Shown here piece by piece: positions 1 through 64,000 of a DNA stretch of 64,000 nt (the stretch's first letter is position 1; each line of letters opens with the position of its first letter). The notes under the pieces are model-generated. The model was given only the letters and a program-made list of their open reading frames with translations. It had not been told where the DNA came from and searched no databases. The stretch lies in the IMG/VR virus record IMGVR_UViG_3300038393_002515. One strand, written 5' to 3'. The position numbers and the translations under genes were made by a program. Source of the DNA: a virus.

Positions 1-588
1 GGTTTCTCCAGCGCCTACCAGGACTGGCTGAAGAACGAGGGCAAGCGCGAGACGAAGCCCGAGCCGAAGGCCACGGCGGCCACCAAGCCTGAGAAGGAAG
101 TGCGCGTGTGCCCGGAGTGCGTGGAGCAGGGCGTCGAGACGCCTTTCAGCACCACGCACCCCCCGGCCTTGGGTGTCCACCGCCGCTCCAAGCACGGCGT
201 CGCTGGCAGCAGCCCTGAGGCCGTCCGTAAGCGGGGGGTCACGGCCGCCAAGAAGGGCGCCGCCAAGAAGACGGCCAAGAAGGCTCCGGCGGCCAAGAAG
301 ACGGCCCCCGCCCCGGTGCCCGCGCCCCGCACGGCCGTGCCGGTCCCGGCCAAGCAGGAGCCGCTGATCAACATCTCCGGCCTGCCCGTTTCGGTGGCCG
401 CGCCGCTCGGCGAGCTGCTCAACGCCATCAGTGCGACGAGTGGCGACGCGGAGGACCTGCAGAAGGAGGTCGAGATGCTGCGCGACTTCCGCGACCAGGT
501 CGAGGCCGAGGTCAGCGACGCCAACAAGCCCCCGGTCCTGGTCGTCGCCAGCATCCACTCCCTGGTCACGGAGATCAAGCAGAAGTAG
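1..588 (+). CDS. Zn-finger plus Lys/Ala-rich basic-tail DNA-binding protein (5' partial)
   Basis: Frame 1 is open from base 1 to TAG 586-588. CPEC..H..H block followed by AAKKGAAKKTAKKAPAAKK histone-H1-like repeats; GC-rich third positions. Confidence 0.6.
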   Translation, partial: GFSSAYQDWLKNEGKRETKPEPKATAATKPEKEVRVCPECVEQGVETPFSTTHPPALGVHRRSKHGVAGSSPEAVRKRGVTAAKKGAAKKTAKKAPAAKKTAPAPVPAPRTAVPVPAKQEPLINISGLPVSVAAPLGELLNAISATSGDAEDLQKEVEMLRDFRDQVEAEVSDANKPPVLVVASIHSLVTEIKQK

Positions 589-617
589 GCCTCCACCTGG
601 TGTGATCACCCCCATCC

Positions 618-647
618 TTGTCACGCATCTATGTGTGCGTTAGGGTG
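618..647 (+). promoter_or_regulatory. conserved promoter-operator element, copy 1
   Basis: TTGTCA-CGCATCTATGTGTGCGT-TAGGGTG. Confidence 0.6.
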
Positions 648-687
648 GGGGTGTTCCGTTGGCCGCCACAACCGGAGGAGGCGCCCC

Positions 688-1227
688 ATGCCCGCCGAAC
701 GCACGTCGCGCGCAGGAGAGCGCCGTCCCAGCCAGGAGATCGAAGCCGACCCCTTCAGCGTCGACATGTCCGAGATCCCTATGACCCCGGCCATGGTCGC
801 CCTCCACGAGGCCGCGAAACTGCGCTACCTCGTACGCAAGGCCGAGCAGCTCCTGGACGACATGGTCATCGACGGCTCTCAGCTCACGGTCGCCGAAGGC
901 CAGCTGATGCAGTTCATCATGCGAGCCCAGGGCAGGCCCTTCACCTGGCGCTCCCAGCTGAAGAAGCTCTTCGAACGCAGGCGCGGCATCAACCTCAGCG
1001 CCCGCACCTGGCGCCAACGCGCCGCTGGCACCATCGGCCTGGGAGAATCCGAGGAGGTCCCTGGCTACATGAACACCGAAACCCTCGCCGCGCTGCGCGA
1101 GCACATCGAGCCCCTCGCCGAACTGGTCGAGAACGCCGAGGCGCTGCGCAAGGAGCAGTTCCCGGCCCTCCAGCGGCGCACCAAGGCCGCCATCGAGGGC
1201 CCGGCCGTCGAGACCGAAGCCGTCTGA
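688..1227 (+). CDS. hypothetical protein (first gene behind promoter-operator copy 1)
   Basis: ATG 688 follows GGAGGAGG; 42 nt downstream of TAGGGT 641-646; normal composition; high GC3. Confidence 0.65.
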   Translation: MPAERTSRAGERRPSQEIEADPFSVDMSEIPMTPAMVALHEAAKLRYLVRKAEQLLDDMVIDGSQLTVAEGQLMQFIMRAQGRPFTWRSQLKKLFERRRGINLSARTWRQRAAGTIGLGESEEVPGYMNTETLAALREHIEPLAELVENAEALRKEQFPALQRRTKAAIEGPAVETEAV

Positions 1228-1331
1228 ACGAGGCAGCGCCCCCGACAAGGTCCCTGTCCGGACCCCAACGGAGGCGCTGCAACGACACGACCATCACCCA
1301 TTTTCCCGCCTAGGAAGAAGCGACGAGGACC

Positions 1332-2324
1332 ATGTCTGCCCCCCAGAGTACCGTCACCAACGCCGTGGTGTCCCACAGCACCACCACCTGGAAGACCAGA
1401 GCCACCCAGGCCGACTGGGACAAGATCATCACGGACGGGATGATCTACCTCCTCGCCGTCGGCGGCTTCTACCTCGGCTACCAGACCCTCTACGACCTCG
1501 CCACCACCGTCGGCTACACCCCCCACCAGGCCTTCGTCGCCGCCGCCCTCGCCGACATCGCGATCCTCGCCTACTCCCGCAAGGCCGTCGCCGAGATCAA
1601 GGCAGGCCGCTCCGCCTGGGGCATCCGCCTCATCGTCGCCGCCTTCTCCCTGGCCACCTTCGGCCTCCAGCTGCGCGCCGCCTGGCCCCACCCCACCGCC
1701 GTCGGCTTCCACGGCATGGCCCCCGCCGTCTGGATCCTCGGCCACGAGATGATGCTCCGAGGCCGCCTGCGCACCGCCAAGGCCGCCCGCCGCGCCGCCC
1801 AGGTCGCCGCCGGACTGCGCCCCGCCCCCCTCCCGGCCATCCGCCTGTCGTGGTGGCTGCTGGACCCGTACCACACCTTCATCATCTGGCGCCTGGTGAA
1901 GCTCTGGGAGAAGCCCCAGGACGAGGTCATCCGTAACGAGGCCGCCAAGCGCAAGGACAAGGGCAAGAACGTCCCCCGCGCCTGGGAGGGCTACCTGCTC
2001 ACCGCCGAGACTCCCGCCGCCGAGGAGACGGCGGAGGAGCCGGAGCAGGAAGAGGAGACCGCGCCGGAGACCGGCCTGTACCGACTGTCCGACCCCACCG
2101 AGAAGGTACCGACCGAGGACTTCGACGCCTTCCTGCTCAACCTCCCCGTCGCCCCGGTCAAGGGCCGCCCCGAAGACAAGGCCATCGAGTACATCCGCGA
2201 AGTCGACAAGCTGGCCGCCAAGGCCGACATCGCCGTCACCGACAGGTTCATCGCCGGACTGCTCGGCGTCCACGCCAGCCGCGTCTGCCGCCTGCGCAAG
2301 GTGATGGCTCCGGCCAACCCCTGA
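1332..2324 (+). CDS. DUF2637-like polytopic membrane protein with acidic C-terminal tail
   Basis: The N-terminal half has several hydrophobic helices (LLAVGGFYLGY, AAALADIAILAY, LIVAAFSLATFGL) and the C-terminus is Glu-rich. The resemblance to DUF2637 proteins of actinobacterial ICEs/plasmids is from memory. Confidence 0.6.
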   Translation: MSAPQSTVTNAVVSHSTTTWKTRATQADWDKIITDGMIYLLAVGGFYLGYQTLYDLATTVGYTPHQAFVAAALADIAILAYSRKAVAEIKAGRSAWGIRLIVAAFSLATFGLQLRAAWPHPTAVGFHGMAPAVWILGHEMMLRGRLRTAKAARRAAQVAAGLRPAPLPAIRLSWWLLDPYHTFIIWRLVKLWEKPQDEVIRNEAAKRKDKGKNVPRAWEGYLLTAETPAAEETAEEPEQEEETAPETGLYRLSDPTEKVPTEDFDAFLLNLPVAPVKGRPEDKAIEYIREVDKLAAKADIAVTDRFIAGLLGVHASRVCRLRKVMAPANP

Positions 2325-2345
2325 TACGCCGGTAGGGTGAATGAC

Positions 2346-2387
2346 AGCAGAGCCCAGACGGGAGTGACGGTCCGTCTGGGCTCTGCT
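2346..2387. terminator. bidirectional terminator hairpin between convergent genes
   Basis: 16-bp perfect stem AGCAGAGCCCAGACGG / CCGTCTGGGCTCTGCT. Confidence 0.65.
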
Positions 2388-2731
2388 CACAGGCTGTAGA
2401 AGGCCCGGTTCGACTCGTACAGGTCGTCCGCCACGGTGGCCAGCAGGTCGTCGCTGGAGCCCCGGTCGCACATGGTTCCCAGGTCGGCCTCGAACTGCTT
2501 GACCGTGCTCGTCGAGGGCGCCCCGTCATCGCCGTCCGCACTCTTGGCGTTAGCCAGCAGCTCCTGAGCCGCGTCCCAGCGCTCACTGTCACTCAGGTGC
2601 CCGGCCCAGTCCGAGCACGTCTGCGCCCCGTACGGCACCGAGGAGTCCTTGCCGTCGCCGGAGCTGCTCCCGCACGCGACGGCCGAGGCCGCCAGGACGA
2701 CGGCCGCCAGCAACAGGCCCGCTCTGCACAT
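2387..2731 (-). CDS. secreted lipoprotein
   Basis: MCRAGLLLAAVVLAASAVAC signal peptide with lipobox A-V-A-C; SD GGAGAGG upstream. Confidence 0.7.
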   Translation of the reverse strand: MCRAGLLLAAVVLAASAVACGSSSGDGKDSSVPYGAQTCSDWAGHLSDSERWDAAQELLANAKSADGDDGAPSTSTVKQFEADLGTMCDRGSSDDLLATVADDLYESNRAFYSL

Positions 2732-2777
2732 CAGTTCCCCACCTCTCCGGCCCGGCCCTCCCCGGCCGGGCGCGGGC

Positions 2778-3113
2778 CTATTGAACCAGGTCCGAGGAGA
2801 CGGCCAGCGCGCGACGGCATTCTTCGATGGCGGTCACGGGGTCCGGCCAGCAGAACAGCTGGTCGACGCTCAGGGCGCTGACGACCTCCACCCAGCCCAT
2901 CTGGGTCCAGGCACGCCCGCCTCCCCGAGCCATGGTGGAGACGCCCCAGCCAGGCTCCTTGGCCGCGCGCTGGCGGCGCACCAGAAGCTCCTCGCCGCCG
3001 TTCTCGGGGACGGGCACGCGGTACTCGGTGGCGTCGGCGGCGAGGGCCTTGGCAGCCGCCAGCTCGGCGCGCAGGCGGGCGATCTCTTCGGCGGGAGTCT
3101 CGGTCTGGCTCAT
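2778..3113 (-). CDS. hypothetical protein
   Basis: ATG at 3113 (MSQTETPAEE...). The ORF track extends to 3146, but those codons are AT-rich; high GC3 afterwards. Confidence 0.55.
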   Translation of the reverse strand: MSQTETPAEEIARLRAELAAAKALAADATEYRVPVPENGGEELLVRRQRAAKEPGWGVSTMARGGGRAWTQMGWVEVVSALSVDQLFCWPDPVTAIEECRRALAVSSDLVQ

Positions 3114-3152
3114 GTGCCCTCCTGGCGGGATGTGAGTTTTCATCATCTCGCA

Positions 3153-3977
3153 TCAGGCCCGCTCCAGTTCGCCGAACGGGCTGGGGGAGAGGGCGACCAT
3201 GTCGGGAGTGATGCGGGTGGGCAGCTCGGGGGCATCGGGGTCAGGGCAGGCGAGGGCCACGACCTGGCGCAGGATGGTGCGCGGCGTGTGCTGGGGGTCG
3301 AGCCGGTTGCCCCGGTAGCTGACCAGGAGCGGGCCCCGGTCCTCGAACGACTGCGGCGGCCGGTGGGTGCGCACCGGCAGGTAGGCGCGGACGGCGGCGC
3401 GGATCTCGTCGGGGAAGGCGTAGCGGCGGGTGCCGCCGCCCTTCTGCCAGACGTCGCCGATCATCCGGCCGGACTGCTCGAAGCGGACGCCGGGCAGCTC
3501 GAACTCGGTGATCTGCCGAGAGCGCAGCCCGGCCAGCTGCAGGTAGGCGAAGAGCCGGTCGCGCTCGGCCGTCTCGCCCTCAAGCTGGTCGGCGCCCCAG
3601 CGCAGCAGCTCCATCTGGCCGGGGGTGAGCAGCTCGGTCCTGGGTGCGTTCCAGGCGCCGGTGCCCATCTTCGGGTCGACCGGCGTGGTCGTGGTGTGCC
3701 CGAAGTGGTGGGCGTAGGTGTAGAAGGCGCCGACGGCGGAGACGCGCAGGGCCCGGGTGCGGATGCTGCCGCCCTGCATGTCGAGCCAGGTGACGAAGTG
3801 GGAGGGGCGGGCGCGCCAGGCGCCGATCTGGACAGTGTCCTCGATGAAGTCGAGCCAGGCACTCACGTGCTCGGCGTACCGCTCGGGGCTGGTGCCCTGC
3901 AGCAGGCGTCCTTGCTTGCCCCGTCGGTCGGGGTTGTTCTCGTCGAGCCAGGTGGCCAGCACGGTGCGCGCGTCCAT
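3153..3977 (-). CDS. tyrosine-recombinase-like protein lacking the catalytic C-terminus
   Basis: Core-binding-like N-terminus and LAGLRSRQI (Arg-I box). The protein ends ...ITPDMVALSPSPF with no HxxR box and no Tyr box. ATG 3977 is in frame with ORF 3153..4256. Confidence 0.55.
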   Translation of the reverse strand: MDARTVLATWLDENNPDRRGKQGRLLQGTSPERYAEHVSAWLDFIEDTVQIGAWRARPSHFVTWLDMQGGSIRTRALRVSAVGAFYTYAHHFGHTTTTPVDPKMGTGAWNAPRTELLTPGQMELLRWGADQLEGETAERDRLFAYLQLAGLRSRQITEFELPGVRFEQSGRMIGDVWQKGGGTRRYAFPDEIRAAVRAYLPVRTHRPPQSFEDRGPLLVSYRGNRLDPQHTPRTILRQVVALACPDPDAPELPTRITPDMVALSPSPFGELERA

Positions 3978-4013
3978 GGCGGACCATCCTGGCACCTGGG
4001 GCTGACAAACGCC

Positions 4014-4042
4014 GAAGGCCCCGTTGTGTACGCGGGGCCTTC
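4014..4042 (-). terminator. intrinsic terminator ending the 4.0-4.3 kb structured minus-strand RNA
   Basis: 10-bp stem GAAGGCCCCG / CGGGGCCTTC, then GGCGTTTGT on the minus strand. Confidence 0.55.
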
Positions 4043-4314
4043 GGGTGCTGCGGGCGTTCCCTGTGGAGCAGAGTCGGCCGTCGGCGTTTGGATCCTCGCC
4101 CTGGGCGCTGGTGAGCTTGTTTCGATCCCTCTCGGGCCGTATGACCTCCGCTAGCGCGGAGCCAAGCTCTGAGTCACCCCCGCTGACGCGGGGACCAACT
4201 CCGCTTGCGCGGAGCGACCGGCGAGGTCCCAGGGCCCTTGCCGGTGAGGAAGACATTACCTGTTCGCGGGCCGGGGTGTGGGCGGTTCGTCGAGATTCAC
4301 CCCAGCGGAGCGCG

Positions 4315-4572
4315 TCAGGACAGGAGTCCCAGCTTGCGCTGGTCGTTGCGGTCGGCGTTCTTGCACTCCCGGTCGCAGTAGGCGGCGTCGGAGCGCTTGC
4401 GCAGGCGTCGGTGGGGGCCGTCGCCGGTGGTGGCGCATGGTGCGTTCTGGGACTGGCACATGGAGCACCAGTCGATGGGGTCGATGTGGGCGCCGCACCA
4501 GGCGCAGTGGCGGGTGCCGTCGCCGTAGACGACGGCCTGCTCGGACTGACGGCGGGCGTACCGGTTCCTCAT
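4315..4572 (-). CDS. Cys-rich small protein (putative Zn-ribbon), probably leaderless
   Basis: CAWCG..CSMC..C and a C-terminal YCDRECKN motif. TAGGGT lies 6 nt upstream of ATG 4572 on the minus strand, with no SD. Confidence 0.6.
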   Translation of the reverse strand: MRNRYARRQSEQAVVYGDGTRHCAWCGAHIDPIDWCSMCQSQNAPCATTGDGPHRRLRKRSDAAYCDRECKNADRNDQRKLGLLS

Positions 4573-4578
4573 GGGTTC

Positions 4579-4610
4579 ACCCTACTCAGCATCGACTTCA
4601 TACAAAAGCC
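4579..4610 (-). promoter_or_regulatory. putative leaderless promoter for 4315..4572
   Basis: The minus strand reads GGCTTTTGTATGAAG-TCGATGCTGAG-TAGGGT-GAACCC-ATG. The -35 region coincides with the left arm of the 15-bp inverted repeat. Confidence 0.35.
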
Positions 4611-4714
4611 CAGCCGTTCCCAGGTGAAGGAGTCGGCTGAGGACGGCACGGAAAGTTCGGGGCGGGGCCGCGCGCGTGCGGGTTAGAGGGTGGTGCCTCG
4701 GCTTTTGTATGAAG
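4596..4714. repeat. 15-bp perfect AT-rich inverted repeat pair (4596-4610 / 4700-4714) bracketing 89 bp
   Basis: CTTCATACAAAAGCC ... GGCTTTTGTATGAAG in the divergent intergenic region. Confidence 0.8.
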
Positions 4715-4863
4715 TGACCGTATCCGGGTGGGAACGCCGGATGACCTGGGGTGCTGCAGAAGGGTTCGGCGGCTGGCGGGCCGCGTGGCGGATACCCCGA
4801 TCCTGCCACGGCCTCCACGGCGGAGGCCAGCAGCGCCGCGCCCCATTTCGCTAGGCTCCGCCC

Positions 4864-5259
4864 ATGCGAAGCACCGAGCCCGACCAGCCCCTCCACCCCG
4901 ACGACATGCCCCCCGAACTGCGGGCCGCCCTGGCCAAGATGAGCGAACGCGGCAACGTCGTCGACCTCGGCACCGGCGACGTCGTCGCCAAGGACGGCCA
5001 CCTCGTCGGCGACCTCGTCGCCTGCCAGGAATGCGCCCGCGCCGTCGCCCTCGGCTGGTGGGGCTCCACCGCCCGCCACTGCGGCGACCCGGGCTCCCCC
5101 GTCTGCCAGCTGTGCAGCGAAGGCGAAGCCACCCTGACGGCCACGGCCTGGTTCTCGCTGACACTGGAGCTGATCATCCGCAACACCGCCAGCGGCGCCC
5201 GGCGCACCTGGCGCGACGACTCCGTCAAAGGGCTCGGCATCACCCCGCCGCAGACATGA
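4864..5259 (+). CDS. hypothetical protein
   Basis: ATG 4864; high GC3; CQEC...CQLC pairs. Confidence 0.5.
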   Translation: MRSTEPDQPLHPDDMPPELRAALAKMSERGNVVDLGTGDVVAKDGHLVGDLVACQECARAVALGWWGSTARHCGDPGSPVCQLCSEGEATLTATAWFSLTLELIIRNTASGARRTWRDDSVKGLGITPPQT

Positions 5260-5411
5260 CGGTCCCGCCGGAGCGCGTCCGGGGGGAGGACAATGCGCAG
5301 CGTCGGCGGGACCTTGGCAGGCGTGTACCCGGGTCCCGCTTCTTCATGCGCACGCGAAAGGCCCCGCCCATGCGCCACGGGGGTAGCGCACGAGCGGGGC
5401 CGTCTGAGGGG

Positions 5412-6416
5412 TCAGGCTCCGGCGACCTTCCGGCGCCGGGTCGCGGGCCCGGAGGAGGCGCGGTGGCCGCCGTCCGGGGTGAAGACCCGCGTGGCCATGG
5501 CGGCCTGGGTGAGGTGGTCGGCGATGGCGCGGGAGATGACCATGCCGGTGGTGACCTCCACGAACCCGAACTGGCCCGAGGGGTTGGCCTCCAGGAACCA
5601 CCAGGTGCCATTGTGGTCGACCGCGAAGTCCAGGGCTGCGTACGCCAGGTCCAGCCTGCGCATCAGCGCCGTTACCTTCTTGGCCATCGGCAGCGTTATC
5701 GGCGCCGCCTCGTAGTGCTGCTCGTCCTCCGGCACGGCCCGCCAGTCCAGGCCGTCGGCGGTGATCTTGCAGGGGAACATGCGGTCCCCGATCACCGTCA
5801 GCCGGATGTCGTGCGTCTTGGCGATCGGCTGCTGGAAGTAGTGCACCCCGCGCTGGATGTTCTCCCAGCTGTCCCGGATCTCCTGGGTGGAGACCAGGCG
5901 GGCCTGCACGAAGCGGTCCGGGTGGCCGACGAGCGTCTTGCACACCACCTGGCCGCCGCACTCCTCGGCGAACACGGCGGCCTTGTCGGGCTCGTTGGTG
6001 AACAGCGCGTCCGGGGTACGGAAGCCGAGGTCGCGTGCCGTCTTGAGCTGCACCGGCCCCGGCCGGGCGGCCAGGGACCGGTGCGGGTGGTTCACCCACA
6101 GCACATCGCTCAGGCCGTACAGGAAGGACTCCAGGATGGTCCTGGACTCCGTCTGCGCCCATTCGGCCGGGTGCTCCGGATGCCACCAGAAGACCGACAC
6201 GATCGACGCCGACAGGGTGGTGCGGTGGCCGTCGTCGACGGTGAACCGCAGCGGCTCGCCGTCGGCCATGCCGGTCATGCGCAGCACGCCGGGCCGGGCC
6301 AGGTCGTTGGGGTCGATCCGGTGGACGTCCATGTCGCGGTCGGCGAGGTGCCGCACGACGAGATCGGCACCTACGTCATTGGGTGCGGCGACCATGAGCA
6401 CTGTGGGAGGGAGCAT
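5412..6416 (-). CDS. ATP-grasp ribosomal-peptide maturase (graspetide macrocyclase, MdnC/SAV_5884-like)
   Basis: RimK-type ATP-grasp layout with a C-terminal WWFLEANPSGQFGFVE block. The start ATG lies 2 nt after the stop of the precursor ORF (TGA-TC-ATG). Confidence 0.8.
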   Translation of the reverse strand: MLPPTVLMVAAPNDVGADLVVRHLADRDMDVHRIDPNDLARPGVLRMTGMADGEPLRFTVDDGHRTTLSASIVSVFWWHPEHPAEWAQTESRTILESFLYGLSDVLWVNHPHRSLAARPGPVQLKTARDLGFRTPDALFTNEPDKAAVFAEECGGQVVCKTLVGHPDRFVQARLVSTQEIRDSWENIQRGVHYFQQPIAKTHDIRLTVIGDRMFPCKITADGLDWRAVPEDEQHYEAAPITLPMAKKVTALMRRLDLAYAALDFAVDHNGTWWFLEANPSGQFGFVEVTTGMVISRAIADHLTQAAMATRVFTPDGGHRASSGPATRRRKVAGA

Positions 6417-6418
6417 GA

Positions 6419-6697
6419 TCAGTCGTCGTCCTTCGTGGTGCCGGAGGAGTTGACGGTGTAGGAGGGGCCGAAGAGCATCGACTTGGCCGGGGGCGGGGCG
6501 ACCCAGTCGTCGTCCTTCTTCGTGCCGGAGGAGTTGGTGGTGATGGTCTCGTTGGCCAGCTCGTGCCGGGCGACGTCGATGACGGGGGTGCCGCAGGAGG
6601 CCACGTTGAGCTGGCGGGCCCGGTCGTAGGTGAAGGCCGGAGTGCGGTCGGTGACCAGCGGGGGGCGCTCTGCGAGGAGGGCGAACGGAGAGGTCAT
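6419..6697 (-). CDS. graspetide (omega-ester/amide RiPP) precursor with two core repeats
   Basis: Leader SPFALLAERP resembles the microviridin PFFARFL leader motif. Two C-terminal repeats, TTNSSGTKKDDD and TVNSSGTTKDDD, are rich in Thr/Ser/Lys donors and Asp acceptors. SD GGAAGGA. Confidence 0.7.
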   Translation of the reverse strand: MTSPFALLAERPPLVTDRTPAFTYDRARQLNVASCGTPVIDVARHELANETITTNSSGTKKDDDWVAPPPAKSMLFGPSYTVNSSGTTKDDD

Positions 6698-6785
6698 GGT
6701 GGGATCCTTCCGAGCGTTGAGGGGAGCCTAGCGCGAGGCGGGGCTCAACTCGCCCCTGTGCGGGGCGGGTTCACTCATGAAGTTA

Positions 6786-6835
6786 TGACATATTCTCAGA
6801 TCGGAAAAAGTCCTCGGCGCGACTTGGCATATGCC
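6786..6835. repeat. left arm of ~50-bp imperfect inverted repeat
   Basis: TGACATATTCTC...GACTTGGCATATGCC; mirrored at 7642-7688. Confidence 0.7.
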
Positions 6836-6889
6836 ACTCCTGTCGGGCCCGCTCCGGCCAGCTCCAAGGGCTGGAGAGAGGAGCCCGCC

Positions 6890-7138
6890 ATGCCGCCCCG
6901 TCAGAAGAAGCCCGCCCGCACCGCCATCCGTCTCCCCGTCTGGCCCGAGCGGGCCTGCCGCGATCTGGTCGCCGGGGAGTTCGCCAACCACTCCTGCGAC
7001 GTTGTCGAGGGCCACCTGGGCCCGCACGCCTCGACGTCCGTGCCGATCTCCGTGGAGACGCGGCTGGCGTGGGAGAACAAGAACCTCGACAAGCTGGAGC
7101 CGACCGAGGCCGCCGACCCCTTCGTGAACGCGCTGTGA
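6890..7138 (+). CDS. hypothetical protein (gene 1 of IR-flanked three-gene cassette)
   Basis: GGAGAGAGGAG then CCCGCC-ATG 6890; high GC3. Confidence 0.55.
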   Translation: MPPRQKKPARTAIRLPVWPERACRDLVAGEFANHSCDVVEGHLGPHASTSVPISVETRLAWENKNLDKLEPTEAADPFVNAL

Positions 7139-7338
7139 GCGGCGCTGAGCAGTTCCCGGCGCCGCCGACGGCCGATCCCGCCATCGCCCTCCACGACGCG
7201 GCCGTGGCGGCCCTGCAGCGCCTGCACAACTGGCTGGCGGTGAACCGGCCCAAGACGTTGGCGGCCGCCGCCGGGGGCGAGGACGCGGTCGAGGTCGCCG
7301 TGCGACTGCTGGAGCAACTCCCACCGGAGCGCGCGTGA
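7135..7338 (+). CDS. hypothetical protein
   Basis: GTG 7135 overlaps the upstream stop (GTGA); Ala-rich helical sequence. Confidence 0.5.
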   Translation: MSGAEQFPAPPTADPAIALHDAAVAALQRLHNWLAVNRPKTLAAAAGGEDAVEVAVRLLEQLPPERA

Positions 7339-7634
7339 TGGGTGTCCGCGACCGCAGCAGTTCGCCGACCGAGTGGTGCGACTGGTGGACCGGGGTGCAC
7401 CCGCTGGCACCCCACATCGCCTACGGCTGGGTGCCCGAAGGGCTGACGGCAGACCCGTCCGACCCCAACCCCTGGTTCTGGCACTGGTGTTCTCAGCAGG
7501 GCCGGTGGATGGCGCAGGCGACACCCGACCACACCCTCGTCTCGCGCGAGCCGCTCCACATGGAGCCGTCTCTGCTGTGGCCGTGTTGCGGTACGCACGG
7601 GTTCGTCCGGGATGGCCAGTGGATCGACGTGTGA
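7338..7634 (+). CDS. Trp/Cys-rich protein, possibly DUF6527-like
   Basis: ATG 7338 shares one nt with the upstream TGA. C-terminal EPSLLWPCCGTHGFVRDGQWI resembles, from memory, the PS..C.HFF..G tail of DUF6527. Confidence 0.55.
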   Translation: MGVRDRSSSPTEWCDWWTGVHPLAPHIAYGWVPEGLTADPSDPNPWFWHWCSQQGRWMAQATPDHTLVSREPLHMEPSLLWPCCGTHGFVRDGQWIDV

Positions 7635-7641
7635 GCGTCCC

Positions 7642-7688
7642 GGCATATGCCAAGTCAGAGAATTCTCGCGGGAAGTGAGAAAATGTCA
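7642..7688. repeat. right arm of ~50-bp imperfect inverted repeat
   Basis: GGCATATGCCAAGTC...GAGAAAATGTCA. Confidence 0.7.
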
Positions 7689-7827
7689 CCCGCCCGGGTG
7701 CATACTGGTCTCACTTCGGCCTCACGGCCGGAGCAGACCCTGACTCCGTACAGCTCGTGCGGTGCCTGCAGACTCTGCCGCCGCGCAAGCTGAGGGTCGA
7801 CTGCGTCACAAGGAGATACCCCCGAAG

Positions 7828-7869
7828 CAAGAGGCCCTCACCAGCCGTCCCGCCGGTGAGGGCCTCTTG
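7828..7869. terminator. terminator hairpin downstream of 7898..8383
   Basis: 15-bp stem CAAGAGGCCCTCACC / GGTGAGGGCCTCTTG. Confidence 0.65.
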
Positions 7870-7897
7870 TCGTGCCGGATCGAGCGGGATGAGAACG

Positions 7898-8383
7898 TCA
7901 GTCCTCGTCGAAGACGTCGCCGGACTCCTCGGCGGCCATCCGGTCCAGCTGCTCCTCGAAGGCCTGCTGGATAGGGCCCATGCGCGGCTCGACCGGCACA
8001 CCGGTGCGGGCCTCCTCGGCCTCGGCCTCCAGAATCATCTGGTGGCGCTCCTCCAGCAGGGCACGCCACAGAGCCACGGAGCCGTTCTGGACCTTGTAGC
8101 GATGCCCCTGGTACTCCGCCTGGAAGGCGCCGAGGTGGGCCTTCATCGGGCCCGTGAACTTCACCGACGCCTTCGTCACGACGGACAGCCTGGTGCCCAT
8201 CCGGCCGCCCGGCGCCAGCATGAAGTTGAGCTGGGGCTTGGACGGCGCCGACGGCTCCGGCTCCGGGGTGGGGTCGGGGACGGCCTGCAGCACCCGCTCG
8301 GGGGGCTGCTCCTGCTCGGTCCGGGCAGCGGCCTGTGCCGCCGCACGCCGTGCTGCCCGCGCGGGACTCTGCTTCTTACCCAT
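7898..8383 (-). CDS. hypothetical protein (downstream of int, same strand)
   Basis: ATG 8383 after GGGAGG; basic N-terminus and acidic C-terminus. Confidence 0.6.
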   Translation of the reverse strand: MGKKQSPARAARRAAAQAAARTEQEQPPERVLQAVPDPTPEPEPSAPSKPQLNFMLAPGGRMGTRLSVVTKASVKFTGPMKAHLGAFQAEYQGHRYKVQNGSVALWRALLEERHQMILEAEAEEARTGVPVEPRMGPIQQAFEEQLDRMAAEESGDVFDED

Positions 8384-8414
8384 GACGACCTCCCACGGTG
8401 ATAGGCACCCAGTC

Positions 8415-8450
8415 TAACCGCATCAACGGACATGCGGTTATGCGGTTTTT
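8415..8450. repeat. hairpin plus tandem ATGCGGTT duplication at int 3' end
   Basis: TAACCGCAT-caacggac-ATGCGGTTA-TGCGGTTTTT; overlaps the int stop codon (8438-8440). Confidence 0.7.
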
Positions 8451-9403
8451 CCTTGATCGGGCGTCGCCAGGAACTTCGCCAGGTCGTACACCGGCGACTC
8501 GTCCAGGTCACCCCGGGACAGGTCGTAGCGGGTCGTGGTGCGTGGGTCGGCGTGGCCGAGGAAGCGCTGGACCTTCCGCAGCGGCACCTTGGCGTCCAGC
8601 ATCAGCGTGGCGCAGGTGTGTCGCAGGCCATGCGGGGAGATCCGTGTGACCCGGGCGGCCCGGCAGGAGCGGGAGACGATGACGGCGATGCGCCGGTTGG
8701 TCAGCCGGGCGCCGTCGGCGCACAGGATCAGCGGGTCCTCGGGCTGGCGGTGGGGCCGCATCGCGAGGTGGGCGTCGAGCGCCTTCGCCGCGTCCGGCGG
8801 CACCACGAGCGTCTGCTTCTTCGTCCGCTTGCGGGTGACCTGCAGCGTGCGGTGGCCGCGCTCGCCGTCGTAGTGCTGCACGTTGGCGCTCTCCAGCTCG
8901 GCCGAGCGCAGCCCCATGCCCAGCAGCACCTCGCAGACGGCCGAGTCCACCGCCCCGTACTCCCGGGCCATCTTGCGGAAGGCGCGGGCTTGCGCCCTGT
9001 CCAGGCCGAGCGTCTGCGACTCCTCGGAGACCTCGACGCGGTGCTTGCGCCGGTACGGCGAGCGCCGGATCTCGTACGCCTGCTCGTACTCGTCCAGGCC
9101 GAACTCGTACCAGCCGCTCATGGCGCTGAGCGCCTGGTTCACCGAGGACGGGGCGAACACCTCCTGCAGGTCGGCCGACCACTGCGCGGAGTGTTCACGG
9201 CGGGCCGCCAGCGGGGAGACCCCGTTGTCGAGCGTCCAGTCGAACCACGCCTCGATGCACCGCTTGTAGGCAGCGCGAGTGTGGGCGTTGCGGTGCTCCA
9301 GCAGCCACTGCCGCTCGATCTCCCCGCACACCCGGCGGATGTACGCCTCGTTCTCGTCCAGCTGCAGCGCGCCCGCCGGGGCGACGACCAGGTCAGTGGT
9401 CAT
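8438..9403 (-). CDS. int: tyrosine integrase / site-specific recombinase
   Basis: MGLRSAEL (Arg I), SPHGLRHTCAT (HxxR), LGHADPRTTTRYD (His/Tyr). ATG 9403 is in frame; the longer ORF-track N-terminus is Arg/Pro junk. Confidence 0.85.
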   Translation of the reverse strand: MTTDLVVAPAGALQLDENEAYIRRVCGEIERQWLLEHRNAHTRAAYKRCIEAWFDWTLDNGVSPLAARREHSAQWSADLQEVFAPSSVNQALSAMSGWYEFGLDEYEQAYEIRRSPYRRKHRVEVSEESQTLGLDRAQARAFRKMAREYGAVDSAVCEVLLGMGLRSAELESANVQHYDGERGHRTLQVTRKRTKKQTLVVPPDAAKALDAHLAMRPHRQPEDPLILCADGARLTNRRIAVIVSRSCRAARVTRISPHGLRHTCATLMLDAKVPLRKVQRFLGHADPRTTTRYDLSRGDLDESPVYDLAKFLATPDQGKTA

Positions 9404-9795
9404 GACGTGATCTTGCCGTACCTCTCCTCGATCTCGGCCTTGCACGGCCTGCAGGTGCTGTGCCCGTACGTCCAGGCCGTCTTGTCGAACTGGTCGCGGT
9501 CGAGCCAGCGGAAGCACGAGCCGCACAGCTCCTGGCCCTCCGTGGGCGGGCCCGAGTGCAGGCGCCAGCCGGTCTTGCGCTCCTTGCCCTGCTTGGTGGT
9601 GCCGGACTCGTGCAGGTTGCGGCGGGCGATCCAGCGGAAGCCGCCCAGGCGCTGGCCGCCGGACGGGTCCCAGACCTTGATCCTGTCGCCGTCCACGCTC
9701 CACACGACGAACGGCTTGTGGCGCGTCTCCCCCCAGAGGTAGTCCGTCTTGCACGGCACGTACGTCTGTTCCGGCAGCACCTCGAAGTCACTCAC
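9400..9795 (-). CDS. Cys-rich hypothetical protein translationally coupled to int (candidate directionality factor)
   Basis: GTG 9795 after AAGGGGGA. Its TGA overlaps the int ATG (ATGA, 9400-9403). CGSC...CRPC pairs. Confidence 0.55.
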   Translation of the reverse strand: MSDFEVLPEQTYVPCKTDYLWGETRHKPFVVWSVDGDRIKVWDPSGGQRLGGFRWIARRNLHESGTTKQGKERKTGWRLHSGPPTEGQELCGSCFRWLDRDQFDKTAWTYGHSTCRPCKAEIEERYGKITS

Positions 9796-10154
9796 GAGTC
9801 CCCCTTGGTCAGCTTGGCCACGGTGGCCTCCAGGTTGGCGATGCGCTGCTGCTGATAGACGAGCAGGCTGGCGAGGCGCTCGATGGCGTCGCTCTGGATC
9901 TCCCGGTAGTCGCCGGGGTCGTCCGGCGTGACGGCGTCGCACAACGCGGAGTTGACGTCCTGGGCGGTCACGGAGCCGACTCGGGTGCGTGCGGCGCACC
10001 ACTCGCCGACGGGCTCTCCGTTCCAGGCGTCGACACCGATGGCGGGTTCGTCGCCGCAGTAGCAGATGTTCGTGTTGGCGGTCACGGAGAGATTTTTACA
10101 TACCCCCCGAGGGTTCGCGTCGATAATGCCAGTTATCGACGCGTAGATGATCAA
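9792..10154 (-). CDS. hypothetical protein, start uncertain
   Basis: The stop overlaps the next GTG (GTGA). The only upstream in-frame start is TTG 10154, directly abutting a terminator T-run, and the first ~20 codons are AT-rich and contain a 9-bp palindrome. Confidence 0.4.
   Translation of the reverse strand: MIIYASITGIIDANPRGVCKNLSVTANTNICYCGDEPAIGVDAWNGEPVGEWCAARTRVGSVTAQDVNSALCDAVTPDDPGDYREIQSDAIERLASLLVYQQQRIANLEATVAKLTKGDS
10118..10141. repeat. 9-bp-arm palindrome in AT-rich patch at head of int operon
   Basis: CGTCGATAA-tgccag-TTATCGACG. Confidence 0.6.
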
Positions 10155-10160
10155 GAAAAA

Positions 10161-10180
10161 GGCCCCGCCGTCGCGGGGCC
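10161..10180 (-). terminator. intrinsic terminator after 10185..10673
   Basis: GGCCCCGC-cgtc-GCGGGGCC followed by TTTTT on the minus strand. Confidence 0.7.
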
Positions 10181-10184
10181 AGAC

Positions 10185-10673
10185 TCAGGGGCGCTCGTCC
10201 GGCTCCAGGAAGAGGCCGGTGTGAGCCACCGGCGCGCGGCGCGACTCCTCCGGCGCGGGAGGTTGGTGCTGCTGCGTCCCGTCGTCCTTGGCGTTGCGCT
10301 GGATGTTCCTGACGGCGATCCAGGTCCGGGAGATCGAGGTGGTGCGGTACCTGGTGATTCTCGTGGAGTCGAGATTCAGCAGGACGCCGTACCGGCCGAT
10401 CCGGCGGGGCGCTTCCAGGCGGAGTTGCGGCAGCTCACGGTGCTGGTAGACCCGGCCCGCCACGGCGCTGTAGGTGAGCAGCTCCACAAGGTGCTGGGCG
10501 GCCAGGTCCTCCGAGACGCCGTGGATGCGACTGTAGGTCTGCGCGGTCGCGGGAGAGACGTTTACCAGGCGGCCGAGGGCGGCGGCCTCCTCCGAGGTGA
10601 AGCCGTTCGTTTCCGCCCAGTCGGGATGGTTCGGCTTGAACCAACTCTCGTTCGTGCGCCCCCTGTCAGTCAT
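10185..10673 (-). CDS. hypothetical protein
   Basis: ATG 10673; followed by hairpin 10161-10180 plus a T-run. Confidence 0.55.
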   Translation of the reverse strand: MTDRGRTNESWFKPNHPDWAETNGFTSEEAAALGRLVNVSPATAQTYSRIHGVSEDLAAQHLVELLTYSAVAGRVYQHRELPQLRLEAPRRIGRYGVLLNLDSTRITRYRTTSISRTWIAVRNIQRNAKDDGTQQHQPPAPEESRRAPVAHTGLFLEPDERP

Positions 10674-10773
10674 GACGGCAGCGTACCGTCGCCGCGTCCT
10701 ACCGCGCTGTGGCTCTTACGGAGTCGACAGGAGGGGTAACGGAGGTAACCGCACCTATCGCGGCCCGGCAGGG

Positions 10774-11049
10774 CTATCCACCCTGCGCGTAGGCGCGCGC
10801 CTCGTCGTACTCGGCGGCGCAGAGGGCGCAGTCGTCGGTCAGCTCGGCGTGGCCGTGCTGCCAGCGTGCCTGGATGAAGAAGTACCGGCGCGAGGGACCG
10901 TAGGGGCCTGTCGGATCTGCGCCACGCCCGAGGACGCACCTGGCGTCCTGGCAAGCGTGGTCGTCGATGAGCGGTGCATAGATCAGGGGTGTGCCGTGGA
11001 TGGGGCACACGCAGGTCTCGTCGCACCGGTGCGGCATGGTGGCGGCCAT
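10774..11049 (-). CDS. Cys/His-rich hypothetical protein
   Basis: ATG 11049 (MAATMPHRCDETCVCPIHG...). The upstream extension of ORF 10774..11367 has lower GC3. Confidence 0.45.
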   Translation of the reverse strand: MAATMPHRCDETCVCPIHGTPLIYAPLIDDHACQDARCVLGRGADPTGPYGPSRRYFFIQARWQHGHAELTDDCALCAAEYDEARAYAQGG

Positions 11050-11279
11050 GGGGGAAGCGTACGGCCCTCCCGGGCGCCGTGCGGCGCCGCACCCCTCGGC
11101 ATAGTCGCGCCACCCGCGCGCCTCGAACGCAGGTTCGATAACGTGGGGCGCGGACCGAGAGGAGGTGTCCGAGCCGTCCGAGCGCAGGATCGCTCTCACA
11201 GAACTGTGTCGACGTCGAGAAGTTGAACATCGCTCACATCGCTCAACATACGTGCTGCCTGCACGAACGTTGCACCCAC

Positions 11280-11294
11280 CCCCTTGATGGGGTA
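11280..11294 (+). repeat. 15-bp direct repeat, left copy
   Basis: CCCCTTGATGGGGTA. Confidence 0.8.
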
Positions 11295-11424
11295 GGTTCG
11301 CGATTGCCTCGACATTCAACAATTTCGCCTTGATGTGATGTCGTTCAGTACCCGCCACCAGGCGCATTCACATCGGGCAAAGAAGGCATTAGTGCGCATG
11401 TAACGATACGAGAAAAGGCAGGCC

Positions 11425-11895
11425 ATGAGTGGGGAGTCCACTGCCGATAGCGACCCGGAATCCCGCCCCGAGTCCTTTCGGCTTGAACACCGCAACCGCA
11501 AAATGCCAAAACGCGCGTATCTCATGGGAATAGGGGGCCTGGTGCTCGGCCTTTTTGCCGGGTTCTCCATAGCCTCCCAGTCCGTACCTCCTGCGCCGCT
11601 GCCCTCGGTCGCGCCGCACACCCTGCAGACGCCTACGGCCTGGACCATCCCGGGGGAGGGCGAGTTCCTCGTCGGCGCGGACAGCCTGGCCGACGTCCGC
11701 CCCGGCCTGTACCGCTCGTCGCGCAACACCGAGCGGTGCATGTGGCAGCGGGAGAAGGACGCCACCGGCGAACATGTCATCGCCAGTGACAGTGCCGAAG
11801 GCATCACCTATGTCGAGCTGCACGCCGGTGAGTTCTTCGACACGTCGAGCTGCACCACCTGGCATCGCGTCGACGGCCCTGGGGCGCCCAGGTGA
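11425..11895 (+). CDS. membrane-anchored hypothetical protein (direct-repeat-flanked cassette)
   Basis: ATG 11425 after AAAAGGCAGG; one TM helix (LMGIGGLVLGLFAGFSIA); lower-GC leader. Confidence 0.6.
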   Translation: MSGESTADSDPESRPESFRLEHRNRKMPKRAYLMGIGGLVLGLFAGFSIASQSVPPAPLPSVAPHTLQTPTAWTIPGEGEFLVGADSLADVRPGLYRSSRNTERCMWQREKDATGEHVIASDSAEGITYVELHAGEFFDTSSCTTWHRVDGPGAPR

Positions 11896-11901
11896 CGGAG
11901 A

Positions 11902-11916
11902 CCCCTTGATGGGGTA
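11902..11916 (+). repeat. 15-bp direct repeat, right copy
   Basis: CCCCTTGATGGGGTA, 7 nt after the stop of 11425..11895. Confidence 0.8.
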
Positions 11917-11927
11917 CTAAATACAGG

Positions 11928-11962
11928 CGAGGCCCCGCCGAACTTTCCTCGGCGGGGCCTCG
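11928..11962. terminator. bidirectional terminator hairpin
   Basis: 14-bp stem CGAGGCCCCGCCGA / TCGGCGGGGCCTCG between convergent genes. Confidence 0.65.
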
Positions 11963-11979
11963 CTGTGTCTGAGGGAAGA

Positions 11980-12210
11980 TCAGACGGTCAGGCCGTCGAC
12001 GAACGCCGCCCAGGCCTCGGGCCGGAAGGCGAGAATGCGGGCGTCGGCGGAGTCCTGCTTGCTGTCGTAGACGCCGACGGCGGCCACGGCACCCGTGGTG
12101 TCCTGCTGGATTCCCTGGAAAACGCAGTTCTCGCCCGAACCGCTCTCGCTCGACTTGTGCCAGCCGGTGAACTGCTCCTTCGTGTACTGCATGGACTGCG
12201 TTCCTTTCAT
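11980..12210 (-). CDS. DUF397 domain protein (BldB-like)
   Basis: WHKSSESGSGENCV...VYDSKQ...ILAFRPEAWAAFV matches the DUF397 pattern. ATG 12210 lies 13 nt after the HTH gene stop. Confidence 0.75.
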   Translation of the reverse strand: MKGTQSMQYTKEQFTGWHKSSESGSGENCVFQGIQQDTTGAVAAVGVYDSKQDSADARILAFRPEAWAAFVDGLTV

Positions 12211-12223
12211 CGGTTTCCCCGGC

Positions 12224-13090
12224 TCACAAGCGGCTGAGGAAGTTGTGGAGGTACCGGCGGGAATCCGGTACCGACAGGGCTTGGCTCTGCAGCCTGTCAT
12301 AACGGGCACGGTACATGGAAACCTGCTCTTCGTCCTCGAAGAACGTTCCGTCTCCGTACCCCTCACGAAACGTCAACTCCACGTCAACTACGGTCAGTAG
12401 AGTGAAGGATCCAGACATCCCGGCGTGCAGGCCCGAGGCCAGAGGGAGGATCTGGATGCTGGCCCTCGTCTCTCCCAGGTTGAGCAGGTGTTGGATCTGT
12501 TCGCGATGCGCCTCGACGTCCCCCTCGGCAGGGGGCGTCAGGACCGCAGCCTCTCCTATGATCGCCCACACCTGCGGCGGGTGTTCGGTCTGCAGCAACT
12601 TCTTGCGCGTCTCACGCAGCGCCAAGTGCCCCTCGATCACCCCCGGATCCACCAGCGGCTGGCCCGGCTGGGCCAGATTGCCCCTGCGGATGGCCTCCTC
12701 GGAGGTTCGCGCCGTCTGCAGGAGGCCGGGGATGACGTACGGCTCCCAGGTACGCAGGGCGGTCGCCATGCTCTCCGCGTCGGCATAGTCGGTGTAGGTG
12801 GGCCCGAGACGGCTGGCCACACCAAGCGGAGCGCGCTCCTTGGCCCGGGTCGCCCACTCCTCCATGCGCTCGATCTGCCGGGAGTCGCTGATCCCGTAGA
12901 TACGGCAGTAGGCGCCGATCATGCCCTTCTTGACGGCCGTGTGACCGGACTCGTTCCGGTAGATCGTCGGCACAGACAGGCCGATCTTGTCGGCGACCTC
13001 CTTGGCTGTAAGTCCGGCCTCGTCACGGGCCAGCTTGAGCATGCGCCCGAGGATGCGTCTGCGGATGGTAGGCAGCGATCCGTACGCCAC
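12224..13090 (-). CDS. XRE-family HTH regulator with DUF5753 C-domain (WhiJ/Scr1-like)
   Basis: LKLARDEAGLTAKEVADKIGLSVPTIYRNESG HTH plus a long C-domain. GTG 13090 after GAGGGGAGGA. Confidence 0.75.
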   Translation of the reverse strand: MAYGSLPTIRRRILGRMLKLARDEAGLTAKEVADKIGLSVPTIYRNESGHTAVKKGMIGAYCRIYGISDSRQIERMEEWATRAKERAPLGVASRLGPTYTDYADAESMATALRTWEPYVIPGLLQTARTSEEAIRRGNLAQPGQPLVDPGVIEGHLALRETRKKLLQTEHPPQVWAIIGEAAVLTPPAEGDVEAHREQIQHLLNLGETRASIQILPLASGLHAGMSGSFTLLTVVDVELTFREGYGDGTFFEDEEQVSMYRARYDRLQSQALSVPDSRRYLHNFLSRL

Positions 13091-13294
13091 GAGCCTGTCC
13101 TCCCCTCGTCGGTCAGTGCGGCAAGTCTGCACCCCCGTCAGGCTCTTAGACCAGTCACCCGCATGTGCACATTCTCATTCTGAGGACTTGCAGAACGAGA
13201 GATCTTCCGCCACGGTGGGTGACAACCCGCTTGCGCCAGGTACCGCATCGGTGTGAGCAGGCCTCACCTGCCCATCCTGCAACGGGAGTTACAC

Positions 13295-13774
13295 ATGCAC
13301 TCCCAGACTCGCCAGGGTCCGCCAACCCTGGGTCTGCTTGGGAACATCCGCTACACCCGCGCCTATTCGAAGGAACTGGCGAGCGTGCCTCTCGCTCGTG
13401 CGCGGTTCCACGAGGCCGCCGACGACAGCAAGCTCGACCACGAGATCGCCGAGAAGGCCGTGCTGTGCCTGTCCGAGCTGGCCGGTAACGCCGTCAGACA
13501 CGCCCACGACCCGCGCAAGATCCGCCGGTTCCTCGTCGAGTCCACGATCCGCCCGATACGCCGCCGCTTCACCCTGGAGGTCAGCGTTTGGGACATCGAC
13601 CTCTGCCACATCCCCCCTCTGCCGGACCCCGCCACGGCCGCCGCGCGGCTCTTCTCCATGGACGAGGACGCCATGAGCGGGCGAGGGCTGCTGTTCGCCG
13701 CCTCCCTGTCCGACGGCATCGGCATCGACCGTGGCCCCCACGGCAAACGAGTCTGGTGCCGCTGGCACCTCTGA
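13295..13774 (+). CDS. HATPase_c_2 anti-sigma-factor-type Ser kinase-like ATP-binding protein
   Basis: LSELAGNAVRHA N-box and GRGLLF G-box; divergent from the WhiJ-like gene, which is the classic triad arrangement. Confidence 0.7.
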   Translation: MHSQTRQGPPTLGLLGNIRYTRAYSKELASVPLARARFHEAADDSKLDHEIAEKAVLCLSELAGNAVRHAHDPRKIRRFLVESTIRPIRRRFTLEVSVWDIDLCHIPPLPDPATAAARLFSMDEDAMSGRGLLFAASLSDGIGIDRGPHGKRVWCRWHL

Positions 13775-13802
13775 CCCCGCGCCCGGCGCGACGCCCCCAC
13801 CC

Positions 13803-13834
13803 TTGACGCACGCATCTATAGATGCGTTAGGGTG
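13803..13834 (+). promoter_or_regulatory. conserved promoter-operator element, copy 2
   Basis: TTGACG-c-ACGCATCTATAGATGCGT-TAGGGTG (perfect 18-bp palindrome). Confidence 0.65.
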
Positions 13835-13954
13835 GGGGCGTTGTCGTCGGAGCTGTTTCCAACTCGCGCCATCCACCGCCATGGAGCCGCGCGTAGCGTG
13901 AACACCCGACCGAGCAAGGGCCCGCCAGCCCTTCACCGTCAGGAGTCCCCCGCC

Positions 13955-14491
13955 ATGGACACCATCTCCCTGGAGCAGTTCGTCACCGGCCTCGATTCCG
14001 GCATCGCGGAACGGGTCACTGCCGAGGAGCTCACGCCCGGCTGTGTCATCGCCACCGGCTCGTGGAGGCGGCACGTCGTCGTCGAGCAGCCCCGGCGCCT
14101 GAACAGCCACACCGCGACGCTCGTCCTGCCCGTGCGCCACCTCGGCGGCGGACACACCTGCCTGCCGTACCTGCCCGGCGGCGCCAGCGTGATGCGCATC
14201 TACCGCACCCGCCTGCCGGAGTCCCTGCTGGCCGACGTGCCCTACGTCCCGCCGTGCGTGATCCCCGACGAACCCGCCGTCGGCGACCGTGTCGTGATGA
14301 ACTGGCGCACCGAGGGCCGCCCCTACGTCCACGAGTGGGACGGCGAACACTGGTGCTCGCCCGCCGTCGCCGAGGACGGGCACCCCCAGGTCGCGCGGTA
14401 CTCCACCCACGCGGTGCGCGCCTTCGTGCGGCTGGCGGACACGCCCATCCAGTACGGATGGTACGTCTACGAGCCCGCACAAACGGCCTGA
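13955..14491 (+). CDS. hypothetical protein
   Basis: CAGGAG-N9-ATG 13955; 122-nt leader behind promoter copy 2. Confidence 0.6.
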   Translation: MDTISLEQFVTGLDSGIAERVTAEELTPGCVIATGSWRRHVVVEQPRRLNSHTATLVLPVRHLGGGHTCLPYLPGGASVMRIYRTRLPESLLADVPYVPPCVIPDEPAVGDRVVMNWRTEGRPYVHEWDGEHWCSPAVAEDGHPQVARYSTHAVRAFVRLADTPIQYGWYVYEPAQTA

Positions 14492-14522
14492 CCTGCACGT
14501 TCGGCGGACCTTGCCCAACGGA

Positions 14523-14554
14523 TTGACACACGCATCTATGGATGCGTTAGGGTG
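14523..14554 (+). promoter_or_regulatory. conserved promoter-operator element, copy 3
   Basis: TTGACA-c-ACGCATCTATGGATGCGT-TAGGGTG. Confidence 0.65.
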
Positions 14555-14602
14555 GGATCCGTTGAGAGCAAGGCCCGCCCTTCCCGCCACCAGGAGAACA
14601 CC

Positions 14603-14818
14603 ATGAGCATCGCCGAGGGCGCCACGCCCGACCCGGCCACCATCCTCGCCGAGGTCATCAGCGCGTCGATGGAGTTCGAGACCGACCTGAACAGCGAGCG
14701 CTGCCGCACGGCGCACCACATCGCCATCGGCTTCGCCGACGCCTTGATGGTCCACCGCCCCGACTTCGACCGCGCCGCCTTCAGGGAGGCCTGCAAGCCC
14801 TCTTGGATGAACAAGTGA
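14603..14818 (+). CDS. hypothetical protein
   Basis: CAGGAGAACACC-ATG; behind promoter copy 3. Confidence 0.6.
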   Translation: MSIAEGATPDPATILAEVISASMEFETDLNSERCRTAHHIAIGFADALMVHRPDFDRAAFREACKPSWMNK

Positions 14819-15381
14819 TCGCCCGCAAGCTGCCGCCGCCGATCAAGCCGCGCACGCTGGTCCGGCGCAAGAACCCGATCCACGGCTACGACTACTCCAC
14901 CAACGACGGCCGGTACGAGATCTACCCGATCTACAAGGACCGCCGGTACAGCGGCCGGTCCAACGTCGTCGACTCCTGGGGGATCAGGGACCTGCACAGC
15001 GGCGAGAAGCGCGCCACGTACTACCCCCGGCTGGAGGACATCCGGCTGTACTACTGCACGCCGGTCAACGAGATGCCGTGGATCGTGCACGACGTGGACG
15101 ACGGCGTGCTGCGGGTGGAGCCGACCCGGAAGGCCGCCATCGCCTGGGCCTCCTCGCTCGCCGAGGCCACCAAGGTCCTGGAGCGCCACCGGTACGCCAG
15201 CGGCGGCTATGAGTACGTCTTCGGCGACTCCGACGGCGACGTCTGCGGCAACTACAACATCGTCCGCGCCGACCTCGCCTACATCGCCCACATCGACGCC
15301 ACGCAGCAGCCGCTGTACCCCTTCCCCGACGACCCGTTCGAGCAGGTCGACCGGCCCGCCCCGAAGACGGCCACCGCGTGA
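14815..15381 (+). CDS. hypothetical protein
   Basis: GTG 14815 overlaps the upstream TGA (GTGA); high GC3. Confidence 0.6.
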   Translation: MIARKLPPPIKPRTLVRRKNPIHGYDYSTNDGRYEIYPIYKDRRYSGRSNVVDSWGIRDLHSGEKRATYYPRLEDIRLYYCTPVNEMPWIVHDVDDGVLRVEPTRKAAIAWASSLAEATKVLERHRYASGGYEYVFGDSDGDVCGNYNIVRADLAYIAHIDATQQPLYPFPDDPFEQVDRPAPKTATA

Positions 15382-15629
15382 CCGGCGAGACCTGCGGCGC
15401 GGAGCACCCCGAGCAGCCCGGCACCACGTGCGACCGCAAGCCACACCACAACGTCGGCTTCCACCGCGACAGCCGCACCGGCACCGTCTGGGAGGCCGAC
15501 CCGCTGCCCGTCGTCGAGGGCAGCGGCCGGGCCGCCCTCGCCGCCATCGCCGCCCGCACCACCCGACACCACCACACCGGCCCCGCCACCGGGGCCGTCA
15601 ACACCTGGAAGGACCGCCATGGGGACTGA
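15378..15629 (+). CDS. hypothetical His-rich protein
   Basis: GTGA overlap at 15378-15381. Confidence 0.55.
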   Translation: MTGETCGAEHPEQPGTTCDRKPHHNVGFHRDSRTGTVWEADPLPVVEGSGRAALAAIAARTTRHHHTGPATGAVNTWKDRHGD

Positions 15630-16116
15630 CCCCGCCCGCCTGAAGATCACCGTCACCCGCGACGACGTACTGAAGGGCCTGGAGAAGCACGCCAGCAACC
15701 TCAGCACCATCGCCGACATCGCGCGCGCCGTCGTCGCCGGTGTCCACGGGGTCGAAGGCGTCTGGGACGGCAAGACCGCCCTGTCTTACGTCCATCAGGC
15801 CGACCTCAAGCGGCTGCTGGCCGACATGGTCGCCGACGGCTCCCTGATCCTGCGTCCGGGCCCCGAGTGGGTCGAGCGTGGCGCGCCCACGTGGAACATC
15901 CGCAAGGGCGGCCACTACTACGCCTTGCCGCAGGAGGCCCGCCAGTGGCAGGAGGCGGCCGACCAGAGGCGCGCCCAGGCCCGCCAGGAGACGGCCGAGC
16001 GGCTCGCCCGGAACAAGCTGGTCGAGCTGCACCCGCGCCAGTACGCGGACCTGGTGAACGAGTACCTCGCCGCGTACGACCGCGTCGGCGCCCAGGAGAC
16101 GGAGCCCCTCGCGTGA
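15619..16116 (+). CDS. hypothetical protein
   Basis: ATG 15619 after GGAAGGA; 11-nt overlap with the upstream gene. Confidence 0.6.
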   Translation: MGTDPARLKITVTRDDVLKGLEKHASNLSTIADIARAVVAGVHGVEGVWDGKTALSYVHQADLKRLLADMVADGSLILRPGPEWVERGAPTWNIRKGGHYYALPQEARQWQEAADQRRAQARQETAERLARNKLVELHPRQYADLVNEYLAAYDRVGAQETEPLA

Positions 16117-16658
16117 GCAGCCTGCAGACGCCGGAGCCGCTTCAGCGGCTGACCCGCAACGCCTACCACCTCAACGTGCACTCCCTGGTCGACTGGGCCG
16201 AGCGCCATTACGTCGACTTCGACCCGCCGTACCAGCGTCAGGCCGTGTGGGGCGTGCGACGTCGTCAGCGACTGATCATGTCCCTCCTTCAGCAGCTCGC
16301 CGTCGGCGGCATCACGGTCAACAAGCGCGACGACCGGCTGACCTGGCCGAACGAGGCCGCGTTTGCCGTCATCGACGGCAAGCAGCGTTGGCAGACGCTG
16401 CTGATGTTCATGCGCGACGAGCTGGCCGTGCCGCGCTCCTGGTGGGACTCCAGCGAGCTGACCGACGCCTACGAGGAGACCCCCGACGGCCCGCACGTGC
16501 GGTACTCCCAGCTCACCCAGCGCGGACAATTCCGGTTCGATGCCCTCGCCATCCCGTTCGATGAGATGTACCTGAAGAGCGTGGACGCCGAACACAAGGT
16601 GTTCCGCCTGCTCAACACGGGCGGCCTGGCCCAGGGCGAGGAGGACGACGACAGGTGA
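16113..16658 (+). CDS. DUF262 (ParB/Srx-fold, GmrSD N-domain-like) protein
   Basis: DFDPPYQRQAVW and VIDGKQRWQTL (DGQQR-type) motifs; GTGA overlap at 16113. Confidence 0.65.
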   Translation: MSSLQTPEPLQRLTRNAYHLNVHSLVDWAERHYVDFDPPYQRQAVWGVRRRQRLIMSLLQQLAVGGITVNKRDDRLTWPNEAAFAVIDGKQRWQTLLMFMRDELAVPRSWWDSSELTDAYEETPDGPHVRYSQLTQRGQFRFDALAIPFDEMYLKSVDAEHKVFRLLNTGGLAQGEEDDDR

Positions 16659-16689
16659 CGGCCGGGCATGTCAGTGCCCTCCCCTACGG

Positions 16690-16716
16690 TGGCGCCGAGC
16701 GTGATGCCCGGCGCCA
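16690..16716 (+). terminator. terminator after DUF262 operon
   Basis: TGGCGCCG / CGGCGCCA stem, then CATGCGTTTTC. Confidence 0.55.
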
Positions 16717-16736
16717 CATGCGTTTTCGGCACCGGG

Positions 16737-16768
16737 TTGACACATGCATCTATGGATGCGTTAGGGTG
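16737..16768 (+). promoter_or_regulatory. conserved promoter-operator element, copy 4
   Basis: TTGACA-c-ATGCATCTATGGATGCGT-TAGGGTG. Confidence 0.65.
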
Positions 16769-16798
16769 GAGTCAAGCCCGCCAAGGAAGGTGCACACC

Positions 16799-18502
16799 AT
16801 GACCCAGTCGCCCACCCTCGCCGAGACCCTTGCGATCCGGCCCGAGCAGCTCACCGGCCTCACGCCGGTCGAGGTCGACCGCTACAACGCCGTGCTGTGG
16901 ACCGAGTACGCCCGCCTCGCCGCCGCGATCGACAAGGCCGCCGACGGCATCCACAGCGCGCTGCTGCAGCGGAAGAAGAGCGAGCGGCACGGGCGCGGCT
17001 ACACCCAGGTGTGGCCGACGACGTTCGCCGAGGCCCTGCGCACGGCGCAGGAGCACCTGACCACCGGCTGGGAGCCGGACCAGGCCACCCGGGTGCAGCA
17101 CGGCCTGTACCGCGAGGGCGCCTACGCCGCGAGCCTGCGCAAGGCGCTGGACTTCTACAACGCCTTGGGCGCCGCGCGGCAGCGGCTCAGCGACGGCCCC
17201 GGCGCCGTCCTCGACGGTGAGTTCACCCGGCGGGGCGGCTGGTCGCGCATGTACCTGTGCACCTCCGACGGCGGCCACATCCACAGCGGCCGCCAGTGCC
17301 CGAGCATCGGCCCGCGCACCGAGCTGGCGTGGCTGCCGGACGTCTCCGGCATGGACTGGCGCGAGGCGTACAAGGCCCTGCCGCAGAACCTCTCCGCCGG
17401 GAGCCCGGCGATCATGTGCACCAAGTGCTACCCGGACGCCCCGGTCGACTGGACCGTCAAGCAGGCCGACCCGACCGTCTGTCCCGGCTCCGGCAAGTCC
17501 GCGTGGGAGCACATGACGGAGCACCAGCGCGGCCTGTACATGAAGTACGGCAAGTGCCCGTACTGCCCCGACGACGCCGACCTCGTGAGCGTGACCAGCG
17601 GGTGGAAGTTCCGCAAGCACAAGACGGCCGCCCAGGCGGCGCCGGTCGCCGAGGAGCAGCCCGCCCCGCCCGCCCCGAAGGCGGCCGCCCCCAAGCTGAC
17701 GCCGACCCAGCAGAGCGCCCTCGACCTCATGCGCTCCCGCCACACCGGCATGATCCACAGCGGCGAGGGCTTCGCCATCACCACGGTGGACGCCCTCGCC
17801 CGGCACGGCCTGTGCACGGTGGAGAAGTCCAGGCGCGCCGACGGCGTCCTCCGCACCACCGCGTACACCTACTTCGAGGCCACCCTGACCGACAAGGGCT
17901 GGGAGGGCCACGAGCGCCCCGCCGAGCCCGGCCCCGCCTACGGCGAGCCCACCCCGAACGACGAGCTCGGCAAGGGCGACCGGGTGATCAACATCCACAC
18001 CGGCTCCGAGGGAGTGTGGCAGGGCCCCAGCCAGCTGGGCGGCTGGAGCGTCCGGGAGGACATCGGCGCGACGTTCAACATCCATGCGGGCGGCGGCGAT
18101 CACTGGCGCCTCTTGGAGCGGGCCCCTGAGGCGCCTGCCGAGCCCGTCGTTGAGCCGCAGGAGGCCGCCAGCGCCCCGGCCGAGGACGACGTGCCCCTCG
18201 ACCAGGACAAGCCCGTGACGCACGCCTACGGGCCCGCCGGGGTCCGCTACGAGCCCGGCATGCGGGTGACCCGGCGCGGCCGTGACGGCATGTGGGAGCA
18301 CGGGGAGGTGACCGAGGTCTTTGAGGCCGCCCACACCCGGGAGCCGCGCCTGCGCTTCACGGTGGACGCCTACCAGGCCGCCCCGCCCCGGCGTAAGCAG
18401 AAGTGGATGGACAACAAGCCCGGCAAGCGCCGGTCGACCGAGCCCCGCTCGGCAATCGCCCTCGTCGCCGACAAGGACTTGAGCCCCGAAATCATCGCCT
18501 GA
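16799..18502 (+). CDS. large hypothetical protein with Cys clusters and an internal winged-helix-like segment
   Basis: AAGGAAGG-N8-ATG, 32 nt after promoter copy 4. The segment LTPTQQSALDLM...ALARHGL...LTDKG is wHTH-like. Confidence 0.65.
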   Translation: MTQSPTLAETLAIRPEQLTGLTPVEVDRYNAVLWTEYARLAAAIDKAADGIHSALLQRKKSERHGRGYTQVWPTTFAEALRTAQEHLTTGWEPDQATRVQHGLYREGAYAASLRKALDFYNALGAARQRLSDGPGAVLDGEFTRRGGWSRMYLCTSDGGHIHSGRQCPSIGPRTELAWLPDVSGMDWREAYKALPQNLSAGSPAIMCTKCYPDAPVDWTVKQADPTVCPGSGKSAWEHMTEHQRGLYMKYGKCPYCPDDADLVSVTSGWKFRKHKTAAQAAPVAEEQPAPPAPKAAAPKLTPTQQSALDLMRSRHTGMIHSGEGFAITTVDALARHGLCTVEKSRRADGVLRTTAYTYFEATLTDKGWEGHERPAEPGPAYGEPTPNDELGKGDRVINIHTGSEGVWQGPSQLGGWSVREDIGATFNIHAGGGDHWRLLERAPEAPAEPVVEPQEAASAPAEDDVPLDQDKPVTHAYGPAGVRYEPGMRVTRRGRDGMWEHGEVTEVFEAAHTREPRLRFTVDAYQAAPPRRKQKWMDNKPGKRRSTEPRSAIALVADKDLSPEIIA

Positions 18503-18512
18503 CCCGCATGGA

Positions 18513-18540
18513 CGGCCCGCCCCCAGACCGGGGCGGGCCG
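18513..18540 (+). terminator. intrinsic terminator
   Basis: CGGCCCGCCCC / GGGGCGGGCCG stem, then TGTTGTTCC. Confidence 0.65.
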
Positions 18541-18556
18541 TGTTGTTCCTGAAGGA

Positions 18557-18588
18557 TTGACACACGCATCTATGGATGCGTTAGGGTG
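18557..18588 (+). promoter_or_regulatory. conserved promoter-operator element, copy 5
   Basis: TTGACA-c-ACGCATCTATGGATGCGT-TAGGGTG. Confidence 0.65.
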
Positions 18589-18627
18589 AAGCTATCGATC
18601 CCGCCAAGGAAGACGAAGGAGGGCCGC

Positions 18628-19920
18628 ATGGCCACCCCCGAGAACGAGAAGAAGATCCGCCTTCAGACGGTGGGTTGGGTGCCCGCCGACGAGGTCGGAA
18701 ACCTGGAGGTCGGCGACCGGATCATGTGGAACGGCGGCAACACCTCCGAGGTCACCGACATCGAGCAGGTGTCGCGCTGCTTCCGGATGATCTCCCTCAA
18801 GTCCTCGGAGACCGGCAAGCCGCAGACGCCGCGCAGGCTCAAGACCACCGCCCTGGTCGCCCGCATCCCGCAGGCCAAGGAGGAAACCCCGACCACCGCC
18901 GAGATCCCGCCCGTCCGCCTGGCCATCGGTACCCGTGTGCGGCACTCCGGCCAGGAGTGGGCCACCAGCGTGCAGGCGCCCGAGGGCACCGCCATCGTGC
19001 TCGGTGTCGGCCGCACCCACGCCGATGGGTCGGTTGAGTACAAGGTACTGGCCGGACAGGACTTCTCCCGGCACATCGGCGGAGACAACCCCATGAACAC
19101 GCCGAAGGAGTGGAACAGCCTCCGCGTGCGGGAGGTCGCGCCGCCGCCCTTCGAGATGCCGGAGCCGCCCAACGGGTATCGGTTCGAGATCGAGCCGGGC
19201 CCGGGGCGGGTCACGGTGAAGATGTACGCCGACGGCATGGCCGCTCCCGTTCACCAGGACTGGACCGGGCACCCCATCGACAGCCCCGTCATCCCCGGCA
19301 TGGCCCGGGAAATGATCAGAGTGGAGACGGCCCACCGGGAGGAGACGGCCGCGCTGCTCGCCCTCGACGACGCCACCCTCTACGAGGTGTGCGAGTACCG
19401 GGGGAGCATGCCGACCGGGGACGCCGTCACGATGACCGGGAGCGCCGCGCGCGCCCGTCTCCAGGCCGCCCGCGAGGAGGCCGGGCCCGAGCGGCTCCAC
19501 GGCCGCAACTCGCCCCGTTTCACCCTGGAGCACTCTGGTGCCCACTGGTGGGCCACCACGCACGCCTACACCGCCGCCGGGCACCGGGACCAGGGGAACC
19601 GGCGCCACATCGCGGTGCAGCCCCTGGTTACGGCCCGCGCCGCCCAGGTGCTCATGGAGTACACGGGAGACGGCTGCATCACCCCGGTGGAGCAGCCCAG
19701 CGTGAGGGCGTTCGGCCCGTGGGTGCGGCCGGTGCCCAACTTCCCTGAGGACGTGGTGGTGCACTGGGTGACGTGCGGCACGCCGGTGCAGCCGGGGGCT
19801 GAGCGGTACGCGGACCACATGGAGACCTACCGGGCCGCCCTGGAGGGCGCCGGGTGGGAGTTCAAGGCCGCCACCGCCGACGGCGGCATGGTGTTCCAGG
19901 AGCCCGAGCGCACGGCCTGA
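18628..19920 (+). CDS. hypothetical protein
   Basis: GAAGGAGG-N5-ATG behind promoter copy 5. Confidence 0.65.
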   Translation: MATPENEKKIRLQTVGWVPADEVGNLEVGDRIMWNGGNTSEVTDIEQVSRCFRMISLKSSETGKPQTPRRLKTTALVARIPQAKEETPTTAEIPPVRLAIGTRVRHSGQEWATSVQAPEGTAIVLGVGRTHADGSVEYKVLAGQDFSRHIGGDNPMNTPKEWNSLRVREVAPPPFEMPEPPNGYRFEIEPGPGRVTVKMYADGMAAPVHQDWTGHPIDSPVIPGMAREMIRVETAHREETAALLALDDATLYEVCEYRGSMPTGDAVTMTGSAARARLQAAREEAGPERLHGRNSPRFTLEHSGAHWWATTHAYTAAGHRDQGNRRHIAVQPLVTARAAQVLMEYTGDGCITPVEQPSVRAFGPWVRPVPNFPEDVVVHWVTCGTPVQPGAERYADHMETYRAALEGAGWEFKAATADGGMVFQEPERTA

Positions 19921-19934
19921 CCTGCATAAACAGC

Positions 19935-19991
19935 GGCATGGCCCCACTCGCTAGACACGCATCTATGGATGCGTTAGGGTGGGGCCATGCC
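19935..19991. repeat. 13-bp perfect inverted repeat bracketing promoter copy 6
   Basis: GGCATGGCCCCAC (19935-19947) / GTGGGGCCATGCC (19979-19991). Confidence 0.75.
19952..19981 (+). promoter_or_regulatory. conserved promoter-operator element, copy 6
   Basis: TAGACA-CGCATCTATGGATGCGT-TAGGGTG (short-spacer class). Confidence 0.6.
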
Positions 19992-20039
19992 TGCCGGGGA
20001 AACCCGGCAGGAACCGACACTCCCGCCTAGGAGGAACCC

Positions 20040-20645
20040 GTGAGCGAGCAGCTGTTCAACGCCGGTGACCGCGTCCACATCGCCGAGAGCGAGCGCAACG
20101 GTCACACCTTCGGTGAGGCGTTCGGCCGCGTCGACCGCGACTACGGCGGCGAGTGGGTGAAGGTCTGCGTCGACGGCGAGCAGTACCCGTACCCGCACGA
20201 CGTCCCCGCGATCCCCCGCGAGCTGCTCACCCTGGTCGAGGCCGCCGAGGACGACGACGAGGAGGGGGAGACCGCGCCGCAGCCGCGCCGCGTCGAGTCG
20301 AGCAGCCAGGACCTGACCAGCGAGACCGCGTGGGACGGCACGAACTACCCGACGCACATGGTCGAGGTCTGGATCATGAACGACGGTAAGTTCATCGACA
20401 TCGCCCGCAACTTCGCCCGGTTCGACGAGACCGGCAAGCAGCTCGGCGAGTACCTCGGCCGCGTGCTGTTCGACCGGCGCGCGCTGCCCGCCGAGGAGCG
20501 CCGCCGGATCACCCGGGACACCGCCCACACGCTGGACCTGGTCGCCGGTGACCTCACGCAGGACGGCGACGACACCCCCGCCCGCGAGGCGCTGAAGCGG
20601 GTCGACTGGAAGCGCATCGCCTCCAGCCTGACCGACGGACAGTAG
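20040..20645 (+). CDS. hypothetical acidic protein
   Basis: CCCGCCTAGGAGG-N5-GTG behind promoter copy 6. Confidence 0.6.
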   Translation: MSEQLFNAGDRVHIAESERNGHTFGEAFGRVDRDYGGEWVKVCVDGEQYPYPHDVPAIPRELLTLVEAAEDDDEEGETAPQPRRVESSSQDLTSETAWDGTNYPTHMVEVWIMNDGKFIDIARNFARFDETGKQLGEYLGRVLFDRRALPAEERRRITRDTAHTLDLVAGDLTQDGDDTPAREALKRVDWKRIASSLTDGQ

Positions 20646-20653
20646 GCACGACG

Positions 20654-20717
20654 GCCCCGGCCCCGCCCACCCAGGGCGGGGCGGCGGACCGAGCCGGGTT
20701 CGATGCCCGGCCGGGGC
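20654..20717 (+). ncRNA. tRNA-like intercistronic element A (acceptor stem + hairpin + canonical T-arm, no D-arm/anticodon)
   Basis: GCCCCGG / CCCCGCCC-accca-GGGCGGGG / 12 nt / CCGGG-TTCGATG-CCCGG / CCGGGGC; starts 9 nt after stop 20645. Confidence 0.45.
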
Positions 20718-20755
20718 GCTCATCACCCACCCGCCACCACCACGAGGGGAACCCC

Positions 20756-21391
20756 ATGGCCGAGCGCCGCACCCGAGTCAGCAAGAGGACCGCCAACAAG
20801 GCCGCCGCCGAGGTGGCCGAACTGCTCGGCACCCTGGAGGGCTGGCAGAAGCGCAACCCCAACGTTGCCGACTACCGCGTGACCGAGGCCCTTGAGCACC
20901 TGCGCCGCGTCTCCGTCCTCGTGGGATACCTGGTCGACGACCGGGACCCCGAGGGGGACGCCGCCCGCGCCAAGCTGCGCGCGACTCGCGACGCCGAGGC
21001 GGCCCGAGGGATGGCCGACGCCGTTTGGAGCGACCTGCGAGACGGGAACGCCCACGTGGCCGACGTGTCCCCCAAGGGCGACGGTAAGACCTACACCCCG
21101 CCCACGGCCCTGCTGTTCCACTACGCCAGCCGTGACGTGCGCCTGACCCGGAGGAACGGCGCCGTGTACGCCACGATCACCGCCGGGCCGGGGACCGGCC
21201 GGGAGTGGTGGTCGAGCGCCGGAGCCGAGGAGGCCGTCAAGGCCATGGTTCGGGACCTCTACGGCGTCCACTGCGCCCACGAGTACGGCACCGGCCGCGA
21301 CTCCTGCCCCGGCTGCGACTACACCGAGGAGCAGTTCGAGGACCGCTACGCCGGGCGTCTGGGCATGATGCCCGCCAACCCGCTCGCCTGA
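20756..21391 (+). CDS. hypothetical protein
   Basis: GAGGGGAACCCC-ATG; lies between the two tRNA-like elements. Confidence 0.6.
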   Translation: MAERRTRVSKRTANKAAAEVAELLGTLEGWQKRNPNVADYRVTEALEHLRRVSVLVGYLVDDRDPEGDAARAKLRATRDAEAARGMADAVWSDLRDGNAHVADVSPKGDGKTYTPPTALLFHYASRDVRLTRRNGAVYATITAGPGTGREWWSSAGAEEAVKAMVRDLYGVHCAHEYGTGRDSCPGCDYTEEQFEDRYAGRLGMMPANPLA

Positions 21392-21398
21392 CACCACC

Positions 21399-21466
21399 GC
21401 CCCGGCCCCGCCCGCCGCCGACCGGGCGGGGCACGGTCCGAGACAGGTTCGATGCCTGTCCGGGGC
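21399..21466 (+). ncRNA. tRNA-like intercistronic element B
   Basis: GCCCCGG / CCCCGCCC-10 nt-GGGCGGGG / 11 nt / ACAGG-TTCGATG-CCTGT / CCGGGGC; starts 8 nt after stop 21391. The T-stem differs from element A by compensatory changes. Confidence 0.45.
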
Positions 21467-21502
21467 ACTCCTGACCGTCCCGCCAGACACAAGGGGGAGA
21501 GC

Positions 21503-22240
21503 ATGACCACCGCAACGCAACCCCGCCCGTCCGTCTCCAACGTCCGCGCGCTGGCCTCCTGGCTCGCCGACAACGACCTTCCCGGCCAGCGCAGCATGAC
21601 CGCCATCACGCGCCTGCGCCGCGAGCGCTCCACCAACCTGCCGCCCGTCGCCACCACGCCGGAGCCGGTGACCGCCCGGCTCGCCCGCCGCCTGGTCGCC
21701 GAGGCCCGCCGGGAGATCCGGCGCCGGGGCGGGGAAACCGTGATCCTGGGCAAGAACGACAGCGTGAGCGGCTCCCTGGTGCTCGCCGACCGCGACCGCG
21801 CGCAGCGCATCATCCTGGTGCGCGCCGAGGGCTGGCGCTACTACTCCAGCCGCTTCGGATCGCGGCACGTCGAACTGGCCTACCTGTACGGCCGCGACGA
21901 CGCCGGACCGTGGGCCGTGCGCGTCCCCGGCAGCATCACCACGGTGCGCGAGGGGCTCGCCTGGCTGACCCCGGCCGCCGTGAAGCAGGCCCGCGCCGAG
22001 AGGCGCCGGGTGCGCCGCCAGGGCGACGTGTACGCCGTGGAGACCACCGCCCGCCGCGACGGCCGGGGCGTGGCCGACCTGCCCGAGGCCCACGAGTGGC
22101 GCGCGTCCACGCGCCACCTGGTCCACAACCCCGACGACGGCCGCAAGCACCGCCCGCTGCGCCTGCCGTACCCGGTGGAGTTCATCCCCCAGCGCGCGTA
22201 CGAGATGGGCCGCAGCGGCGCGCGCGGCGCCGCCGACTGA
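21503..22240 (+). CDS. hypothetical protein
   Basis: AAGGGGGAGAGC-ATG 21503, in frame with ORF 21452..22240. Confidence 0.6.
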   Translation: MTTATQPRPSVSNVRALASWLADNDLPGQRSMTAITRLRRERSTNLPPVATTPEPVTARLARRLVAEARREIRRRGGETVILGKNDSVSGSLVLADRDRAQRIILVRAEGWRYYSSRFGSRHVELAYLYGRDDAGPWAVRVPGSITTVREGLAWLTPAAVKQARAERRRVRRQGDVYAVETTARRDGRGVADLPEAHEWRASTRHLVHNPDDGRKHRPLRLPYPVEFIPQRAYEMGRSGARGAAD

Positions 22241-22273
22241 CCACCATCCACCACCACACCCCGAGGGGGAGCC

Positions 22274-22660
22274 GTGAACATCCCGCGCATGGTGCGCAAG
22301 TACGCCCAGGATGCCCACAAGCGCTACACGACCGAGCTGGAGGCGATGCGCGAGCGCATCACGGAGCGCCCGGCAGATCTCACCGGAGACCGCTTCACCG
22401 AGTTCCACGCCGCCCGCGAGCTGTACAACCTCTACGCCAAGCCGCTTGCCCTGGACGCCGTCGGCAACAGTGCATACGACGACGCCAAGGTGTTGGACCG
22501 CATCGAGGACGCACGCCGCACCGCGCTCCGGTGGCTGCTGACCAGCAAGCCCCCCATGAGCGGCGTCATGGTCGTAGAGCAGCAGATCGCCGAGAACGAG
22601 GCGCGCCGGTTCCTCTCTCAGATGCAGGTGCTCGACATGCAGGAGGGCGAGGAGCAGTGA
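22274..22660 (+). CDS. hypothetical helical protein (paralog pair, member 1)
   Basis: GAGGGGGAGCC-GTG. ELEAMRERI and RRFLSQMQ blocks are shared with the next gene. Confidence 0.55.
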   Translation: MNIPRMVRKYAQDAHKRYTTELEAMRERITERPADLTGDRFTEFHAARELYNLYAKPLALDAVGNSAYDDAKVLDRIEDARRTALRWLLTSKPPMSGVMVVEQQIAENEARRFLSQMQVLDMQEGEEQ

Positions 22661-23061
22661 GCAAGAGCAGCGCCGCTCTGCTGGCCGAATTGCAGACGAA
22701 GGCGACGGCCGCCGTCGCCCACCTGGAGGCCATGCGCGAACGCATGCGCCGCCAGCTGGACCAGGGTTTTTACCTGGACGAGTTCGCCGCTTATGACCTC
22801 TTGTTGGCCGAAGGCATTCATGCCCAGTACCGGGAGATCGGCATCACGGCCGACGGTACCCTGCGCCGCCACGACGGTGAGACCGACGCCGACATGATCC
22901 AGGGCGCCCGCAACATCCGCCAGGAGATCCGGCGCAGGCTGGTCGAGGTGCCCGAGAGCATTCAGGTTGGCCTCTCCGCCGTCCGCCAGCACCAGACCCG
23001 GGAGGGCATGCGCCGCTTCCTTCGGGAGACCGAGTTCCTCGCCAAGGAGGTGACCGAGTGA
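22657..23061 (+). CDS. hypothetical helical protein (paralog pair, member 2)
   Basis: GTGA overlap at 22657; HLEAMRERM and RRFLRETE blocks. Confidence 0.55.
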   Translation: MSKSSAALLAELQTKATAAVAHLEAMRERMRRQLDQGFYLDEFAAYDLLLAEGIHAQYREIGITADGTLRRHDGETDADMIQGARNIRQEIRRRLVEVPESIQVGLSAVRQHQTREGMRRFLRETEFLAKEVTE

Positions 23062-23121
23062 GCCACCCGCGCCACCCCAAGAGGCCGAAGAGGCCGAGCC
23101 GCCCCCGGTAGGAGAGAGATC

Positions 23122-23358
23122 GTGAGCGAGATGCAGTGGCCCGCCCGGGGGGCGACCGTGCTGGTTCAGGACGTCATGAGCGAGGCTCTCGCGCAGATGA
23201 GGACCAGCAAGGAGCCGCCCGCCCGTAGGGGCGTGGTGGTCGAGACGCCCGCCGACGGCGGCGTTCATCTGACCATCGACACCGGCGGCGAGTACGGATG
23301 CGTGACCTACCCCGCGTTCGGCTTCGCCTCCTCGCACACCTGGAAGGGAGCCGCCTAG
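23122..23358 (+). CDS. hypothetical protein
   Basis: TAGGAGAGAGATC-GTG. Confidence 0.5.
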   Translation: MSEMQWPARGATVLVQDVMSEALAQMRTSKEPPARRGVVVETPADGGVHLTIDTGGEYGCVTYPAFGFASSHTWKGAA

Positions 23359-23379
23359 ACGGTAGCCATCGGCGGGAGT

Positions 23380-23429
23380 CCAGCAGGCCAGTGACCAGGG
23401 CAGATACGCCCCGGTTGCTGGCCTGCTGG
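23380..23429 (+). terminator. long-loop hairpin upstream of promoter copy 7
   Basis: 12-bp stem CCAGCAGGCCAG / CTGGCCTGCTGG with a 26-nt loop. Confidence 0.4.
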
Positions 23430-23449
23430 CATTGGTGCGCTCAAGGGGC

Positions 23450-23481
23450 TTGACTCATGCATCTATGGATGCGTTAGGGTG
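23450..23481 (+). promoter_or_regulatory. conserved promoter-operator element, copy 7
   Basis: AAGGGGC-TTGACT-c-ATGCATCTATGGATGCGT-TAGGGTG. Confidence 0.65.
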
Positions 23482-23524
23482 GGACCAGTCCCGCCGGACA
23501 CCACCACCCGAAGGAGGGCCCACC

Positions 23525-25489
23525 ATGGCCACCACGCGACTCAGCGACACGATGATCACTGCGCTGCTGGACGCGCTCACCCACAGGGGGAGCGACGGCC
23601 GCTATCAGCTTCTCACCCGGGGCGCCACCCGCGCCGCGCTGGAGGCTCGCGGCAAGGTCGAGCGAGAGGACGGCCGCGACAACTACGGACGGCCGCGCAC
23701 GCACCACTACCTCACCGCCGACGCCGTCACCTACCTGCGCAACGCGCTGGAGTACACGCTGAACCAGCGCGGCGAGGACCGTGACCGGGTGTGGCAGGAG
23801 TGGCTGAACGCTGATCGCCGCCACGAGTGGGCCTTGATCGACTTCCTGGGCCTGACGGCCGACACGTACGAGATCACCACCACCACGCCCCAGGAGCGCA
23901 AGCCGCACCGCGAGACCCTCGGCCGCGCGGACGCCTGGGAGCGCATCGGCAACACCCTGCGCAACGGCCAGCGCATCACCCTGGACGACGGCGCCATGAC
24001 GGCACACACCAAGCTGGGTGCCACCTGGACGTTCACGCCGATCCGCCCGGCCGCCGAGGAGGCCCCGGCCGCGCCCGAGCCGCGCCCGGCCGCCGAGGTG
24101 CTCGCCGCCGACCCGATCCCGGCGGACACCTCGGTCCTGGAGGGCATGCCGGGCCAGCCGGTCGGCCGCGAGGGCGTGCCCACCACGGACGCGGTCACGC
24201 ACGAGGCGTACGTGGTCCAGATCCGCAACAGGGACGCGTGGCAGCTCCCCAACCACGACGACGGCGCCCACATGACGCGCGCCAGCGTGATCAGCTCGCT
24301 GGCGTGGGCGCGCCAGGCCGCCCCGGGCCACACGCGGGCCTCGGTCGACACGGACGGCACGGTGTACGTGTCCACGGGCCGCCAGGCCGCCCGCTACATC
24401 CCCGCCTCGCTGCTCGCCGACTACTCCGCCGACACCTGCCCCGGCTGCGGCACCGCGTACGCCACGAACGGCGACGGCCCGTGTGACGGCTGGGCCGCCC
24501 TGCCCTCCCTGCCGGTCGCCGAGGAGGCCGACCCCGAGGCCAAGCCGTGCGAGGGCTGCGGCGCCCCTGCGGGTGAGCCGTGCGAGCCCATGAGCATGTG
24601 CGAGGCCGCCCGCGAGGAGGCCGTGTCGGCGCGGCTCGCCGAGGAGGACGGGGAGCGCGGCATGGTCTACGGGCCGCACCGCATCACCAACACCGGCGAC
24701 GACATCGAACACACGGCCCAGGACGGCGGCAAGTACGGCATCCGTGCGTTCGAATGCACCCGGTGCCACAAGCGCGCCATCCTTGCTGACTTCGAGTACG
24801 GCCGCGTGGAGTGCACCGAGGAGGCCGAGGCCGAGTGGGCCCGCGAGCGCGCTGAGGGGCTGCTCAACGACCACTTCTTCAAGGGCGCCACCGCGTATGA
24901 GGTGGACGTGCCCACCGACGACAAGGGCGGGAGCGTCACCTACACCCACGACCGGGAGACGGCCGCGCGGTTCGTCGCTGCCCTGCTCGGCCTGGGGGCG
25001 ACTCACGGATGGTTCCGTGATGGTCTGCGCCTGACGCACGACGGCAGTGTGAACAAGGTGCGGCCCGTTGTTGCGCGGGTGCAGGAGGACGAGGAGGCCG
25101 AGCCCCTCGACGAGATGGGCACTGATGCCCTCCTGGAGGTGCTGCGCGAGCACGCGGGCGAGCTCCCCGCCGACAGCACGTTCGCCAAGGCGTGGGCGCT
25201 CATGGACCGCATCTTGACCGACGGCGGCATCGAGTGCCTTCCCGCGCCGTGGGACGGCTACGCCGACCAGGCGGAGCCCATCGACCTGCAGGCGCTTCCG
25301 CCCCGCGCCAAGTACGTGACGGTGGGTGAGCTGCAGGTGGGTGACGTGTTCGTGACGCGCTGCGCGTGGATCGTGCGCGCCATCGACGGCGGCACGTTCA
25401 CCGCTGAGCGGTGGGACGGTGAGCAGACGGTGACTCAGACCGTGCCGGAGAGCACGAAGGTTCTGCGGACGCGCCGCGCCCAGGGCTGA
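23525..25489 (+). CDS. large hypothetical protein, N-terminal winged-helix-like module
   Basis: GAAGGAGG-N7-ATG behind promoter copy 7. The N-terminus (TRLSDTMITALLDAL...ARGKV...YLTADA) is paralogous to the next large gene. Confidence 0.65.
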   Translation: MATTRLSDTMITALLDALTHRGSDGRYQLLTRGATRAALEARGKVEREDGRDNYGRPRTHHYLTADAVTYLRNALEYTLNQRGEDRDRVWQEWLNADRRHEWALIDFLGLTADTYEITTTTPQERKPHRETLGRADAWERIGNTLRNGQRITLDDGAMTAHTKLGATWTFTPIRPAAEEAPAAPEPRPAAEVLAADPIPADTSVLEGMPGQPVGREGVPTTDAVTHEAYVVQIRNRDAWQLPNHDDGAHMTRASVISSLAWARQAAPGHTRASVDTDGTVYVSTGRQAARYIPASLLADYSADTCPGCGTAYATNGDGPCDGWAALPSLPVAEEADPEAKPCEGCGAPAGEPCEPMSMCEAAREEAVSARLAEEDGERGMVYGPHRITNTGDDIEHTAQDGGKYGIRAFECTRCHKRAILADFEYGRVECTEEAEAEWARERAEGLLNDHFFKGATAYEVDVPTDDKGGSVTYTHDRETAARFVAALLGLGATHGWFRDGLRLTHDGSVNKVRPVVARVQEDEEAEPLDEMGTDALLEVLREHAGELPADSTFAKAWALMDRILTDGGIECLPAPWDGYADQAEPIDLQALPPRAKYVTVGELQVGDVFVTRCAWIVRAIDGGTFTAERWDGEQTVTQTVPESTKVLRTRRAQG

Positions 25490-25565
25490 CCAGCACGAAC
25501 AGCGGGGGTCGGGAGCAGCACCCCGGCCCCTGCTGTCATGCCCGGGGCCGGTCGGCACAAGGGGC

Positions 25566-25597
25566 TTGACTCATGCATCTATGGATGCGTTAGGGTG
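25566..25597 (+). promoter_or_regulatory. conserved promoter-operator element, copy 8
   Basis: AAGGGGC-TTGACT-c-ATGCATCTATGGATGCGT-TAGGGTG, identical to copy 7. Confidence 0.65.
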
Positions 25598-25637
25598 GGC
25601 CAGTCCCGCCGGACACCACCACCCGAAGGAGCACCAC

Positions 25638-27056
25638 ATGACCACGAAGCTGAAGATCACCAAGACGATGGGCGAGCACCTGGTGCGCGCGCTCGCCAAC
25701 GGCAACCGCGAGGTCGTCGGCGCCCGCACCAACACCGAGCGCGCCATGATCGGTCACGGACTCGTGCGTCACCAGGAGCTGAAGACGCGCGTCACGGACT
25801 CGCATGGTCACCTGGTCCGCTCGCACGGCCTGGTGCTCACCGAGCAGGGTGAGGCCGAGGCCAAGCGCCTGACGGGGCCGACGACCACCGAGGAGCGCGC
25901 GGCGGCCGTCACCCGCGAGGACGTGGCCGAGGGTGTGCGGCTGGCGCTGAACTACCTCGGGTTCGGCGAGCGCCGCCGGGAGGCCGAGCAGGCCCCCGCC
26001 TCCGAGGTGCTGGAGGGTGAGTTCCAGCGGATTCGCCGCGTGATGCGCCGCGCCATGAAGCACAACGGCGCCGAGGCCGCACACCAGGCGCTCAAGCAGT
26101 ACAACCACACCGAGGCGCTGCTGATCGCGGCGCGCCGGTTCGAGGCGGAGGACGCGGCCCAGGAGGCCGCCCAGGAGGGGAGCAAGGTGGAGGAGCAGCA
26201 GGAGCAGGGGGCACCGGTGACCGAGCAGCCCGCCGACCGCATGGCGTGCGGGTGCACGCTGGAGGAGGTCGCCAACAAGCACCGGTCCGGCTGCGGCTTC
26301 AACCGCCGCCCCGGCTACAACCCGTGGGCGCCGTACATGAGCCGCAACAGCGGCCCGTACCGGGACCCGCGCCCGGCGCTGGCCATCTGCTCGGTGCACG
26401 AGGGTGAGCACATGGGTTCGGCTGAGTGCCGTTACCCCTACATTCCGGCGCGCGCCGCCGTCAATGAGCCCGCTGAATTCCGGGGGCTCACCCGCGCCGA
26501 CGTCGCCGAGGAGGCCGCGCGGGCGCTGGAGACGCTGAGCGCCGAGGACCGGGCCACGGTCGAGGGACACGCGCCGTCCGTGATTCTGGGCATGGCGTTC
26601 CGCCGGGCGCAGACGGCCTACTGCGCCGACCGCCGCGAGCGCACCGCCGAGGAGGAGGCCGCTTACGATCGTTGCGCCAACATCGCGAGCGCCGCCCTGA
26701 TCTTCGAGCGGGCCGACGACCCCGAGGCCGCCGCCGCCGCGCGGGCCGATGACTTCCGCATCACGAGCGCCGAGCGCGCCGAGGAGGCCAAGCGCCGCGA
26801 GGAGGCGCACGCGCGGGTGATGGCGGCCCAGTGGCGCGGCGCGCAGCGTCACGGTAAGTACCTGGTGCGCACCGAGGAGGTTGGTCACGGCCTGGTGCGG
26901 GTGTGGGTCCGGGGCCCGGCCACGGAGATCGAGAGCATCGAGCGCGCGTCGGTCGCGTACGCCCGGGGCAACGGTCTGCGCCCGGGAGCGTCCGCCGGGG
27001 GCGGGGAGTTCTTCGAGGGCGACTACATCGCCCAGCGCGCCTACCACCGCGCCTGA
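25638..27056 (+). CDS. large hypothetical protein, N-terminal winged-helix-like module
   Basis: Promoter copy 8 and its leader are nearly identical to copy 7. N-terminus KLKITKTMGEHLVRAL...GHGLV...LVLTEQG. Confidence 0.65.
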   Translation: MTTKLKITKTMGEHLVRALANGNREVVGARTNTERAMIGHGLVRHQELKTRVTDSHGHLVRSHGLVLTEQGEAEAKRLTGPTTTEERAAAVTREDVAEGVRLALNYLGFGERRREAEQAPASEVLEGEFQRIRRVMRRAMKHNGAEAAHQALKQYNHTEALLIAARRFEAEDAAQEAAQEGSKVEEQQEQGAPVTEQPADRMACGCTLEEVANKHRSGCGFNRRPGYNPWAPYMSRNSGPYRDPRPALAICSVHEGEHMGSAECRYPYIPARAAVNEPAEFRGLTRADVAEEAARALETLSAEDRATVEGHAPSVILGMAFRRAQTAYCADRRERTAEEEAAYDRCANIASAALIFERADDPEAAAAARADDFRITSAERAEEAKRREEAHARVMAAQWRGAQRHGKYLVRTEEVGHGLVRVWVRGPATEIESIERASVAYARGNGLRPGASAGGGEFFEGDYIAQRAYHRA

Positions 27057-27089
27057 GCGCCCAGGTCGCAGAGCTGACAGCACCACCAC

Positions 27090-27116
27090 GGGCGCCCCGA
27101 CCCCACCGGGGCGCCC
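27090..27116 (+). terminator. GC hairpin after 25638..27056
   Basis: GGGCGCCCCG-accccac-CGGGGCGCCC. Confidence 0.55.
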
Positions 27117-27184
27117 CCGCACAGACAGAAGACCGAGCACCCCATGACGGTGGTGCGCCGACTGGAGCCGGGGGAGTGGCAGTA

Positions 27185-27499
27185 GTGAGCTGGCTGGAGG
27201 AGTACCGGGCGTACAGGGCGCCGGACAACGTGGAGCAGGCACGCCACCGTAAGGCCATGCGGGGAGTCGCGGTGTACCCCATGGCGCCCGTGCGTGAGGG
27301 GGCGACGCTGGAGGAGTGGGCGGCGTGGCTGGAGGCAGACCAGACCGAGCGCGACTACATGAGCGCGTACAGGGAGAGCGGGTACGGGTTCATGCACCCC
27401 ATCGTGACGGCACTCAGTGAGTACCGGGCGGTGGCCCAGGCGGTGCACGGACGGATGGAGTACACGAACGCCCACCGGGACGAGTGGGGCGACGAGTAG
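27185..27499 (+). CDS. hypothetical protein
   Basis: GGGGGAG-N8-GTG 27185, in frame with ORF 26903..27499; normal composition only from this point. Confidence 0.5.
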   Translation: MSWLEEYRAYRAPDNVEQARHRKAMRGVAVYPMAPVREGATLEEWAAWLEADQTERDYMSAYRESGYGFMHPIVTALSEYRAVAQAVHGRMEYTNAHRDEWGDE

Positions 27500-27515
27500 G
27501 GGCAGGAGCCAGCGA

Positions 27516-27551
27516 ACGGCAGGGGCAGGCACAGGAGCGCGCCCCTGCCGT
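27516..27551 (+). terminator. terminator hairpin
   Basis: ACGGCAGGGGC / GCCCCTGCCGT stem, then TTCGTATG. Confidence 0.55.
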
Positions 27552-27652
27552 TTCGTATGCCTGTGTGCGCATATGTGGCGAGTCGGACACCCCTTGGGAG
27601 GGGGTGAGACCGGGCCGGGCCTGGGCGCTCCGGATTGATTCGGGTAAGGGGC

Positions 27653-27684
27653 TTGACCCATGCATCTATGGATGCGTTAGGGTG
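27653..27684 (+). promoter_or_regulatory. conserved promoter-operator element, copy 9
   Basis: AAGGGGC-TTGACC-c-ATGCATCTATGGATGCGT-TAGGGTG. Confidence 0.65.
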
Positions 27685-27716
27685 AGGCTCCCGCCGTACA
27701 GTGAGGAGCATTGATC

Positions 27717-29096
27717 ATGAGCATCATTCGTTGCACCGACCCGCACGCCGCCGCCGACCAGGGCTACAGCCCCAACAGCTCCGGCCTGGGCGCGGCCTGG
27801 GAGGCGCACCAGGAGGCCGCGCACGAGGAGACGTTCAAGGGCGCGGTGCTGCGCCTGAGGGAGCGCAACGGCTACGACGACAGTGACTTCTACGCCCTGG
27901 TGTGGGACGAGGAGCAGCAGGCGACGCGGGAGATCATGTACGCGACCACGCGCGGGTGGACGTACCACAACGGCGCCGACATCGACGCGACCCGTGAGGT
28001 GATCGGCAAGGCCATCGCATGGGAGACGGAGCAGCGTTTCAAGGAGGCGCAGCGCCGCTACCAGGAGACGCCGCGCAAGGGCTGCACGGCGCGCGCCACG
28101 GAGCGGGGGCAGGTCGTCGAGGGCGTCATCGCGTGGGTGGGTGAGGACAAGCCGCGCTCGCAGTGGGCGGCCCGCTACGGCACCCGTACCGCTCGCTACG
28201 GCATCCGCGTCGAGGGGCGCAGGGGCCTGGTGTTCCGTAACGCCGACGCGGCCGACTTCGAGTTCGACGTGCCCCCGGTGAGCGAGGAGGATGCGGCGGA
28301 GTGGCGGGCCACGTGCGCCCACAACGCGCGGGCCGAGTTCTCCCAGGCGCTGGCGCTGGCCGACAAGCGCGAGCCGCTGCCGGGCCCGGGTGACGTGGTG
28401 GACGCCCAGGAGGCGGACGCGGACGGGTGGCGGCTGTACGCCATCGGCGAGAGCTTCTGCGATGACGAGTGGGCGCAGCGGGTGGCGGTGGCCGTGGTCG
28501 ACGAGGCGGCCGAGTACCGGGTGACGGGGGTGCGCGCCGACGGGCGGCCCATGGCGGTGCGGGAGGCCACGGCGTTCCAGGCGCTGCGGCACGTGTCGCG
28601 GTGGGCGGACGTGGACGGCACGCGGATCATGCACGACGGTGCGGGGGCGGTGCTCATGGTCCGTGAGGACGGCGGGCGGCTGGTGCTGCGGCCGGTGCGC
28701 GCCGGGGAGGGGCCGCAGGAGGGTGTGAGCGGGCCCGTGGGGGCCGAGGAGCAGCGGGAGGGCCAGGAGGGCGCCGACGGCGTCCAGGGGGCCCAGGAGG
28801 ACGTGACGGGGGCCGAGGGTGACCCGGCGTGGGTGGCGCGCCGTGATGTGGCGTGGCGGGCGCTGGGGGACGTGTTGGACGGGGGTGCGGCGCGGTACCG
28901 GCGGGCGGTGCTGGTCGAGGGTTCGGAGGCGCGGGGGGTGTCGGACACGATGCCGACGGAGGCGGCGCGGGTGTACCTGGCGGGGGAGCTGGCCGACGGG
29001 GGCGAGCTGTCCAAGTCGGGCATGGGGGTGCGGCTGGTGTTGACGCGGGCGAACGGGGCGCGGCTGGAGCTGTACCCGGTGCGGGGCGTGGCGTAG
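27717..29096 (+). CDS. hypothetical protein
   Basis: GAGGAG-CATTGATC-ATG behind promoter copy 9. Confidence 0.6.
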   Translation: MSIIRCTDPHAAADQGYSPNSSGLGAAWEAHQEAAHEETFKGAVLRLRERNGYDDSDFYALVWDEEQQATREIMYATTRGWTYHNGADIDATREVIGKAIAWETEQRFKEAQRRYQETPRKGCTARATERGQVVEGVIAWVGEDKPRSQWAARYGTRTARYGIRVEGRRGLVFRNADAADFEFDVPPVSEEDAAEWRATCAHNARAEFSQALALADKREPLPGPGDVVDAQEADADGWRLYAIGESFCDDEWAQRVAVAVVDEAAEYRVTGVRADGRPMAVREATAFQALRHVSRWADVDGTRIMHDGAGAVLMVREDGGRLVLRPVRAGEGPQEGVSGPVGAEEQREGQEGADGVQGAQEDVTGAEGDPAWVARRDVAWRALGDVLDGGAARYRRAVLVEGSEARGVSDTMPTEAARVYLAGELADGGELSKSGMGVRLVLTRANGARLELYPVRGVA

Positions 29097-29190
29097 TTGC
29101 GGATTCCGTGGTGTCCGCCGGTGGGCCGACCGTGCGTTTTCGTTGCGGCGGCCCCTGGTGGGTGCGGATTTCGTTGTTTTGCTGCGCCCT

Positions 29191-29222
29191 CTCCCTCATG
29201 CATCTATGGATGCGTTAGGGTG
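29191..29222 (+). promoter_or_regulatory. conserved promoter-operator element, copy 10 (no -35 hexamer)
   Basis: CTCCCTC-ATGCATCTATGGATGCGT-TAGGGTG. Confidence 0.5.
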
Positions 29223-29253
29223 GACTCCCCGCCAGACACTGAGGAGCATGATC

Positions 29254-30546
29254 ATGAACGCCACCACCGTCGAGACCGTCACGCTGATCTTCGAGATGAC
29301 CCCGTGCGGGCGCTGCGGAGGCACCGGCCAGCACCTGTACAACCAGCGTGACGGCCGCGTGTGCTGGGGCTGCTCCGGCGCCGGTGAGCACCTCTCCCCC
29401 CGGGGCAAGCGCGCCGCCGAGGCCCTCGATGTGGCGATGCGCGAGTCGGCGGGCACCGTGGCCGTCGCCGACATCACGCCCGGCATGCGCATCAAGTGCC
29501 CGGCGCACGGCGGCCTCGACGGCCAGGCGCGCCCCTGGAACTACAAGCCCGCATGGCGCACCGTGGCCTCCGTCGAGATCACCGAGTACACCGGGCGCGG
29601 CCAGGAGGGCGGGTACATCATCGACGTGCCGTGCGTGCGCGCCTCGCTCGTCTTCGAGGACGGCAAGACCTGGACGGCGGAGTCTTCCGACCACCCCGCC
29701 TACTGGGCCAAGGGCGCGTTCCGCACGACCTACAGCGAGCGCTCGTTCTGGCTCGGCGGCGAGGAGGCCCGCGCCGCCCGCATGGAGGTGCGCCGCGCCA
29801 TCGCCCGCCGGTTCGTCGGCGCCTGGCTGGAGGGCGAGGAGCCCCCGGCGCGCCCCGAGCGCAAGCCCCGCACCCCCAAGCCCGCCCAGGAGGCCCCCGC
29901 GCCCAAGCCGCTCGCCTCCAACAGGTTCGCCGGTGACTGCCGCAAGTGCGGCACCCGGGTGGAGGCGGAGCAGGGCGAGCGCGAGCGCGTGGACGGCCGC
30001 TGGGAGGTCCAGCACAAGGCCGGTGAGTGCCAGGAGCGCCCGGCCGCCGAGGAGGCCCAGGAGGCGCCCCAGGGGGCCGCCGCTCCCGCCCAGGAGCGCC
30101 CGGCTCGCCCCGCCATGGTGAACAAGTTCCCCGGCAAGTGCGCGCGCTGCGGTGTGCGGGTGCTGGCCGAGCAGGGCGAGCGGGTGCGCGTGGACGGCGA
30201 GTGGATCACCCGGCACCGTGAGGGCGAGTGCCCCGCCAGCACCACGACCATGATCACCGAGGAGGGCATGTACGCCCGCGAGGGGGAGGTGTACCGGGTC
30301 CGTCGCTCCGAGAGCGGCAACCTCTACGCCGAGCGTCTCACCCCGCCCGCCCACGCGGACGGCGGCGCCACGTTCACGTACGACCCGGCCGCCGTGTACG
30401 CCCTCACCCCCGCCGACCGCATGACGGTGGAGGCGGCCGCCGAGGTGGGCCGACGGCTTCACGCGTGCTGCGTGTGCGGGCAGCGCCTCACCGACCCGGC
30501 GAGCGTGAAGCGGGGGATCGGCCCGGTGTGCCGCAAGCGGGTGTAG
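29254..30546 (+). CDS. multi-Zn-ribbon protein with DUF6011-like C-terminus
   Basis: CGRCGGTG..CWGCSG. Duplicated block N(R/K)F(A/P)G.C.(K/R)CG.RV.AEQGER.RVDG.W..(H/R).(K/R).GEC. C-terminal CVCGQRLTDPASVKRGIGPVCRK. Confidence 0.6.
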   Translation: MNATTVETVTLIFEMTPCGRCGGTGQHLYNQRDGRVCWGCSGAGEHLSPRGKRAAEALDVAMRESAGTVAVADITPGMRIKCPAHGGLDGQARPWNYKPAWRTVASVEITEYTGRGQEGGYIIDVPCVRASLVFEDGKTWTAESSDHPAYWAKGAFRTTYSERSFWLGGEEARAARMEVRRAIARRFVGAWLEGEEPPARPERKPRTPKPAQEAPAPKPLASNRFAGDCRKCGTRVEAEQGERERVDGRWEVQHKAGECQERPAAEEAQEAPQGAAAPAQERPARPAMVNKFPGKCARCGVRVLAEQGERVRVDGEWITRHREGECPASTTTMITEEGMYAREGEVYRVRRSESGNLYAERLTPPAHADGGATFTYDPAAVYALTPADRMTVEAAAEVGRRLHACCVCGQRLTDPASVKRGIGPVCRKRV

Positions 30547-30555
30547 CAGGGCGCG

Positions 30556-30596
30556 CCACGGGGGCCGGGTGGACCGCCACTGCCCGGCCCCCGTGG
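30556..30596 (+). terminator. terminator hairpin
   Basis: 14-bp stem CCACGGGGGCCGGG / CCCGGCCCCCGTGG, then GCGAGTTTCC. Confidence 0.65.
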
Positions 30597-30615
30597 GCGA
30601 GTTTCCGCAACCCGC

Positions 30616-30647
30616 TTGACCCACGCATCTATGGATGCGTTAGGGTG
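30616..30647 (+). promoter_or_regulatory. conserved promoter-operator element, copy 11
   Basis: TTGACC-c-ACGCATCTATGGATGCGT-TAGGGTG. Confidence 0.65.
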
Positions 30648-30677
30648 GACTACCCGCCGTTGATAAGGAGCATGATC

Positions 30678-32129
30678 ATGAACAACCTCGACACCCTCCA
30701 GAGCATCCTCGACGGCTACTACCACGACGGCGCCGACCTGGAGACCCTCGCCGCCCAGGTGAGCCGCCTCGCCGCCGAGACCCGCGCCCCCTCCCTGCTC
30801 GCCGCCGCCGAGGGCTACTACGGCAACACCCTCGACGCCGAGGAGTTCATCGGCCTCGCCGCCAGCGCCCGGCGCGAACTGACCAACCCCCAGCCCCAGG
30901 AGGCCCCCACCATGCCGACCACCCCCGCCCCCGCCGAGGACACCGTGACCCTGCGCATCCCCGGCCGCGTCGCCGCCTTCTTCCAGGACCGCACCCCCGA
31001 CGCGCACGCCAGCCTCGACGCCATGGACCGCGACATTGCCCGCGCCCTGGACACCGCCGAGGAGCGCCGCCACGGCAAGACCGGCACCGTCACCATCATG
31101 ATCACCACCCCCGCCGTCGCCGCCGGATTCCTCGCCACCCTCGCCAACCTCTGCGAGATCGAGTTCGACGCCGACGACGCCGACACCAAGACCGCCACCG
31201 CCGGACTCGCCTACGTCCAGCGCTGCCAGGCCCAGGGCATCACCACCACCATCCCCGACGACTACCGCATGCAGGACCCGGCCGCCCAGGCCGCCCTCGA
31301 CGCCGACCGCGCCCAGGCCGCCCAGGAAGCGCAGCAGCGCGCCGCCCAGCGCGAGGAGAACACCACCCACCGCGCCGCCTGGGAGTCCCTCACCCGCGAG
31401 GAGCGCCAGGAGCGCACCACCGCCCTCCTCGACGCCGCGTGCACCGTGCTCGGCCTCCAGCGCGCCGACCGCCGCAACTGGCTCGACATGGGCAGCGTCG
31501 CCGCCAGCGTCACCGACGGCCGCCTGTACATGGAGGTCCGCCGCCTCGCCGACCCCACCGCCCAGCCCGCCCTCGACGCCGCCCGCAACGCCCTGCAGGC
31601 CGCCGGATGGACCGTGACCGACTGGGGCACCCACTTCTACGCCCAGGCCCCCCAGGAGCCCGCCCAGGGGCCCCAGGAGGCCCGGGAGGTCCTGTTCACC
31701 GACCACCACCGCTGCGAGCACCGCAAGACCGCCAGCGCCGACCACGCCCCCACCTGCCCCGTGTACGACGAGGGCGCCACCGCCGAGCGCTGCACCTGCC
31801 ACTACTCCGACGCCCTGTGCGAGGAGCGCCAGACCACCGCCACCCCCGTCACCGTCGAGTGGACCCACACCGTGCGCGGCCACCGCAACGGCACCGCCCG
31901 GATCGGCTCCACCACCTACCGGATCACCCACATCACCCACGCCAGCCGCAAGCGCGGCGCCCTGGGCGACCACCTCGCCCACACCCCCGCCGCCGACGGC
32001 CGCACGGGCCCCTACGTCGCCCGCACCTGGGGCCTGCCCGACCTGCTCGCCACCCTCGCCCAGCGTGAGGGGATCACCGGCCCCCTCGACGTCCGCGAGA
32101 CCGGCCGCGAGCGCCTCACCCGCCGCTGA
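30678..32129 (+). CDS. hypothetical protein
   Basis: AAGGAG-CATGATC-ATG behind promoter copy 11. Confidence 0.6.
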   Translation: MNNLDTLQSILDGYYHDGADLETLAAQVSRLAAETRAPSLLAAAEGYYGNTLDAEEFIGLAASARRELTNPQPQEAPTMPTTPAPAEDTVTLRIPGRVAAFFQDRTPDAHASLDAMDRDIARALDTAEERRHGKTGTVTIMITTPAVAAGFLATLANLCEIEFDADDADTKTATAGLAYVQRCQAQGITTTIPDDYRMQDPAAQAALDADRAQAAQEAQQRAAQREENTTHRAAWESLTREERQERTTALLDAACTVLGLQRADRRNWLDMGSVAASVTDGRLYMEVRRLADPTAQPALDAARNALQAAGWTVTDWGTHFYAQAPQEPAQGPQEAREVLFTDHHRCEHRKTASADHAPTCPVYDEGATAERCTCHYSDALCEERQTTATPVTVEWTHTVRGHRNGTARIGSTTYRITHITHASRKRGALGDHLAHTPAADGRTGPYVARTWGLPDLLATLAQREGITGPLDVRETGRERLTRR

Positions 32130-32137
32130 CACACCCC

Positions 32138-32166
32138 GGGGCGCTCCCGCCACCCGGGAGCGCCCC
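32138..32166 (+). terminator. cassette-junction hairpin
   Basis: GGGGCGCTCCCG-ccacc-CGGGAGCGCCCC; no U-tract. Confidence 0.5.
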
Positions 32167-32216
32167 ACCCCCGCCGACCACCCGCCAGCACGCCAGACAC
32201 CCCAGGAGCGCCCACC

Positions 32217-32534
32217 ATGACCACCACCGCCCCCGCCGTCCTCACCGCCGGACTCGCCATCACCGACGAGCACACCATCACCCGCATCACCGTCAAGCAC
32301 GGGCACCGCGTCGTCGGCATCGTGGAGGGCAGCGACGAGCGCGGCTACGTGGCTGAGTACTGGTGGCCCGCCGTGAACGCGGACGGCAACTGGTACGGCC
32401 CGTACGAAACCGAGCACTTCCCGCAGACGTTCGACGGCCCCCAGGGCCGCGCCAACGCCCTCGGCTGGCTCTCCGACGTGTTCAACGTCCGCCCCACCGG
32501 CCGCGCCCTGGGAGCGCCCACCCTGACCCGCTGA
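32217..32534 (+). CDS. hypothetical protein (cassette array 1)
   Basis: CCCAGGAGCGCCCACC-ATG junction unit. Confidence 0.55.
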   Translation: MTTTAPAVLTAGLAITDEHTITRITVKHGHRVVGIVEGSDERGYVAEYWWPAVNADGNWYGPYETEHFPQTFDGPQGRANALGWLSDVFNVRPTGRALGAPTLTR

Positions 32535-32546
32535 ACGCCCCGCCAC

Positions 32547-32577
32547 GGCCCGGCCGGACCACAACCCCGGCCGGGCC
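32547..32577 (+). terminator. cassette-junction hairpin
   Basis: GGCCCGGCCGG / CCGGCCGGGCC; no U-tract. Confidence 0.5.
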
Positions 32578-32622
32578 CCCACCGCCCGCCAGCCGCCCGC
32601 ACAGACCCCAGGAGCGCCCGCC

Positions 32623-32982
32623 ATGCCGGTCACCTTCGGAGCCCCCACCGCCCCCACCGCCGACGACGACCAGCCGCGCCCCGTCCCTGTGGAGATCGTC
32701 TGGATGCGCGCCGACGGCAACCGGCTCGGCGGCATGATCCAGCTCGGCCCCCTCCACCCCGCCGACATCGCCGCCGTGGAAGCCACCGGCAAGACCGACC
32801 AGGCCCACATCACCGGCGGACGCCGCCGCACCACCCTGGACGCCTTCAGCGACTACGACCCCGCCGACACCTGGACCCTCACCCGCGCCACCCCCGAGCA
32901 GGCCGCCCGCCACCTCGCCGACTGGCTCGGCCTCACCGGCCGCCCCGTCGCCCTCACCGTCATCGACGAGACCCGCATGTGA
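32623..32982 (+). CDS. hypothetical protein (cassette array 2)
   Basis: CCCAGGAGCGCCCGCC-ATG junction unit. Confidence 0.55.
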   Translation: MPVTFGAPTAPTADDDQPRPVPVEIVWMRADGNRLGGMIQLGPLHPADIAAVEATGKTDQAHITGGRRRTTLDAFSDYDPADTWTLTRATPEQAARHLADWLGLTGRPVALTVIDETRM

Positions 32983-33002
32983 GGCCCTGACAGCCCCCAG
33001 GA

Positions 33003-33033
33003 GCGCCCGGGGCCGCCCCCACGGCCCCGGCGC
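33003..33033 (+). terminator. cassette-junction hairpin
   Basis: GCGCCCGGGGCCG / CGGCCCCGGCGC with a one-nt bulge. Confidence 0.45.
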
Positions 33034-33080
33034 CCACCGACCACCCGCCAGCCCCGCACACACCCCAGGAGCGCCCCGCC

Positions 33081-33515
33081 ATGACCGACACCACCGCCAC
33101 CGCCACCCCCACCGCCGACGACGCCCCCGCCACCGGCCACCGCGTCACCTGGATGGACACCACCACCGGCCGCGTGTACTCCCGCGTCGTCCTCACCGAC
33201 CTGGAGGCGCTCCACATGATCGAGGCCGCCACCCTGTACGCCAACCTGGAGCCCCTCGGCTGCACCCCCGCCCCCGACTGGACCCGCTACGGCACCGGGC
33301 GCGCCCTGGCCGACGCCATCGCCGCCGGACGCGCCCGCCAGACCGCCGACCTGATCGCCGAATGGGAGCGCACCGCCCGCCCCTGGAGGCGCGCCAACAG
33401 CAACCTCACCGAGCGCCTCCAGGGCCACGCCCGCATCACCGGCGCCGCCATGCCCGACCCCGGCGACTGGGAGGCCGTCGCCGCCTACGTCACCGCCGCC
33501 CGCACCACCGCCTAG
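33081..33515 (+). CDS. hypothetical protein (cassette array 3)
   Basis: CCCAGGAGCGCCCCGCC-ATG. N-terminal TPTADDAP..VTWM is similar to cassette 2 (APTADDD..IVWM). Confidence 0.55.
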   Translation: MTDTTATATPTADDAPATGHRVTWMDTTTGRVYSRVVLTDLEALHMIEAATLYANLEPLGCTPAPDWTRYGTGRALADAIAAGRARQTADLIAEWERTARPWRRANSNLTERLQGHARITGAAMPDPGDWEAVAAYVTAARTTA

Positions 33516-33537
33516 CCGCCCGCCAGCGCCCCCAGGA

Positions 33538-33570
33538 GCGCCCCGCACGCCCACACCGGGCCCGGGGCGC
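33538..33570 (+). terminator. cassette-junction hairpin
   Basis: GCGCCCCG / CGGGGCGC. The left arm is part of a decayed CAGGAGCGCCCC junction with no start codon behind it. Confidence 0.45.
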
Positions 33571-33607
33571 CCCCGACCCCCCGACGGCCCGCCAGCGCCC
33601 CGCCAGA

Positions 33608-33702
33608 CAGCGCGGAGCGCTGGCCCCCGGGACACCGTGGCGCGGAGCGCCACAGCCACCCGCCGCCGCGTAGCGGAGGAGCGCCGAGCCTGCGGAGCAG
33701 GC
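33608..33702 (+). other. three hairpins with identical GGA triloops in a 240-bp non-coding gap
   Basis: CAGCGC-GGA-GCGCTG (33608-33622), GTGGCGC-GGA-GCGCCAC (33637-33653), GCCTGC-GGA-GCAGGC (33688-33702). Confidence 0.5.
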
Positions 33703-33756
33703 CGCGCGCCCAGGAGACACCCGACCACCCGCCCCGCCACACCAGGAGCGCGCGCC

Positions 33757-34269
33757 ATGGACTACACCCTGACCGTCACCCGGCCCGGCCAGCCCACCGA
33801 CCCCGACCCCCGCCACCACACCGACGCCACCGCCGCCCTGCTGATCACCACGGCGCTGCGCCAGGGGCTCACCCTCACCGCCGACGCCGACACCGGCCGG
33901 ATCACCCTCACCGACGACGGCCGCCGCGTCACCCTCACCCCCGCCGCGCCCCTGCCCGCCTGGACGACCGCGCAGCGCCGCGAGACGCTCGCCCTGGCCG
34001 CCAGCGACGAGCCCCTCGTGTGGCGCTACGGCCGCAGCAACGTCGCCCGCCTCGCCGACGGCCCCCGCTGGCTCACCCACTCCACCACCATGGCGCTCCT
34101 GCGCGGCGGCTACCTCACCGACCCCGCCCAGGGCGCGCCCCGCCTCACCCTGCTCGCGTACCTCACCCTCGGCACCCGCCCCAGCACCCGCCCCAAGGCC
34201 GTCCGCGACGAGGCCCTCGCCGCCATGCTCCGCAACGTCTACCGCCAGCCCACCCCCGCACCGGCCTGA
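33757..34269 (+). CDS. hypothetical protein (cassette array 4)
   Basis: CCAGGAGCGCGCGCC-ATG 33757, in frame with ORF 33637..34269. Confidence 0.55.
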   Translation: MDYTLTVTRPGQPTDPDPRHHTDATAALLITTALRQGLTLTADADTGRITLTDDGRRVTLTPAAPLPAWTTAQRRETLALAASDEPLVWRYGRSNVARLADGPRWLTHSTTMALLRGGYLTDPAQGAPRLTLLAYLTLGTRPSTRPKAVRDEALAAMLRNVYRQPTPAPA

Positions 34270-34279
34270 GCGCCCCGCC

Positions 34280-34308
34280 GCGCCCCGCCCACGACCCGGA
34301 CGGGGCGC
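34280..34308 (+). terminator. cassette-junction hairpin
   Basis: GCGCCCCG / CGGGGCGC. Confidence 0.45.
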
Positions 34309-34358
34309 AGCACCCCCGAACCCCCGACAGCCCGCCACACAGCCCCAGGAGCCCGCCC

Positions 34359-34685
34359 GTGCCCACCGCCCGAATCCTCATCCCCGCCGAGTACCTCGAC
34401 GCCCACCGCGCCGACCCGCACCCCGACATGCCCGCCGCCCTGCTGGCCCTCCTCGCCGACGCCGACACCATCGGCCCGGCCAGCAACCGCCGCGCCGTCG
34501 TCCACGTCCCCGCCGAACACCTGCCCGCCCTCGACGCCATCGCCCTCGCCCAGTTCACCGAGTGGGGCGACACCTACACCCGCCACCGCCGCAACATGCC
34601 CGCCGACGAGGCCGAGGCCCTGCGCCGCCTCTCCCGCGCCGCCTACCAGGTCCACCACCAGGCCCGCTACGCCGCCAACCGCTGA
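34359..34685 (+). CDS. hypothetical protein (cassette array 5)
   Basis: CCCAGGAGCCCGCCC-GTG 34359, in frame with ORF 34020..34685. Confidence 0.5.
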   Translation: MPTARILIPAEYLDAHRADPHPDMPAALLALLADADTIGPASNRRAVVHVPAEHLPALDAIALAQFTEWGDTYTRHRRNMPADEAEALRRLSRAAYQVHHQARYAANR

Positions 34686-34715
34686 CACCCGCCACACACC
34701 CGAGGAGCGCCCCCG

Positions 34716-35135
34716 ATGACCCGCCCCGCCCGCCGCCCCGGCATCCACGCCAAGTGCGGCGCCACCGAACCCCGCCTCGGCTACACCCTCATGTGCGCCC
34801 GCTCCCCACAGCACATCCACAGCGCCGACCCCGAGCGCCGCAAGCACTACGACCCCGGCCACGAGGAGACGTGGACCGAGGAACGCCCCGCGCCGACCGG
34901 CATCCTGCCGCCGCCCGGCAAGACCTACGCCACCCGCCGCGTCACCGGCCGCCCCGGCTGGCACTGGGTGTACGACAGCGCCGGGAAGCTGCGCGCCATG
35001 GCCGAGCGCCGCCCCTCCTGGTGGCACCTGTACTGGGCCAGCGACGAGGAGCCCGGCGCGCACGGCGCGCCCCAGCGGTACGAGACCCTTGCCGACGGCG
35101 CCGACGCCTACACCTGCACGCCCGCCGACCAGTGA
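34716..35135 (+). CDS. hypothetical protein (cassette array 6)
   Basis: CCGAGGAGCGCCCCCG-ATG. Confidence 0.55.
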   Translation: MTRPARRPGIHAKCGATEPRLGYTLMCARSPQHIHSADPERRKHYDPGHEETWTEERPAPTGILPPPGKTYATRRVTGRPGWHWVYDSAGKLRAMAERRPSWWHLYWASDEEPGAHGAPQRYETLADGADAYTCTPADQ

Positions 35136-35222
35136 CCCGGAGCGCCCCGCCGACCGCCACGGCCGGGCGTAGCCTCACCCCGGGCCCGCCAGCCCGCCAA
35201 TACGCCCCAGGAGCAACCCGCC

Positions 35223-35462
35223 ATGCCCCACCCCGACGACGAGACCGACGAGGAGCAGGCCCGCACCGCGCGGCTCCTGCGCATCCCGGCCGATCGGATC
35301 GCCTACTACAGCGCCGAGACCGTGTGCGCCTGGCTCCTCGCCCGCAACGAGCAGCACCGCACCCGACTGCGCGCCGCCTGCCAGGAGTTGCGGGCAGCGG
35401 CCGCCCAGGAGCGTTGCGCCCTTGCTGCGCTCTACCGCGCCACCGCCCAGGAGCGCCCCTGA
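35223..35462 (+). CDS. hypothetical protein (cassette array 7)
   Basis: CCCAGGAGCAACCCGCC-ATG. Confidence 0.55.
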   Translation: MPHPDDETDEEQARTARLLRIPADRIAYYSAETVCAWLLARNEQHRTRLRAACQELRAAAAQERCALAALYRATAQERP

Positions 35463-35773
35463 TGGCCGTCATCGACGGCCGCCAGAGCTGGCAGCGCCTG
35501 CGCCCCGCCACCCTCGCCCAGCTCGCCGCGACCATGACCGCCCCGGAGATCGCCGACATGTTCGGCGTCCCCCTGGGCACCGTCCGCTCGCGCCTCGCCG
35601 CCCACCGCATCACCGCCCGCTCCGCCCGCCCGGCAGCCAGCCCTCGGCCCGCCATCCCCCGATGCTCCGCCCCGCTCGCCCTCACCGGCGCACCCTGCGC
35701 CGCCCCGCTCGACCCCGACGGCTCGTGCCGCTGGGCTCACCAGCACACCGACCACACCGCCCAGGAGGCGTGA
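35462..35773 (+). CDS. small sigma-70-region-4/LuxR-type HTH DNA-binding protein
   Basis: MTAPEIADMFGVPLGTVRSRLA HTH. ATG 35462 shares one nt with the upstream TGA and is preceded by CAGGAGCGCCCC. Confidence 0.55.
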   Translation: MAVIDGRQSWQRLRPATLAQLAATMTAPEIADMFGVPLGTVRSRLAAHRITARSARPAASPRPAIPRCSAPLALTGAPCAAPLDPDGSCRWAHQHTDHTAQEA

Positions 35774-35777
35774 CCCC

Positions 35778-36167
35778 GTGAAGATCCGGATCACCCGTGC
35801 CGCCGCCGAGTTCACCGTGCGCGGCACGATCGGGCGCGGCCCGCACCTCGCCTACGGTCGCAACCTCGAACACACCATGACCGCCGAGGAGTTCACCGCC
35901 ACGGTGCGCCCCTGGGCCGACGGCGACGGCCCGGCCCGCTGGTCGGTGGCCACGCTCACCATCGAGGGCCGCGCGGTCGACGGCCGCCGCATCACCCCCG
36001 CATGGCAGGCCCGGGGGTTCTACTCCCCACTCGAAGTCCCCGACGCCGACACGCCCGCATGGTTGCTCGACCTCGCCCGCGCCTGCCTGCCCGCCCAGGA
36101 CGCGCCCGCCGTCCCCGTGCGCCCGTTCACCATCCACGCCACGACCGCCCAGGAGCAGCCCCGATGA
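35778..36167 (+). CDS. hypothetical protein
   Basis: CAGGAGG-N9-GTG 35778. Confidence 0.55.
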   Translation: MKIRITRAAAEFTVRGTIGRGPHLAYGRNLEHTMTAEEFTATVRPWADGDGPARWSVATLTIEGRAVDGRRITPAWQARGFYSPLEVPDADTPAWLLDLARACLPAQDAPAVPVRPFTIHATTAQEQPR

Positions 36168-36568
36168 ACCGCGACGACATGGCCGCCGTGCGCGCCACCG
36201 CCGACCGCCGCGAGGCCGAGTACCGCGCCCACTTCGACGGCTGCCCCGACTGCCCCGGCAGCCCGGACGGCGAGTGCGCCCGCGCCCAGGAGCTGTACCG
36301 CGCCTGGACCGCCGCCCGGGAACTCTCCACCCTCCGCTGCCAGCCCGGCCAGGACCAGCCGCAGGAGCACCCGCGCCCGCCGCACGACCTCATGGCCACC
36401 ATCGCTGCCGCCGAGACCGAACACGCCCGGCTGGTCGCCCTCCTCATCGCCGGAGGCCAGACCAAGGAGGCTGCCTGGCAAGCCGTCGACCGCCTGATCA
36501 TCGCTCTGCGCGACGCCGATGACGCTCGCGCGCTGATCGCCGCCAAGGCTCCCCGGGAGCAGCCGTGA
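36164..36568 (+). CDS. hypothetical protein
   Basis: ATGA overlap at 36164; CAGGAGCAGCCCCG upstream. Confidence 0.55.
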   Translation: MNRDDMAAVRATADRREAEYRAHFDGCPDCPGSPDGECARAQELYRAWTAARELSTLRCQPGQDQPQEHPRPPHDLMATIAAAETEHARLVALLIAGGQTKEAAWQAVDRLIIALRDADDARALIAAKAPREQP

Positions 36569-37005
36569 CCGTCCAGCCGCCCGCGCCGCGCCCCTGCGCC
36601 TCCTGCCCGTACCGCACCGACGTCCCGGCGGGCGTCTGGGCCGCCAGCGAGTACGCCAAGCTCGGCGCCTACGACGAGCCGACCCACCTGCAGCCCGCCG
36701 GTCTCTTCCTGTGCCACCAGACCGACCACGACGACGAGCGCGCCCGGGTGTGCTCGGGCTGGGCCGGATGCCACGACATGGACGAGAGCATGGCGCTGCG
36801 CGTCGCCGCCGTCTCCGGTGAGATCAGCGCCGAGGCCGTCCAGACGGTCCGCGACTACGTCTCGCCGGTGCCGCTGTTCGCCTCCGGCACCCAGGCCGCC
36901 GCCCACGGCATGAGCGGCATCGAGGAGCCCGGCGAGGACGCCCGGCGGGTGATTCGGAAGATCGAACGCACCCGAACCGACCTCACTACTGGCAAGGAGG
37001 GCTGA
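36565..37005 (+). CDS. Cys-rich hypothetical protein
   Basis: GTGA overlap at 36565; CASCPYR...LFLCH...CSGWAGC. Confidence 0.55.
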   Translation: MTVQPPAPRPCASCPYRTDVPAGVWAASEYAKLGAYDEPTHLQPAGLFLCHQTDHDDERARVCSGWAGCHDMDESMALRVAAVSGEISAEAVQTVRDYVSPVPLFASGTQAAAHGMSGIEEPGEDARRVIRKIERTRTDLTTGKEG

Positions 37006-37006
37006 G

Positions 37007-37204
37007 ATGGGACGCGGGAAGCCGCGCGTGAGCAACGCCGCCGTGCAGACGCGCAAGGCCGTCCTGGACGCGCTGCAGGCGGGCAAGCCGCTGACCGAAC
37101 CGGAGGCGCGCGCCCTGGTGGAGGAGCTGGAGCGCGAGTACCGGCACTCCGGATGGAGCGAGGGCTACGACGAGGGCCACCACGACGGGACCTGGCAGGA
37201 CTGA
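37007..37204 (+). CDS. hypothetical small protein
   Basis: AAGGAGGGCTGAG-ATG. Confidence 0.5.
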   Translation: MGRGKPRVSNAAVQTRKAVLDALQAGKPLTEPEARALVEELEREYRHSGWSEGYDEGHHDGTWQD

Positions 37205-37228
37205 CCTGCGAAAACACAGGAATTCACC

Positions 37229-37272
37229 GAACCCCACCCTAACGCAGCTATAGATGCGCTAGGGTGGGGTTC
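37229..37272. promoter_or_regulatory. mirrored copy 12: 44-bp near-perfect palindrome with TAGGGTG boxes facing both ways
   Basis: GAACCCCACCCTAACGCAGCTA|TAGATGCGCTAGGGTGGGGTTC; two mismatches per 22-nt arm; no TTGAC on either side. Confidence 0.55.
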
Positions 37273-37346
37273 GTTGGCAGCGAGACCGGGTGTCCGACCC
37301 GTCCTCTACGCTGCCCTCCACCACCCCGCCTAGGAGAACAAGACAC

Positions 37347-38225
37347 ATGGGACTCCCGAAGGTCGACGAGGCCACCACCATCGCCCTGGAAGCCATCCGC
37401 GACGCCGCCCCCGCCCTGCTCACCGTGACCGAGGTCTCCAAGAAGGTCGCCTCGGCCGCCGACGTCTCCGTCGGCACCGCCCGCAGCCGGGTGCGCGCCG
37501 CCTTCGAGGCGGGCGGGCTCCTCGAACTCAAGCCCTGGTCGCGGAAGTTCTTCATCGAGCTGCCCGGCGCGGAGGCCGCCGGTCTCGGCCCGTTCTACAT
37601 CGCCCGCGAGTGGACGGGGACCGGCCGCGAACACCGCCACGTGATCACCACCGACGACAGCGCGATGCGCCCCAGCTCCTACGGCCCCGGCAACACCACG
37701 TACGTGGCCGACCCCGAGCAGATCCGCGAGTACGTCCAGCGGCTCACCGACGAGAAGAAGGCCAAGGAGGACGCCGAGGCCGAGGCTTGGAGGAACGACA
37801 GGAAGGCGCAGGTCAAGGAGATCGCCCGTCGCTTCCCCGGACTGCGCAAGGCGCTGCGCATGCTCGAACTTCTCGGCACCTTCGCCAACCCGACCGACGC
37901 GCACGGCTCCATGCTGACCGCCAGGGTGTACCTGGACACCTCCCGCCACCAGGCTCAGGACGCGCCGGTCTCCGAGCGGAACTCGAACATGGTGATCCAG
38001 GTGGAGGGTGACGAGAACGTGGGCATCCTGCAGACGATCCTGAGCGCCGGGCTCTCCTCCCTCCTCGCGGAACAGCCCGTCACCCACTGCAAGCACTGCT
38101 CGGGCCGCATCCTGTACGCCCAGGCCAGGTTCGGCACCGGCTGGTGGCACGTCGACACCACCAACGGCTCCTGCGGCGAGGACACCGACACCAAGGCCGA
38201 GCCCGCCGAGACCGAGGAGAACTGA
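37347..38225 (+). CDS. hypothetical protein with N-terminal winged-helix-like segment and C-terminal CxxC pair
   Basis: CCCGCCTAGGAG-N10-ATG 37347; first gene to the right of the 44-bp palindrome. Confidence 0.6.
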   Translation: MGLPKVDEATTIALEAIRDAAPALLTVTEVSKKVASAADVSVGTARSRVRAAFEAGGLLELKPWSRKFFIELPGAEAAGLGPFYIAREWTGTGREHRHVITTDDSAMRPSSYGPGNTTYVADPEQIREYVQRLTDEKKAKEDAEAEAWRNDRKAQVKEIARRFPGLRKALRMLELLGTFANPTDAHGSMLTARVYLDTSRHQAQDAPVSERNSNMVIQVEGDENVGILQTILSAGLSSLLAEQPVTHCKHCSGRILYAQARFGTGWWHVDTTNGSCGEDTDTKAEPAETEEN

Positions 38226-38228
38226 CCC

Positions 38229-38660
38229 ATGCGCACGTCCGCCACCTGCCCCGGCTGCAGGCAGTACCCCGTCACCGTCACGCCGACCGGCGCGCTGCGC
38301 GCCCACGACTCCGGCAACGGCATCCCGTGCCCCGGCAAGGGCTTCCGCCTCGACCAGCCCATCTACCCGCAGCTCATCAAGCTGTGGGGCTGGGAGACCG
38401 GCCAGAAGCTCATGAAGCAGGAGTTCCCCGAGTGGGTGTCGCCGATGGACAGCGGCCCGCACCCTATCGGCACCCTGCAGAAGCTGGTCCTCAAGGCGTA
38501 CCCCAGCGCTGACGCCTTCGGGTACACCAGCGGCCGGGGCATCACCTTCTGCGTCAGCAAGCGCTGGTACTTCGCCACGCCGGACGGCCACGTCGGCGAG
38601 AAGTACCCCACCCGCGTCGCCGCCGCCGACGCCGCCGACGAGTACCTCAAGGAGAAGTGA
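38229..38660 (+). CDS. hypothetical protein
   Basis: GAGGAGAACTGACCC-ATG. Confidence 0.55.
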   Translation: MRTSATCPGCRQYPVTVTPTGALRAHDSGNGIPCPGKGFRLDQPIYPQLIKLWGWETGQKLMKQEFPEWVSPMDSGPHPIGTLQKLVLKAYPSADAFGYTSGRGITFCVSKRWYFATPDGHVGEKYPTRVAAADAADEYLKEK

Positions 38661-38662
38661 TC

Positions 38663-39019
38663 ATGGACGACAACCGCCTGCACTCCGACGAGGACCGCGA
38701 GGACCGCGAGGACGCCCTGCCCAAGTGGGCGCAGCTCAAGCTCGACCTGTACCGGCGGCGCCTCACCGACGAGCGGAAGATCAACGCCGAGCTCAGCGGT
38801 GACGTCGAGGAGAGCGACACCCTCATCCGGTGGCACGGCATCCGCGCCGACCACCTGCTGCCCCGCCGCGCCGAGATCACCTTCCTCCCCGACCTCACCC
38901 GCCCGGACCACGCGATCGACTGCACCATGCGCGACGGCGTGCTGCGCGTCCACGGCAGCAGGACCCTGGTCATCAAGCCGAGCGTGACCAACGCCCTCAC
39001 CATCGAGCTGGAGAAGTGA
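38663..39019 (+). CDS. hypothetical protein
   Basis: AAGGAGAAGTGATC-ATG 38663. Confidence 0.55.
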   Translation: MDDNRLHSDEDREDREDALPKWAQLKLDLYRRRLTDERKINAELSGDVEESDTLIRWHGIRADHLLPRRAEITFLPDLTRPDHAIDCTMRDGVLRVHGSRTLVIKPSVTNALTIELEK

Positions 39020-39021
39020 TC

Positions 39022-39261
39022 ATGGCCGACGACTTCGCCCCGCGCGCCGCTGCCGATGTCACCGACGAACTCGTCCAACAGGCCCTCGGCATCGTGGAGG
39101 GCTGGTACGACGAGGGCCCGATCGACTGGGAGGACGTCTGGGACCGGCTGGAGCGCCGCGTCCTCGACGACGGCCGGGGCATCGACCTTGGCGAGGACCT
39201 CGGCTCGCCCGCCCTCAAGGCCCTCCAGCGCCGCGTGCGCGCCGCCCGCAAGGAGAACTGA
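39022..39261 (+). CDS. hypothetical acidic protein
   Basis: GGAGAAGTGATC-ATG 39022, in frame with ORF 38830..39261. Confidence 0.55.
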   Translation: MADDFAPRAAADVTDELVQQALGIVEGWYDEGPIDWEDVWDRLERRVLDDGRGIDLGEDLGSPALKALQRRVRAARKEN

Positions 39262-39263
39262 TC

Positions 39264-39551
39264 ATGTCGTTCAGCATGAGCACCCGCCGGGACGGGCGGC
39301 TGGGAGCCAAGACCGGTGCGCAGCCGGTCACGGTGTGGGGGTCCGACGCGGACGGCGGGGAGGACGGTCTGCCGGTCGTCGTCGCCCGTGGCTCGGTCCG
39401 CGTTCACCGCGACGGCCCCGAACTGTGCACCGTCACGACCCCTGAGGGCGTGATGTTCGAGGCCGCCGAGACGTCCTGGGCGCCGCTGCGCGGCGAGTGG
39501 ACGATCGAGGCCCGCAGGATCGATCCGGCCCCGGGGAGTCCCGGTGAGTGA
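39264..39551 (+). CDS. hypothetical protein
   Basis: AAGGAGAACTGATC-ATG. Confidence 0.55.
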   Translation: MSFSMSTRRDGRLGAKTGAQPVTVWGSDADGGEDGLPVVVARGSVRVHRDGPELCTVTTPEGVMFEAAETSWAPLRGEWTIEARRIDPAPGSPGE

Positions 39552-39771
39552 GCCCAGGATCATCCAGCCGGTCAGGCCGACCCGGCCGAGCTACAGTCTG
39601 CGGGAGGCCGAGTTGCTGATGCGGATTCTCCTGAGCAGCGGGCATCCGCAGGCCGAGCATCTGGTCACCAAGCTGGTCACCGCCGCTGAACAGCCCGGGG
39701 CGTACATAGAGTTGATGGAGCGTGTGCGGGCCTCGGTCATCTTGAATCACGAAGGGCCTCGCACCCCGTAG
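39544..39771 (+). CDS. hypothetical protein
   Basis: GTG 39544 after GGGGAG. Its TAG stop is part of the TAGACA of promoter copy 13. Confidence 0.5.
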   Translation: MSEPRIIQPVRPTRPSYSLREAELLMRILLSSGHPQAEHLVTKLVTAAEQPGAYIELMERVRASVILNHEGPRTP

Positions 39772-39798
39772 ACACGCATCTATGTGTGCGTTAGGGTG
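39769..39798 (+). promoter_or_regulatory. conserved promoter-operator element, copy 13
   Basis: TAGACA-CGCATCTATGTGTGCGT-TAGGGTG; same variant right half-site as copy 1. Confidence 0.6.
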
Positions 39799-39885
39799 GG
39801 GTTCGTTCTCAGGTGCTCAGGCCCGCCAGCCGGGCACCTGGTGACACCACCACCAGCCTCGACCCGCCACGAGGAGAACCTCACC

Positions 39886-40089
39886 ATGCCCATGCGTGAC
39901 TTCCTGGGCTTCCTGCCCATACTCCCGTCCGCGCTGACGCCCGCCGTCTGGCTGTGGCTGCACCACCACTACGCCGACACGCCCCAGGGCCGCGCCCTGT
40001 GCAGCAACCTGACCGTCCTGTACCTGGTCCTCACCGTCATCCTGGCCCTCGTCGGCCGCGCCTGGTCGGCCCCGAGGAGCGAGCGGTGA
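39886..40089 (+). CDS. small two-TM membrane protein
   Basis: GAGGAG-N9-ATG; hydrophobic FLGFLPILPSALTPAVWLWL and LTVLYLVLTVILALV. Confidence 0.55.
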   Translation: MPMRDFLGFLPILPSALTPAVWLWLHHHYADTPQGRALCSNLTVLYLVLTVILALVGRAWSAPRSER

Positions 40090-40424
40090 GCGACGACGGC
40101 CGCAGAGAGTGGGTCGAAGCCAACCGCGCCCGCTTCGCCGAACTCCTCATCCCCCGCGCGTTCCTGGCCGCCAGCGCCGTCGCGGACGAGCCCGACGCCC
40201 CCGAGGAGCTGAACGCCCGGCTCGGCGTCGCCTCCGGGTGCCGCCCGGCCGCCGGGGACTGCGTGCGCATCGACTGGCCCGTCGACCTTCTGACGCCACT
40301 CGCCGACTACGCCGAGGACTGCGCCCGTGCCTGGAGCACCGGCCGCACCTGGCGCACCGCGCACATCGCCGCCGGTGCCCTCGCCACCCACACCCGCCAC
40401 ATGATCGCCAGGGAGTCCCAGTGA
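40086..40424 (+). CDS. hypothetical protein
   Basis: GTGA overlap at 40086. Confidence 0.55.
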   Translation: MSDDGRREWVEANRARFAELLIPRAFLAASAVADEPDAPEELNARLGVASGCRPAAGDCVRIDWPVDLLTPLADYAEDCARAWSTGRTWRTAHIAAGALATHTRHMIARESQ

Positions 40425-40744
40425 TGCAGCCCATCACCATGGAGGAGGCCGCCGACCTCGGCGTGCCGGAGTGCTTCTCCGCCGAGTTCGCCTTCCACGA
40501 GCGCAACGGGACGCTGCCGCCGTACGCGGGGCCGGTCGAACGGGACTGGGGCAGCGACGCCTACGACCTCTACCCCGAGCCGCCGGTGTACGAACCGCAT
40601 CCCGACGAGGCCCCGGAGCGCAAGCCGTGCCAGGGCCCGGCGCGCACCTTCGAGTTCCTCGGGATGCCGGAGCGCTGGCGCGCTCACGAAGGGGGCTGCT
40701 GGGACCTGCACGTCCCCAGCGAGTCCTGCCCGCCGCCGTTCTGA
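40424..40744 (+). CDS. hypothetical protein
   Basis: ATG 40424 shares one nt with the upstream TGA; in frame with ORF 40109..40744. Confidence 0.55.
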   Translation: MQPITMEEAADLGVPECFSAEFAFHERNGTLPPYAGPVERDWGSDAYDLYPEPPVYEPHPDEAPERKPCQGPARTFEFLGMPERWRAHEGGCWDLHVPSESCPPPF

Positions 40745-40753
40745 GAGGACGCC

Positions 40754-41217
<464 letters not shown>

Positions 41218-41335
41218 CGCCCGGTCCGCCCCGCCTGTACCACGGGGCCTCGGGATTCACCATCCGGGGCGGACACCATGCGCGCCGCCGCTACGGTGCG
41301 CAGCAGCAACACCCGTATCCCAAGGGGGGATTCAC

Positions 41336-41818
41336 ATGAAGGCCACCAAGCTGAACCGGTACTTCTTCCCGGTCATCACGCTCGCCGCCACGGTGCTGCT
41401 CACCGCGTGCGAGGCGGGCACCGGCAGCGACGGCTCCAGCCCGGCGCCGACGAAGACGGTCACCATGTCCCCGTCGCCGACGTCGGCCGACGACGCCCTC
41501 AAGAAGATCCAGGAGCACAACAAGAAGGGCCAGGACGACCTGAAGAAGGCGATCGAGGAGGCCTCGAAGTCGGCCGCCGCCGCCGCTCCCGAGACCGGCA
41601 CGCTGCCGGACTTCGTCGGCATGGACCTGCAGGACGCCCAGGACTCCGCGCAGGCCGCCGGGTTCTACAACCTGCGCGACAAGGACGCCTCCGGCCAGGG
41701 CCGGTTCCAGATCCTCGACCACGACTGGAAGGTCTGCTCCCAGGAGCCCGCCCCCGGCAGCCACGGCCTGGAGATCACCGTGACCATGTACGCGGTCAAG
41801 AAGTACGAGTCCTGCTGA
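41336..41818 (+). CDS. lipoprotein with C-terminal PASTA-like domain
   Basis: MKATKLNRY..LLTAC lipobox. LPDFVGMDLQDAQDSAQAAGF...VCSQEPAPG is PASTA-like. Confidence 0.65.
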   Translation: MKATKLNRYFFPVITLAATVLLTACEAGTGSDGSSPAPTKTVTMSPSPTSADDALKKIQEHNKKGQDDLKKAIEEASKSAAAAAPETGTLPDFVGMDLQDAQDSAQAAGFYNLRDKDASGQGRFQILDHDWKVCSQEPAPGSHGLEITVTMYAVKKYESC

Positions 41819-41856
41819 ACCGCCACCAACCACCACATCCCTAGGGGGGATCGACC

Positions 41857-42219
41857 GTGAAGGTCACCAAGCTCAACCGCTACCTCCTTCCGCCCGCCGC
41901 TGTCGCGGCCGCCGCGCTGCTCCTCAGCGCCTGCAGCGGCATGGAGGCCAAGCCGGACCGGATCGCCGCCGACGTGATGTGCCACGACTTCGTCAAGGAC
42001 AAGCTCAAGAGCCCCGGCACCGCGAAGTTCGCCGGGGTCACCGAGTACAAGTACAAGACCCTGCACGCCACCAAGCCGTACAAGTTCCGCATCACCTCCT
42101 GGGTCGACAGCCAGAACAGCTTCGGCGGCGTCGTGCGCAACCCCTACGTGTGCACCGTGTCCACCAAGGACGGCAAGAACTGGCACCTGGACGACCTGCA
42201 GTTCACCCACCCGAACTGA
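41857..42219 (+). CDS. lipoprotein (signal peptide paralogous to 41336 gene)
   Basis: MKVTKLNRY..LLSAC lipobox; GTG after TAGGGGGGAT. Confidence 0.65.
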   Translation: MKVTKLNRYLLPPAAVAAAALLLSACSGMEAKPDRIAADVMCHDFVKDKLKSPGTAKFAGVTEYKYKTLHATKPYKFRITSWVDSQNSFGGVVRNPYVCTVSTKDGKNWHLDDLQFTHPN

Positions 42220-42234
42220 CCAAGGAGACCTCTC

Positions 42235-42585
42235 ATGGGACTGAACTCCCGCAAGGCCCAGATCGTCATGGGCGCGCTGCCCATCGTGACCCTGAGCCTG
42301 TTCATCTTCTTCCCGTTCGTGTGGCGGGCGCTGAAGACCAGGAGGGCCAGCGACATCCGTCTGGCCGTCCTGTTCAGCGCGGCCGAGCTGGCGGGCCTGG
42401 TGGGCCTCTCGCTCTCGCCGACGACTCACAAGGACGGCCCGGACAACCTGATCGCCATGCTGATGTGGGTCGTGATCCTCGCCGCGACCGTCACGGCCGC
42501 CTACCTGTACCGTCCGCTCAGCAAGGACGAGCGGATGGACCAGGCCGCCCGTGACGCCCGGCCCGGCTCCTCCTACCTGAACTGA
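42235..42585 (+). CDS. integral membrane protein
   Basis: AAGGAG-N7-ATG; three hydrophobic helices. Confidence 0.6.
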   Translation: MGLNSRKAQIVMGALPIVTLSLFIFFPFVWRALKTRRASDIRLAVLFSAAELAGLVGLSLSPTTHKDGPDNLIAMLMWVVILAATVTAAYLYRPLSKDERMDQAARDARPGSSYLN

Positions 42586-42595
42586 CCCGCCCCGG

Positions 42596-42625
42596 CGGCC
42601 GCGCCCGACACAATGGGCGCGGCCG
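42596..42625 (+). terminator. intrinsic terminator
   Basis: 11-bp stem CGGCCGCGCCC / GGGCGCGGCCG, then TCCTCTTCC. Confidence 0.6.
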
Positions 42626-42650
42626 TCCTCTTCCCGCCTAGGAGAACCTC

Positions 42651-43268
42651 ATGCACAACCTGCTCAACATGTCCGTCATGGAGCGCCGGGGTGACTACTC
42701 GGAGCAGTTCGCGCTGACGGAGGAGGCCCCACGAGTCCTGGACCCCAAGGGGGGCGGGAAGTCCTTCCAGCCGGACATGATCAAGATCGTGTTCTTCTGC
42801 TGGGACGACACCGGGTGGAAGGTCAGCTTCGTCTTCCTGAGCGGCAAGCTGATCCTGACCGACGGCACGGTCGGCAAGAAGCGGCAGCAGCTCGACTACA
42901 ACGACCCGCTCGACCCGGATCACGTCGAGGAGGACCGGGCGCCGGAGTGGGTGCGCGAGATCGCCTCCGAGCGGCTGGCGCTCCTGCGCGGCGAGAGTGC
43001 ACCCGCCGCCGAGCGCGCCACCATGAGCGGGCCCGAGGCGTACTCGAAGGCGCTGGAGTGCTTCGCCGAGTCTGACAAGGTGACGCGGACGTACGAGGAG
43101 GAGGCGCCCGAGGCCGACCGGCTCATCCGGTTGGGCGCCGGGTACGCCGCCCTCGCCTCGGCCGCCGCGCAGGCCCTGGGTGCCACGGGGAAGCTCACGC
43201 CGGAGCAGTGCGAGGAGTGGCAGCACGTGGCCGGGGCGATCGGTGACCGGGAGACGGTCCATGACTGA
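42651..43268 (+). CDS. hypothetical protein
   Basis: CCCGCCTAGGAG-N6-ATG after terminator 42596-42625. Confidence 0.6.
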   Translation: MHNLLNMSVMERRGDYSEQFALTEEAPRVLDPKGGGKSFQPDMIKIVFFCWDDTGWKVSFVFLSGKLILTDGTVGKKRQQLDYNDPLDPDHVEEDRAPEWVREIASERLALLRGESAPAAERATMSGPEAYSKALECFAESDKVTRTYEEEAPEADRLIRLGAGYAALASAAAQALGATGKLTPEQCEEWQHVAGAIGDRETVHD

Positions 43269-43833
43269 CAAGCCCACCTGCGGAGCCATGGGCTTCCTGC
43301 GGGCGCAGGAGGTCTGGTGCACCCGGCGGCCGCACAAGCACCGCGACCACCAGAACGAGGCTGGCGACAGCTGGCCCAGCTACGAAGGGGAGAACGACGA
43401 GATGCTGGTCATCACCACCGACGACCTGCGCAGGCTGCTGGACGGGCCCAGCGAGAGGCCGGTGCTCTACGTGGCTCGTGACAGCACCACCGGCGAGCCG
43501 GTTCAGCTGGCCGTCTGGGACGACGCCTACGTCTCCGACGCCGACATCATCGTCCGTCAGCACGAGCTGGTCGACGCCCTCGGCGGCCCGAACCACCCCG
43601 ACGGCGTGACCCAGGACGCCCTGGAGCACCTGCTGGAGGGCTACCAGGCCACCGTCGACGAGATCGAGGAGGCCAGCGAGGTCCCCGACGACGCCTGTGT
43701 CGACGCCGACGACAACGTCCACCCCGAGCACGACTACCCGCCGGAGGGTCAGGGCAGCGAGTGCCGCCGGTGCGGCGCCGAGGCCGACGATTCCATGGAG
43801 CCGGACGGCGTCTACGACGGAGAAATCCGCTGA
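43261..43833 (+). CDS. hypothetical acidic protein
   Basis: ATG 43261 overlaps the upstream end by 8 nt; GGGAGACGGTCC upstream. Confidence 0.55.
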   Translation: MTDKPTCGAMGFLRAQEVWCTRRPHKHRDHQNEAGDSWPSYEGENDEMLVITTDDLRRLLDGPSERPVLYVARDSTTGEPVQLAVWDDAYVSDADIIVRQHELVDALGGPNHPDGVTQDALEHLLEGYQATVDEIEEASEVPDDACVDADDNVHPEHDYPPEGQGSECRRCGAEADDSMEPDGVYDGEIR

Positions 43834-43847
43834 TCGGATAGCACAAG

Positions 43848-43871
43848 GCCCGCCCCTTCGCTGGGGCGGGC
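43848..43871 (+). terminator. intrinsic terminator
   Basis: GCCCGCCCC-ttcgct-GGGGCGGGC, then TTTCGCGCTTTCC. Confidence 0.65.
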
Positions 43872-43892
43872 TTTCGCGCTTTCCGGGATCCG

Positions 43893-43922
43893 TAGACATG
43901 CATCTATGGATACGTTAGGGTG
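43893..43922 (+). promoter_or_regulatory. conserved promoter-operator element, copy 14
   Basis: TAGACA-TGCATCTATGGATACGT-TAGGGTG. Confidence 0.6.
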
Positions 43923-43952
43923 AGATTCACCGCCCAGGAGAAGGAGAGGCAC

Positions 43953-44381
43953 ATGCCCGCCGACGCACTGACCATGGACACTCCCCACTGGAGCCGAGAC
44001 GACGTCACCACGGTCCTCGTCGAAAAGCTCGGCTTCACGCCCGACCCCAACGCCCCCGGCGTCAACTTCCTCCGGGGCAAGAACCTCCGGCTGAGCATCG
44101 TGGACGGCTACGGCAAGGTCCAGCTGGCGCACGACAACCCGCTGTGGGCCGCGACCTTCACCTCGTCCGTGCCCGCGAGCATCATCCTCAAGGCGGTCCG
44201 CCAGGCCGCCACCGAGGACGACTACGTCTACTGCCGACACTGCGCCCTGCGGATCGCGAAGGTCCCGCAAGACAGGGTGAAGAGTGGGTCGAGCGAGGTC
44301 CACTGGTGGCACCCCGACACCGGCAAGGGTGCCTGCTCCGTCGGCGGCACCGTGGCCGAGCCCGCACCCGCAGAGGACTGA
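43953..44381 (+). CDS. hypothetical protein
   Basis: AGGAGAAGGAGAGG-N3-ATG behind promoter copy 14. Confidence 0.6.
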   Translation: MPADALTMDTPHWSRDDVTTVLVEKLGFTPDPNAPGVNFLRGKNLRLSIVDGYGKVQLAHDNPLWAATFTSSVPASIILKAVRQAATEDDYVYCRHCALRIAKVPQDRVKSGSSEVHWWHPDTGKGACSVGGTVAEPAPAED

Positions 44382-44406
44382 GTGACCAACTGGAGGCGAA
44401 GCGCTG

Positions 44407-44712
44407 ATGTTCATGGTGCCCATTCCCGAGGACTGGGATCCCGCCGAGCACGGCTGGCGCCCCGCCGACAGGAGGGTTGATCTGTCGGGCACCACGGAGT
44501 GGTTGCACCGATGGGCGCCGCCGGTACGGTTCCCCGCCTCGCTGACCATCTTCCGCAACCCGTTCACGGGCCAGCGGGTCGCCTGGTACGGACCGCTGGC
44601 CACCGAAGACGCGGAACAGATACGCCAGGGCGCGCTGCTTGCCGAGATCGGCATCACCTCGGCCGATTGGGGTCCGGAGGACCGCCAGCCGGAGATGGGC
44701 CGACAAAGATAG
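44407..44712 (+). CDS. hypothetical protein
   Basis: TGGAGG-N10-ATG. Confidence 0.55.
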   Translation: MFMVPIPEDWDPAEHGWRPADRRVDLSGTTEWLHRWAPPVRFPASLTIFRNPFTGQRVAWYGPLATEDAEQIRQGALLAEIGITSADWGPEDRQPEMGRQR

Positions 44713-44725
44713 TAACGAGTAAGCA

Positions 44726-44750
44726 AAAAACCGCATTTCCGTTGATCCGC
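44726..44750. repeat. 25-nt sequence matching (inverted) the int 3' end region
   Basis: AAAAACCGCATTTCCGTTGATCCGC against the reverse complement of 8418-8450 with one ATGCGGTT unit removed. I count 22 of 25 identical. Confidence 0.55.
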
Positions 44751-44775
44751 TGAAGCGGACTTCGGCAAGATAAGT

Positions 44776-44814
44776 GACGGCCGCCACCACTGACCGCCAT
44801 CAGCGGCGGCCGTC
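44776..44814 (+). terminator. terminator hairpin
   Basis: GACGGCCGCC / GGCGGCCGTC stem, then CCCGTTTACC. Confidence 0.5.
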
Positions 44815-44850
44815 CCCGTTTACCTCTTGACCCGCCACAGGAGGCCCCCA

Positions 44851-45129
44851 ATGTCACAGATGACCGCCACCGTCGGACCGTTGGTCCGCCTCGGCGGAAC
44901 GATCCGCCTGACCGCCCGGCGCAGCGACGGCTGCACCATCGAGATGGAGCTGACCCGGGGCAGGGAGCGCGGGCATGTCACCCACGCCGTGACCAGCGAG
45001 GACGGCCGCCTGGTGTCCGTGGCGGCTCGGTCGTGGCCGCTGACCGGCGCCGAGCCGAAGCTGGCCGCCGACGTCCGTGACGCCATCCAGATCGCCGAGA
45101 AAGGCCTCGCCGAGGCCTGCGCGCGCTAG
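44851..45129 (+). CDS. hypothetical protein
   Basis: CCCGCCACAGGAGG-N6-ATG 44851. Confidence 0.55.
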   Translation: MSQMTATVGPLVRLGGTIRLTARRSDGCTIEMELTRGRERGHVTHAVTSEDGRLVSVAARSWPLTGAEPKLAADVRDAIQIAEKGLAEACAR

Positions 45130-45185
45130 CCTCGAACTGCCCGCCAGGCACCCCTTCCGTTCCGACTCACCGCCAGGAGTCCCCC

Positions 45186-45557
45186 ATGGCCGCCAAGTCA
45201 TCGACCCGCAGGCTGACCGCCGCCGAGCGTCAGGCCCTGCTCCACGCCGACCCGGCCACCGGTCGGATCAACGCATCCGGCTTCAACTTCCGCGAGGAGT
45301 TGCGCCGCAAGGGCTACGCCGAGTCCTCGCATGGAACCCTGTATCTGACCGAGTACGGCTGGCGGCTGCACGCCCGGCTGAAGGAGGAGCACCGGGAGTT
45401 CGCCGTCGAGGGTGTGCCCTGGGTGAAGATCCAGGAGATCACCGACCTGTACCTGTTGACCGGGCTCGGCATCGGCGAGATCTCACGGCGCACCCGTGTG
45501 ACCGGAGAAGGGGTCAGGGCCGCGCTCGCCTTTCGCAAGGTCCTTCCCGCCGCCTGA
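45186..45557 (+). CDS. small DNA-binding protein (winged-helix-like N-half, HTH C-half); repressor/regulator candidate
   Basis: RRKGYAESSHGTLYLTEYG wing pattern, then ITDLYLLTGLGIGEISRRTRVTGEGVRAAL HTH. Ends 14 nt before promoter copy 15. Confidence 0.55.
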   Translation: MAAKSSTRRLTAAERQALLHADPATGRINASGFNFREELRRKGYAESSHGTLYLTEYGWRLHARLKEEHREFAVEGVPWVKIQEITDLYLLTGLGIGEISRRTRVTGEGVRAALAFRKVLPAA

Positions 45558-45570
45558 AAGGTGCCCTCGC

Positions 45571-45601
45571 CACCCCTCGCATCCATAGATGCGTTAGGGT
45601 G
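45571..45601 (+). promoter_or_regulatory. conserved promoter-operator element, copy 15 (no -35 hexamer)
   Basis: CACCCC-TCGCATCCATAGATGCGT-TAGGGTG. Confidence 0.5.
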
Positions 45602-45636
45602 AGAGTTGTTGTCTGAAGCCGCCCTGGGAGCCCGCC

Positions 45637-46227
45637 ATGAGGATGTCCGACCTGAAGCCGCTGGAGCTGTACGCCACCAAGGCCCCCTCCCGCGCTGTGA
45701 GCCGCCGCTCCACCGGTCCGGTGCTGCTGCTGTCCACCCGCCTGTGGGATCTCGTTCCCGGGCCTCAGGGAAGTTCCATCGCTCCTGCGCCCGAGGACGC
45801 CCCGAGGTCGGAGGTCCTGAGCAGTATGGGAGCCCGTCGTGGGCTGCTCGTCGTTCAGGCGGCCCCTCTCGGTCTCTACACCGGCGCCCTCGACGAGCAG
45901 GAGATCGCCTCCCAGTTGTCCGCCATCCCCAAGAAGGGTGCCCGGAAGCTGTCCCGTCTCGTGCGCCGGGACGCTCTCGACCGCGCCCTGGAAGAGTTCC
46001 GCCAGAGCCTGCCCGAGACGCTCATGATCAACGTGGTGCTCCTGCAGTCCGTCGTGGAGCCCTTGAGCAAGCCCGAGAAGTACCCGTGCCCCGCCTGCCC
46101 GAACGACGTCAGCCTCGACGCCGTCGGCCGTATCCGGGCCCACGAGGCAGCAGACGGCACGCGATGCCCCGCCACCCGCACGTACATGCCCAGCAAGGAG
46201 CGCAAGACCAACCTCCTCGCGCCCTGA
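45637..46227 (+). CDS. hypothetical protein
   Basis: GGGAG-CCCGCC-ATG behind promoter copy 15. Confidence 0.55.
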   Translation: MRMSDLKPLELYATKAPSRAVSRRSTGPVLLLSTRLWDLVPGPQGSSIAPAPEDAPRSEVLSSMGARRGLLVVQAAPLGLYTGALDEQEIASQLSAIPKKGARKLSRLVRRDALDRALEEFRQSLPETLMINVVLLQSVVEPLSKPEKYPCPACPNDVSLDAVGRIRAHEAADGTRCPATRTYMPSKERKTNLLAP

Positions 46228-46243
46228 CACCACCAGGAGAGCC

Positions 46244-46552
46244 ATGCTCAGAACCGCCCTTGACCGGATCACCGCCTCGTCGGTCACCATCGCCCTCAAG
46301 CGGGCCGGGCTGACCAAGGCCGAGAAGAACCCGGTCGCCCACAACGGCCAGCGCGCCACCATGACGTTCGGCTTCCGCACCATGCAGTACGCACCCACTG
46401 AGGTCCACGTGGTGCATTACGAGAACGACGTCGTCAAGCAGGCCCACGAACTGGGCCGCTGCGAGCAGGCCCTGATCCTCGCGGGCTACGCCGTCGAGAT
46501 GGCCGCCCCGCGCGACCGGCGCATGTACCTGAAGGTGACCCGATCCTCATGA
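46244..46552 (+). CDS. hypothetical protein
   Basis: CAGGAGAGCC-ATG. Confidence 0.55.
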   Translation: MLRTALDRITASSVTIALKRAGLTKAEKNPVAHNGQRATMTFGFRTMQYAPTEVHVVHYENDVVKQAHELGRCEQALILAGYAVEMAAPRDRRMYLKVTRSS

Positions 46553-46890
46553 CCGAGAAGCCCTACGCCCTGGTCCTGGCCTCGGAGCACAAGCAGGGCC
46601 TGCACGAGGACACCCCGCACAAGATGTGCAGGCAGTGCCACCCCGCAGAAGCCGAGCTTCTGGACGGACTGGAGGAGCGCCTGCCGAACGTTCACATCGA
46701 GGTGGACGCCCACGCCGTCAACGTCCGCTGGACCGACAAGGAACCCGACGGGGAGCACGTCTTCGCCACCCTGGAAGAGGCCAAGGCCCGTGCGATACGC
46801 ACGGCCATCACTGAACGGAACGCCTGGATGCAGTGCGTCCGCGACGCCCAGGCGCTGACCATGGACGACATCGCACCGTCCTGGGACTGA
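46549..46890 (+). CDS. hypothetical protein
   Basis: ATGA overlap at 46549. Confidence 0.55.
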   Translation: MTEKPYALVLASEHKQGLHEDTPHKMCRQCHPAEAELLDGLEERLPNVHIEVDAHAVNVRWTDKEPDGEHVFATLEEAKARAIRTAITERNAWMQCVRDAQALTMDDIAPSWD

Positions 46891-46976
46891 CCGGCCGGGC
46901 AGCCCGCCAGCTGTCCGGTCCCGTCACTTCTTTACAACTCCATCAGCAGTTCCTCGACCCGCCACGAAGGAACACC

Positions 46977-47429
46977 ATGACCGCCATCATGAACGGGCGG
47001 CGCGCTCTCGCAGGCGCCGACGCCTACCTGCGTCTGAACCACCGCACCCGTCACGCCGAGGTCGTCCACGGCTCCCAGGTCAACTTCGTCCTCACCCAGA
47101 TCCACCCGGACCGCGACGTGAAGCCGCAGAGGGGTGGAGGGTTCGTCGTCACCGCCGACGACTGGACCGTCATCCAGTACATCCCGCTCCACTACAGCCA
47201 GGACCTGCGCAAGCTGGCCGACCAGTACGAGCACCGGGCGGCGCCCGACGGCGGCAAGCCGCTCACGCAGAACGAGCCCATGAGCAGCAAGGGTCTGCAG
47301 ATGCTCATCCGGCGCGCGCCGGGCCGGTTCTACCTGACCCGGGTCGGCGAGATTGTCCACCTGGACGGCGGCCGGATTCGCAACCAGTTCAGGCCGTTGA
47401 CGGCCGCCGACATGGCCCCGGCCGCCTGA
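46977..47429 (+). CDS. hypothetical protein
   Basis: CCCGCCACGAAGGAACACC-ATG 46977. Confidence 0.55.
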   Translation: MTAIMNGRRALAGADAYLRLNHRTRHAEVVHGSQVNFVLTQIHPDRDVKPQRGGGFVVTADDWTVIQYIPLHYSQDLRKLADQYEHRAAPDGGKPLTQNEPMSSKGLQMLIRRAPGRFYLTRVGEIVHLDGGRIRNQFRPLTAADMAPAA

Positions 47430-47433
47430 GAGG

Positions 47434-47847
47434 ATGACCGGCATGACGAAGGGTGTGCCTCCCCATGAGGAGACGACAGGGAAGCTGACGGCGACGTACT
47501 TCGTGTACGTGTCTGTCGACGAAGAAGAGCAGATCCCGGAGGCCGCAAGGGGGCTGGAGGCACCACTGCGGCGCGCCGTCGAAGAGTCGTACCCCGGCCA
47601 GGGCGGGTGTGCGACGGTGCAGAAGGTGACCAGCATGACGCCTCCCCCGAAGTCTGGGTACACGGGGTGGACGGTCATGGTGACGGTGCTCATCGACCTG
47701 ACAGTGTGGCGTCGGGACCTGAGTCTGGTGGACGGCAGGTACGCGGCCATGACGGTGCGCGATCTCCTCGCCGACGCCGACCTGACGGCCAGCGTCGCCC
47801 GGCTCGACAAGGTGGAGACCAAGATGCTCGCGCACGCTCCGGCGTAG
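47434..47847 (+). CDS. hypothetical protein
   Basis: ATG 47434 abuts GAGAGG, so ATG 47443 has better SD spacing. Followed by hairpin 47859-47893. Confidence 0.5.
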   Translation: MTGMTKGVPPHEETTGKLTATYFVYVSVDEEEQIPEAARGLEAPLRRAVEESYPGQGGCATVQKVTSMTPPPKSGYTGWTVMVTVLIDLTVWRRDLSLVDGRYAAMTVRDLLADADLTASVARLDKVETKMLAHAPA

Positions 47848-47858
47848 TGTGAGATCGC

Positions 47859-47893
47859 GGAGCCCCGTCACCTTCCTGGAGTGGCGGGGCTTC
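47859..47893 (+). terminator. terminator hairpin closing the early + strand block
   Basis: GGAGCCCCGTCAC / GTGGCGGGGCTTC (with G-U pairs). Confidence 0.5.
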
Positions 47894-48048
47894 CGTCATG
47901 TCCCGCTCTGGCCTGCGAAAGTCACTGAGTGTCAGTTTTCTGCATATGCCTGGCCAAGGTGTTATGTGCGTGTAGAGTGAAGGCCACGCGGACCCGCCAG
48001 TCTGCAAGATCAAGTTTCTTCAATCTCCATCCCGCCAGGAGATCCTTC

Positions 48049-48321
48049 ATGCCTGCATCCACGTGCGCCATGCCCTCGAAGCCGCGCATCTCCGCCGAGA
48101 ACCTCAAGAAGCACGAGGTCGGCGACTACACGTTCACCCCGGAACTCGCGCGCGAGTGGCTCGGGCTGAGCCAGGCGGAACTGGACGAACTGGTGGAACG
48201 GTCGCAGCTGAACGCCTCGCGTGGACTGTTCGGCCCGCTGGTCCTGGTCAACGGGGGACAGAGCTTCACGATGGCCTCCGTGTTCTTCTGCCGCCGCCTG
48301 CTGGCAGCAACCCCTCACTGA
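48049..48321 (+). CDS. hypothetical protein (first gene after AT-rich 47.9-kb gap)
   Basis: CCCGCCAGGAG-N7-ATG 48049. Confidence 0.55.
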   Translation: MPASTCAMPSKPRISAENLKKHEVGDYTFTPELAREWLGLSQAELDELVERSQLNASRGLFGPLVLVNGGQSFTMASVFFCRRLLAATPH

Positions 48322-48347
48322 ACCTTCAGAAAGTAGGGCAACCCGCC

Positions 48348-48887
48348 ATGCCCCACCCTCACCTGTTCGCGGTCCGCGACAACCTGGGTCTCGCCGACAA
48401 GCAGGTCCACCGCATGGTCGCCATGGCCGCGATCGACGACATCACCACCCGGTCCCGGCCCCAGTGGCAGTGGACCCATCGCGACATGGCCCAGATGATG
48501 GGCGTGCCGCAGCCGTTCGTGTCCCTGGTCGGCAGTTACCTCGACTACCGGCGCAACCAGCGGAAAATCGGCACCGAGGTCGGCATTCGCCCCTTCAGGT
48601 CCACCTGCGCCCAGACGTTCCTCTACGAGGAGAAGGACCACCCGCTGGACATCCTGAACCTGGGCACCAGCGGGGACCAGACGGAGCAGATGGCTCAGCT
48701 GCTGATGGAGGCCACCTGCCGCAAGATCCGCGTCGAGCCGGACACCATGCACAAAATCGAGCGGATGCTGGGCCGCTTCTGCGGGATGTCCTGGGAAGTC
48801 ATCATCAACGCGGTCCAGCGCCAGCAGGCCGCCCGCAACAACGTCACCACCCTCACCACCACCGCCATGGGGGTCAAGGCAGCATGA
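48348..48887 (+). CDS. hypothetical protein with HTH-like segment
   Basis: CCCGCC-ATG 48348; WTHRDMAQMMGVPQPFVSLV is HTH-like. Confidence 0.5.
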   Translation: MPHPHLFAVRDNLGLADKQVHRMVAMAAIDDITTRSRPQWQWTHRDMAQMMGVPQPFVSLVGSYLDYRRNQRKIGTEVGIRPFRSTCAQTFLYEEKDHPLDILNLGTSGDQTEQMAQLLMEATCRKIRVEPDTMHKIERMLGRFCGMSWEVIINAVQRQQAARNNVTTLTTTAMGVKAA

Positions 48888-49456
48888 ACGACATCACCGC
48901 CGAGCGCACCGGCACCACCGTCACCCTCGTCTACTGGCCCGGGTGGAGCGAGGAGCTCGCCAAGCGCTCCTTCCACGGGCTGACCGACGACGACGTCGTC
49001 TTCATCGTCAGCGGCCTCGCCGGACGCCGGTACGAGACTCCCGCGCTCCACGCCGCCGACATGCGGCAGCTCAAGGCCTCGCGGGAGGCGCAGATGCGCT
49101 GGTACGCCGACCGGATGCTGGAGGCCCTGTACGACGGGATGGGGCGCTGGTTCAAGTGGGTGCCGCTTCGCGTGCGCCGGAACACCGTCCAGCTGCTCAT
49201 GGACTACCTGCGGGACATCACCGCCGTCTGGACCAACGAGTTGGTCGCCGTGCACGCCGAGGTCGCCCGCACGCATGAGCAGGCCCGCGTGCTGCGCCCG
49301 GCTCCGGCTCCCGAGCCCCTTGTTTCCTGCCGCTGCTGCTCGGCCACCTTCGAGCGCGCCGACTTCCTGCCCGAGGGCTGGACGGCGGACGACGACGCTT
49401 TCCCGCGCTGCCCCAAGCACCGGGTCGTCACGCTGGTGAAGGACCGGGTGGGATGA
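48884..49456 (+). CDS. hypothetical protein
   Basis: ATGA overlap at 48884, in frame with ORF 48221..49456. Confidence 0.55.
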   Translation: MNDITAERTGTTVTLVYWPGWSEELAKRSFHGLTDDDVVFIVSGLAGRRYETPALHAADMRQLKASREAQMRWYADRMLEALYDGMGRWFKWVPLRVRRNTVQLLMDYLRDITAVWTNELVAVHAEVARTHEQARVLRPAPAPEPLVSCRCCSATFERADFLPEGWTADDDAFPRCPKHRVVTLVKDRVG

Positions 49457-49629
49457 GGTTCTTCGTCGGAGTGATTGTCGGCGCCATCGGCGCCGCCGTT
49501 GCCCACCACACTGACCAGACCGCGACGGTCGTCTACCTCGTCGGCTTCGGGTTGTGCATCGCCGTGTGGTGCCGTCTGTTCGACCTCGGGTGGGACCTGC
49601 TCTGCGCGGCGCTGGGGTGGGACGACTGA
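49453..49629 (+). CDS. small membrane protein (58 aa)
   Basis: ATGA overlap at 49453; hand translation MRFFVGVIVGAIGAAVAHH...LVGFGLCIAVWC has two hydrophobic helices. Confidence 0.5.
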   Translation: MRFFVGVIVGAIGAAVAHHTDQTATVVYLVGFGLCIAVWCRLFDLGWDLLCAALGWDD

Positions 49630-49784
49630 TGCGCGCTGTCATCGGCGCGGCCGCCGGTATCGCCACTGGCGCCACCGTCTGGTTCGTCAAGGACTCCGGT
49701 GCGGGCATCTGCGCCGGGGCCCTTGTCGGTATCACCATATGGTTCTGGGCCTGGGGGCCGGTTCTGGGCGGCCGTCGTGGCTAA
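49629..49784 (+). CDS. small membrane protein (51 aa)
   Basis: ATG 49629 shares one nt with the upstream TGA; Gly/Ala-rich helices. Confidence 0.45.
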   Translation: MRAVIGAAAGIATGATVWFVKDSGAGICAGALVGITIWFWAWGPVLGGRRG

Positions 49785-49971
49785 GGCGATCGACAAGGTG
49801 TGCTCGCGCTGCGGTGTCGTCCACTTCAGCGTGGAGACCGAGGCCGATGGCGACCTGGTGCACTTCCAGCTCGTGGTGACGAAGTGGCCCTGCACGGCCC
49901 CTGCTGTTCCCGAGCGCCCCCGGCTGGCCGACATGGTGGCCACGGCGCTCGTGAGTGAAACGGCGGCGTAG
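49777..49971 (+). CDS. hypothetical small protein
   Basis: GTG 49777, in frame with ORF 49699..49971; CSRCG motif. Confidence 0.4.
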   Translation: MAKAIDKVCSRCGVVHFSVETEADGDLVHFQLVVTKWPCTAPAVPERPRLADMVATALVSETAA

Positions 49972-50026
49972 TAGCTGTCGCGTCGCCGGTCGGCGGCCCC
50001 ATGGGGTGGAGAAAGGGGACCACCAC

Positions 50027-50575
50027 ATGCTCGCCGACTGGCAGATCAAGAACGCCCTCTACACCGAGGGCCACCTGGACATCTCTCCGTTCGACCCGGA
50101 GCGGGTACAGCCCGCCTCCGTGGACCTGCTGCTCGACCAGTACGTGCGCACGCTGAACGACCCGGAGACGGGAGAGATCGACGTCGCGGACGTGAAGGAA
50201 GGGCACACCACGCTCGCCGAGATCAGTGAAGGAGGCTGGCTGATGCAGCCCGGCGACTTCCTTCTCGGCAGCACGGTCGAGCGGGTGACTCTCCCGAACG
50301 GGCTCGCGGCGAGAGTCGAAGGCAAGAGTTCCCTGGGCCGGTTGGGCCTGACCGTGCACGTGACGGCGGGCTTCATCGACCCGGGGTTCAGCGGGCAGAT
50401 CACGCTGGAGATCGCCAACCTGTCCGGCAAGCCGATCCGGCTCCGGCGGCTGATGCCGATCGCCCAGCTGTGTCTCATCCCGATGCAGGCCGTCCCCACG
50501 AGGCCGTACGGGATCGCGGGCAACCACTACCAGAACCAGTTCGGCCCCACCGAATCTCGCTACGAAATGCGCTGA
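50027..50575 (+). CDS. dcd: dCTP deaminase (possibly bifunctional dCTP deaminase/dUTPase type)
   Basis: ARVEGKSSLGRLGL and TAGFIDPGFSGQITLE catalytic blocks, C-terminal YQNQ tail; AGAAAGGGGA-N7-ATG. Confidence 0.85.
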   Translation: MLADWQIKNALYTEGHLDISPFDPERVQPASVDLLLDQYVRTLNDPETGEIDVADVKEGHTTLAEISEGGWLMQPGDFLLGSTVERVTLPNGLAARVEGKSSLGRLGLTVHVTAGFIDPGFSGQITLEIANLSGKPIRLRRLMPIAQLCLIPMQAVPTRPYGIAGNHYQNQFGPTESRYEMR

Positions 50576-50669
50576 TCTTTGCGTTTCGTCGCCGGATTTC
50601 TCCGGTCTGGCAGTGGTTGTCAGTGGCCGCCACCACAATGCAAACACCCGCCAACTGAAGGAGAACACC

Positions 50670-52418
50670 ATGGCCAAGCGGAAGTCGCTTCAGCCCTGGC
50701 CGGAGACGGTATGGCACAGCTCTGGCCGAGTCCGCGAGAGCACCTCGTTGCAGGTGATCCGCCAGCATCTGCAGAACTCGGTCGGCTTCGACACGATCGA
50801 GCGGTGGCGCGAGTTCACCCCGGAAGACGAGTCGCCGTGGTGGTGGGGATTCGATTCCGCCTGGAGGACTCCCGACGGTGACCGCGTCAAGGCCCGCCTG
50901 CTGCTGGCGCCGGACACCACCTTCGTCAAGCGCATGAAGCTCTCCAGGCAGGACCTGGAGGCCAAGAACATAGACGTCGAGCTCGCATGGGTTCTGACCG
51001 CCGAGGCCGACACCCCCTGGGACAACAACTGGAGGTCCCCGCTGGGGATGTTCGGCGACCGCCGGACGTACGACTGGGCCAGCGGGCGCATGCCGCTCAT
51101 GACCTACACCGGCTTCACCGAGATGGACACCGACCACATGCGGGAGGGGTTCGAGGAGCTCGCGGAATGCCCCTGGTACATCACGGTCATCACCCACGAC
51201 ACGCGGCCCTTGCACGAGGCCTCGGAGGGTGATGGGTGCGTCGCATCGTTCGTGCCGCCGTCCCTGCAGGGCCGGGTTCTGGAGTTCCGCGTCTTCGGAG
51301 ACCAGGACGCCATCATCAACGCCGACGGAGTCCTGCCGGACAGCAAGCTGAGACTGAAGATGGGCGGGGCACTGATCCTGCCGACCGTTCCTCGGCAGGA
51401 CGGATGGTCCTTCGCCGACTACGCCATCCGGCGGCCGCTCGGCGGAGACCTGGAGCAGCTGCTGAAGGAGGCGGCCGAGACCGTCGCCCGCTACGGCGCG
51501 CTGCAGCCGCACTACTGCGAAAACGCTCGCTGGGCTGTGGAGGACCTGCGCCGGTCGTGGGTGCTCCCGGAGATCGAGGAGGCGCCCCGGCGGGTCCTGT
51601 TGGAGAAGCAGCGCTCCGAGGAGCAGGTCGTAGAGCTGCAGGGTGCGCTGCAGAAGCTGCGGGGTGAGGCCGAGCAGGAGCGGCGGGAGCACAGGGCGAC
51701 CCGGCAGGAGAAGGACGAGGCCGTGAGGCGGCTGACGGAGCTCACGAAGAGCCCGCTGGTGCAGGGGGCTCACGAGGCCCGTCGCGAGGCTGAGATGGCG
51801 TGGTCGGCGCAGGAGGCGACCGACGAGCTGGCCGAGCGGCTCGCGTCCGAGATCGGCTGGCTGCGGCGGCAGCTGGCCGAGAGGCCCGGCCGCTCGTACG
51901 ACGAGAAGGCGCCGGAACTTCCCAAGGGCCCCGAGTCCTGGGAGGAGCTGCTGGTGCTCGCTCCGGAGCTGCTGCCGAAGATCCGCGTCCTCGACGACGT
52001 CCTCGACTCGGTGTCCAAGATCGACCGCCACCCCAAGACGAAGCTGTGGCTGCGCCGGACGTGGACCGCGCTGGAGGCCTACCAGGCCTACGCCGAGGCC
52101 AAGGAGTCCCAGGGGCCGGTGGTGCTGCCGACCATGCAGGCGTACCTGCAGTGGGAGCTGGCCGACACCATCTTCCCCCAGTCCTGGCACGCCGGTAAGG
52201 AGGCAAGCATGACGCGGAGGGATCCGAAGTACGCGGCCCTGCGGACCTTCACTGTGCCGGAGCACGGGCCGGTGCTCATGGGCGAGCACGTCCGGATCGG
52301 CGACAACCGGCCCCCGGCGCCGCGCATGTACCTCTTCGACGACACCTCCGGGCCGACCGGCCTGATCTGGGTCGGCTACATCGGCCCGCACCTGCCCAAC
52401 GGTGTGAAGGTGTCCTGA
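50670..52418 (+). CDS. large hypothetical protein with central coiled coil
   Basis: GAAGGAG-N6-ATG. Residues ~330-440 are Glu/Arg/Gln heptad-like. The C-terminal ...PRMYLFDDTSGPTGLIWVGYIGPHLP tail is unassigned. Confidence 0.6.
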   Translation: MAKRKSLQPWPETVWHSSGRVRESTSLQVIRQHLQNSVGFDTIERWREFTPEDESPWWWGFDSAWRTPDGDRVKARLLLAPDTTFVKRMKLSRQDLEAKNIDVELAWVLTAEADTPWDNNWRSPLGMFGDRRTYDWASGRMPLMTYTGFTEMDTDHMREGFEELAECPWYITVITHDTRPLHEASEGDGCVASFVPPSLQGRVLEFRVFGDQDAIINADGVLPDSKLRLKMGGALILPTVPRQDGWSFADYAIRRPLGGDLEQLLKEAAETVARYGALQPHYCENARWAVEDLRRSWVLPEIEEAPRRVLLEKQRSEEQVVELQGALQKLRGEAEQERREHRATRQEKDEAVRRLTELTKSPLVQGAHEARREAEMAWSAQEATDELAERLASEIGWLRRQLAERPGRSYDEKAPELPKGPESWEELLVLAPELLPKIRVLDDVLDSVSKIDRHPKTKLWLRRTWTALEAYQAYAEAKESQGPVVLPTMQAYLQWELADTIFPQSWHAGKEASMTRRDPKYAALRTFTVPEHGPVLMGEHVRIGDNRPPAPRMYLFDDTSGPTGLIWVGYIGPHLPNGVKVS

Positions 52419-52439
52419 CCCTCCTCTCTTCCTGTCTCA

Positions 52440-52475
52440 CCCCTCCCTCGGCCCCTCAAGGGGCGGAAGGAGGGG
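52440..52475 (+). terminator. nested hairpin between 50670..52418 and 52484..54661
   Basis: CCCCTCC / GGAGGGG outer stem and GCCCC-tcaa-GGGGC inner stem. The right arm overlaps the SD of the next gene. Confidence 0.4.
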
Positions 52476-52483
52476 TGTTTCGC

Positions 52484-54661
52484 ATGTACGACGCCGTTGA
52501 GCCGAGCCCGTACGACTCGCTGAACATCAACGACCCGTGGGCCGACGAGGACCGCGAGCGCACGAGCGAGCCGATGCGCCCTCATGAGCGCGGCCCGCGC
52601 CGCAACCCCTCCCGTGAAGACCGTTCCGTACGTCGCCGGATGCGCCGCGCGGGCGCGCAGGAGGAGAACAGCATGCCCAGCCCTGACCGCTCCGAGCTGC
52701 TGAAGCGGATCGAGAGTGCCAAGACCTTCGACGAACAGGTCCAGCTCGTCGCCCAGCTTCACGAGCTCGACCGGCGGGCCCAGCGCACCGCCGCGCTGGA
52801 GCGCGAGGCCGACCTGGCCAACACCTCCATCCGCGAGGCGTTCACGCCGGTCATCTCCGCCACCGCGCGCGGCACCACGGCCTCCGACTGGCTGGACACC
52901 GAGGTCGCCGACGCACCGTTCGACCACGGCCAGCTGATCGCGCAGGCCGCGCTGTGGTTCAAGGACGTGCCGGACTTCGTCCGCGCCGACCGGGACGAGT
53001 TCACCGAGCAGGCCGTCGGCAAGGCCCGTCAGGTCACCTCCAGCCTCGGCGCGCAGGCAGGGACGGCCGAGGACATCTTCGTCGGCTACGCCCACTTTCT
53101 GCGTGGCCAGTCGGTCGTCGTCGAGGCCGCCTCGGGCCTGGACCAGATCCAGCAGACGACCGCGCCGGACGGCGTCACCAGCAAGCCCACGCCGCTCCCG
53201 CCCGACGCGTTCGACAACTTCGCGCCGCCGGTCGCCGACATCAACACCGCCGTCTCCGGCACGGAGACCTCCAGCGCGGCTCCGGCGATCCAGATGGCCG
53301 TCGGCGGCGGCGGGAACTCCAGCCCCGAGGTGCCCGGCGGCCACGACAGCAGCGGCCAGCTGACCGGTCCCGGCGCCGAGCCGTCCCTGTCCGGCGGTGG
53401 CGGCAACTCCTCGCCGGAGCGCGCGGGCGGCCACTCCATCTCCGGGGACGTCCCGGCGCAGGGCGGCCCTACCAACGCCGCGCCGCAGGCCGAACCGGCG
53501 CAGGAGGAGACCGAGCAGACCCAGGAGGCCGGGGACGTCTCCCAGCGGCCCAAGACGGCCGCGTCCGGCCTGCAGCAGGTCCAGCAGTCGGTCGACGTCC
53601 ACGACCAGAACCACACCACGCCGCTGCCGACCACCGTGGCCTTCCCCTGGACCATGGACGAGGGCGAGTCGGCCGACGGCATGACCGGCGAGGCCCACTA
53701 CGACCAGGGCGGCCAGGTCTCCTCCGGCCACCAGGCGCACGCCAGCCTGCAGCGGCAGGCCGACTCCTGGACCCAGCCGAACCAGATCATCGAGCCGAAC
53801 ATCGCCAACTCGCCCCGCTCCACGCCGCCTCGGAACGTGGGGCAGGCCGGTGACGGCGCGGCCGACGCCCGCGCGGCCGAGACGCAGCCTTCGTTCGGTG
53901 ACGCGCACGCCGCGCCCCAGTACACACAGGGCTACACCAGCGCTGCCCCGGCCGCGCCCGCGCAGGACGTGCCGGTGTCGATGGGCGGCGACAACGGACA
54001 GTCCCTGAAGCACCCGGCGTTCGCCTCGCGGCGCGTCGCCAGCAAGCAGGACATGCAGCACCCGGACTTCCAGAAGGGCTACAAGTACGCGGCCCGCTGG
54101 CAGGAGGGCACCCCCGTCGTGCGTCCCGGCTCTCCGGAGCTGGAAGCCGGTATCTACGCCGCCTTCACCGACCGGCCGCAGCACCGGGCGGCGTGGCTGT
54201 CCGCGCACGCGGCGCTGGCCAGTGTCGAACCGGGCCTGGGCCGCCGGATCGCCAAGCACAGGGAGCTGACCCACAAGGTGGCGGCCGCGCAGGCGCTGCC
54301 GACTGACGGCACCTACCTGCAGGTCCAGGCCGCCACCGGGATCGACCTGGACACCACCAACCCGTCCACGTCGCCGTCGCCGACCGGCGACACCCCGATC
54401 AACGGCCCCGGCAAGCCCGGCCCGCTCGCCGGACAGATGGACGCGGCCGCCCCGGCCGGTGCCGCCCCCTACAACGGCGCCGAACCGTTCGGGCAGCCGG
54501 TCGTGCCGTCCGCTCCGGCCGTTCCGCAGGGCCAGCCGGTGACCATCCCCGACAGCGGCATGGCGTCCGCCTACAACAGCGGCTCCGGCCTGTCCCCGAC
54601 GGCGGCTGCGTTCCGCCGCCAGGTTCAGGCGGGCCTCCTCGCCGAGAGGACCGGCCGATGA
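52484..54661 (+). CDS. large low-complexity (Gly/Pro/Ala/Ser/Gln-rich) protein, possible virion protein
   Basis: GGAAGGAGGGG-N8-ATG 52484 (alternative ATG 52673 after CAGGAGGAG). Internal repeat GGGGNSSPE(V/R)(P/A)GGH. Confidence 0.55.
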   Translation: MYDAVEPSPYDSLNINDPWADEDRERTSEPMRPHERGPRRNPSREDRSVRRRMRRAGAQEENSMPSPDRSELLKRIESAKTFDEQVQLVAQLHELDRRAQRTAALEREADLANTSIREAFTPVISATARGTTASDWLDTEVADAPFDHGQLIAQAALWFKDVPDFVRADRDEFTEQAVGKARQVTSSLGAQAGTAEDIFVGYAHFLRGQSVVVEAASGLDQIQQTTAPDGVTSKPTPLPPDAFDNFAPPVADINTAVSGTETSSAAPAIQMAVGGGGNSSPEVPGGHDSSGQLTGPGAEPSLSGGGGNSSPERAGGHSISGDVPAQGGPTNAAPQAEPAQEETEQTQEAGDVSQRPKTAASGLQQVQQSVDVHDQNHTTPLPTTVAFPWTMDEGESADGMTGEAHYDQGGQVSSGHQAHASLQRQADSWTQPNQIIEPNIANSPRSTPPRNVGQAGDGAADARAAETQPSFGDAHAAPQYTQGYTSAAPAAPAQDVPVSMGGDNGQSLKHPAFASRRVASKQDMQHPDFQKGYKYAARWQEGTPVVRPGSPELEAGIYAAFTDRPQHRAAWLSAHAALASVEPGLGRRIAKHRELTHKVAAAQALPTDGTYLQVQAATGIDLDTTNPSTSPSPTGDTPINGPGKPGPLAGQMDAAAPAGAAPYNGAEPFGQPVVPSAPAVPQGQPVTIPDSGMASAYNSGSGLSPTAAAFRRQVQAGLLAERTGR

Positions 54662-55047
54662 GCGCTGAACTGACCGAACTTGCCGAGCTGTGGAGCCGGT
54701 TCGCCGAACAGGCCGCTGGCGCGGAGCCCGACCGGGCCAGGGGGATCTTCCTCATCAAGGCCGACGGGAGCGGCGAAATGCTGGCCGTCGACCACGAGGG
54801 CGGACTGCGGACCGCCGACTTCTCGGCCGAGAACCTGGCTTATCAGTCGGCAACCCCGCTCAAGCAGTGCATCTCGATGCTGCGGCTCATGTGCAAGGAC
54901 GCCGACCGGCCCCCCGGCCAGCGCACATACCCGCTGCCCCAGTCCATCGACCGCGTCCGGGCCCTCCTGGGCGAGGCGGGCCTGGACGCCCCCGAAGTCC
55001 ACATCTGGGAGGTCTACACGACCTCCGCCGCCGAGAAGGGCGCCTGA
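54658..55047 (+). CDS. hypothetical protein
   Basis: ATGA overlap at 54658. Confidence 0.55.
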   Translation: MSAELTELAELWSRFAEQAAGAEPDRARGIFLIKADGSGEMLAVDHEGGLRTADFSAENLAYQSATPLKQCISMLRLMCKDADRPPGQRTYPLPQSIDRVRALLGEAGLDAPEVHIWEVYTTSAAEKGA

Positions 55048-55050
55048 GCC

Positions 55051-56313
55051 ATGGACATCGCATCCCTGATGTGGGACGAGACCGGCCGCGACATCGACCA
55101 CGAGCAGCGTGAGCTGGCCCGTACGGCCGCCCTGAACGACGCGGAGCGCCTGGTCGGCCAGTTCCTCTACCAGGCGGCCAGCGACGCCGACCTGACCAAC
55201 CGTCTCGCGCTGGCCGACGAGCGGCTGCAGGCCGTCGCATCCGTGCGCGGCTACCCGATGCAGGACCTGACCGGCGATCTGAAGGAGCGCTGGCGGCTGC
55301 TGTCCCAGGCCCGGACGGCGACCGCGCAGAAGACGGCCGCCGTCCGGCAGGTGACGGCCGCCCAGGAACGCGCCATGGACGCGGTGGCGGCCCGCCTGGC
55401 GGCCGTGGCGGCGCGGCAGAACCCGTCCGTGCCGATGTCCGAGTGCCTGAAGCTGGCCGTCGAGGCCGTCCGCAAGCACGCCGACGCCTACCCGCTGGCG
55501 TACGAGTCGTGGGGAGGCACGGCCGACGGTCCCATCACCAACCGGGTCAAGAACTTCACGCCGGGCAACCTGCCGAAGTCCTATGACCCCAGCGGCGCGC
55601 CGGACGCGGACCCGGGCATGTTCGACTCGGTCCACAAGCGCCTGGACGACATGGAGACGAAGCTGGCCGGGCCCTCCAGCCCCTCTGGCCCGGCCTCCGG
55701 GCCGCCGTCGGGACCCGCCGGACCCGGCAGTCCGACCACCGCGTCTCTGGAGCCCACCGTCGCCGGGTTTTTCGAGCGGCTGAAGGACTGGTGGCACGGA
55801 CCGAGCCAGGAGCCGACCACAGCCCCGGCCCCGGCGGCCGAGGAGCGGGCCCCTTACATGATCCCGAGCAACAACGCGGCCTCCGACCACGTCGATGACG
55901 CCGTCGCGCGCCACCACGACGAGCAGGGGCGCCGGGAGTTCGACGAGATCATGCGGCGTCTGGACAGCGACCAGGCCGAGATGAACCACAAGTGGGACAC
56001 CGCCCGCGAGGACCGCTTCGAGAGCCCTGCGGAGACCAACCAGCGCACGCGGTACCTGCAGGACGCTCACGACCGGCGGACGACCGACATGGAGCGGCGT
56101 CTGGACGAGATGGGGCGCACTCCTTCCCGGCTTCCGTTCTCGCACGCCGAGCCCGAACAGAGCGGGTCGTCGGCGCCGCTGGACCACCCGGCCCCGGCCA
56201 GCTTCTCCCACGCCGACACCGGCGCCAGCGGCGGCCAGCAGGTGCTGCCGACCGACCCGGCCGAGCACGCCTTCTCCCACCGAGCCAGCCTCCAGCACAG
56301 CCTGTTCGAGTAG
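55051..56313 (+). CDS. hypothetical helical/low-complexity protein
   Basis: GAAGGG-N10-ATG. Confidence 0.55.
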   Translation: MDIASLMWDETGRDIDHEQRELARTAALNDAERLVGQFLYQAASDADLTNRLALADERLQAVASVRGYPMQDLTGDLKERWRLLSQARTATAQKTAAVRQVTAAQERAMDAVAARLAAVAARQNPSVPMSECLKLAVEAVRKHADAYPLAYESWGGTADGPITNRVKNFTPGNLPKSYDPSGAPDADPGMFDSVHKRLDDMETKLAGPSSPSGPASGPPSGPAGPGSPTTASLEPTVAGFFERLKDWWHGPSQEPTTAPAPAAEERAPYMIPSNNAASDHVDDAVARHHDEQGRREFDEIMRRLDSDQAEMNHKWDTAREDRFESPAETNQRTRYLQDAHDRRTTDMERRLDEMGRTPSRLPFSHAEPEQSGSSAPLDHPAPASFSHADTGASGGQQVLPTDPAEHAFSHRASLQHSLFE

Positions 56314-56322
56314 GAGCCGACC

Positions 56323-56541
56323 GTGGACCTGGACCCGAACATCGCCTGGGGCACGATCCTCGGTGCCGCGTTCGCCTACGAGATGTACGGCGTCTTCAAC
56401 GGCCGCGAGGGCGACACGCTCTCCGAGCGGATCCGGACCTGGTTCCACACCAGTAGCAGGCCCGGCAAGGCGGTCTTTGTCGTCGCCTGGCTGGGCCTGA
56501 CGGCCTGGTTCATCCCGCACATCATCTTCGGAGGCAAGTAG
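56323..56541 (+). CDS. small two-TM membrane protein
   Basis: TAGGAG-N6-GTG; hydrophobic WGTILGAAFAY and VFVVAWLGLTAWFIPHIIF. Confidence 0.5.
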   Translation: MDLDPNIAWGTILGAAFAYEMYGVFNGREGDTLSERIRTWFHTSSRPGKAVFVVAWLGLTAWFIPHIIFGGK

Positions 56542-56901
56542 GTGTTCATCTACCAGGCCACCGTGGACAAGGTGGTCGACGGGGACACCCTGGACCTGCA
56601 GGTCGACCTGGGGTTCGGGGTGTTCACCCGGCAACGGGTACGCCTCCTGGGGATCAACGCGCCCGAGCACAACACCGACGACGGCAAGAAGGCCATCGCC
56701 TTCGTCCAGGCGTGGGTGAAGGAGCACGGACCCACCTTCACTGTGCGCACCCTGAAGGACAAGAAGGAGAAGTACGGCCGGTACTTGGCCACGCTCCTCT
56801 CCGACACCGAGGAGCTGGGTCAGGCCCTGGTCGATGCCGGGCTCGCCGTGCCCTGGGACGGCGAGGGCGCCCGGCCGGTTCCTGCCACGGCGGCCAGTTG
56901 A
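56542..56901 (+). CDS. staphylococcal-nuclease (thermonuclease)-fold nuclease
   Basis: VVDGDTLDL, RVRLLGINAPE, KYGRYLA and LVDAGLA blocks typical of the SNase fold. Confidence 0.7.
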   Translation: MFIYQATVDKVVDGDTLDLQVDLGFGVFTRQRVRLLGINAPEHNTDDGKKAIAFVQAWVKEHGPTFTVRTLKDKKEKYGRYLATLLSDTEELGQALVDAGLAVPWDGEGARPVPATAAS

Positions 56902-56948
56902 TACGGTGATACGGCAGCTACAAGCCGATGTGTAGCGCCCAACACAAC

Positions 56949-56978
56949 GCCCCCTCCGGATACCAGCCGAGAGGGGGC
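56949..56978 (+). terminator. hairpin after nuclease gene
   Basis: GCCCCCTC / GAGGGGGC stem. Confidence 0.45.
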
Positions 56979-57030
56979 ATTGTGCTGTCCGGGGACGCTC
57001 CCGTCACCGTAGGGGGTGGAGGTGAGCGGT

Positions 57031-57552
57031 ATGACGCTGCGCGCGGTGGTGGCGCATCAGTCCGGCGATGGGGTGACCATCTGCCACTGCCCGTTCTGCG
57101 GCTCGGGGCAGGTCATCGGCCGCTCGGACGGCAACACGGAGTGCTCGTTCTGCAATCAGTCGTTCCTGGTCAGGGTGCAGCCGATGTTCTCGGCGTTCCC
57201 ACAGTCGATCGACGGGATGCCGGTGCAGATCCCCGGGATGCCGCCTCCGACCATGCCCGGGATGCCGCCGGGCGGCGACCCCAACGACCCGAACGCGATG
57301 CCGCCCGGCGCCGAGGGGCCGGAGGGTGGTCCCGAGGGCGGCGATGACGGCGGCGCGCCTCCGTTCGGCGGTGGCAGCGACTCAAGCGACTCGGGCTCCG
57401 ACTCGGGCGGGTCGGACGACTCCGGCTCCGACGACTCCGGCGGCGGGCCGCCGTTCGGGAAGAAGGAGTCCTCCTTCCGTGCGGGAGGCCGCACGCTCGG
57501 GCGGGCCGCTTACGTCGACTACCTCGCCGGACTCCTGGGAGGCCAGCAGTGA
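57031..57552 (+). CDS. Zn-ribbon protein with Pro/Gly/Asp/Ser low-complexity tail
   Basis: GGTGGAGGTGA-N5-ATG 57031; CHCPFCGSG...CSFCNQ. Confidence 0.55.
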   Translation: MTLRAVVAHQSGDGVTICHCPFCGSGQVIGRSDGNTECSFCNQSFLVRVQPMFSAFPQSIDGMPVQIPGMPPPTMPGMPPGGDPNDPNAMPPGAEGPEGGPEGGDDGGAPPFGGGSDSSDSGSDSGGSDDSGSDDSGGGPPFGKKESSFRAGGRTLGRAAYVDYLAGLLGGQQ

Positions 57553-57776
57553 GCATCGCCCTGCAGGCGCTCGTACAGCTGGAGATCGACGGCGCCGTCT
57601 ACCAGCCCGGCGAGTGGATCACCCTGCCTGACGGCCAGGAGGCCCGCGCGGCCGAGCTGCAGTCGTACGGCTACGCCGACGAGCTGGTCACCGGCTCCGA
57701 AGAGGCGCCGGTGGCTGTGCAGGAGGCGGCCGCGCCGGTGAGGACGCGGCGGAAGCGGACTGCCTCCACCTCCTGA
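57549..57776 (+). CDS. hypothetical small protein
   Basis: GTGA overlap at 57549. Confidence 0.5.
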   Translation: MSIALQALVQLEIDGAVYQPGEWITLPDGQEARAAELQSYGYADELVTGSEEAPVAVQEAAAPVRTRRKRTASTS

Positions 57777-57807
57777 CCAGCACGCCCTGTCTGTGGCGGC
57801 TCGTCCA

Positions 57808-57822
57808 CCCCCAAGGGGTGAG
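57808..57822 (+). promoter_or_regulatory. late-gene-associated motif CCCCAAGGGGTGAG (upstream of portal-like gene)
   Basis: GCGGCT-N9-CAAGGGGTGAG-CCACCAC, 18 nt before ATG 57840. Confidence 0.4.
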
Positions 57823-57839
57823 CCACCACAGGAGGATTC

Positions 57840-60005
57840 ATGGCACAGCGGGGCGCCAGCGGGCCGAACTACGAGGGCGAGCAGTCGCGGATCGACCGCC
57901 TGTTCCGTCGCTTCTCGTCGCGGCCGGGCGAGTCGGGTGAAGAGGCCGAGATGCGCGCCAACCGGCGCGTGGCCCGGCGCAAGACCGCTGCGGCCGGATT
58001 CACCGGCGGCGGCCATGCCGGTCCAGCGGTGGACTTCGCCACGGTCCGGCCCCGCGACCCGCTGTTCTACTGGCGGCAGAACAACCTGCCGTTCCAGTTC
58101 GACGACCCCGCGCAGATGCAGAAGATGCGGGCGTACTGCCGACTTCTTTACATCTCGCACCCGCTGGTCGGCTCCTGCGTCGACATCTACTCGAAGTACC
58201 CGCTGCTCGGGCTGAAGATGACCTGCAAGGACGAGCGGCTCACCGAGTTCTACACCGACCACTTCCTCTCCGAGGACGGCCTGGACTACCAGAAGTTCCT
58301 GCCCAAGCTGGGCCGGGAGTACTGGACGGTCGGCGAGGCGTGGCCGCTGGGCACCTTCAACGAGGACCTCGGCGTGTGGGACACCGAGGAGCTGCTCAAC
58401 CCCGACGACGTCGAGGTGCAGCCCTCCCCGTTCCTGCGCGAGCCGAGGTTCCTGATCCGGCTGCCGCAGAACATGAAGGAACTCATCCGCACCCGGCAGC
58501 CCGCCTGGGAGTACGAGAAGCTGATCACGGCGTACCCGGAGCTGACGTACTACGCCGATGACAACGCCCTCATGCCGGTGTCGAACATCCTGCTGCGGCA
58601 GATGAAGTTCGAGGCCGACAACTTCAACCCCCGGGGCATCCCCCTGCTGTACCGCGCGATGCGGTCGCTGATGCAGGAGGAGATGCTCAACGCGGCCGTC
58701 GACTCCATCGCCGACCGGCTCTACACGCCGCTCATCCACGCCAAGCTCGGCGCCTCTGCCTCGGACCTGGGCACGAACGTGCCGTGGATTCCGACCCTGG
58801 ACGACCTCGCCGACTTCGAGGAGGCCGTGGACGCTGCCCTGGCGGGCGACTTCCGCATCATCATGACCCACTTCGCGGTCCAGATGGAGTCGGTGCTGGG
58901 CAAGGAGGACATCCCCGACCTCACGGGCGACTTCGACCGGATCGAGGGCCGGGTCCTGCAGACCTTCGGTCTGTCCAAGACGATGCTGGCCGGTGCGTCC
59001 TCCGGTGAGACGTACGCGGCCGACGCCCTCAACCGCGACCTGGTCACGCAGATGCTGACCAGTTACCAGAACCTGATCTCCTCCCACTACCGCCAGCGCG
59101 CCCTCGTCGTTGCCGAGGCCCAGGAGCACTTCGACTACGAAGAGCGCAACGGCAAGCGGTACGTGAAGATGGAGGAGATCTACGAGGTCGACGAGGAGAC
59201 CGGCGAGGGCCGGATCGTCGAGCAGCCCAAGCTCCTCATCCCCGACCTGCAGTTCAAGACGATGAGCCTCCAGGACGAGGCCGCGCAGAACGAGTTCTTC
59301 GAGGCCCTGCGCGAGGCCGGTGTCCCGATCTCGGTCAAGACCCGCCTGCACAACGTCAACATCGACTTCGACGAGGAGATCGAGAAGTCGCGCGACGAGG
59401 CCGTCGAGATGGCGGTCGCCGAACAGGAGACCCGCAAGGCCATCTACATCGCGCTCAAGGACAAGGGCCTGCCGATCCCGCAGGACCTGCGCTCTGACTT
59501 CGAGCCGCGCGCCCTGCCCGAGGATCAGGACCCGAACCAGATGCCGACGGCTCCGTCGCGCATCCCGATCCTCGGCATGGACCCGGTCACCTCGCAGCCC
59601 ACGCTCGCGCCGACCATGCAGGACCTGACCTCGATCCCGCCGGACGGCGGCGTGGCCATGCCTGGCGGCGTGCCGGAGCCGGTCGACGCCGACCAGGGCG
59701 AGGGCGAGCAGCGGCCGGACGAGTCCGACGAGGCGCGAGGCGACATGCCCAAGGAGTCCTCGCTGATCCCGTACCCCCGGCCGCGCCTGGACGACGCCAC
59801 AGGCCTGTTCCAGAACCACGAGCGGATGAAGGCGCTGGCCGACGAGCACCGGCCCAAGGTCCTGGTGCCCGTCGCCCAGGAGGGCGCGGAAAAGCCCGAG
59901 GCGATCCAGCGCAAGCAGGCCGTCGGCCTCTACCAGGGCCCGCGCCACCTCGGCATGCGCCGCCACATCCAGGAGGACGAGATCAACAAGGAGTTGCAGG
60001 CATGA
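57840..60005 (+). CDS. putative portal (head-tail connector) protein
   Basis: 721 aa with an acidic disordered C-terminus, directly upstream of and coupled to the tailspike-like gene. The portal assignment is from my recollection of actinophage portal-like sequences and is not verified. Confidence 0.45.
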   Translation: MAQRGASGPNYEGEQSRIDRLFRRFSSRPGESGEEAEMRANRRVARRKTAAAGFTGGGHAGPAVDFATVRPRDPLFYWRQNNLPFQFDDPAQMQKMRAYCRLLYISHPLVGSCVDIYSKYPLLGLKMTCKDERLTEFYTDHFLSEDGLDYQKFLPKLGREYWTVGEAWPLGTFNEDLGVWDTEELLNPDDVEVQPSPFLREPRFLIRLPQNMKELIRTRQPAWEYEKLITAYPELTYYADDNALMPVSNILLRQMKFEADNFNPRGIPLLYRAMRSLMQEEMLNAAVDSIADRLYTPLIHAKLGASASDLGTNVPWIPTLDDLADFEEAVDAALAGDFRIIMTHFAVQMESVLGKEDIPDLTGDFDRIEGRVLQTFGLSKTMLAGASSGETYAADALNRDLVTQMLTSYQNLISSHYRQRALVVAEAQEHFDYEERNGKRYVKMEEIYEVDEETGEGRIVEQPKLLIPDLQFKTMSLQDEAAQNEFFEALREAGVPISVKTRLHNVNIDFDEEIEKSRDEAVEMAVAEQETRKAIYIALKDKGLPIPQDLRSDFEPRALPEDQDPNQMPTAPSRIPILGMDPVTSQPTLAPTMQDLTSIPPDGGVAMPGGVPEPVDADQGEGEQRPDESDEARGDMPKESSLIPYPRPRLDDATGLFQNHERMKALADEHRPKVLVPVAQEGAEKPEAIQRKQAVGLYQGPRHLGMRRHIQEDEINKELQA

Positions 60006-62902
60006 CGTTCACCCTGGTCCCGATCACGCGGACCTACCTCGACGGCTCGGGGAACCCGCGTACCGGAACGGTTCGGCTGCAACTCGTCGGCGTGCTCACC
60101 AACAACGGGGAGATCGCCGACCGGCGGCCGTACAGCGCCACGCTGGACGCGCAGGGGAAGATATCCCTGAGCGTCCCGGCCACCAACGACCCGGACACGC
60201 TCCCGGTTGGGGGCGGCACCTACGAGGTGACCGAGACCCTGTCCGGGCTGGCCACGGCCACATACTTCATCGCCGTGCCGTACGACGGAGGCCCGATCGA
60301 CCTGGCGACGGCGCCCCGGCTCGCGCAGGCCCTCGCGCCGGGCATCTTCTTCCAGCCCATCAACCAGCGCGGTCTGCCCAACGGGTACGCGATCCTGGAC
60401 GGCTCCGGCCGCGTCCCCTACAGCCAGCTGCCCACCGACATCGGCTCCGGCGGCGGGGGCGGCGGGGGCGCCACCCCGATCAGCGGCGACGACACCGACA
60501 TCCAGTCCCTGGGCGTGCGGGCCGCTGGAGCCAGCGGCAAGGCCGCCGACGCCCGGCACGTCCACCAGATGCCGCTCCTGCACCAGGTGGGCAAGCCGAC
60601 CTCGGACGTCGATCTGAACGGCAGGCGGATCACGAACGCCGCCGACGGCATCAACCCGCAGGACTACGCCACCGTAGCCCAGCTCGGCCAGTCTGTCCTC
60701 GGCTGGTTCAACGTCAAGGACAAGCAGTACGGCGCCAAGGGCGACGGCACCACGGACGACACGGCGGCCATCCAGGCCGCGATCGACGCGTGCCCGGCCG
60801 GTGGCGTCGTCTACCTGCCGCAGGGCATCTACCGCACCTCCTCGACGCTGTACCCGAAGCCGGGCATCGTCATCCAGGGAGCGCACGCGTCCCTGATGTC
60901 CGGGGTCAACCTCACCGACCCGCCCTGCTACATCCAGCCGCTGACCTCGTTCACCGGCAACGCGCTGATCACCTTCAAGGACCAGGCCTCCGGGGGCTAC
61001 GCGAACCTGCCCGCCGAGCACCGGCTGAACGACATCATGCTCGACGGCTCGACACTGGACGGCACCAAGCCGGTCGACGGCATCTACGCGGCCGGGAACA
61101 TCCAGAACGTCGTCATGCGCAACGTGACGATCCGGAAGATGTCGAACAACGGCATCGTCACCGCCGGGATCGACAACGTCTTCCCCTACAGCTGGCGCCT
61201 GCACTCGGTGATGATCGACAACTGCCGTGGCAACGGCATGCTCATCACCCGCATGACCGACCTCACCATGATCGACTGTCAGGCGATCGGCTGCTGGGCC
61301 ACCGGCTTCAAGTTCACGAACATCGCCAACTCCACCCTGTCGGTCTGCCGGGCCGAGTGGAACGGCAACCACGGCTTCTGGCTCACCGGCTCCTGGGGTA
61401 ACGCCGCCGGATCCGGCGGCGCCATCCTGTCCGCCTGCAGCACCGACCGCAACGGCTGGGACGGCGTACACGTGGACGCCACCGGCAACGGCCCGCTCAC
61501 CATCAGCGCGCTCACCACGCGGCGCGACGGACGCAACGGCGGCTCCGGCGGCGGCGGGTATGCGGGCCTGGCCATCAAGAACGCCACGCTGCCCGTCGTC
61601 GTCGATGGCGTCACCTGCTACACCAGCACCGACGACGACGGTACCGGCGCCCCCTCCCCCGACTACGGCGCCAGCATCACCGGCAACACCAGCGTGCAGC
61701 TGTCCGTCGGCTACCTGCACGGCTTTCTCGGCGGTCTGCACGACGACAACACCAATGCCAGCCTCGTCCTCACCCCGGGCGTCACCCTGGTCAGCGGCCC
61801 GACCACCAACCCGGCGCGTACGGTGAAGCCCTCACCGACGGACTGGATCAACGCCAAAGACCCCAAGTACGGCGCCAGGGGCGACGGCGTCACCGACGAC
61901 ACGGCCGCGCTGCAGGCCGCAGTAAGCGCCGCCGCCGCCCTGAAGACCACCCTCTACATACCCAACGGCACCTACATCGTGTCCACGCCCGTCGTCCTCC
62001 CGGCCGGAGAGGGCTACTCCATCGTCGGCTCCGGCTGGGGCACGTCCCTGAAGCTGAAGGCAGCCTCCAACTGCTTCATCCTAAAGATGACCGGCGCCGA
62101 CACCCGGGTCACCATCCGCGACCTGACCCTCGACGGCAACTGCCTGGAGCAGGGCGCCACCGGCACCTCCGGCGGCATCGACGGCTCCGGCGCCGTCGCC
62201 TGCCGCATCGACAACGTGCACTTCACCGCCTGCCGCGACGACGGGCTCTACCTCGCCGGACAGACGGGCGGAGCGTTCGGGCACAACAACCGCATCATCG
62301 GCTGCTTGTTCGACCAGTCCATGACGTCGACCGGCCCCGGCCGGGGCATCCAGATGAACAGCAACGACGAGAACCAGATCATCGGCTGTGACTTCGAGTT
62401 CCTCGGCGGCTCCGGCGGCACGGGTGCCGATACCGCCGTGTGCATCCTCGACAAGGCGGGCACGCAGTTCATCTCCGACTGCAATTTCGTCGGCGGAGCC
62501 ACGAACAACACCAAGGGCGTCCGCCTGCAGGACTGCAGCGCAACCAAGATCGAGGGATGCAACTTCGACGGCACCGCCGGTGACTCGATCTTCGTCGCCG
62601 CCACCGGCAACGTCATCGTCGGCAACACCATCTTCAGCCCCGGCGAAGTCGGCACCCTCAGCGGCCAGGTCTCCGGCATCCACCTGGAATACGCCACCAA
62701 GAACAACCTGATCAGCGCCAACTCCATCGCCTCCTCGCCCACCAACGGCAAGACCCGCAGCCTCATCCGCGAGGAAGCAACAGGCAGCGCCGGACCCAAC
62801 CTCATCACCAACAACGTCCTGATCACCAAGGGGACGCTCGCGGTGGCGGCCACCGAGTTCGCGGGCGCCGGATCCATCACGACCCCCAACCTCGGCGTCT
62901 GA
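60002..62902 (+). CDS. tailspike/depolymerase with two tandem right-handed beta-helix (pectate-lyase-3-like) modules
   Basis: The N-cap signature occurs twice: YGAKGDGTTDDTAAIQAAIDACPAGGVVYLPQGIY and YGARGDGVTDDTAALQAAVSAAAALKTTLYIPNGTY. ATGA overlap at 60002. Confidence 0.7.
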   Translation: MTFTLVPITRTYLDGSGNPRTGTVRLQLVGVLTNNGEIADRRPYSATLDAQGKISLSVPATNDPDTLPVGGGTYEVTETLSGLATATYFIAVPYDGGPIDLATAPRLAQALAPGIFFQPINQRGLPNGYAILDGSGRVPYSQLPTDIGSGGGGGGGATPISGDDTDIQSLGVRAAGASGKAADARHVHQMPLLHQVGKPTSDVDLNGRRITNAADGINPQDYATVAQLGQSVLGWFNVKDKQYGAKGDGTTDDTAAIQAAIDACPAGGVVYLPQGIYRTSSTLYPKPGIVIQGAHASLMSGVNLTDPPCYIQPLTSFTGNALITFKDQASGGYANLPAEHRLNDIMLDGSTLDGTKPVDGIYAAGNIQNVVMRNVTIRKMSNNGIVTAGIDNVFPYSWRLHSVMIDNCRGNGMLITRMTDLTMIDCQAIGCWATGFKFTNIANSTLSVCRAEWNGNHGFWLTGSWGNAAGSGGAILSACSTDRNGWDGVHVDATGNGPLTISALTTRRDGRNGGSGGGGYAGLAIKNATLPVVVDGVTCYTSTDDDGTGAPSPDYGASITGNTSVQLSVGYLHGFLGGLHDDNTNASLVLTPGVTLVSGPTTNPARTVKPSPTDWINAKDPKYGARGDGVTDDTAALQAAVSAAAALKTTLYIPNGTYIVSTPVVLPAGEGYSIVGSGWGTSLKLKAASNCFILKMTGADTRVTIRDLTLDGNCLEQGATGTSGGIDGSGAVACRIDNVHFTACRDDGLYLAGQTGGAFGHNNRIIGCLFDQSMTSTGPGRGIQMNSNDENQIIGCDFEFLGGSGGTGADTAVCILDKAGTQFISDCNFVGGATNNTKGVRLQDCSATKIEGCNFDGTAGDSIFVAATGNVIVGNTIFSPGEVGTLSGQVSGIHLEYATKNNLISANSIASSPTNGKTRSLIREEATGSAGPNLITNNVLITKGTLAVAATEFAGAGSITTPNLGV

Positions 62903-62927
62903 CTGCTGTCCCGGCCCGGCGGCTCCT

Positions 62928-62941
62928 CCCCAAGGGGTGAG
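62928..62941 (+). promoter_or_regulatory. late-gene-associated motif CCCCAAGGGGTGAG (upstream of endolysin)
   Basis: GCGGCT-N6-CAAGGGGTGAG-N6-CACCAC. Confidence 0.4.
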
Positions 62942-62972
62942 ATCTCACACCACCCCTTCGGGAGGGCACCCC

Positions 62973-63842
62973 ATGACCACGACCCCCGACTGGCGCCGCC
63001 TGGTCGACCACGTCCAGTCCATACCCGAGAAGATCTACGAGACCTGGAACAGCCGCGACGGCTGGGACAACCACACCATCTTCGGCAAGGAGTACGGCTG
63101 GGACGGTGTGGCCTGGTGCTGCATCTTCGACTGGGACATGTACCACGACTGCGGCCTCGACGCGATCGTCCCCAAGACCGCGTCCGTCGCGGGCATGACC
63201 GCCTGGGCCAAGCAGAAGGGCCAGTGGAGCGAGTACCCGAGCATCGGCGCCTGGGTCAACTTCTCCAACGGCGGCCACACCGAGATCGTCGTCGGCTTCG
63301 ACGAGACGTGGGTGTACACCAAGGGCGGCAACAGCATCCAGACCGGGTCCGAGGACAACGGCCAGGGCAACGGCGTCTGGTCCCACACCACCGCCCGCCG
63401 CGCCACCAAGGTCGTCGGCTACTTCGCCCCGCACTTCCCCGACGGCGTCTGCCCTCCCACCGCCGACCCCAACGACCCGCGCGGCGGCAAGGCGGTCGCC
63501 TCCTGGCGCTGGTCGCCGCAGGTCACCCCCGCGCCGACCAAGCCGACCCCGTCCACCCCGGCGCCGACCAAGCCGAAGTGCCCGGCCTTCCCCGGCCGCC
63601 AGTACTTCAAGCTCGGCGCGAAGAACAAGTACGCCAAGCAGCTGCAGACCTGGCTCGACAAGGGCAACTGGGGCCCCAAGTACGTCATCGGCCCGTCCGA
63701 CACCATGACCCAGAAGGACCTCGACAAGGTCAAGGCGCTGCAGGCGCACTACCTCTCCGCGCTCGGCCCGGCCGACGGCCTGTGCGGCCCGAAGACCTGG
63801 CAGTACGCCTTCGAGGTCGCCAACGGTCTGCGCAAGAAGTAG
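62973..63842 (+). CDS. endolysin: N-terminal CHAP peptidase plus C-terminal peptidoglycan-binding-like domain
   Basis: Catalytic-like Cys in GVAWCCIF and His in GGHTEIVVG; Pro/Thr linker; C-terminal LQTWL..GP..DG.CGPKTW repeat-like PG_binding_1 pattern. Confidence 0.7.
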   Translation: MTTTPDWRRLVDHVQSIPEKIYETWNSRDGWDNHTIFGKEYGWDGVAWCCIFDWDMYHDCGLDAIVPKTASVAGMTAWAKQKGQWSEYPSIGAWVNFSNGGHTEIVVGFDETWVYTKGGNSIQTGSEDNGQGNGVWSHTTARRATKVVGYFAPHFPDGVCPPTADPNDPRGGKAVASWRWSPQVTPAPTKPTPSTPAPTKPKCPAFPGRQYFKLGAKNKYAKQLQTWLDKGNWGPKYVIGPSDTMTQKDLDKVKALQAHYLSALGPADGLCGPKTWQYAFEVANGLRKK

Positions 63843-63852
63843 CACGCACGGT

Positions 63853-63890
63853 GAAGGCCCGGATTGTGATCATCCGCAATCCGGGCCTTC
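63853..63890 (+). terminator. terminator after endolysin
   Basis: 14-bp stem GAAGGCCCGGATTG / CAATCCGGGCCTTC. Confidence 0.65.
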
Positions 63891-63917
63891 GCCCTGTCTG
63901 GCATGCACGCGGCTGCC

Positions 63918-63931
63918 GCCAAGGGGTGAAG
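63918..63931 (+). promoter_or_regulatory. late-gene-associated motif GCCAAGGGGTGAAG
   Basis: GCGGCT-N5-CAAGGGGTGAAG-N8-CACACCACCAC, upstream of ATG 63971. Confidence 0.4.
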
Positions 63932-63970
63932 ACGCCCCCACACCACCACCCTGAAGCAGGAGTTGCGCCC

Positions 63971-64000
63971 ATGGCCCAGCAGACCGACCCCACCACCCTG
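63971..64000 (+). CDS. hypothetical protein (3' partial, only 10 codons in window)
   Basis: CAGGAG-N8-ATG 63971, downstream of terminator 63853-63890 and the CAAGGGGTGA motif. Confidence 0.35.
   Translation, partial: MAQQTDPTTL

Follow-up and report, generated by a model that had tools for sequence, protein, structure and literature searches.

Serial tRNA-like elements in operons of a Streptomyces phage-plasmid clade: a conserved family of candidate RNA-processing signals

tRNA-like signals for the processing of mRNA are established in organelles, in a few eukaryotic non-coding RNAs and in eukaryotic viruses. In mitochondrial tRNA punctuation, reportedly recognised by Ojala, Montoya and Attardi in 1981, the processing of tRNAs is said to free the mRNAs. 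MALAT1/mascRNA and the TMERs of gammaherpesvirus MHV68 carry tRNA-like RNase P / RNase Z signals of which the module is not aminoacylated, and in the early region of phage T7 a host endoribonuclease, RNase III, cuts polycistronic mRNA at long imperfect duplexes. The action of bacterial RNase P on operon mRNAs is, to our knowledge, anecdotal only and comes with no recognisable motif. Plant mitochondria harbour t-elements, which reportedly go back to Hanic-Joyce in 1990. These were found via the motif GGTTCRANYCC and adopt non-canonical cloverleaves (PMC1920247), and their role in directing the RNase P/Z cleavage that forms mRNA 5′ and 3′ ends has been partly shown (Forner et al. 2007, PMC1920247).

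The window analysed here is the whole 64,000-nt stretch of IMG/VR virus record IMGVR_UViG_3300038393_002515, in which a preliminary description had pointed out two tRNA-like elements between consecutive genes. Reading of the sequence found all the coordinates and features given for them to be present and exact to the base. Elements A (20654..20721) and B (21399..21470) were assessed by sequence reading, fold z-score, covariance model and minihelix scan; both, together with their parts, leaders, trailers, flanking genes and the promoter-like motif upstream, lie on the + strand. The two share a common plan within 64–68 nt, namely a 7-bp closing stem, a GC hairpin adjoining its 5′ strand, a linker of 11–12 nt with CCGAG at its 3′ end, and a T-arm abutting the 3′ strand of the closing stem. 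In element A, the 5′ acceptor-like strand GCCCCGG (20654-60) is followed by hairpin 1, of 8 bp with the loop ACCCA (CCCCGCCC/ACCCA/GGGCGGGG, 20661-81), the linker CGGCGGACCGAG (20682-93), the T-arm CCGGG/TTCGATG/CCCGG (20694-98 / 20699-705 / 20706-10), the 3′ acceptor-like strand CCGGGGC (20711-17), a G at the discriminator position (20718) and CTC (20719-21). Element B has the same acceptor-like strands (GCCCCGG, 21399-405; CCGGGGC, 21460-66), which enclose a hairpin 1 of 9 bp with an 8-nt loop (21406-31), the linker CACGGTCCGAG (21432-42) and the T-arm ACAGG/TTCGATG/CCTGT (21443-47 / 21448-54 / 21455-59), and it continues with a discriminator-position A (21467) and CTC (21468-70). The sequence directly 3′ of the closing stem is GCTCATCACC or ACTCCTGACC.

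A C/A-rich leader of 8 nt (GCACGACG, 20646..20653) separates the TAG stop codon of the upstream gene (20643-45) from G1 of element A, and the 7-nt leader CACCACC (21392..21398) lies between a TGA (21389-91) and G1 of element B. The trailer of element A (20722..20755), C/A-rich and G-poor, contains the box CACCCACCCGCC and the Shine-Dalgarno sequence GAGGGG (20744-49) ahead of the next ATG at 20756; that of element B (21471..21502) contains the box GTCCCGCC and the Shine-Dalgarno sequence GGGGGAG (21493-99), with the next ATG at 21503. In the latter a weak hairpin is predicted (−9.6 kcal/mol) and CTCC/CCC may pair with the Shine-Dalgarno sequence. Hairpins of this kind in the trailers are weak and inconsistent (−1.4 to −9.6 kcal/mol).

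The stretch 19951..19980 resembles a promoter that contains an operator palindrome (CTAGACACGCATCTATGGATGCGTTAGGGT), and this motif recurs in the intergenic regions 13775-13831, 14492-14551, 18503-18585 and 27057-27710; it likely marks the start of the transcription unit that holds A and B. Since this motif lies upstream and no promoter-like site was found between the genes carrying the elements, we infer that A and B sit within an operon, in keeping with the polycistronic setting that had been claimed for them. The gene upstream of A (20040..20645; GC3 0.97) encodes a 201-aa ORFan with the C-terminus ...SLTDGQ, and its orthologues in relatives are followed by an element too. Between A and B lies the gene of a 211-aa ORFan (20756..21391) with a C-terminal CPGCD motif, for which only 16 homologues were found among 5.8 billion proteins; those that were traced belong to Streptomyces, mostly on contigs of ~150 kb, with a few from metagenome contigs of other lengths. 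The gene downstream of B (21503..22240) encodes a 245-aa ORFan, a homologue of which, on a plasmid of S. goshikiensis, seems to be the first gene of an operon that lies next to a regulator gene transcribed in the opposite direction. Sequence searches of the flanking proteins against Pfam, PHROG and PDB returned no match. The gap at 22241-22273 is free of an element and has a similar C/A-rich spacer. The position of the elements behind stop codons was suggestive of readthrough or recoding, which we rejected because the lengths are not multiples of 3, element A does not keep the reading frame of the gene that follows, and TAA, TAG and TGA are all used as stops.

Folded singly, A and B were each predicted to form the proposed three-way junction or a version of it with a slightly shifted register, with stabilities of −47 to −49 kcal/mol and z-scores of −3.2 (A) and −3.5 (B), and 0/200 shuffles folded equally well. 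The composite motif exceeds chance, unlike the 11-mer GGTTCGATGCC alone, which is not significant (3 observed vs 1.97 expected) and the third occurrence of which, at 16534, we attribute to chance because it lies inside a coding region without stems. A generic minihelix scan of both strands, which demanded TTCRANN, G53:C61, at least 4/5 T-stem pairs and a directly adjoining 7/7 closing stem, matched A and B only in the window and three homologous elements only in the related replicon pRLB1-9.1 (150 kb), with a mean of 0.24 matches on mononucleotide shuffles. A covariance model trained on eight copies matched A with 73.8 bits (E = 6e-11) and B with 87.1 bits (E = 2e-13), and its matches in relatives added copies with E-values between 1e-13 and 5e-4, a more distant copy (L009) scoring E = 0.006.

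Altogether 26 distinct copies were found across about 14 replicons or contigs, and almost every carrier is a Streptomyces phage-plasmid of ~150 kb that is a relative of pRLB1-9.1. The carrier of pRLB1-9.1 itself is the cultured Streptomyces sp. RLB1-9. Each replicon holds 2–3 copies in successive intergenic regions, the complete pRLB1-9.1 having exactly 3, and all copies are located on the coding strand. They begin 6–9 nt past the upstream stop codon, with the exception of L040, near which no stop was identifiable. The leader of 6–9 nt has the consensus (G)CACCACC, and leaders and trailers throughout the family are rich in C and A, poor in G and without predicted structure. Element length ranges from 64 to 72 nt, with linkers of 9–13 nt and hairpin loops of 4–10 nt. 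A pattern scan of genome collections found copies on Streptomyces contigs only (4/5 of them ~150 kb). When the region was compared with 50,697 phage records by Megablast, nothing matched, a sensitive search of the same records with the 111-nt gap that holds element B gave short tRNA-Arg matches only, and no member of the family was found in that collection. Scanning metagenomes for the linker and T-loop pattern yielded 60 matches, all without a complementary T-stem or closing stem and hence taken as chance, and a viral scan with the closing stem unconstrained returned no member with a different closing stem, only unrelated tRNA-like oddities. No description of these elements was found in the published literature. 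The elements are a small conserved family confined to one clade of phage-plasmids.

This distribution bears on whether the elements might act as DNA, for instance as a recombination or module boundary, as an attC-/att-like tyrosine recombinase site or as a MITE-like insertion that shuffles cassettes. Relatives retain the elements but have a mosaic gene content around and between them, the window is without one gene-plus-element unit found in L006/L032, some copies have CACCACC on both flanks, pRLB1-9.1 encodes two tyrosine recombinases, and the near-invariant sequence of the closing stem (see below) would suit such a site. We nonetheless regard a DNA-level role as improbable, as all copies share a single orientation relative to the genes, no copies were found elsewhere in the replicon and those in genome collections are on Streptomyces contigs only. 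The CACCACC flanks are inconsistent and match the general C/A-rich spacer that is also present at the element-free 22241-73; a target-site duplication was rejected on account of these inconsistent repeats, which we do not count as evidence for mobility. Moreover, the paralogous element types predate the divergence of the replicons, and stem covariation together with the fixed T-loop argues for a folded single strand under tRNA-type constraints.

The covariation was evaluated across 23 copies, in which T-stem pair 51:63 occurs as all four Watson-Crick pairs (AU 9, GC 7, CG 5, UA 1, mismatch 1). Overall, 96% of the cells are paired, versus 26–59% with the 3′ partners slid, and the covariation score of 0.173, as against 0.065 in shuffles, was reached by 0/500 shuffles. 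RNAalifold recovered the T-stem and the closing stem independently. Between A and B, the T-stem differs at 49:65 (C:G vs A:T) and at 51:63 (G:C vs A:T), from which covariation had been claimed at the outset; both changes are real, but family-wide only 51:63 is robust, 49:65 being paired in 14/23 copies and unpaired in 9/23. Hairpin 1 exists in at least 8 compensated stem versions, including CCCCGCCC/GGGCGGGG, CCCCGGC/GCCGGGG, CGCCCGC/GCGGGCG and TACGC/GCGTA, and compensation is seen even among orthologous copies behind one upstream gene, while the loop is variable in length and sequence. Retention of the pairing at homologous loci had been put forward as a test of the structure, and the pairing is indeed kept there through compensatory changes. 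In the T-loop TTCRANN, G53, T54, T55, C56, R57, A58 and C61 are fixed in 26 copies, which extends the T-arm consensus first noted for A and B, and positions 59-60 are free (TG, CT, TT, AG, GG, AC); copies found via the model or synteny and not via the pattern conform as well. The closing stem is nearly invariant and displays G-U wobbles only, with no covariation. Wobble counts were uninformative as a strand indicator (4 G-U on the + strand vs 4 A-C/C-A, that is, minus-strand G-U).

Comparison with tRNA-Arg(CCT/TCT) genes gave 7/7 identities in the 5′ strand and 22/24 in the 3′ 24 nt, and the 3′ 29 nt of element B are ~90% identical to tRNA-Arg(tct) of Streptomyces phages. As the acceptor and T-arm resemble those of tRNA-Arg(YCU), the elements are likely to descend from a phage tRNA-Arg gene. 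They are tRNA-like, not tRNAs. A 7-bp acceptor stacked on the T-arm, a consensus T-loop and G53:C61 are all present (49:65 is paired in 14/23), but in place of a D-arm and a 7-nt anticodon loop a single hairpin adjoins the 5′ strand of the acceptor. CCA is not encoded, and throughout the family the discriminator position is followed by C-N-C, mostly CTC. ARAGORN run in five modes (including standard, low-threshold, armless-mitochondrial and tmRNA) found nothing, and Rfam, searched with gathering thresholds and again with E <= 10, contained no family of relevance that matched, tRNA, tmRNA and Y-RNA included, which agrees with the earlier statement that these are not tRNAs. Weak Rfam matches to ZMP-ZTP, miRNA and Scr1601 families lay within coding regions or on the other strand, and we regard them as chance. 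A tmRNA was rejected, pair 3:70 being C:G and not G3:U70 and both the tmRNA mode of ARAGORN and Rfam being negative, and so was a bacterial Y RNA (YrlA) module, given that Rfam had no match at E <= 10 and that the elements lie between ORFan genes; no Ro60-type family was detected among the 20 window proteins scanned, which included all genes from 15867 to 29096. In sequence and fold, the elements do have the attributes of t-elements: their T-arm carries GGTTCRANNCC, their closing stem is acceptor-like and their tRNA-like fold is non-canonical.

Similarity to tRNA-Arg(YCU), together with degenerate copies such as L035:11068 (loop ACCGAAT) and L035:10576 (two mismatches), could also suggest decaying tRNA-Arg pseudogenes or att remnants that are functionless now. 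This appears highly improbable to us in view of three paralogous lineages, each kept in >10 replicons with compensatory substitutions, and of the constant placement past stop codons. An att remnant, named in the preliminary description as the case that would overturn its reading, would keep the 3′ part of a host tRNA gene only, in one copy beside an integrase or at the edge of an element; here the closing stem retains its 5′ as well as its 3′ strand, and 2–3 diverged copies lie between consecutive genes of each replicon. The integrase genes of pRLB1-9.1 are ~12–19 kb from its elements.

A further pattern concerns the genes that flank the elements. The type of element tracks the gene on its 5′ side, whereas the genes on its 3′ side vary: 211-aa orthologues are followed by a B-type element regardless of the next gene, and in five orthologous 'CPGCD' genes a B-type or closely related element is kept with downstream genes that fall in four clusters. 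In three copies (L005:2332, L003:10395 and L033:9840) a promoter-like sequence follows the element, so that these copies would end a transcription unit. In addition, a neighbouring gap in L033 contains a plain hairpin with the stem CCCCGCCC/GGGCGGGG, and the gap after the homologous gene in the distant relative L036 contains a canonical terminator. This linkage to the upstream gene, sometimes at the end of an operon, makes a 3′-end or stability role for the upstream cistron a serious rival, albeit one that we hold to be rather unlikely. The stable three-way junction would then stop 3′ exonucleases, terminate transcription partially or without a factor, or do both, the tRNA-like sequence being inherited from the tRNA-Arg ancestor and the T-loop kept for compact folding; constant placement 6–9 nt past the stop codon and the very stable folds are in keeping with this. 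However, an intrinsic terminator was rejected since there is no U-tract and a terminator scan of 13–30 kb called 18512-18541 and neither A nor B. Transcription must also run on past A and B, because a Shine-Dalgarno sequence and start codon follow ~37 nt further on without a promoter, and a plain stability hairpin does not need invariant T54-A58 and G53:C61 while 59-60 and the stems drift.

We favour, with a probability of roughly 0.4, the reading of A and B as t-element-like signals at which RNase P, RNase Z or both enzymes of the host would cut. Their structure with its conservation and covariation, their strand and position and their resemblance to tRNA-Arg are observed; that they are transcribed within the mRNA and acted upon by these enzymes we infer. 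The host tRNA-maturation enzymes would recognise the coaxial acceptor/T-arm minihelix with its genuine T-loop. RNase P would cut directly 5′ of G1, 6–9 nt past the upstream stop, and RNase Z 3′ of the purine at the discriminator position, the latter being possible because CCA is not encoded and CTC comes next. The operon transcript would in this way be split into separate cistrons, of which the upstream message would gain a defined 3′ end and the downstream message would be set free or would carry a base-paired 5′ end as a cap, and a ~65-nt tRNA-like RNA might be released. The logic would be that of mitochondrial tRNA punctuation and of the plant-mitochondrial t-elements.

Several observations argue against such processing. 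Bacterial RNase P has as its determinants the D-loop/T-loop elbow (specificity domain), a 3′ RCCA and a U at N-1; the elements are without a D-loop and a 3′ RCCA and have C, G or A at N-1. Pair 49:65 is often unpaired (9/23) and the closing stem is without covariation. Cleavage by RNase P would also leave the 3′ end of the upstream mRNA unprotected 6–9 nt past the stop, which is awkward given the linkage of the elements to the upstream gene, and as some copies close an operon, a 3′-end, terminator or stabiliser role fits equally well.

The near-invariance of the closing stem hints at sequence-specific recognition, which tRNA-processing enzymes in general do not need. A broader and more doubtful proposal is one of true tRNA punctuation in a bacterial virus or plasmid. 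Anticodon-less descendants of a phage tRNA-Arg gene, set behind one cistron after another, would be cut by RNase P and RNase Z of the host, perhaps with the CCA-adding enzyme taking part, so that the mRNA is divided into units of differing stability and CCA-tailed ~65-nt minihelices are released, with GCCCCGG/CCGGGGC read by a specific phage or host factor. The released minihelix might even be the product itself, a CCA-tailed decoy, substrate or regulator for a factor of the host or of a defence system that binds tRNA. The unusually invariant closing stem would fit with this, and a related replicon, pRLB1-9.1, encodes a large 2′-5′ RNA ligase (2H) family protein. We consider this idea very unlikely, as an anticodon loop is lacking, the loop of the hairpin varies in sequence and in length (4–10 nt), no dedicated small-RNA promoter or terminator is present, and no tRNA-targeting partner was found, the flanking genes being ORFans. 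Of the interpretation offered in the preliminary description, a tRNA-like RNA that is not a tRNA, with conserved pairing and in a polycistronic setting, is thus upheld, whereas its suggestion of a decoy found no support.

The family is clearly recognisable by its sequence and structure, is absent from Rfam and occurs serially in operons of one Streptomyces phage-plasmid clade. Should processing be real, it would be the first time that a tRNA-punctuation system has been defined in a mobile element of bacteria, would offer a compact, portable cis-element to cut polycistronic RNAs in actinomycetes, and would be an example of phage tRNA genes put to a new use by exaptation.

Compared with known systems, the elements share with t-elements the GGTTCRANNCC T-arm, an acceptor-like stem, a non-canonical remainder and the fact that they are not decoding tRNAs, and they are likewise embedded in mRNA precursors beside coding regions, with the role of RNase P/Z being a proposal here. 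Unlike the organellar t-elements, they reside in a phage-plasmid, have one GC hairpin abutting the 5′ strand of the acceptor, no D-arm and a 9–13-nt linker in place of the variable region, and occur serially after consecutive genes. As in mitochondrial punctuation, structured tRNA-type units stand between the cistrons of a polycistronic transcript, but these marks are not functional tRNAs and occupy only 2–3 junctions per ~150-kb replicon. With tRNA-Arg(CCU/UCU) genes, including gene 147 of Streptomyces phage Starbow, they have in common the acceptor GCCC(C/T)GG / CCGGGG(C/T), the T-arm (A/G)CAGG-TTCGAnn-CCTG(T/C) and a GGTC motif 5′ of the T-stem, and they differ in having no D-arm, 7-nt anticodon loop or CCA, in their length of 64–72 nt and in being rejected by ARAGORN and the Rfam tRNA model. 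The RNase III sites of T7 are similarly intercistronic RNA structures of a phage operon that recruit a host endoribonuclease, as is proposed here, and shape the stability of the products, yet the enzyme and the fold are different and the T7 sites do not mimic tRNA. Finally, mascRNA and the TMERs resemble it in that a tRNA-like module forms the end of a neighbouring RNA, again as proposed here; in contrast to the elements described above, they are eukaryotic or eukaryotic-viral, with a full cloverleaf and in a Pol II or Pol III context.

The sequence of positions 20400-21700 was read directly, and every structural detail claimed for the two tRNA-like elements in the preliminary description was matched. 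Element A starts at G20654 and element B at G21399, following leaders of 8 and 7 nt after the stop codons TAG (20643-45) and TGA (21389-91), respectively. Both consist, in order, of GCCCCGG, an abutting GC hairpin, a linker, a 5-bp stem with the loop TTCGATG, CCGGGGC (directly abutting the T-stem), a purine and CTC. The GC hairpin comprises 8 bp with the loop ACCCA in A and 9 bp with an 8-nt loop in B, and the linker, of 12 nt in A and 11 nt in B, ends in CCGAG in both. Start codons preceded by a Shine-Dalgarno sequence follow at 20756 (after A) and 21503 (after B). Folded in isolation, A and B adopted a three-way junction or a near register variant, with energies of -49.3 and -47.1 kcal/mol (z = -3.2 and -3.5) that none of 200 shuffles equalled. 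The T-loop 11-mer by itself was not significant in the window (three found, about two expected), and its third copy, at 16534, was discarded as coding sequence. A generic two-strand scan for a T-arm with an abutting perfect 7-bp closing stem retrieved only A and B from the window, and only three homologous elements from 150 kb of a related plasmid, against a mean of 0.24 in shuffles; the composite structure was therefore judged significant.

The view that these elements are tRNA-like without being tRNAs was borne out. ARAGORN returned nothing in standard, low-threshold, armless-mitochondrial or tmRNA modes, the Rfam 15 search that had been suggested gave no relevant match for an 841-nt slice even at E ≤ 10, and the family lacks a D-arm, a 7-nt anticodon loop and an encoded CCA. 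A canonical terminator was ruled out as no U-tract follows the structure. So was an att-site remnant, the possibility raised earlier, since both closing-stem strands are kept and several diverged copies exist. Elsewhere, a 58-nt truncated tRNA-like sequence (AGCGGTC...CCGGGTTCGAACCCCGGGACCGTG), likewise without an ARAGORN call, was noted on the minus strand at ~3217-3274 of IMGVR_UViG_3300031823_000001, a 162-kb high-GC viral contig, amid an array of 27 tRNA genes; tRNA-like sequences that went uncalled by the program also occur on three further contigs (L103, L137 and L141).

Viral and genome collections were scanned by pattern, a covariance model was trained on eight copies, and loci encoding homologues of the 211-aa protein (the gene between A and B) were inspected; in all, about 14 replicons or contigs proved to contain 26 distinct copies. 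The carriers are almost all ~150-kb Streptomyces contigs or plasmids, among them those of MH60, cg35, A0642, NPDC021080, NPDC059761, S. griseoaurantiacus and RLB1-9. Single copies were found on a small contig of NPDC056670 (1,088 bp) and a 545-kb linear Streptomyces plasmid, and a more distant one on a 13-kb viral contig (L009). Sequence searches of 50,697 phage records found no family member, and a metagenome scan with the linker/T-loop pattern gave chance matches only. Every copy lies on the coding strand, and copies occupy consecutive intergenic gaps, two or three together. Where identifiable, the upstream stop codon lies 6-9 nt before the element, separated by a C/A-rich leader (consensus CACCACC); the copy on the 545-kb plasmid has no stop codon nearby. 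After most copies comes a C/A-rich, G-poor trailer that contains a CACCAyCCCGCC box and leads to a Shine-Dalgarno sequence and start codon. Three paralogous types were distinguished, each closer to its counterparts in other replicons than to its neighbours in the same replicon, which places the triplication before the divergence of these replicons. The gaps of more distant relatives hold other features: a 152-kb S. diacarni contig has repeated GTCCGGAC palindromes in gaps at 8390-11560, where the window has elements, and in a 251-kb contig the homologous gene is followed by a canonical terminator and a promoter. The S. diacarni contig also carries a 7-deazaguanine gene cluster (QueC, QueD, QueE and FolE) at 14448-18225.

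For 23 copies, pairing was assessed after aligning the closing stem and T-arm without gaps. Standard pairs occupied 96% of cells, compared with 26-59% when the 3' partners were slid, and RNAalifold independently recovered both stems. T-stem pair 51:63 occurs in all four Watson-Crick forms (AU 9, GC 7, CG 5, UA 1), 52:62 and 53:61 are invariant G:C, and 50:64 is C:G except for one U-G; as 49:65 is unpaired in 9 of the 23, only 4 bp of the T-stem are reliable. The closing-stem sequence is almost invariant (exceptions: two U5-G68, one G7-U66 and one A7-C66). The internal hairpin, with loops of 4-10 nt, always abuts the 5' strand of the closing stem; its own stem comes in eight or more compensated versions, with differing ones even behind orthologous upstream genes. 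The predicted preservation of pairing in homologous loci thus holds. The T-loop conforms to TTCRANN (TTCGATG, TTCAATG, TTCGACT, TTCGATT, TTCGAAG, TTCGAGG and TTCGAAC), a motif partly required by the pattern searches but shared by copies that the model or synteny brought to light; a truncated, apparently degenerate copy at 11068 of a related contig (L035) breaks it with ACCGAAT. The A/B family is a real RNA element family of narrow host range that is not in Rfam.

Chance matches of the pattern to real tRNA genes revealed that the acceptor stem of tRNA-Arg(CCT/TCT) genes is the same as in the elements and their T-arm almost identical (compare, for example, ACAGGTTCGAATCCTGTCCGGGGCG with ACAGGTTCGATGCCTGTCCGGGGCA in element B). 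When element B was searched by BLAST against phages, the matches were confined to tRNA-Arg genes of Streptomyces phages of ~131 kb, at their 3' ends, with ~90% identity over 29 nt; the one gene examined was tRNA-Arg(tct). The GGTC of the element linker also resembles the variable-loop AGGTC of these genes. From these shared parts, it is reasonable to infer that the elements descend from a phage-borne tRNA-Arg(YCU) gene, which would have lost its D-arm while its anticodon arm became a plain GC hairpin.

The window (~70% G+C) carries a GmrSD_N (type IV restriction-like) domain gene at 15867-16658, and genes for a phage portal (57840-60005; PHROG E = 8e-140), a pectate-lyase/tailspike-like protein (60002-62902) and an endolysin (62937-63842), which show that it belongs to a phage-plasmid. 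Its own replicon is present in JGI metagenomes, the longest contig among the matches listed being 154,856 bp. Among annotated relatives, the closest is pRLB1-9.1, a circular Streptomyces plasmid of 154 kb, itself a phage-plasmid as its genes for ParA/ParB, DnaB and the alpha subunit of Pol III stand alongside those for an HK97-fold capsid protein and a baseplate protein. In its complete sequence there are exactly three elements and no credible tRNA gene. Just upstream of its region homologous to the window lies a gene (11468-13954 of the segment used; 61468-63954 of the record) whose 828-aa product bears the annotation '2'-5' RNA ligase family' (2H phosphoesterase) and may be an RNA-repair or RNA-end-processing enzyme.

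A and B sit in a same-strand run of ORFan genes encoding proteins of 201, 211 and 245 aa, none with a Pfam, PHROG or PDB match. This run is preceded, at 19951-19980 (gap 19921-20039), by a promoter-like motif with an embedded palindrome, TTGACAcACGCATCTATGGATGCGTTAGGgt, comprising a TTGACA-like -35 box, the inverted repeat GCATC-N4-GATGC and a TTAGGGT -10-like box. Copies in four more gaps (13775-13831, 14492-14551, 18503-18585 and 27057-27710) make the five look like co-regulated promoters with one common operator; the motifs immediately precede genes, of which some may be leaderless. Between the three genes, neither promoter-like nor terminator-like sites were found, so A and B are most simply intercistronic segments of a single mRNA. 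Conventional terminators are in use elsewhere on the replicon, given a canonical terminator-like hairpin at 18512-18541 (12 bp, 11 of them G-C, then GTTGTTCCTG) just before a promoter/operator motif. The 33-nt spacer at 22241-22273 (CCACCATCCACCACCACACCCCGAGGGGGAGCC) is trailer-like without an element and resembles an 'empty site', and the gaps at 23378-23431 and 25490-25565 form very stable long hairpins (whole-gap folds of ~-48 and ~-44 kcal/mol) without tRNA-like features, which are possibly further elements of processing, stability or termination. A weak ZMP/ZTP riboswitch match at 21305-21371, within the 211-aa coding region (26 bits; gathering score 39), was attributed to chance.

The family has kept a coaxial acceptor/T-stem with a true T-loop; its leader and trailer are single-stranded, G1 pairs with C72 and the discriminator position holds a purine. 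Enzymes that process tRNA ends recognise this module. Host RNase P and/or RNase Z may accordingly be proposed, with a probability of about 0.4, to cut at the elements and so punctuate the operon mRNA. The absence of a D-loop elbow partner and of RCCA, together with a non-U N-1, counts against such cleavage on the known determinants of bacterial RNase P. A serious rival, though a less probable one, is that each element acts as a 3' stabiliser or leaky terminator of the upstream cistron: element type goes with the upstream gene, although the genes that follow differ, and promoter-like sequences after three copies indicate that these close a transcription unit. The two roles are compatible, for instance if RNase Z cleavage left a tRNA-like 3' cap. 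A DNA-level role of the repeat appears improbable. Of the earlier interpretation, the tRNA-like character and conserved pairing stand and processing is plausible; the proposed decoy for tRNA-targeting host factors found no support.

Cleavage and punctuation are favoured on the basis of the conserved module and of the closest documented analogue, the plant-mitochondrial t-element. Such t-elements were found by the motif GGTTCRANYCC, have a non-canonical remainder, coincide with mRNA 5' and 3' ends and gain non-templated C/CA (PMC1920247). The T-arm motif and a non-canonical remainder are common to t-elements and the A/B family, which may be classed with tRNA-like (t-element-type) mRNA processing or end-forming signals.
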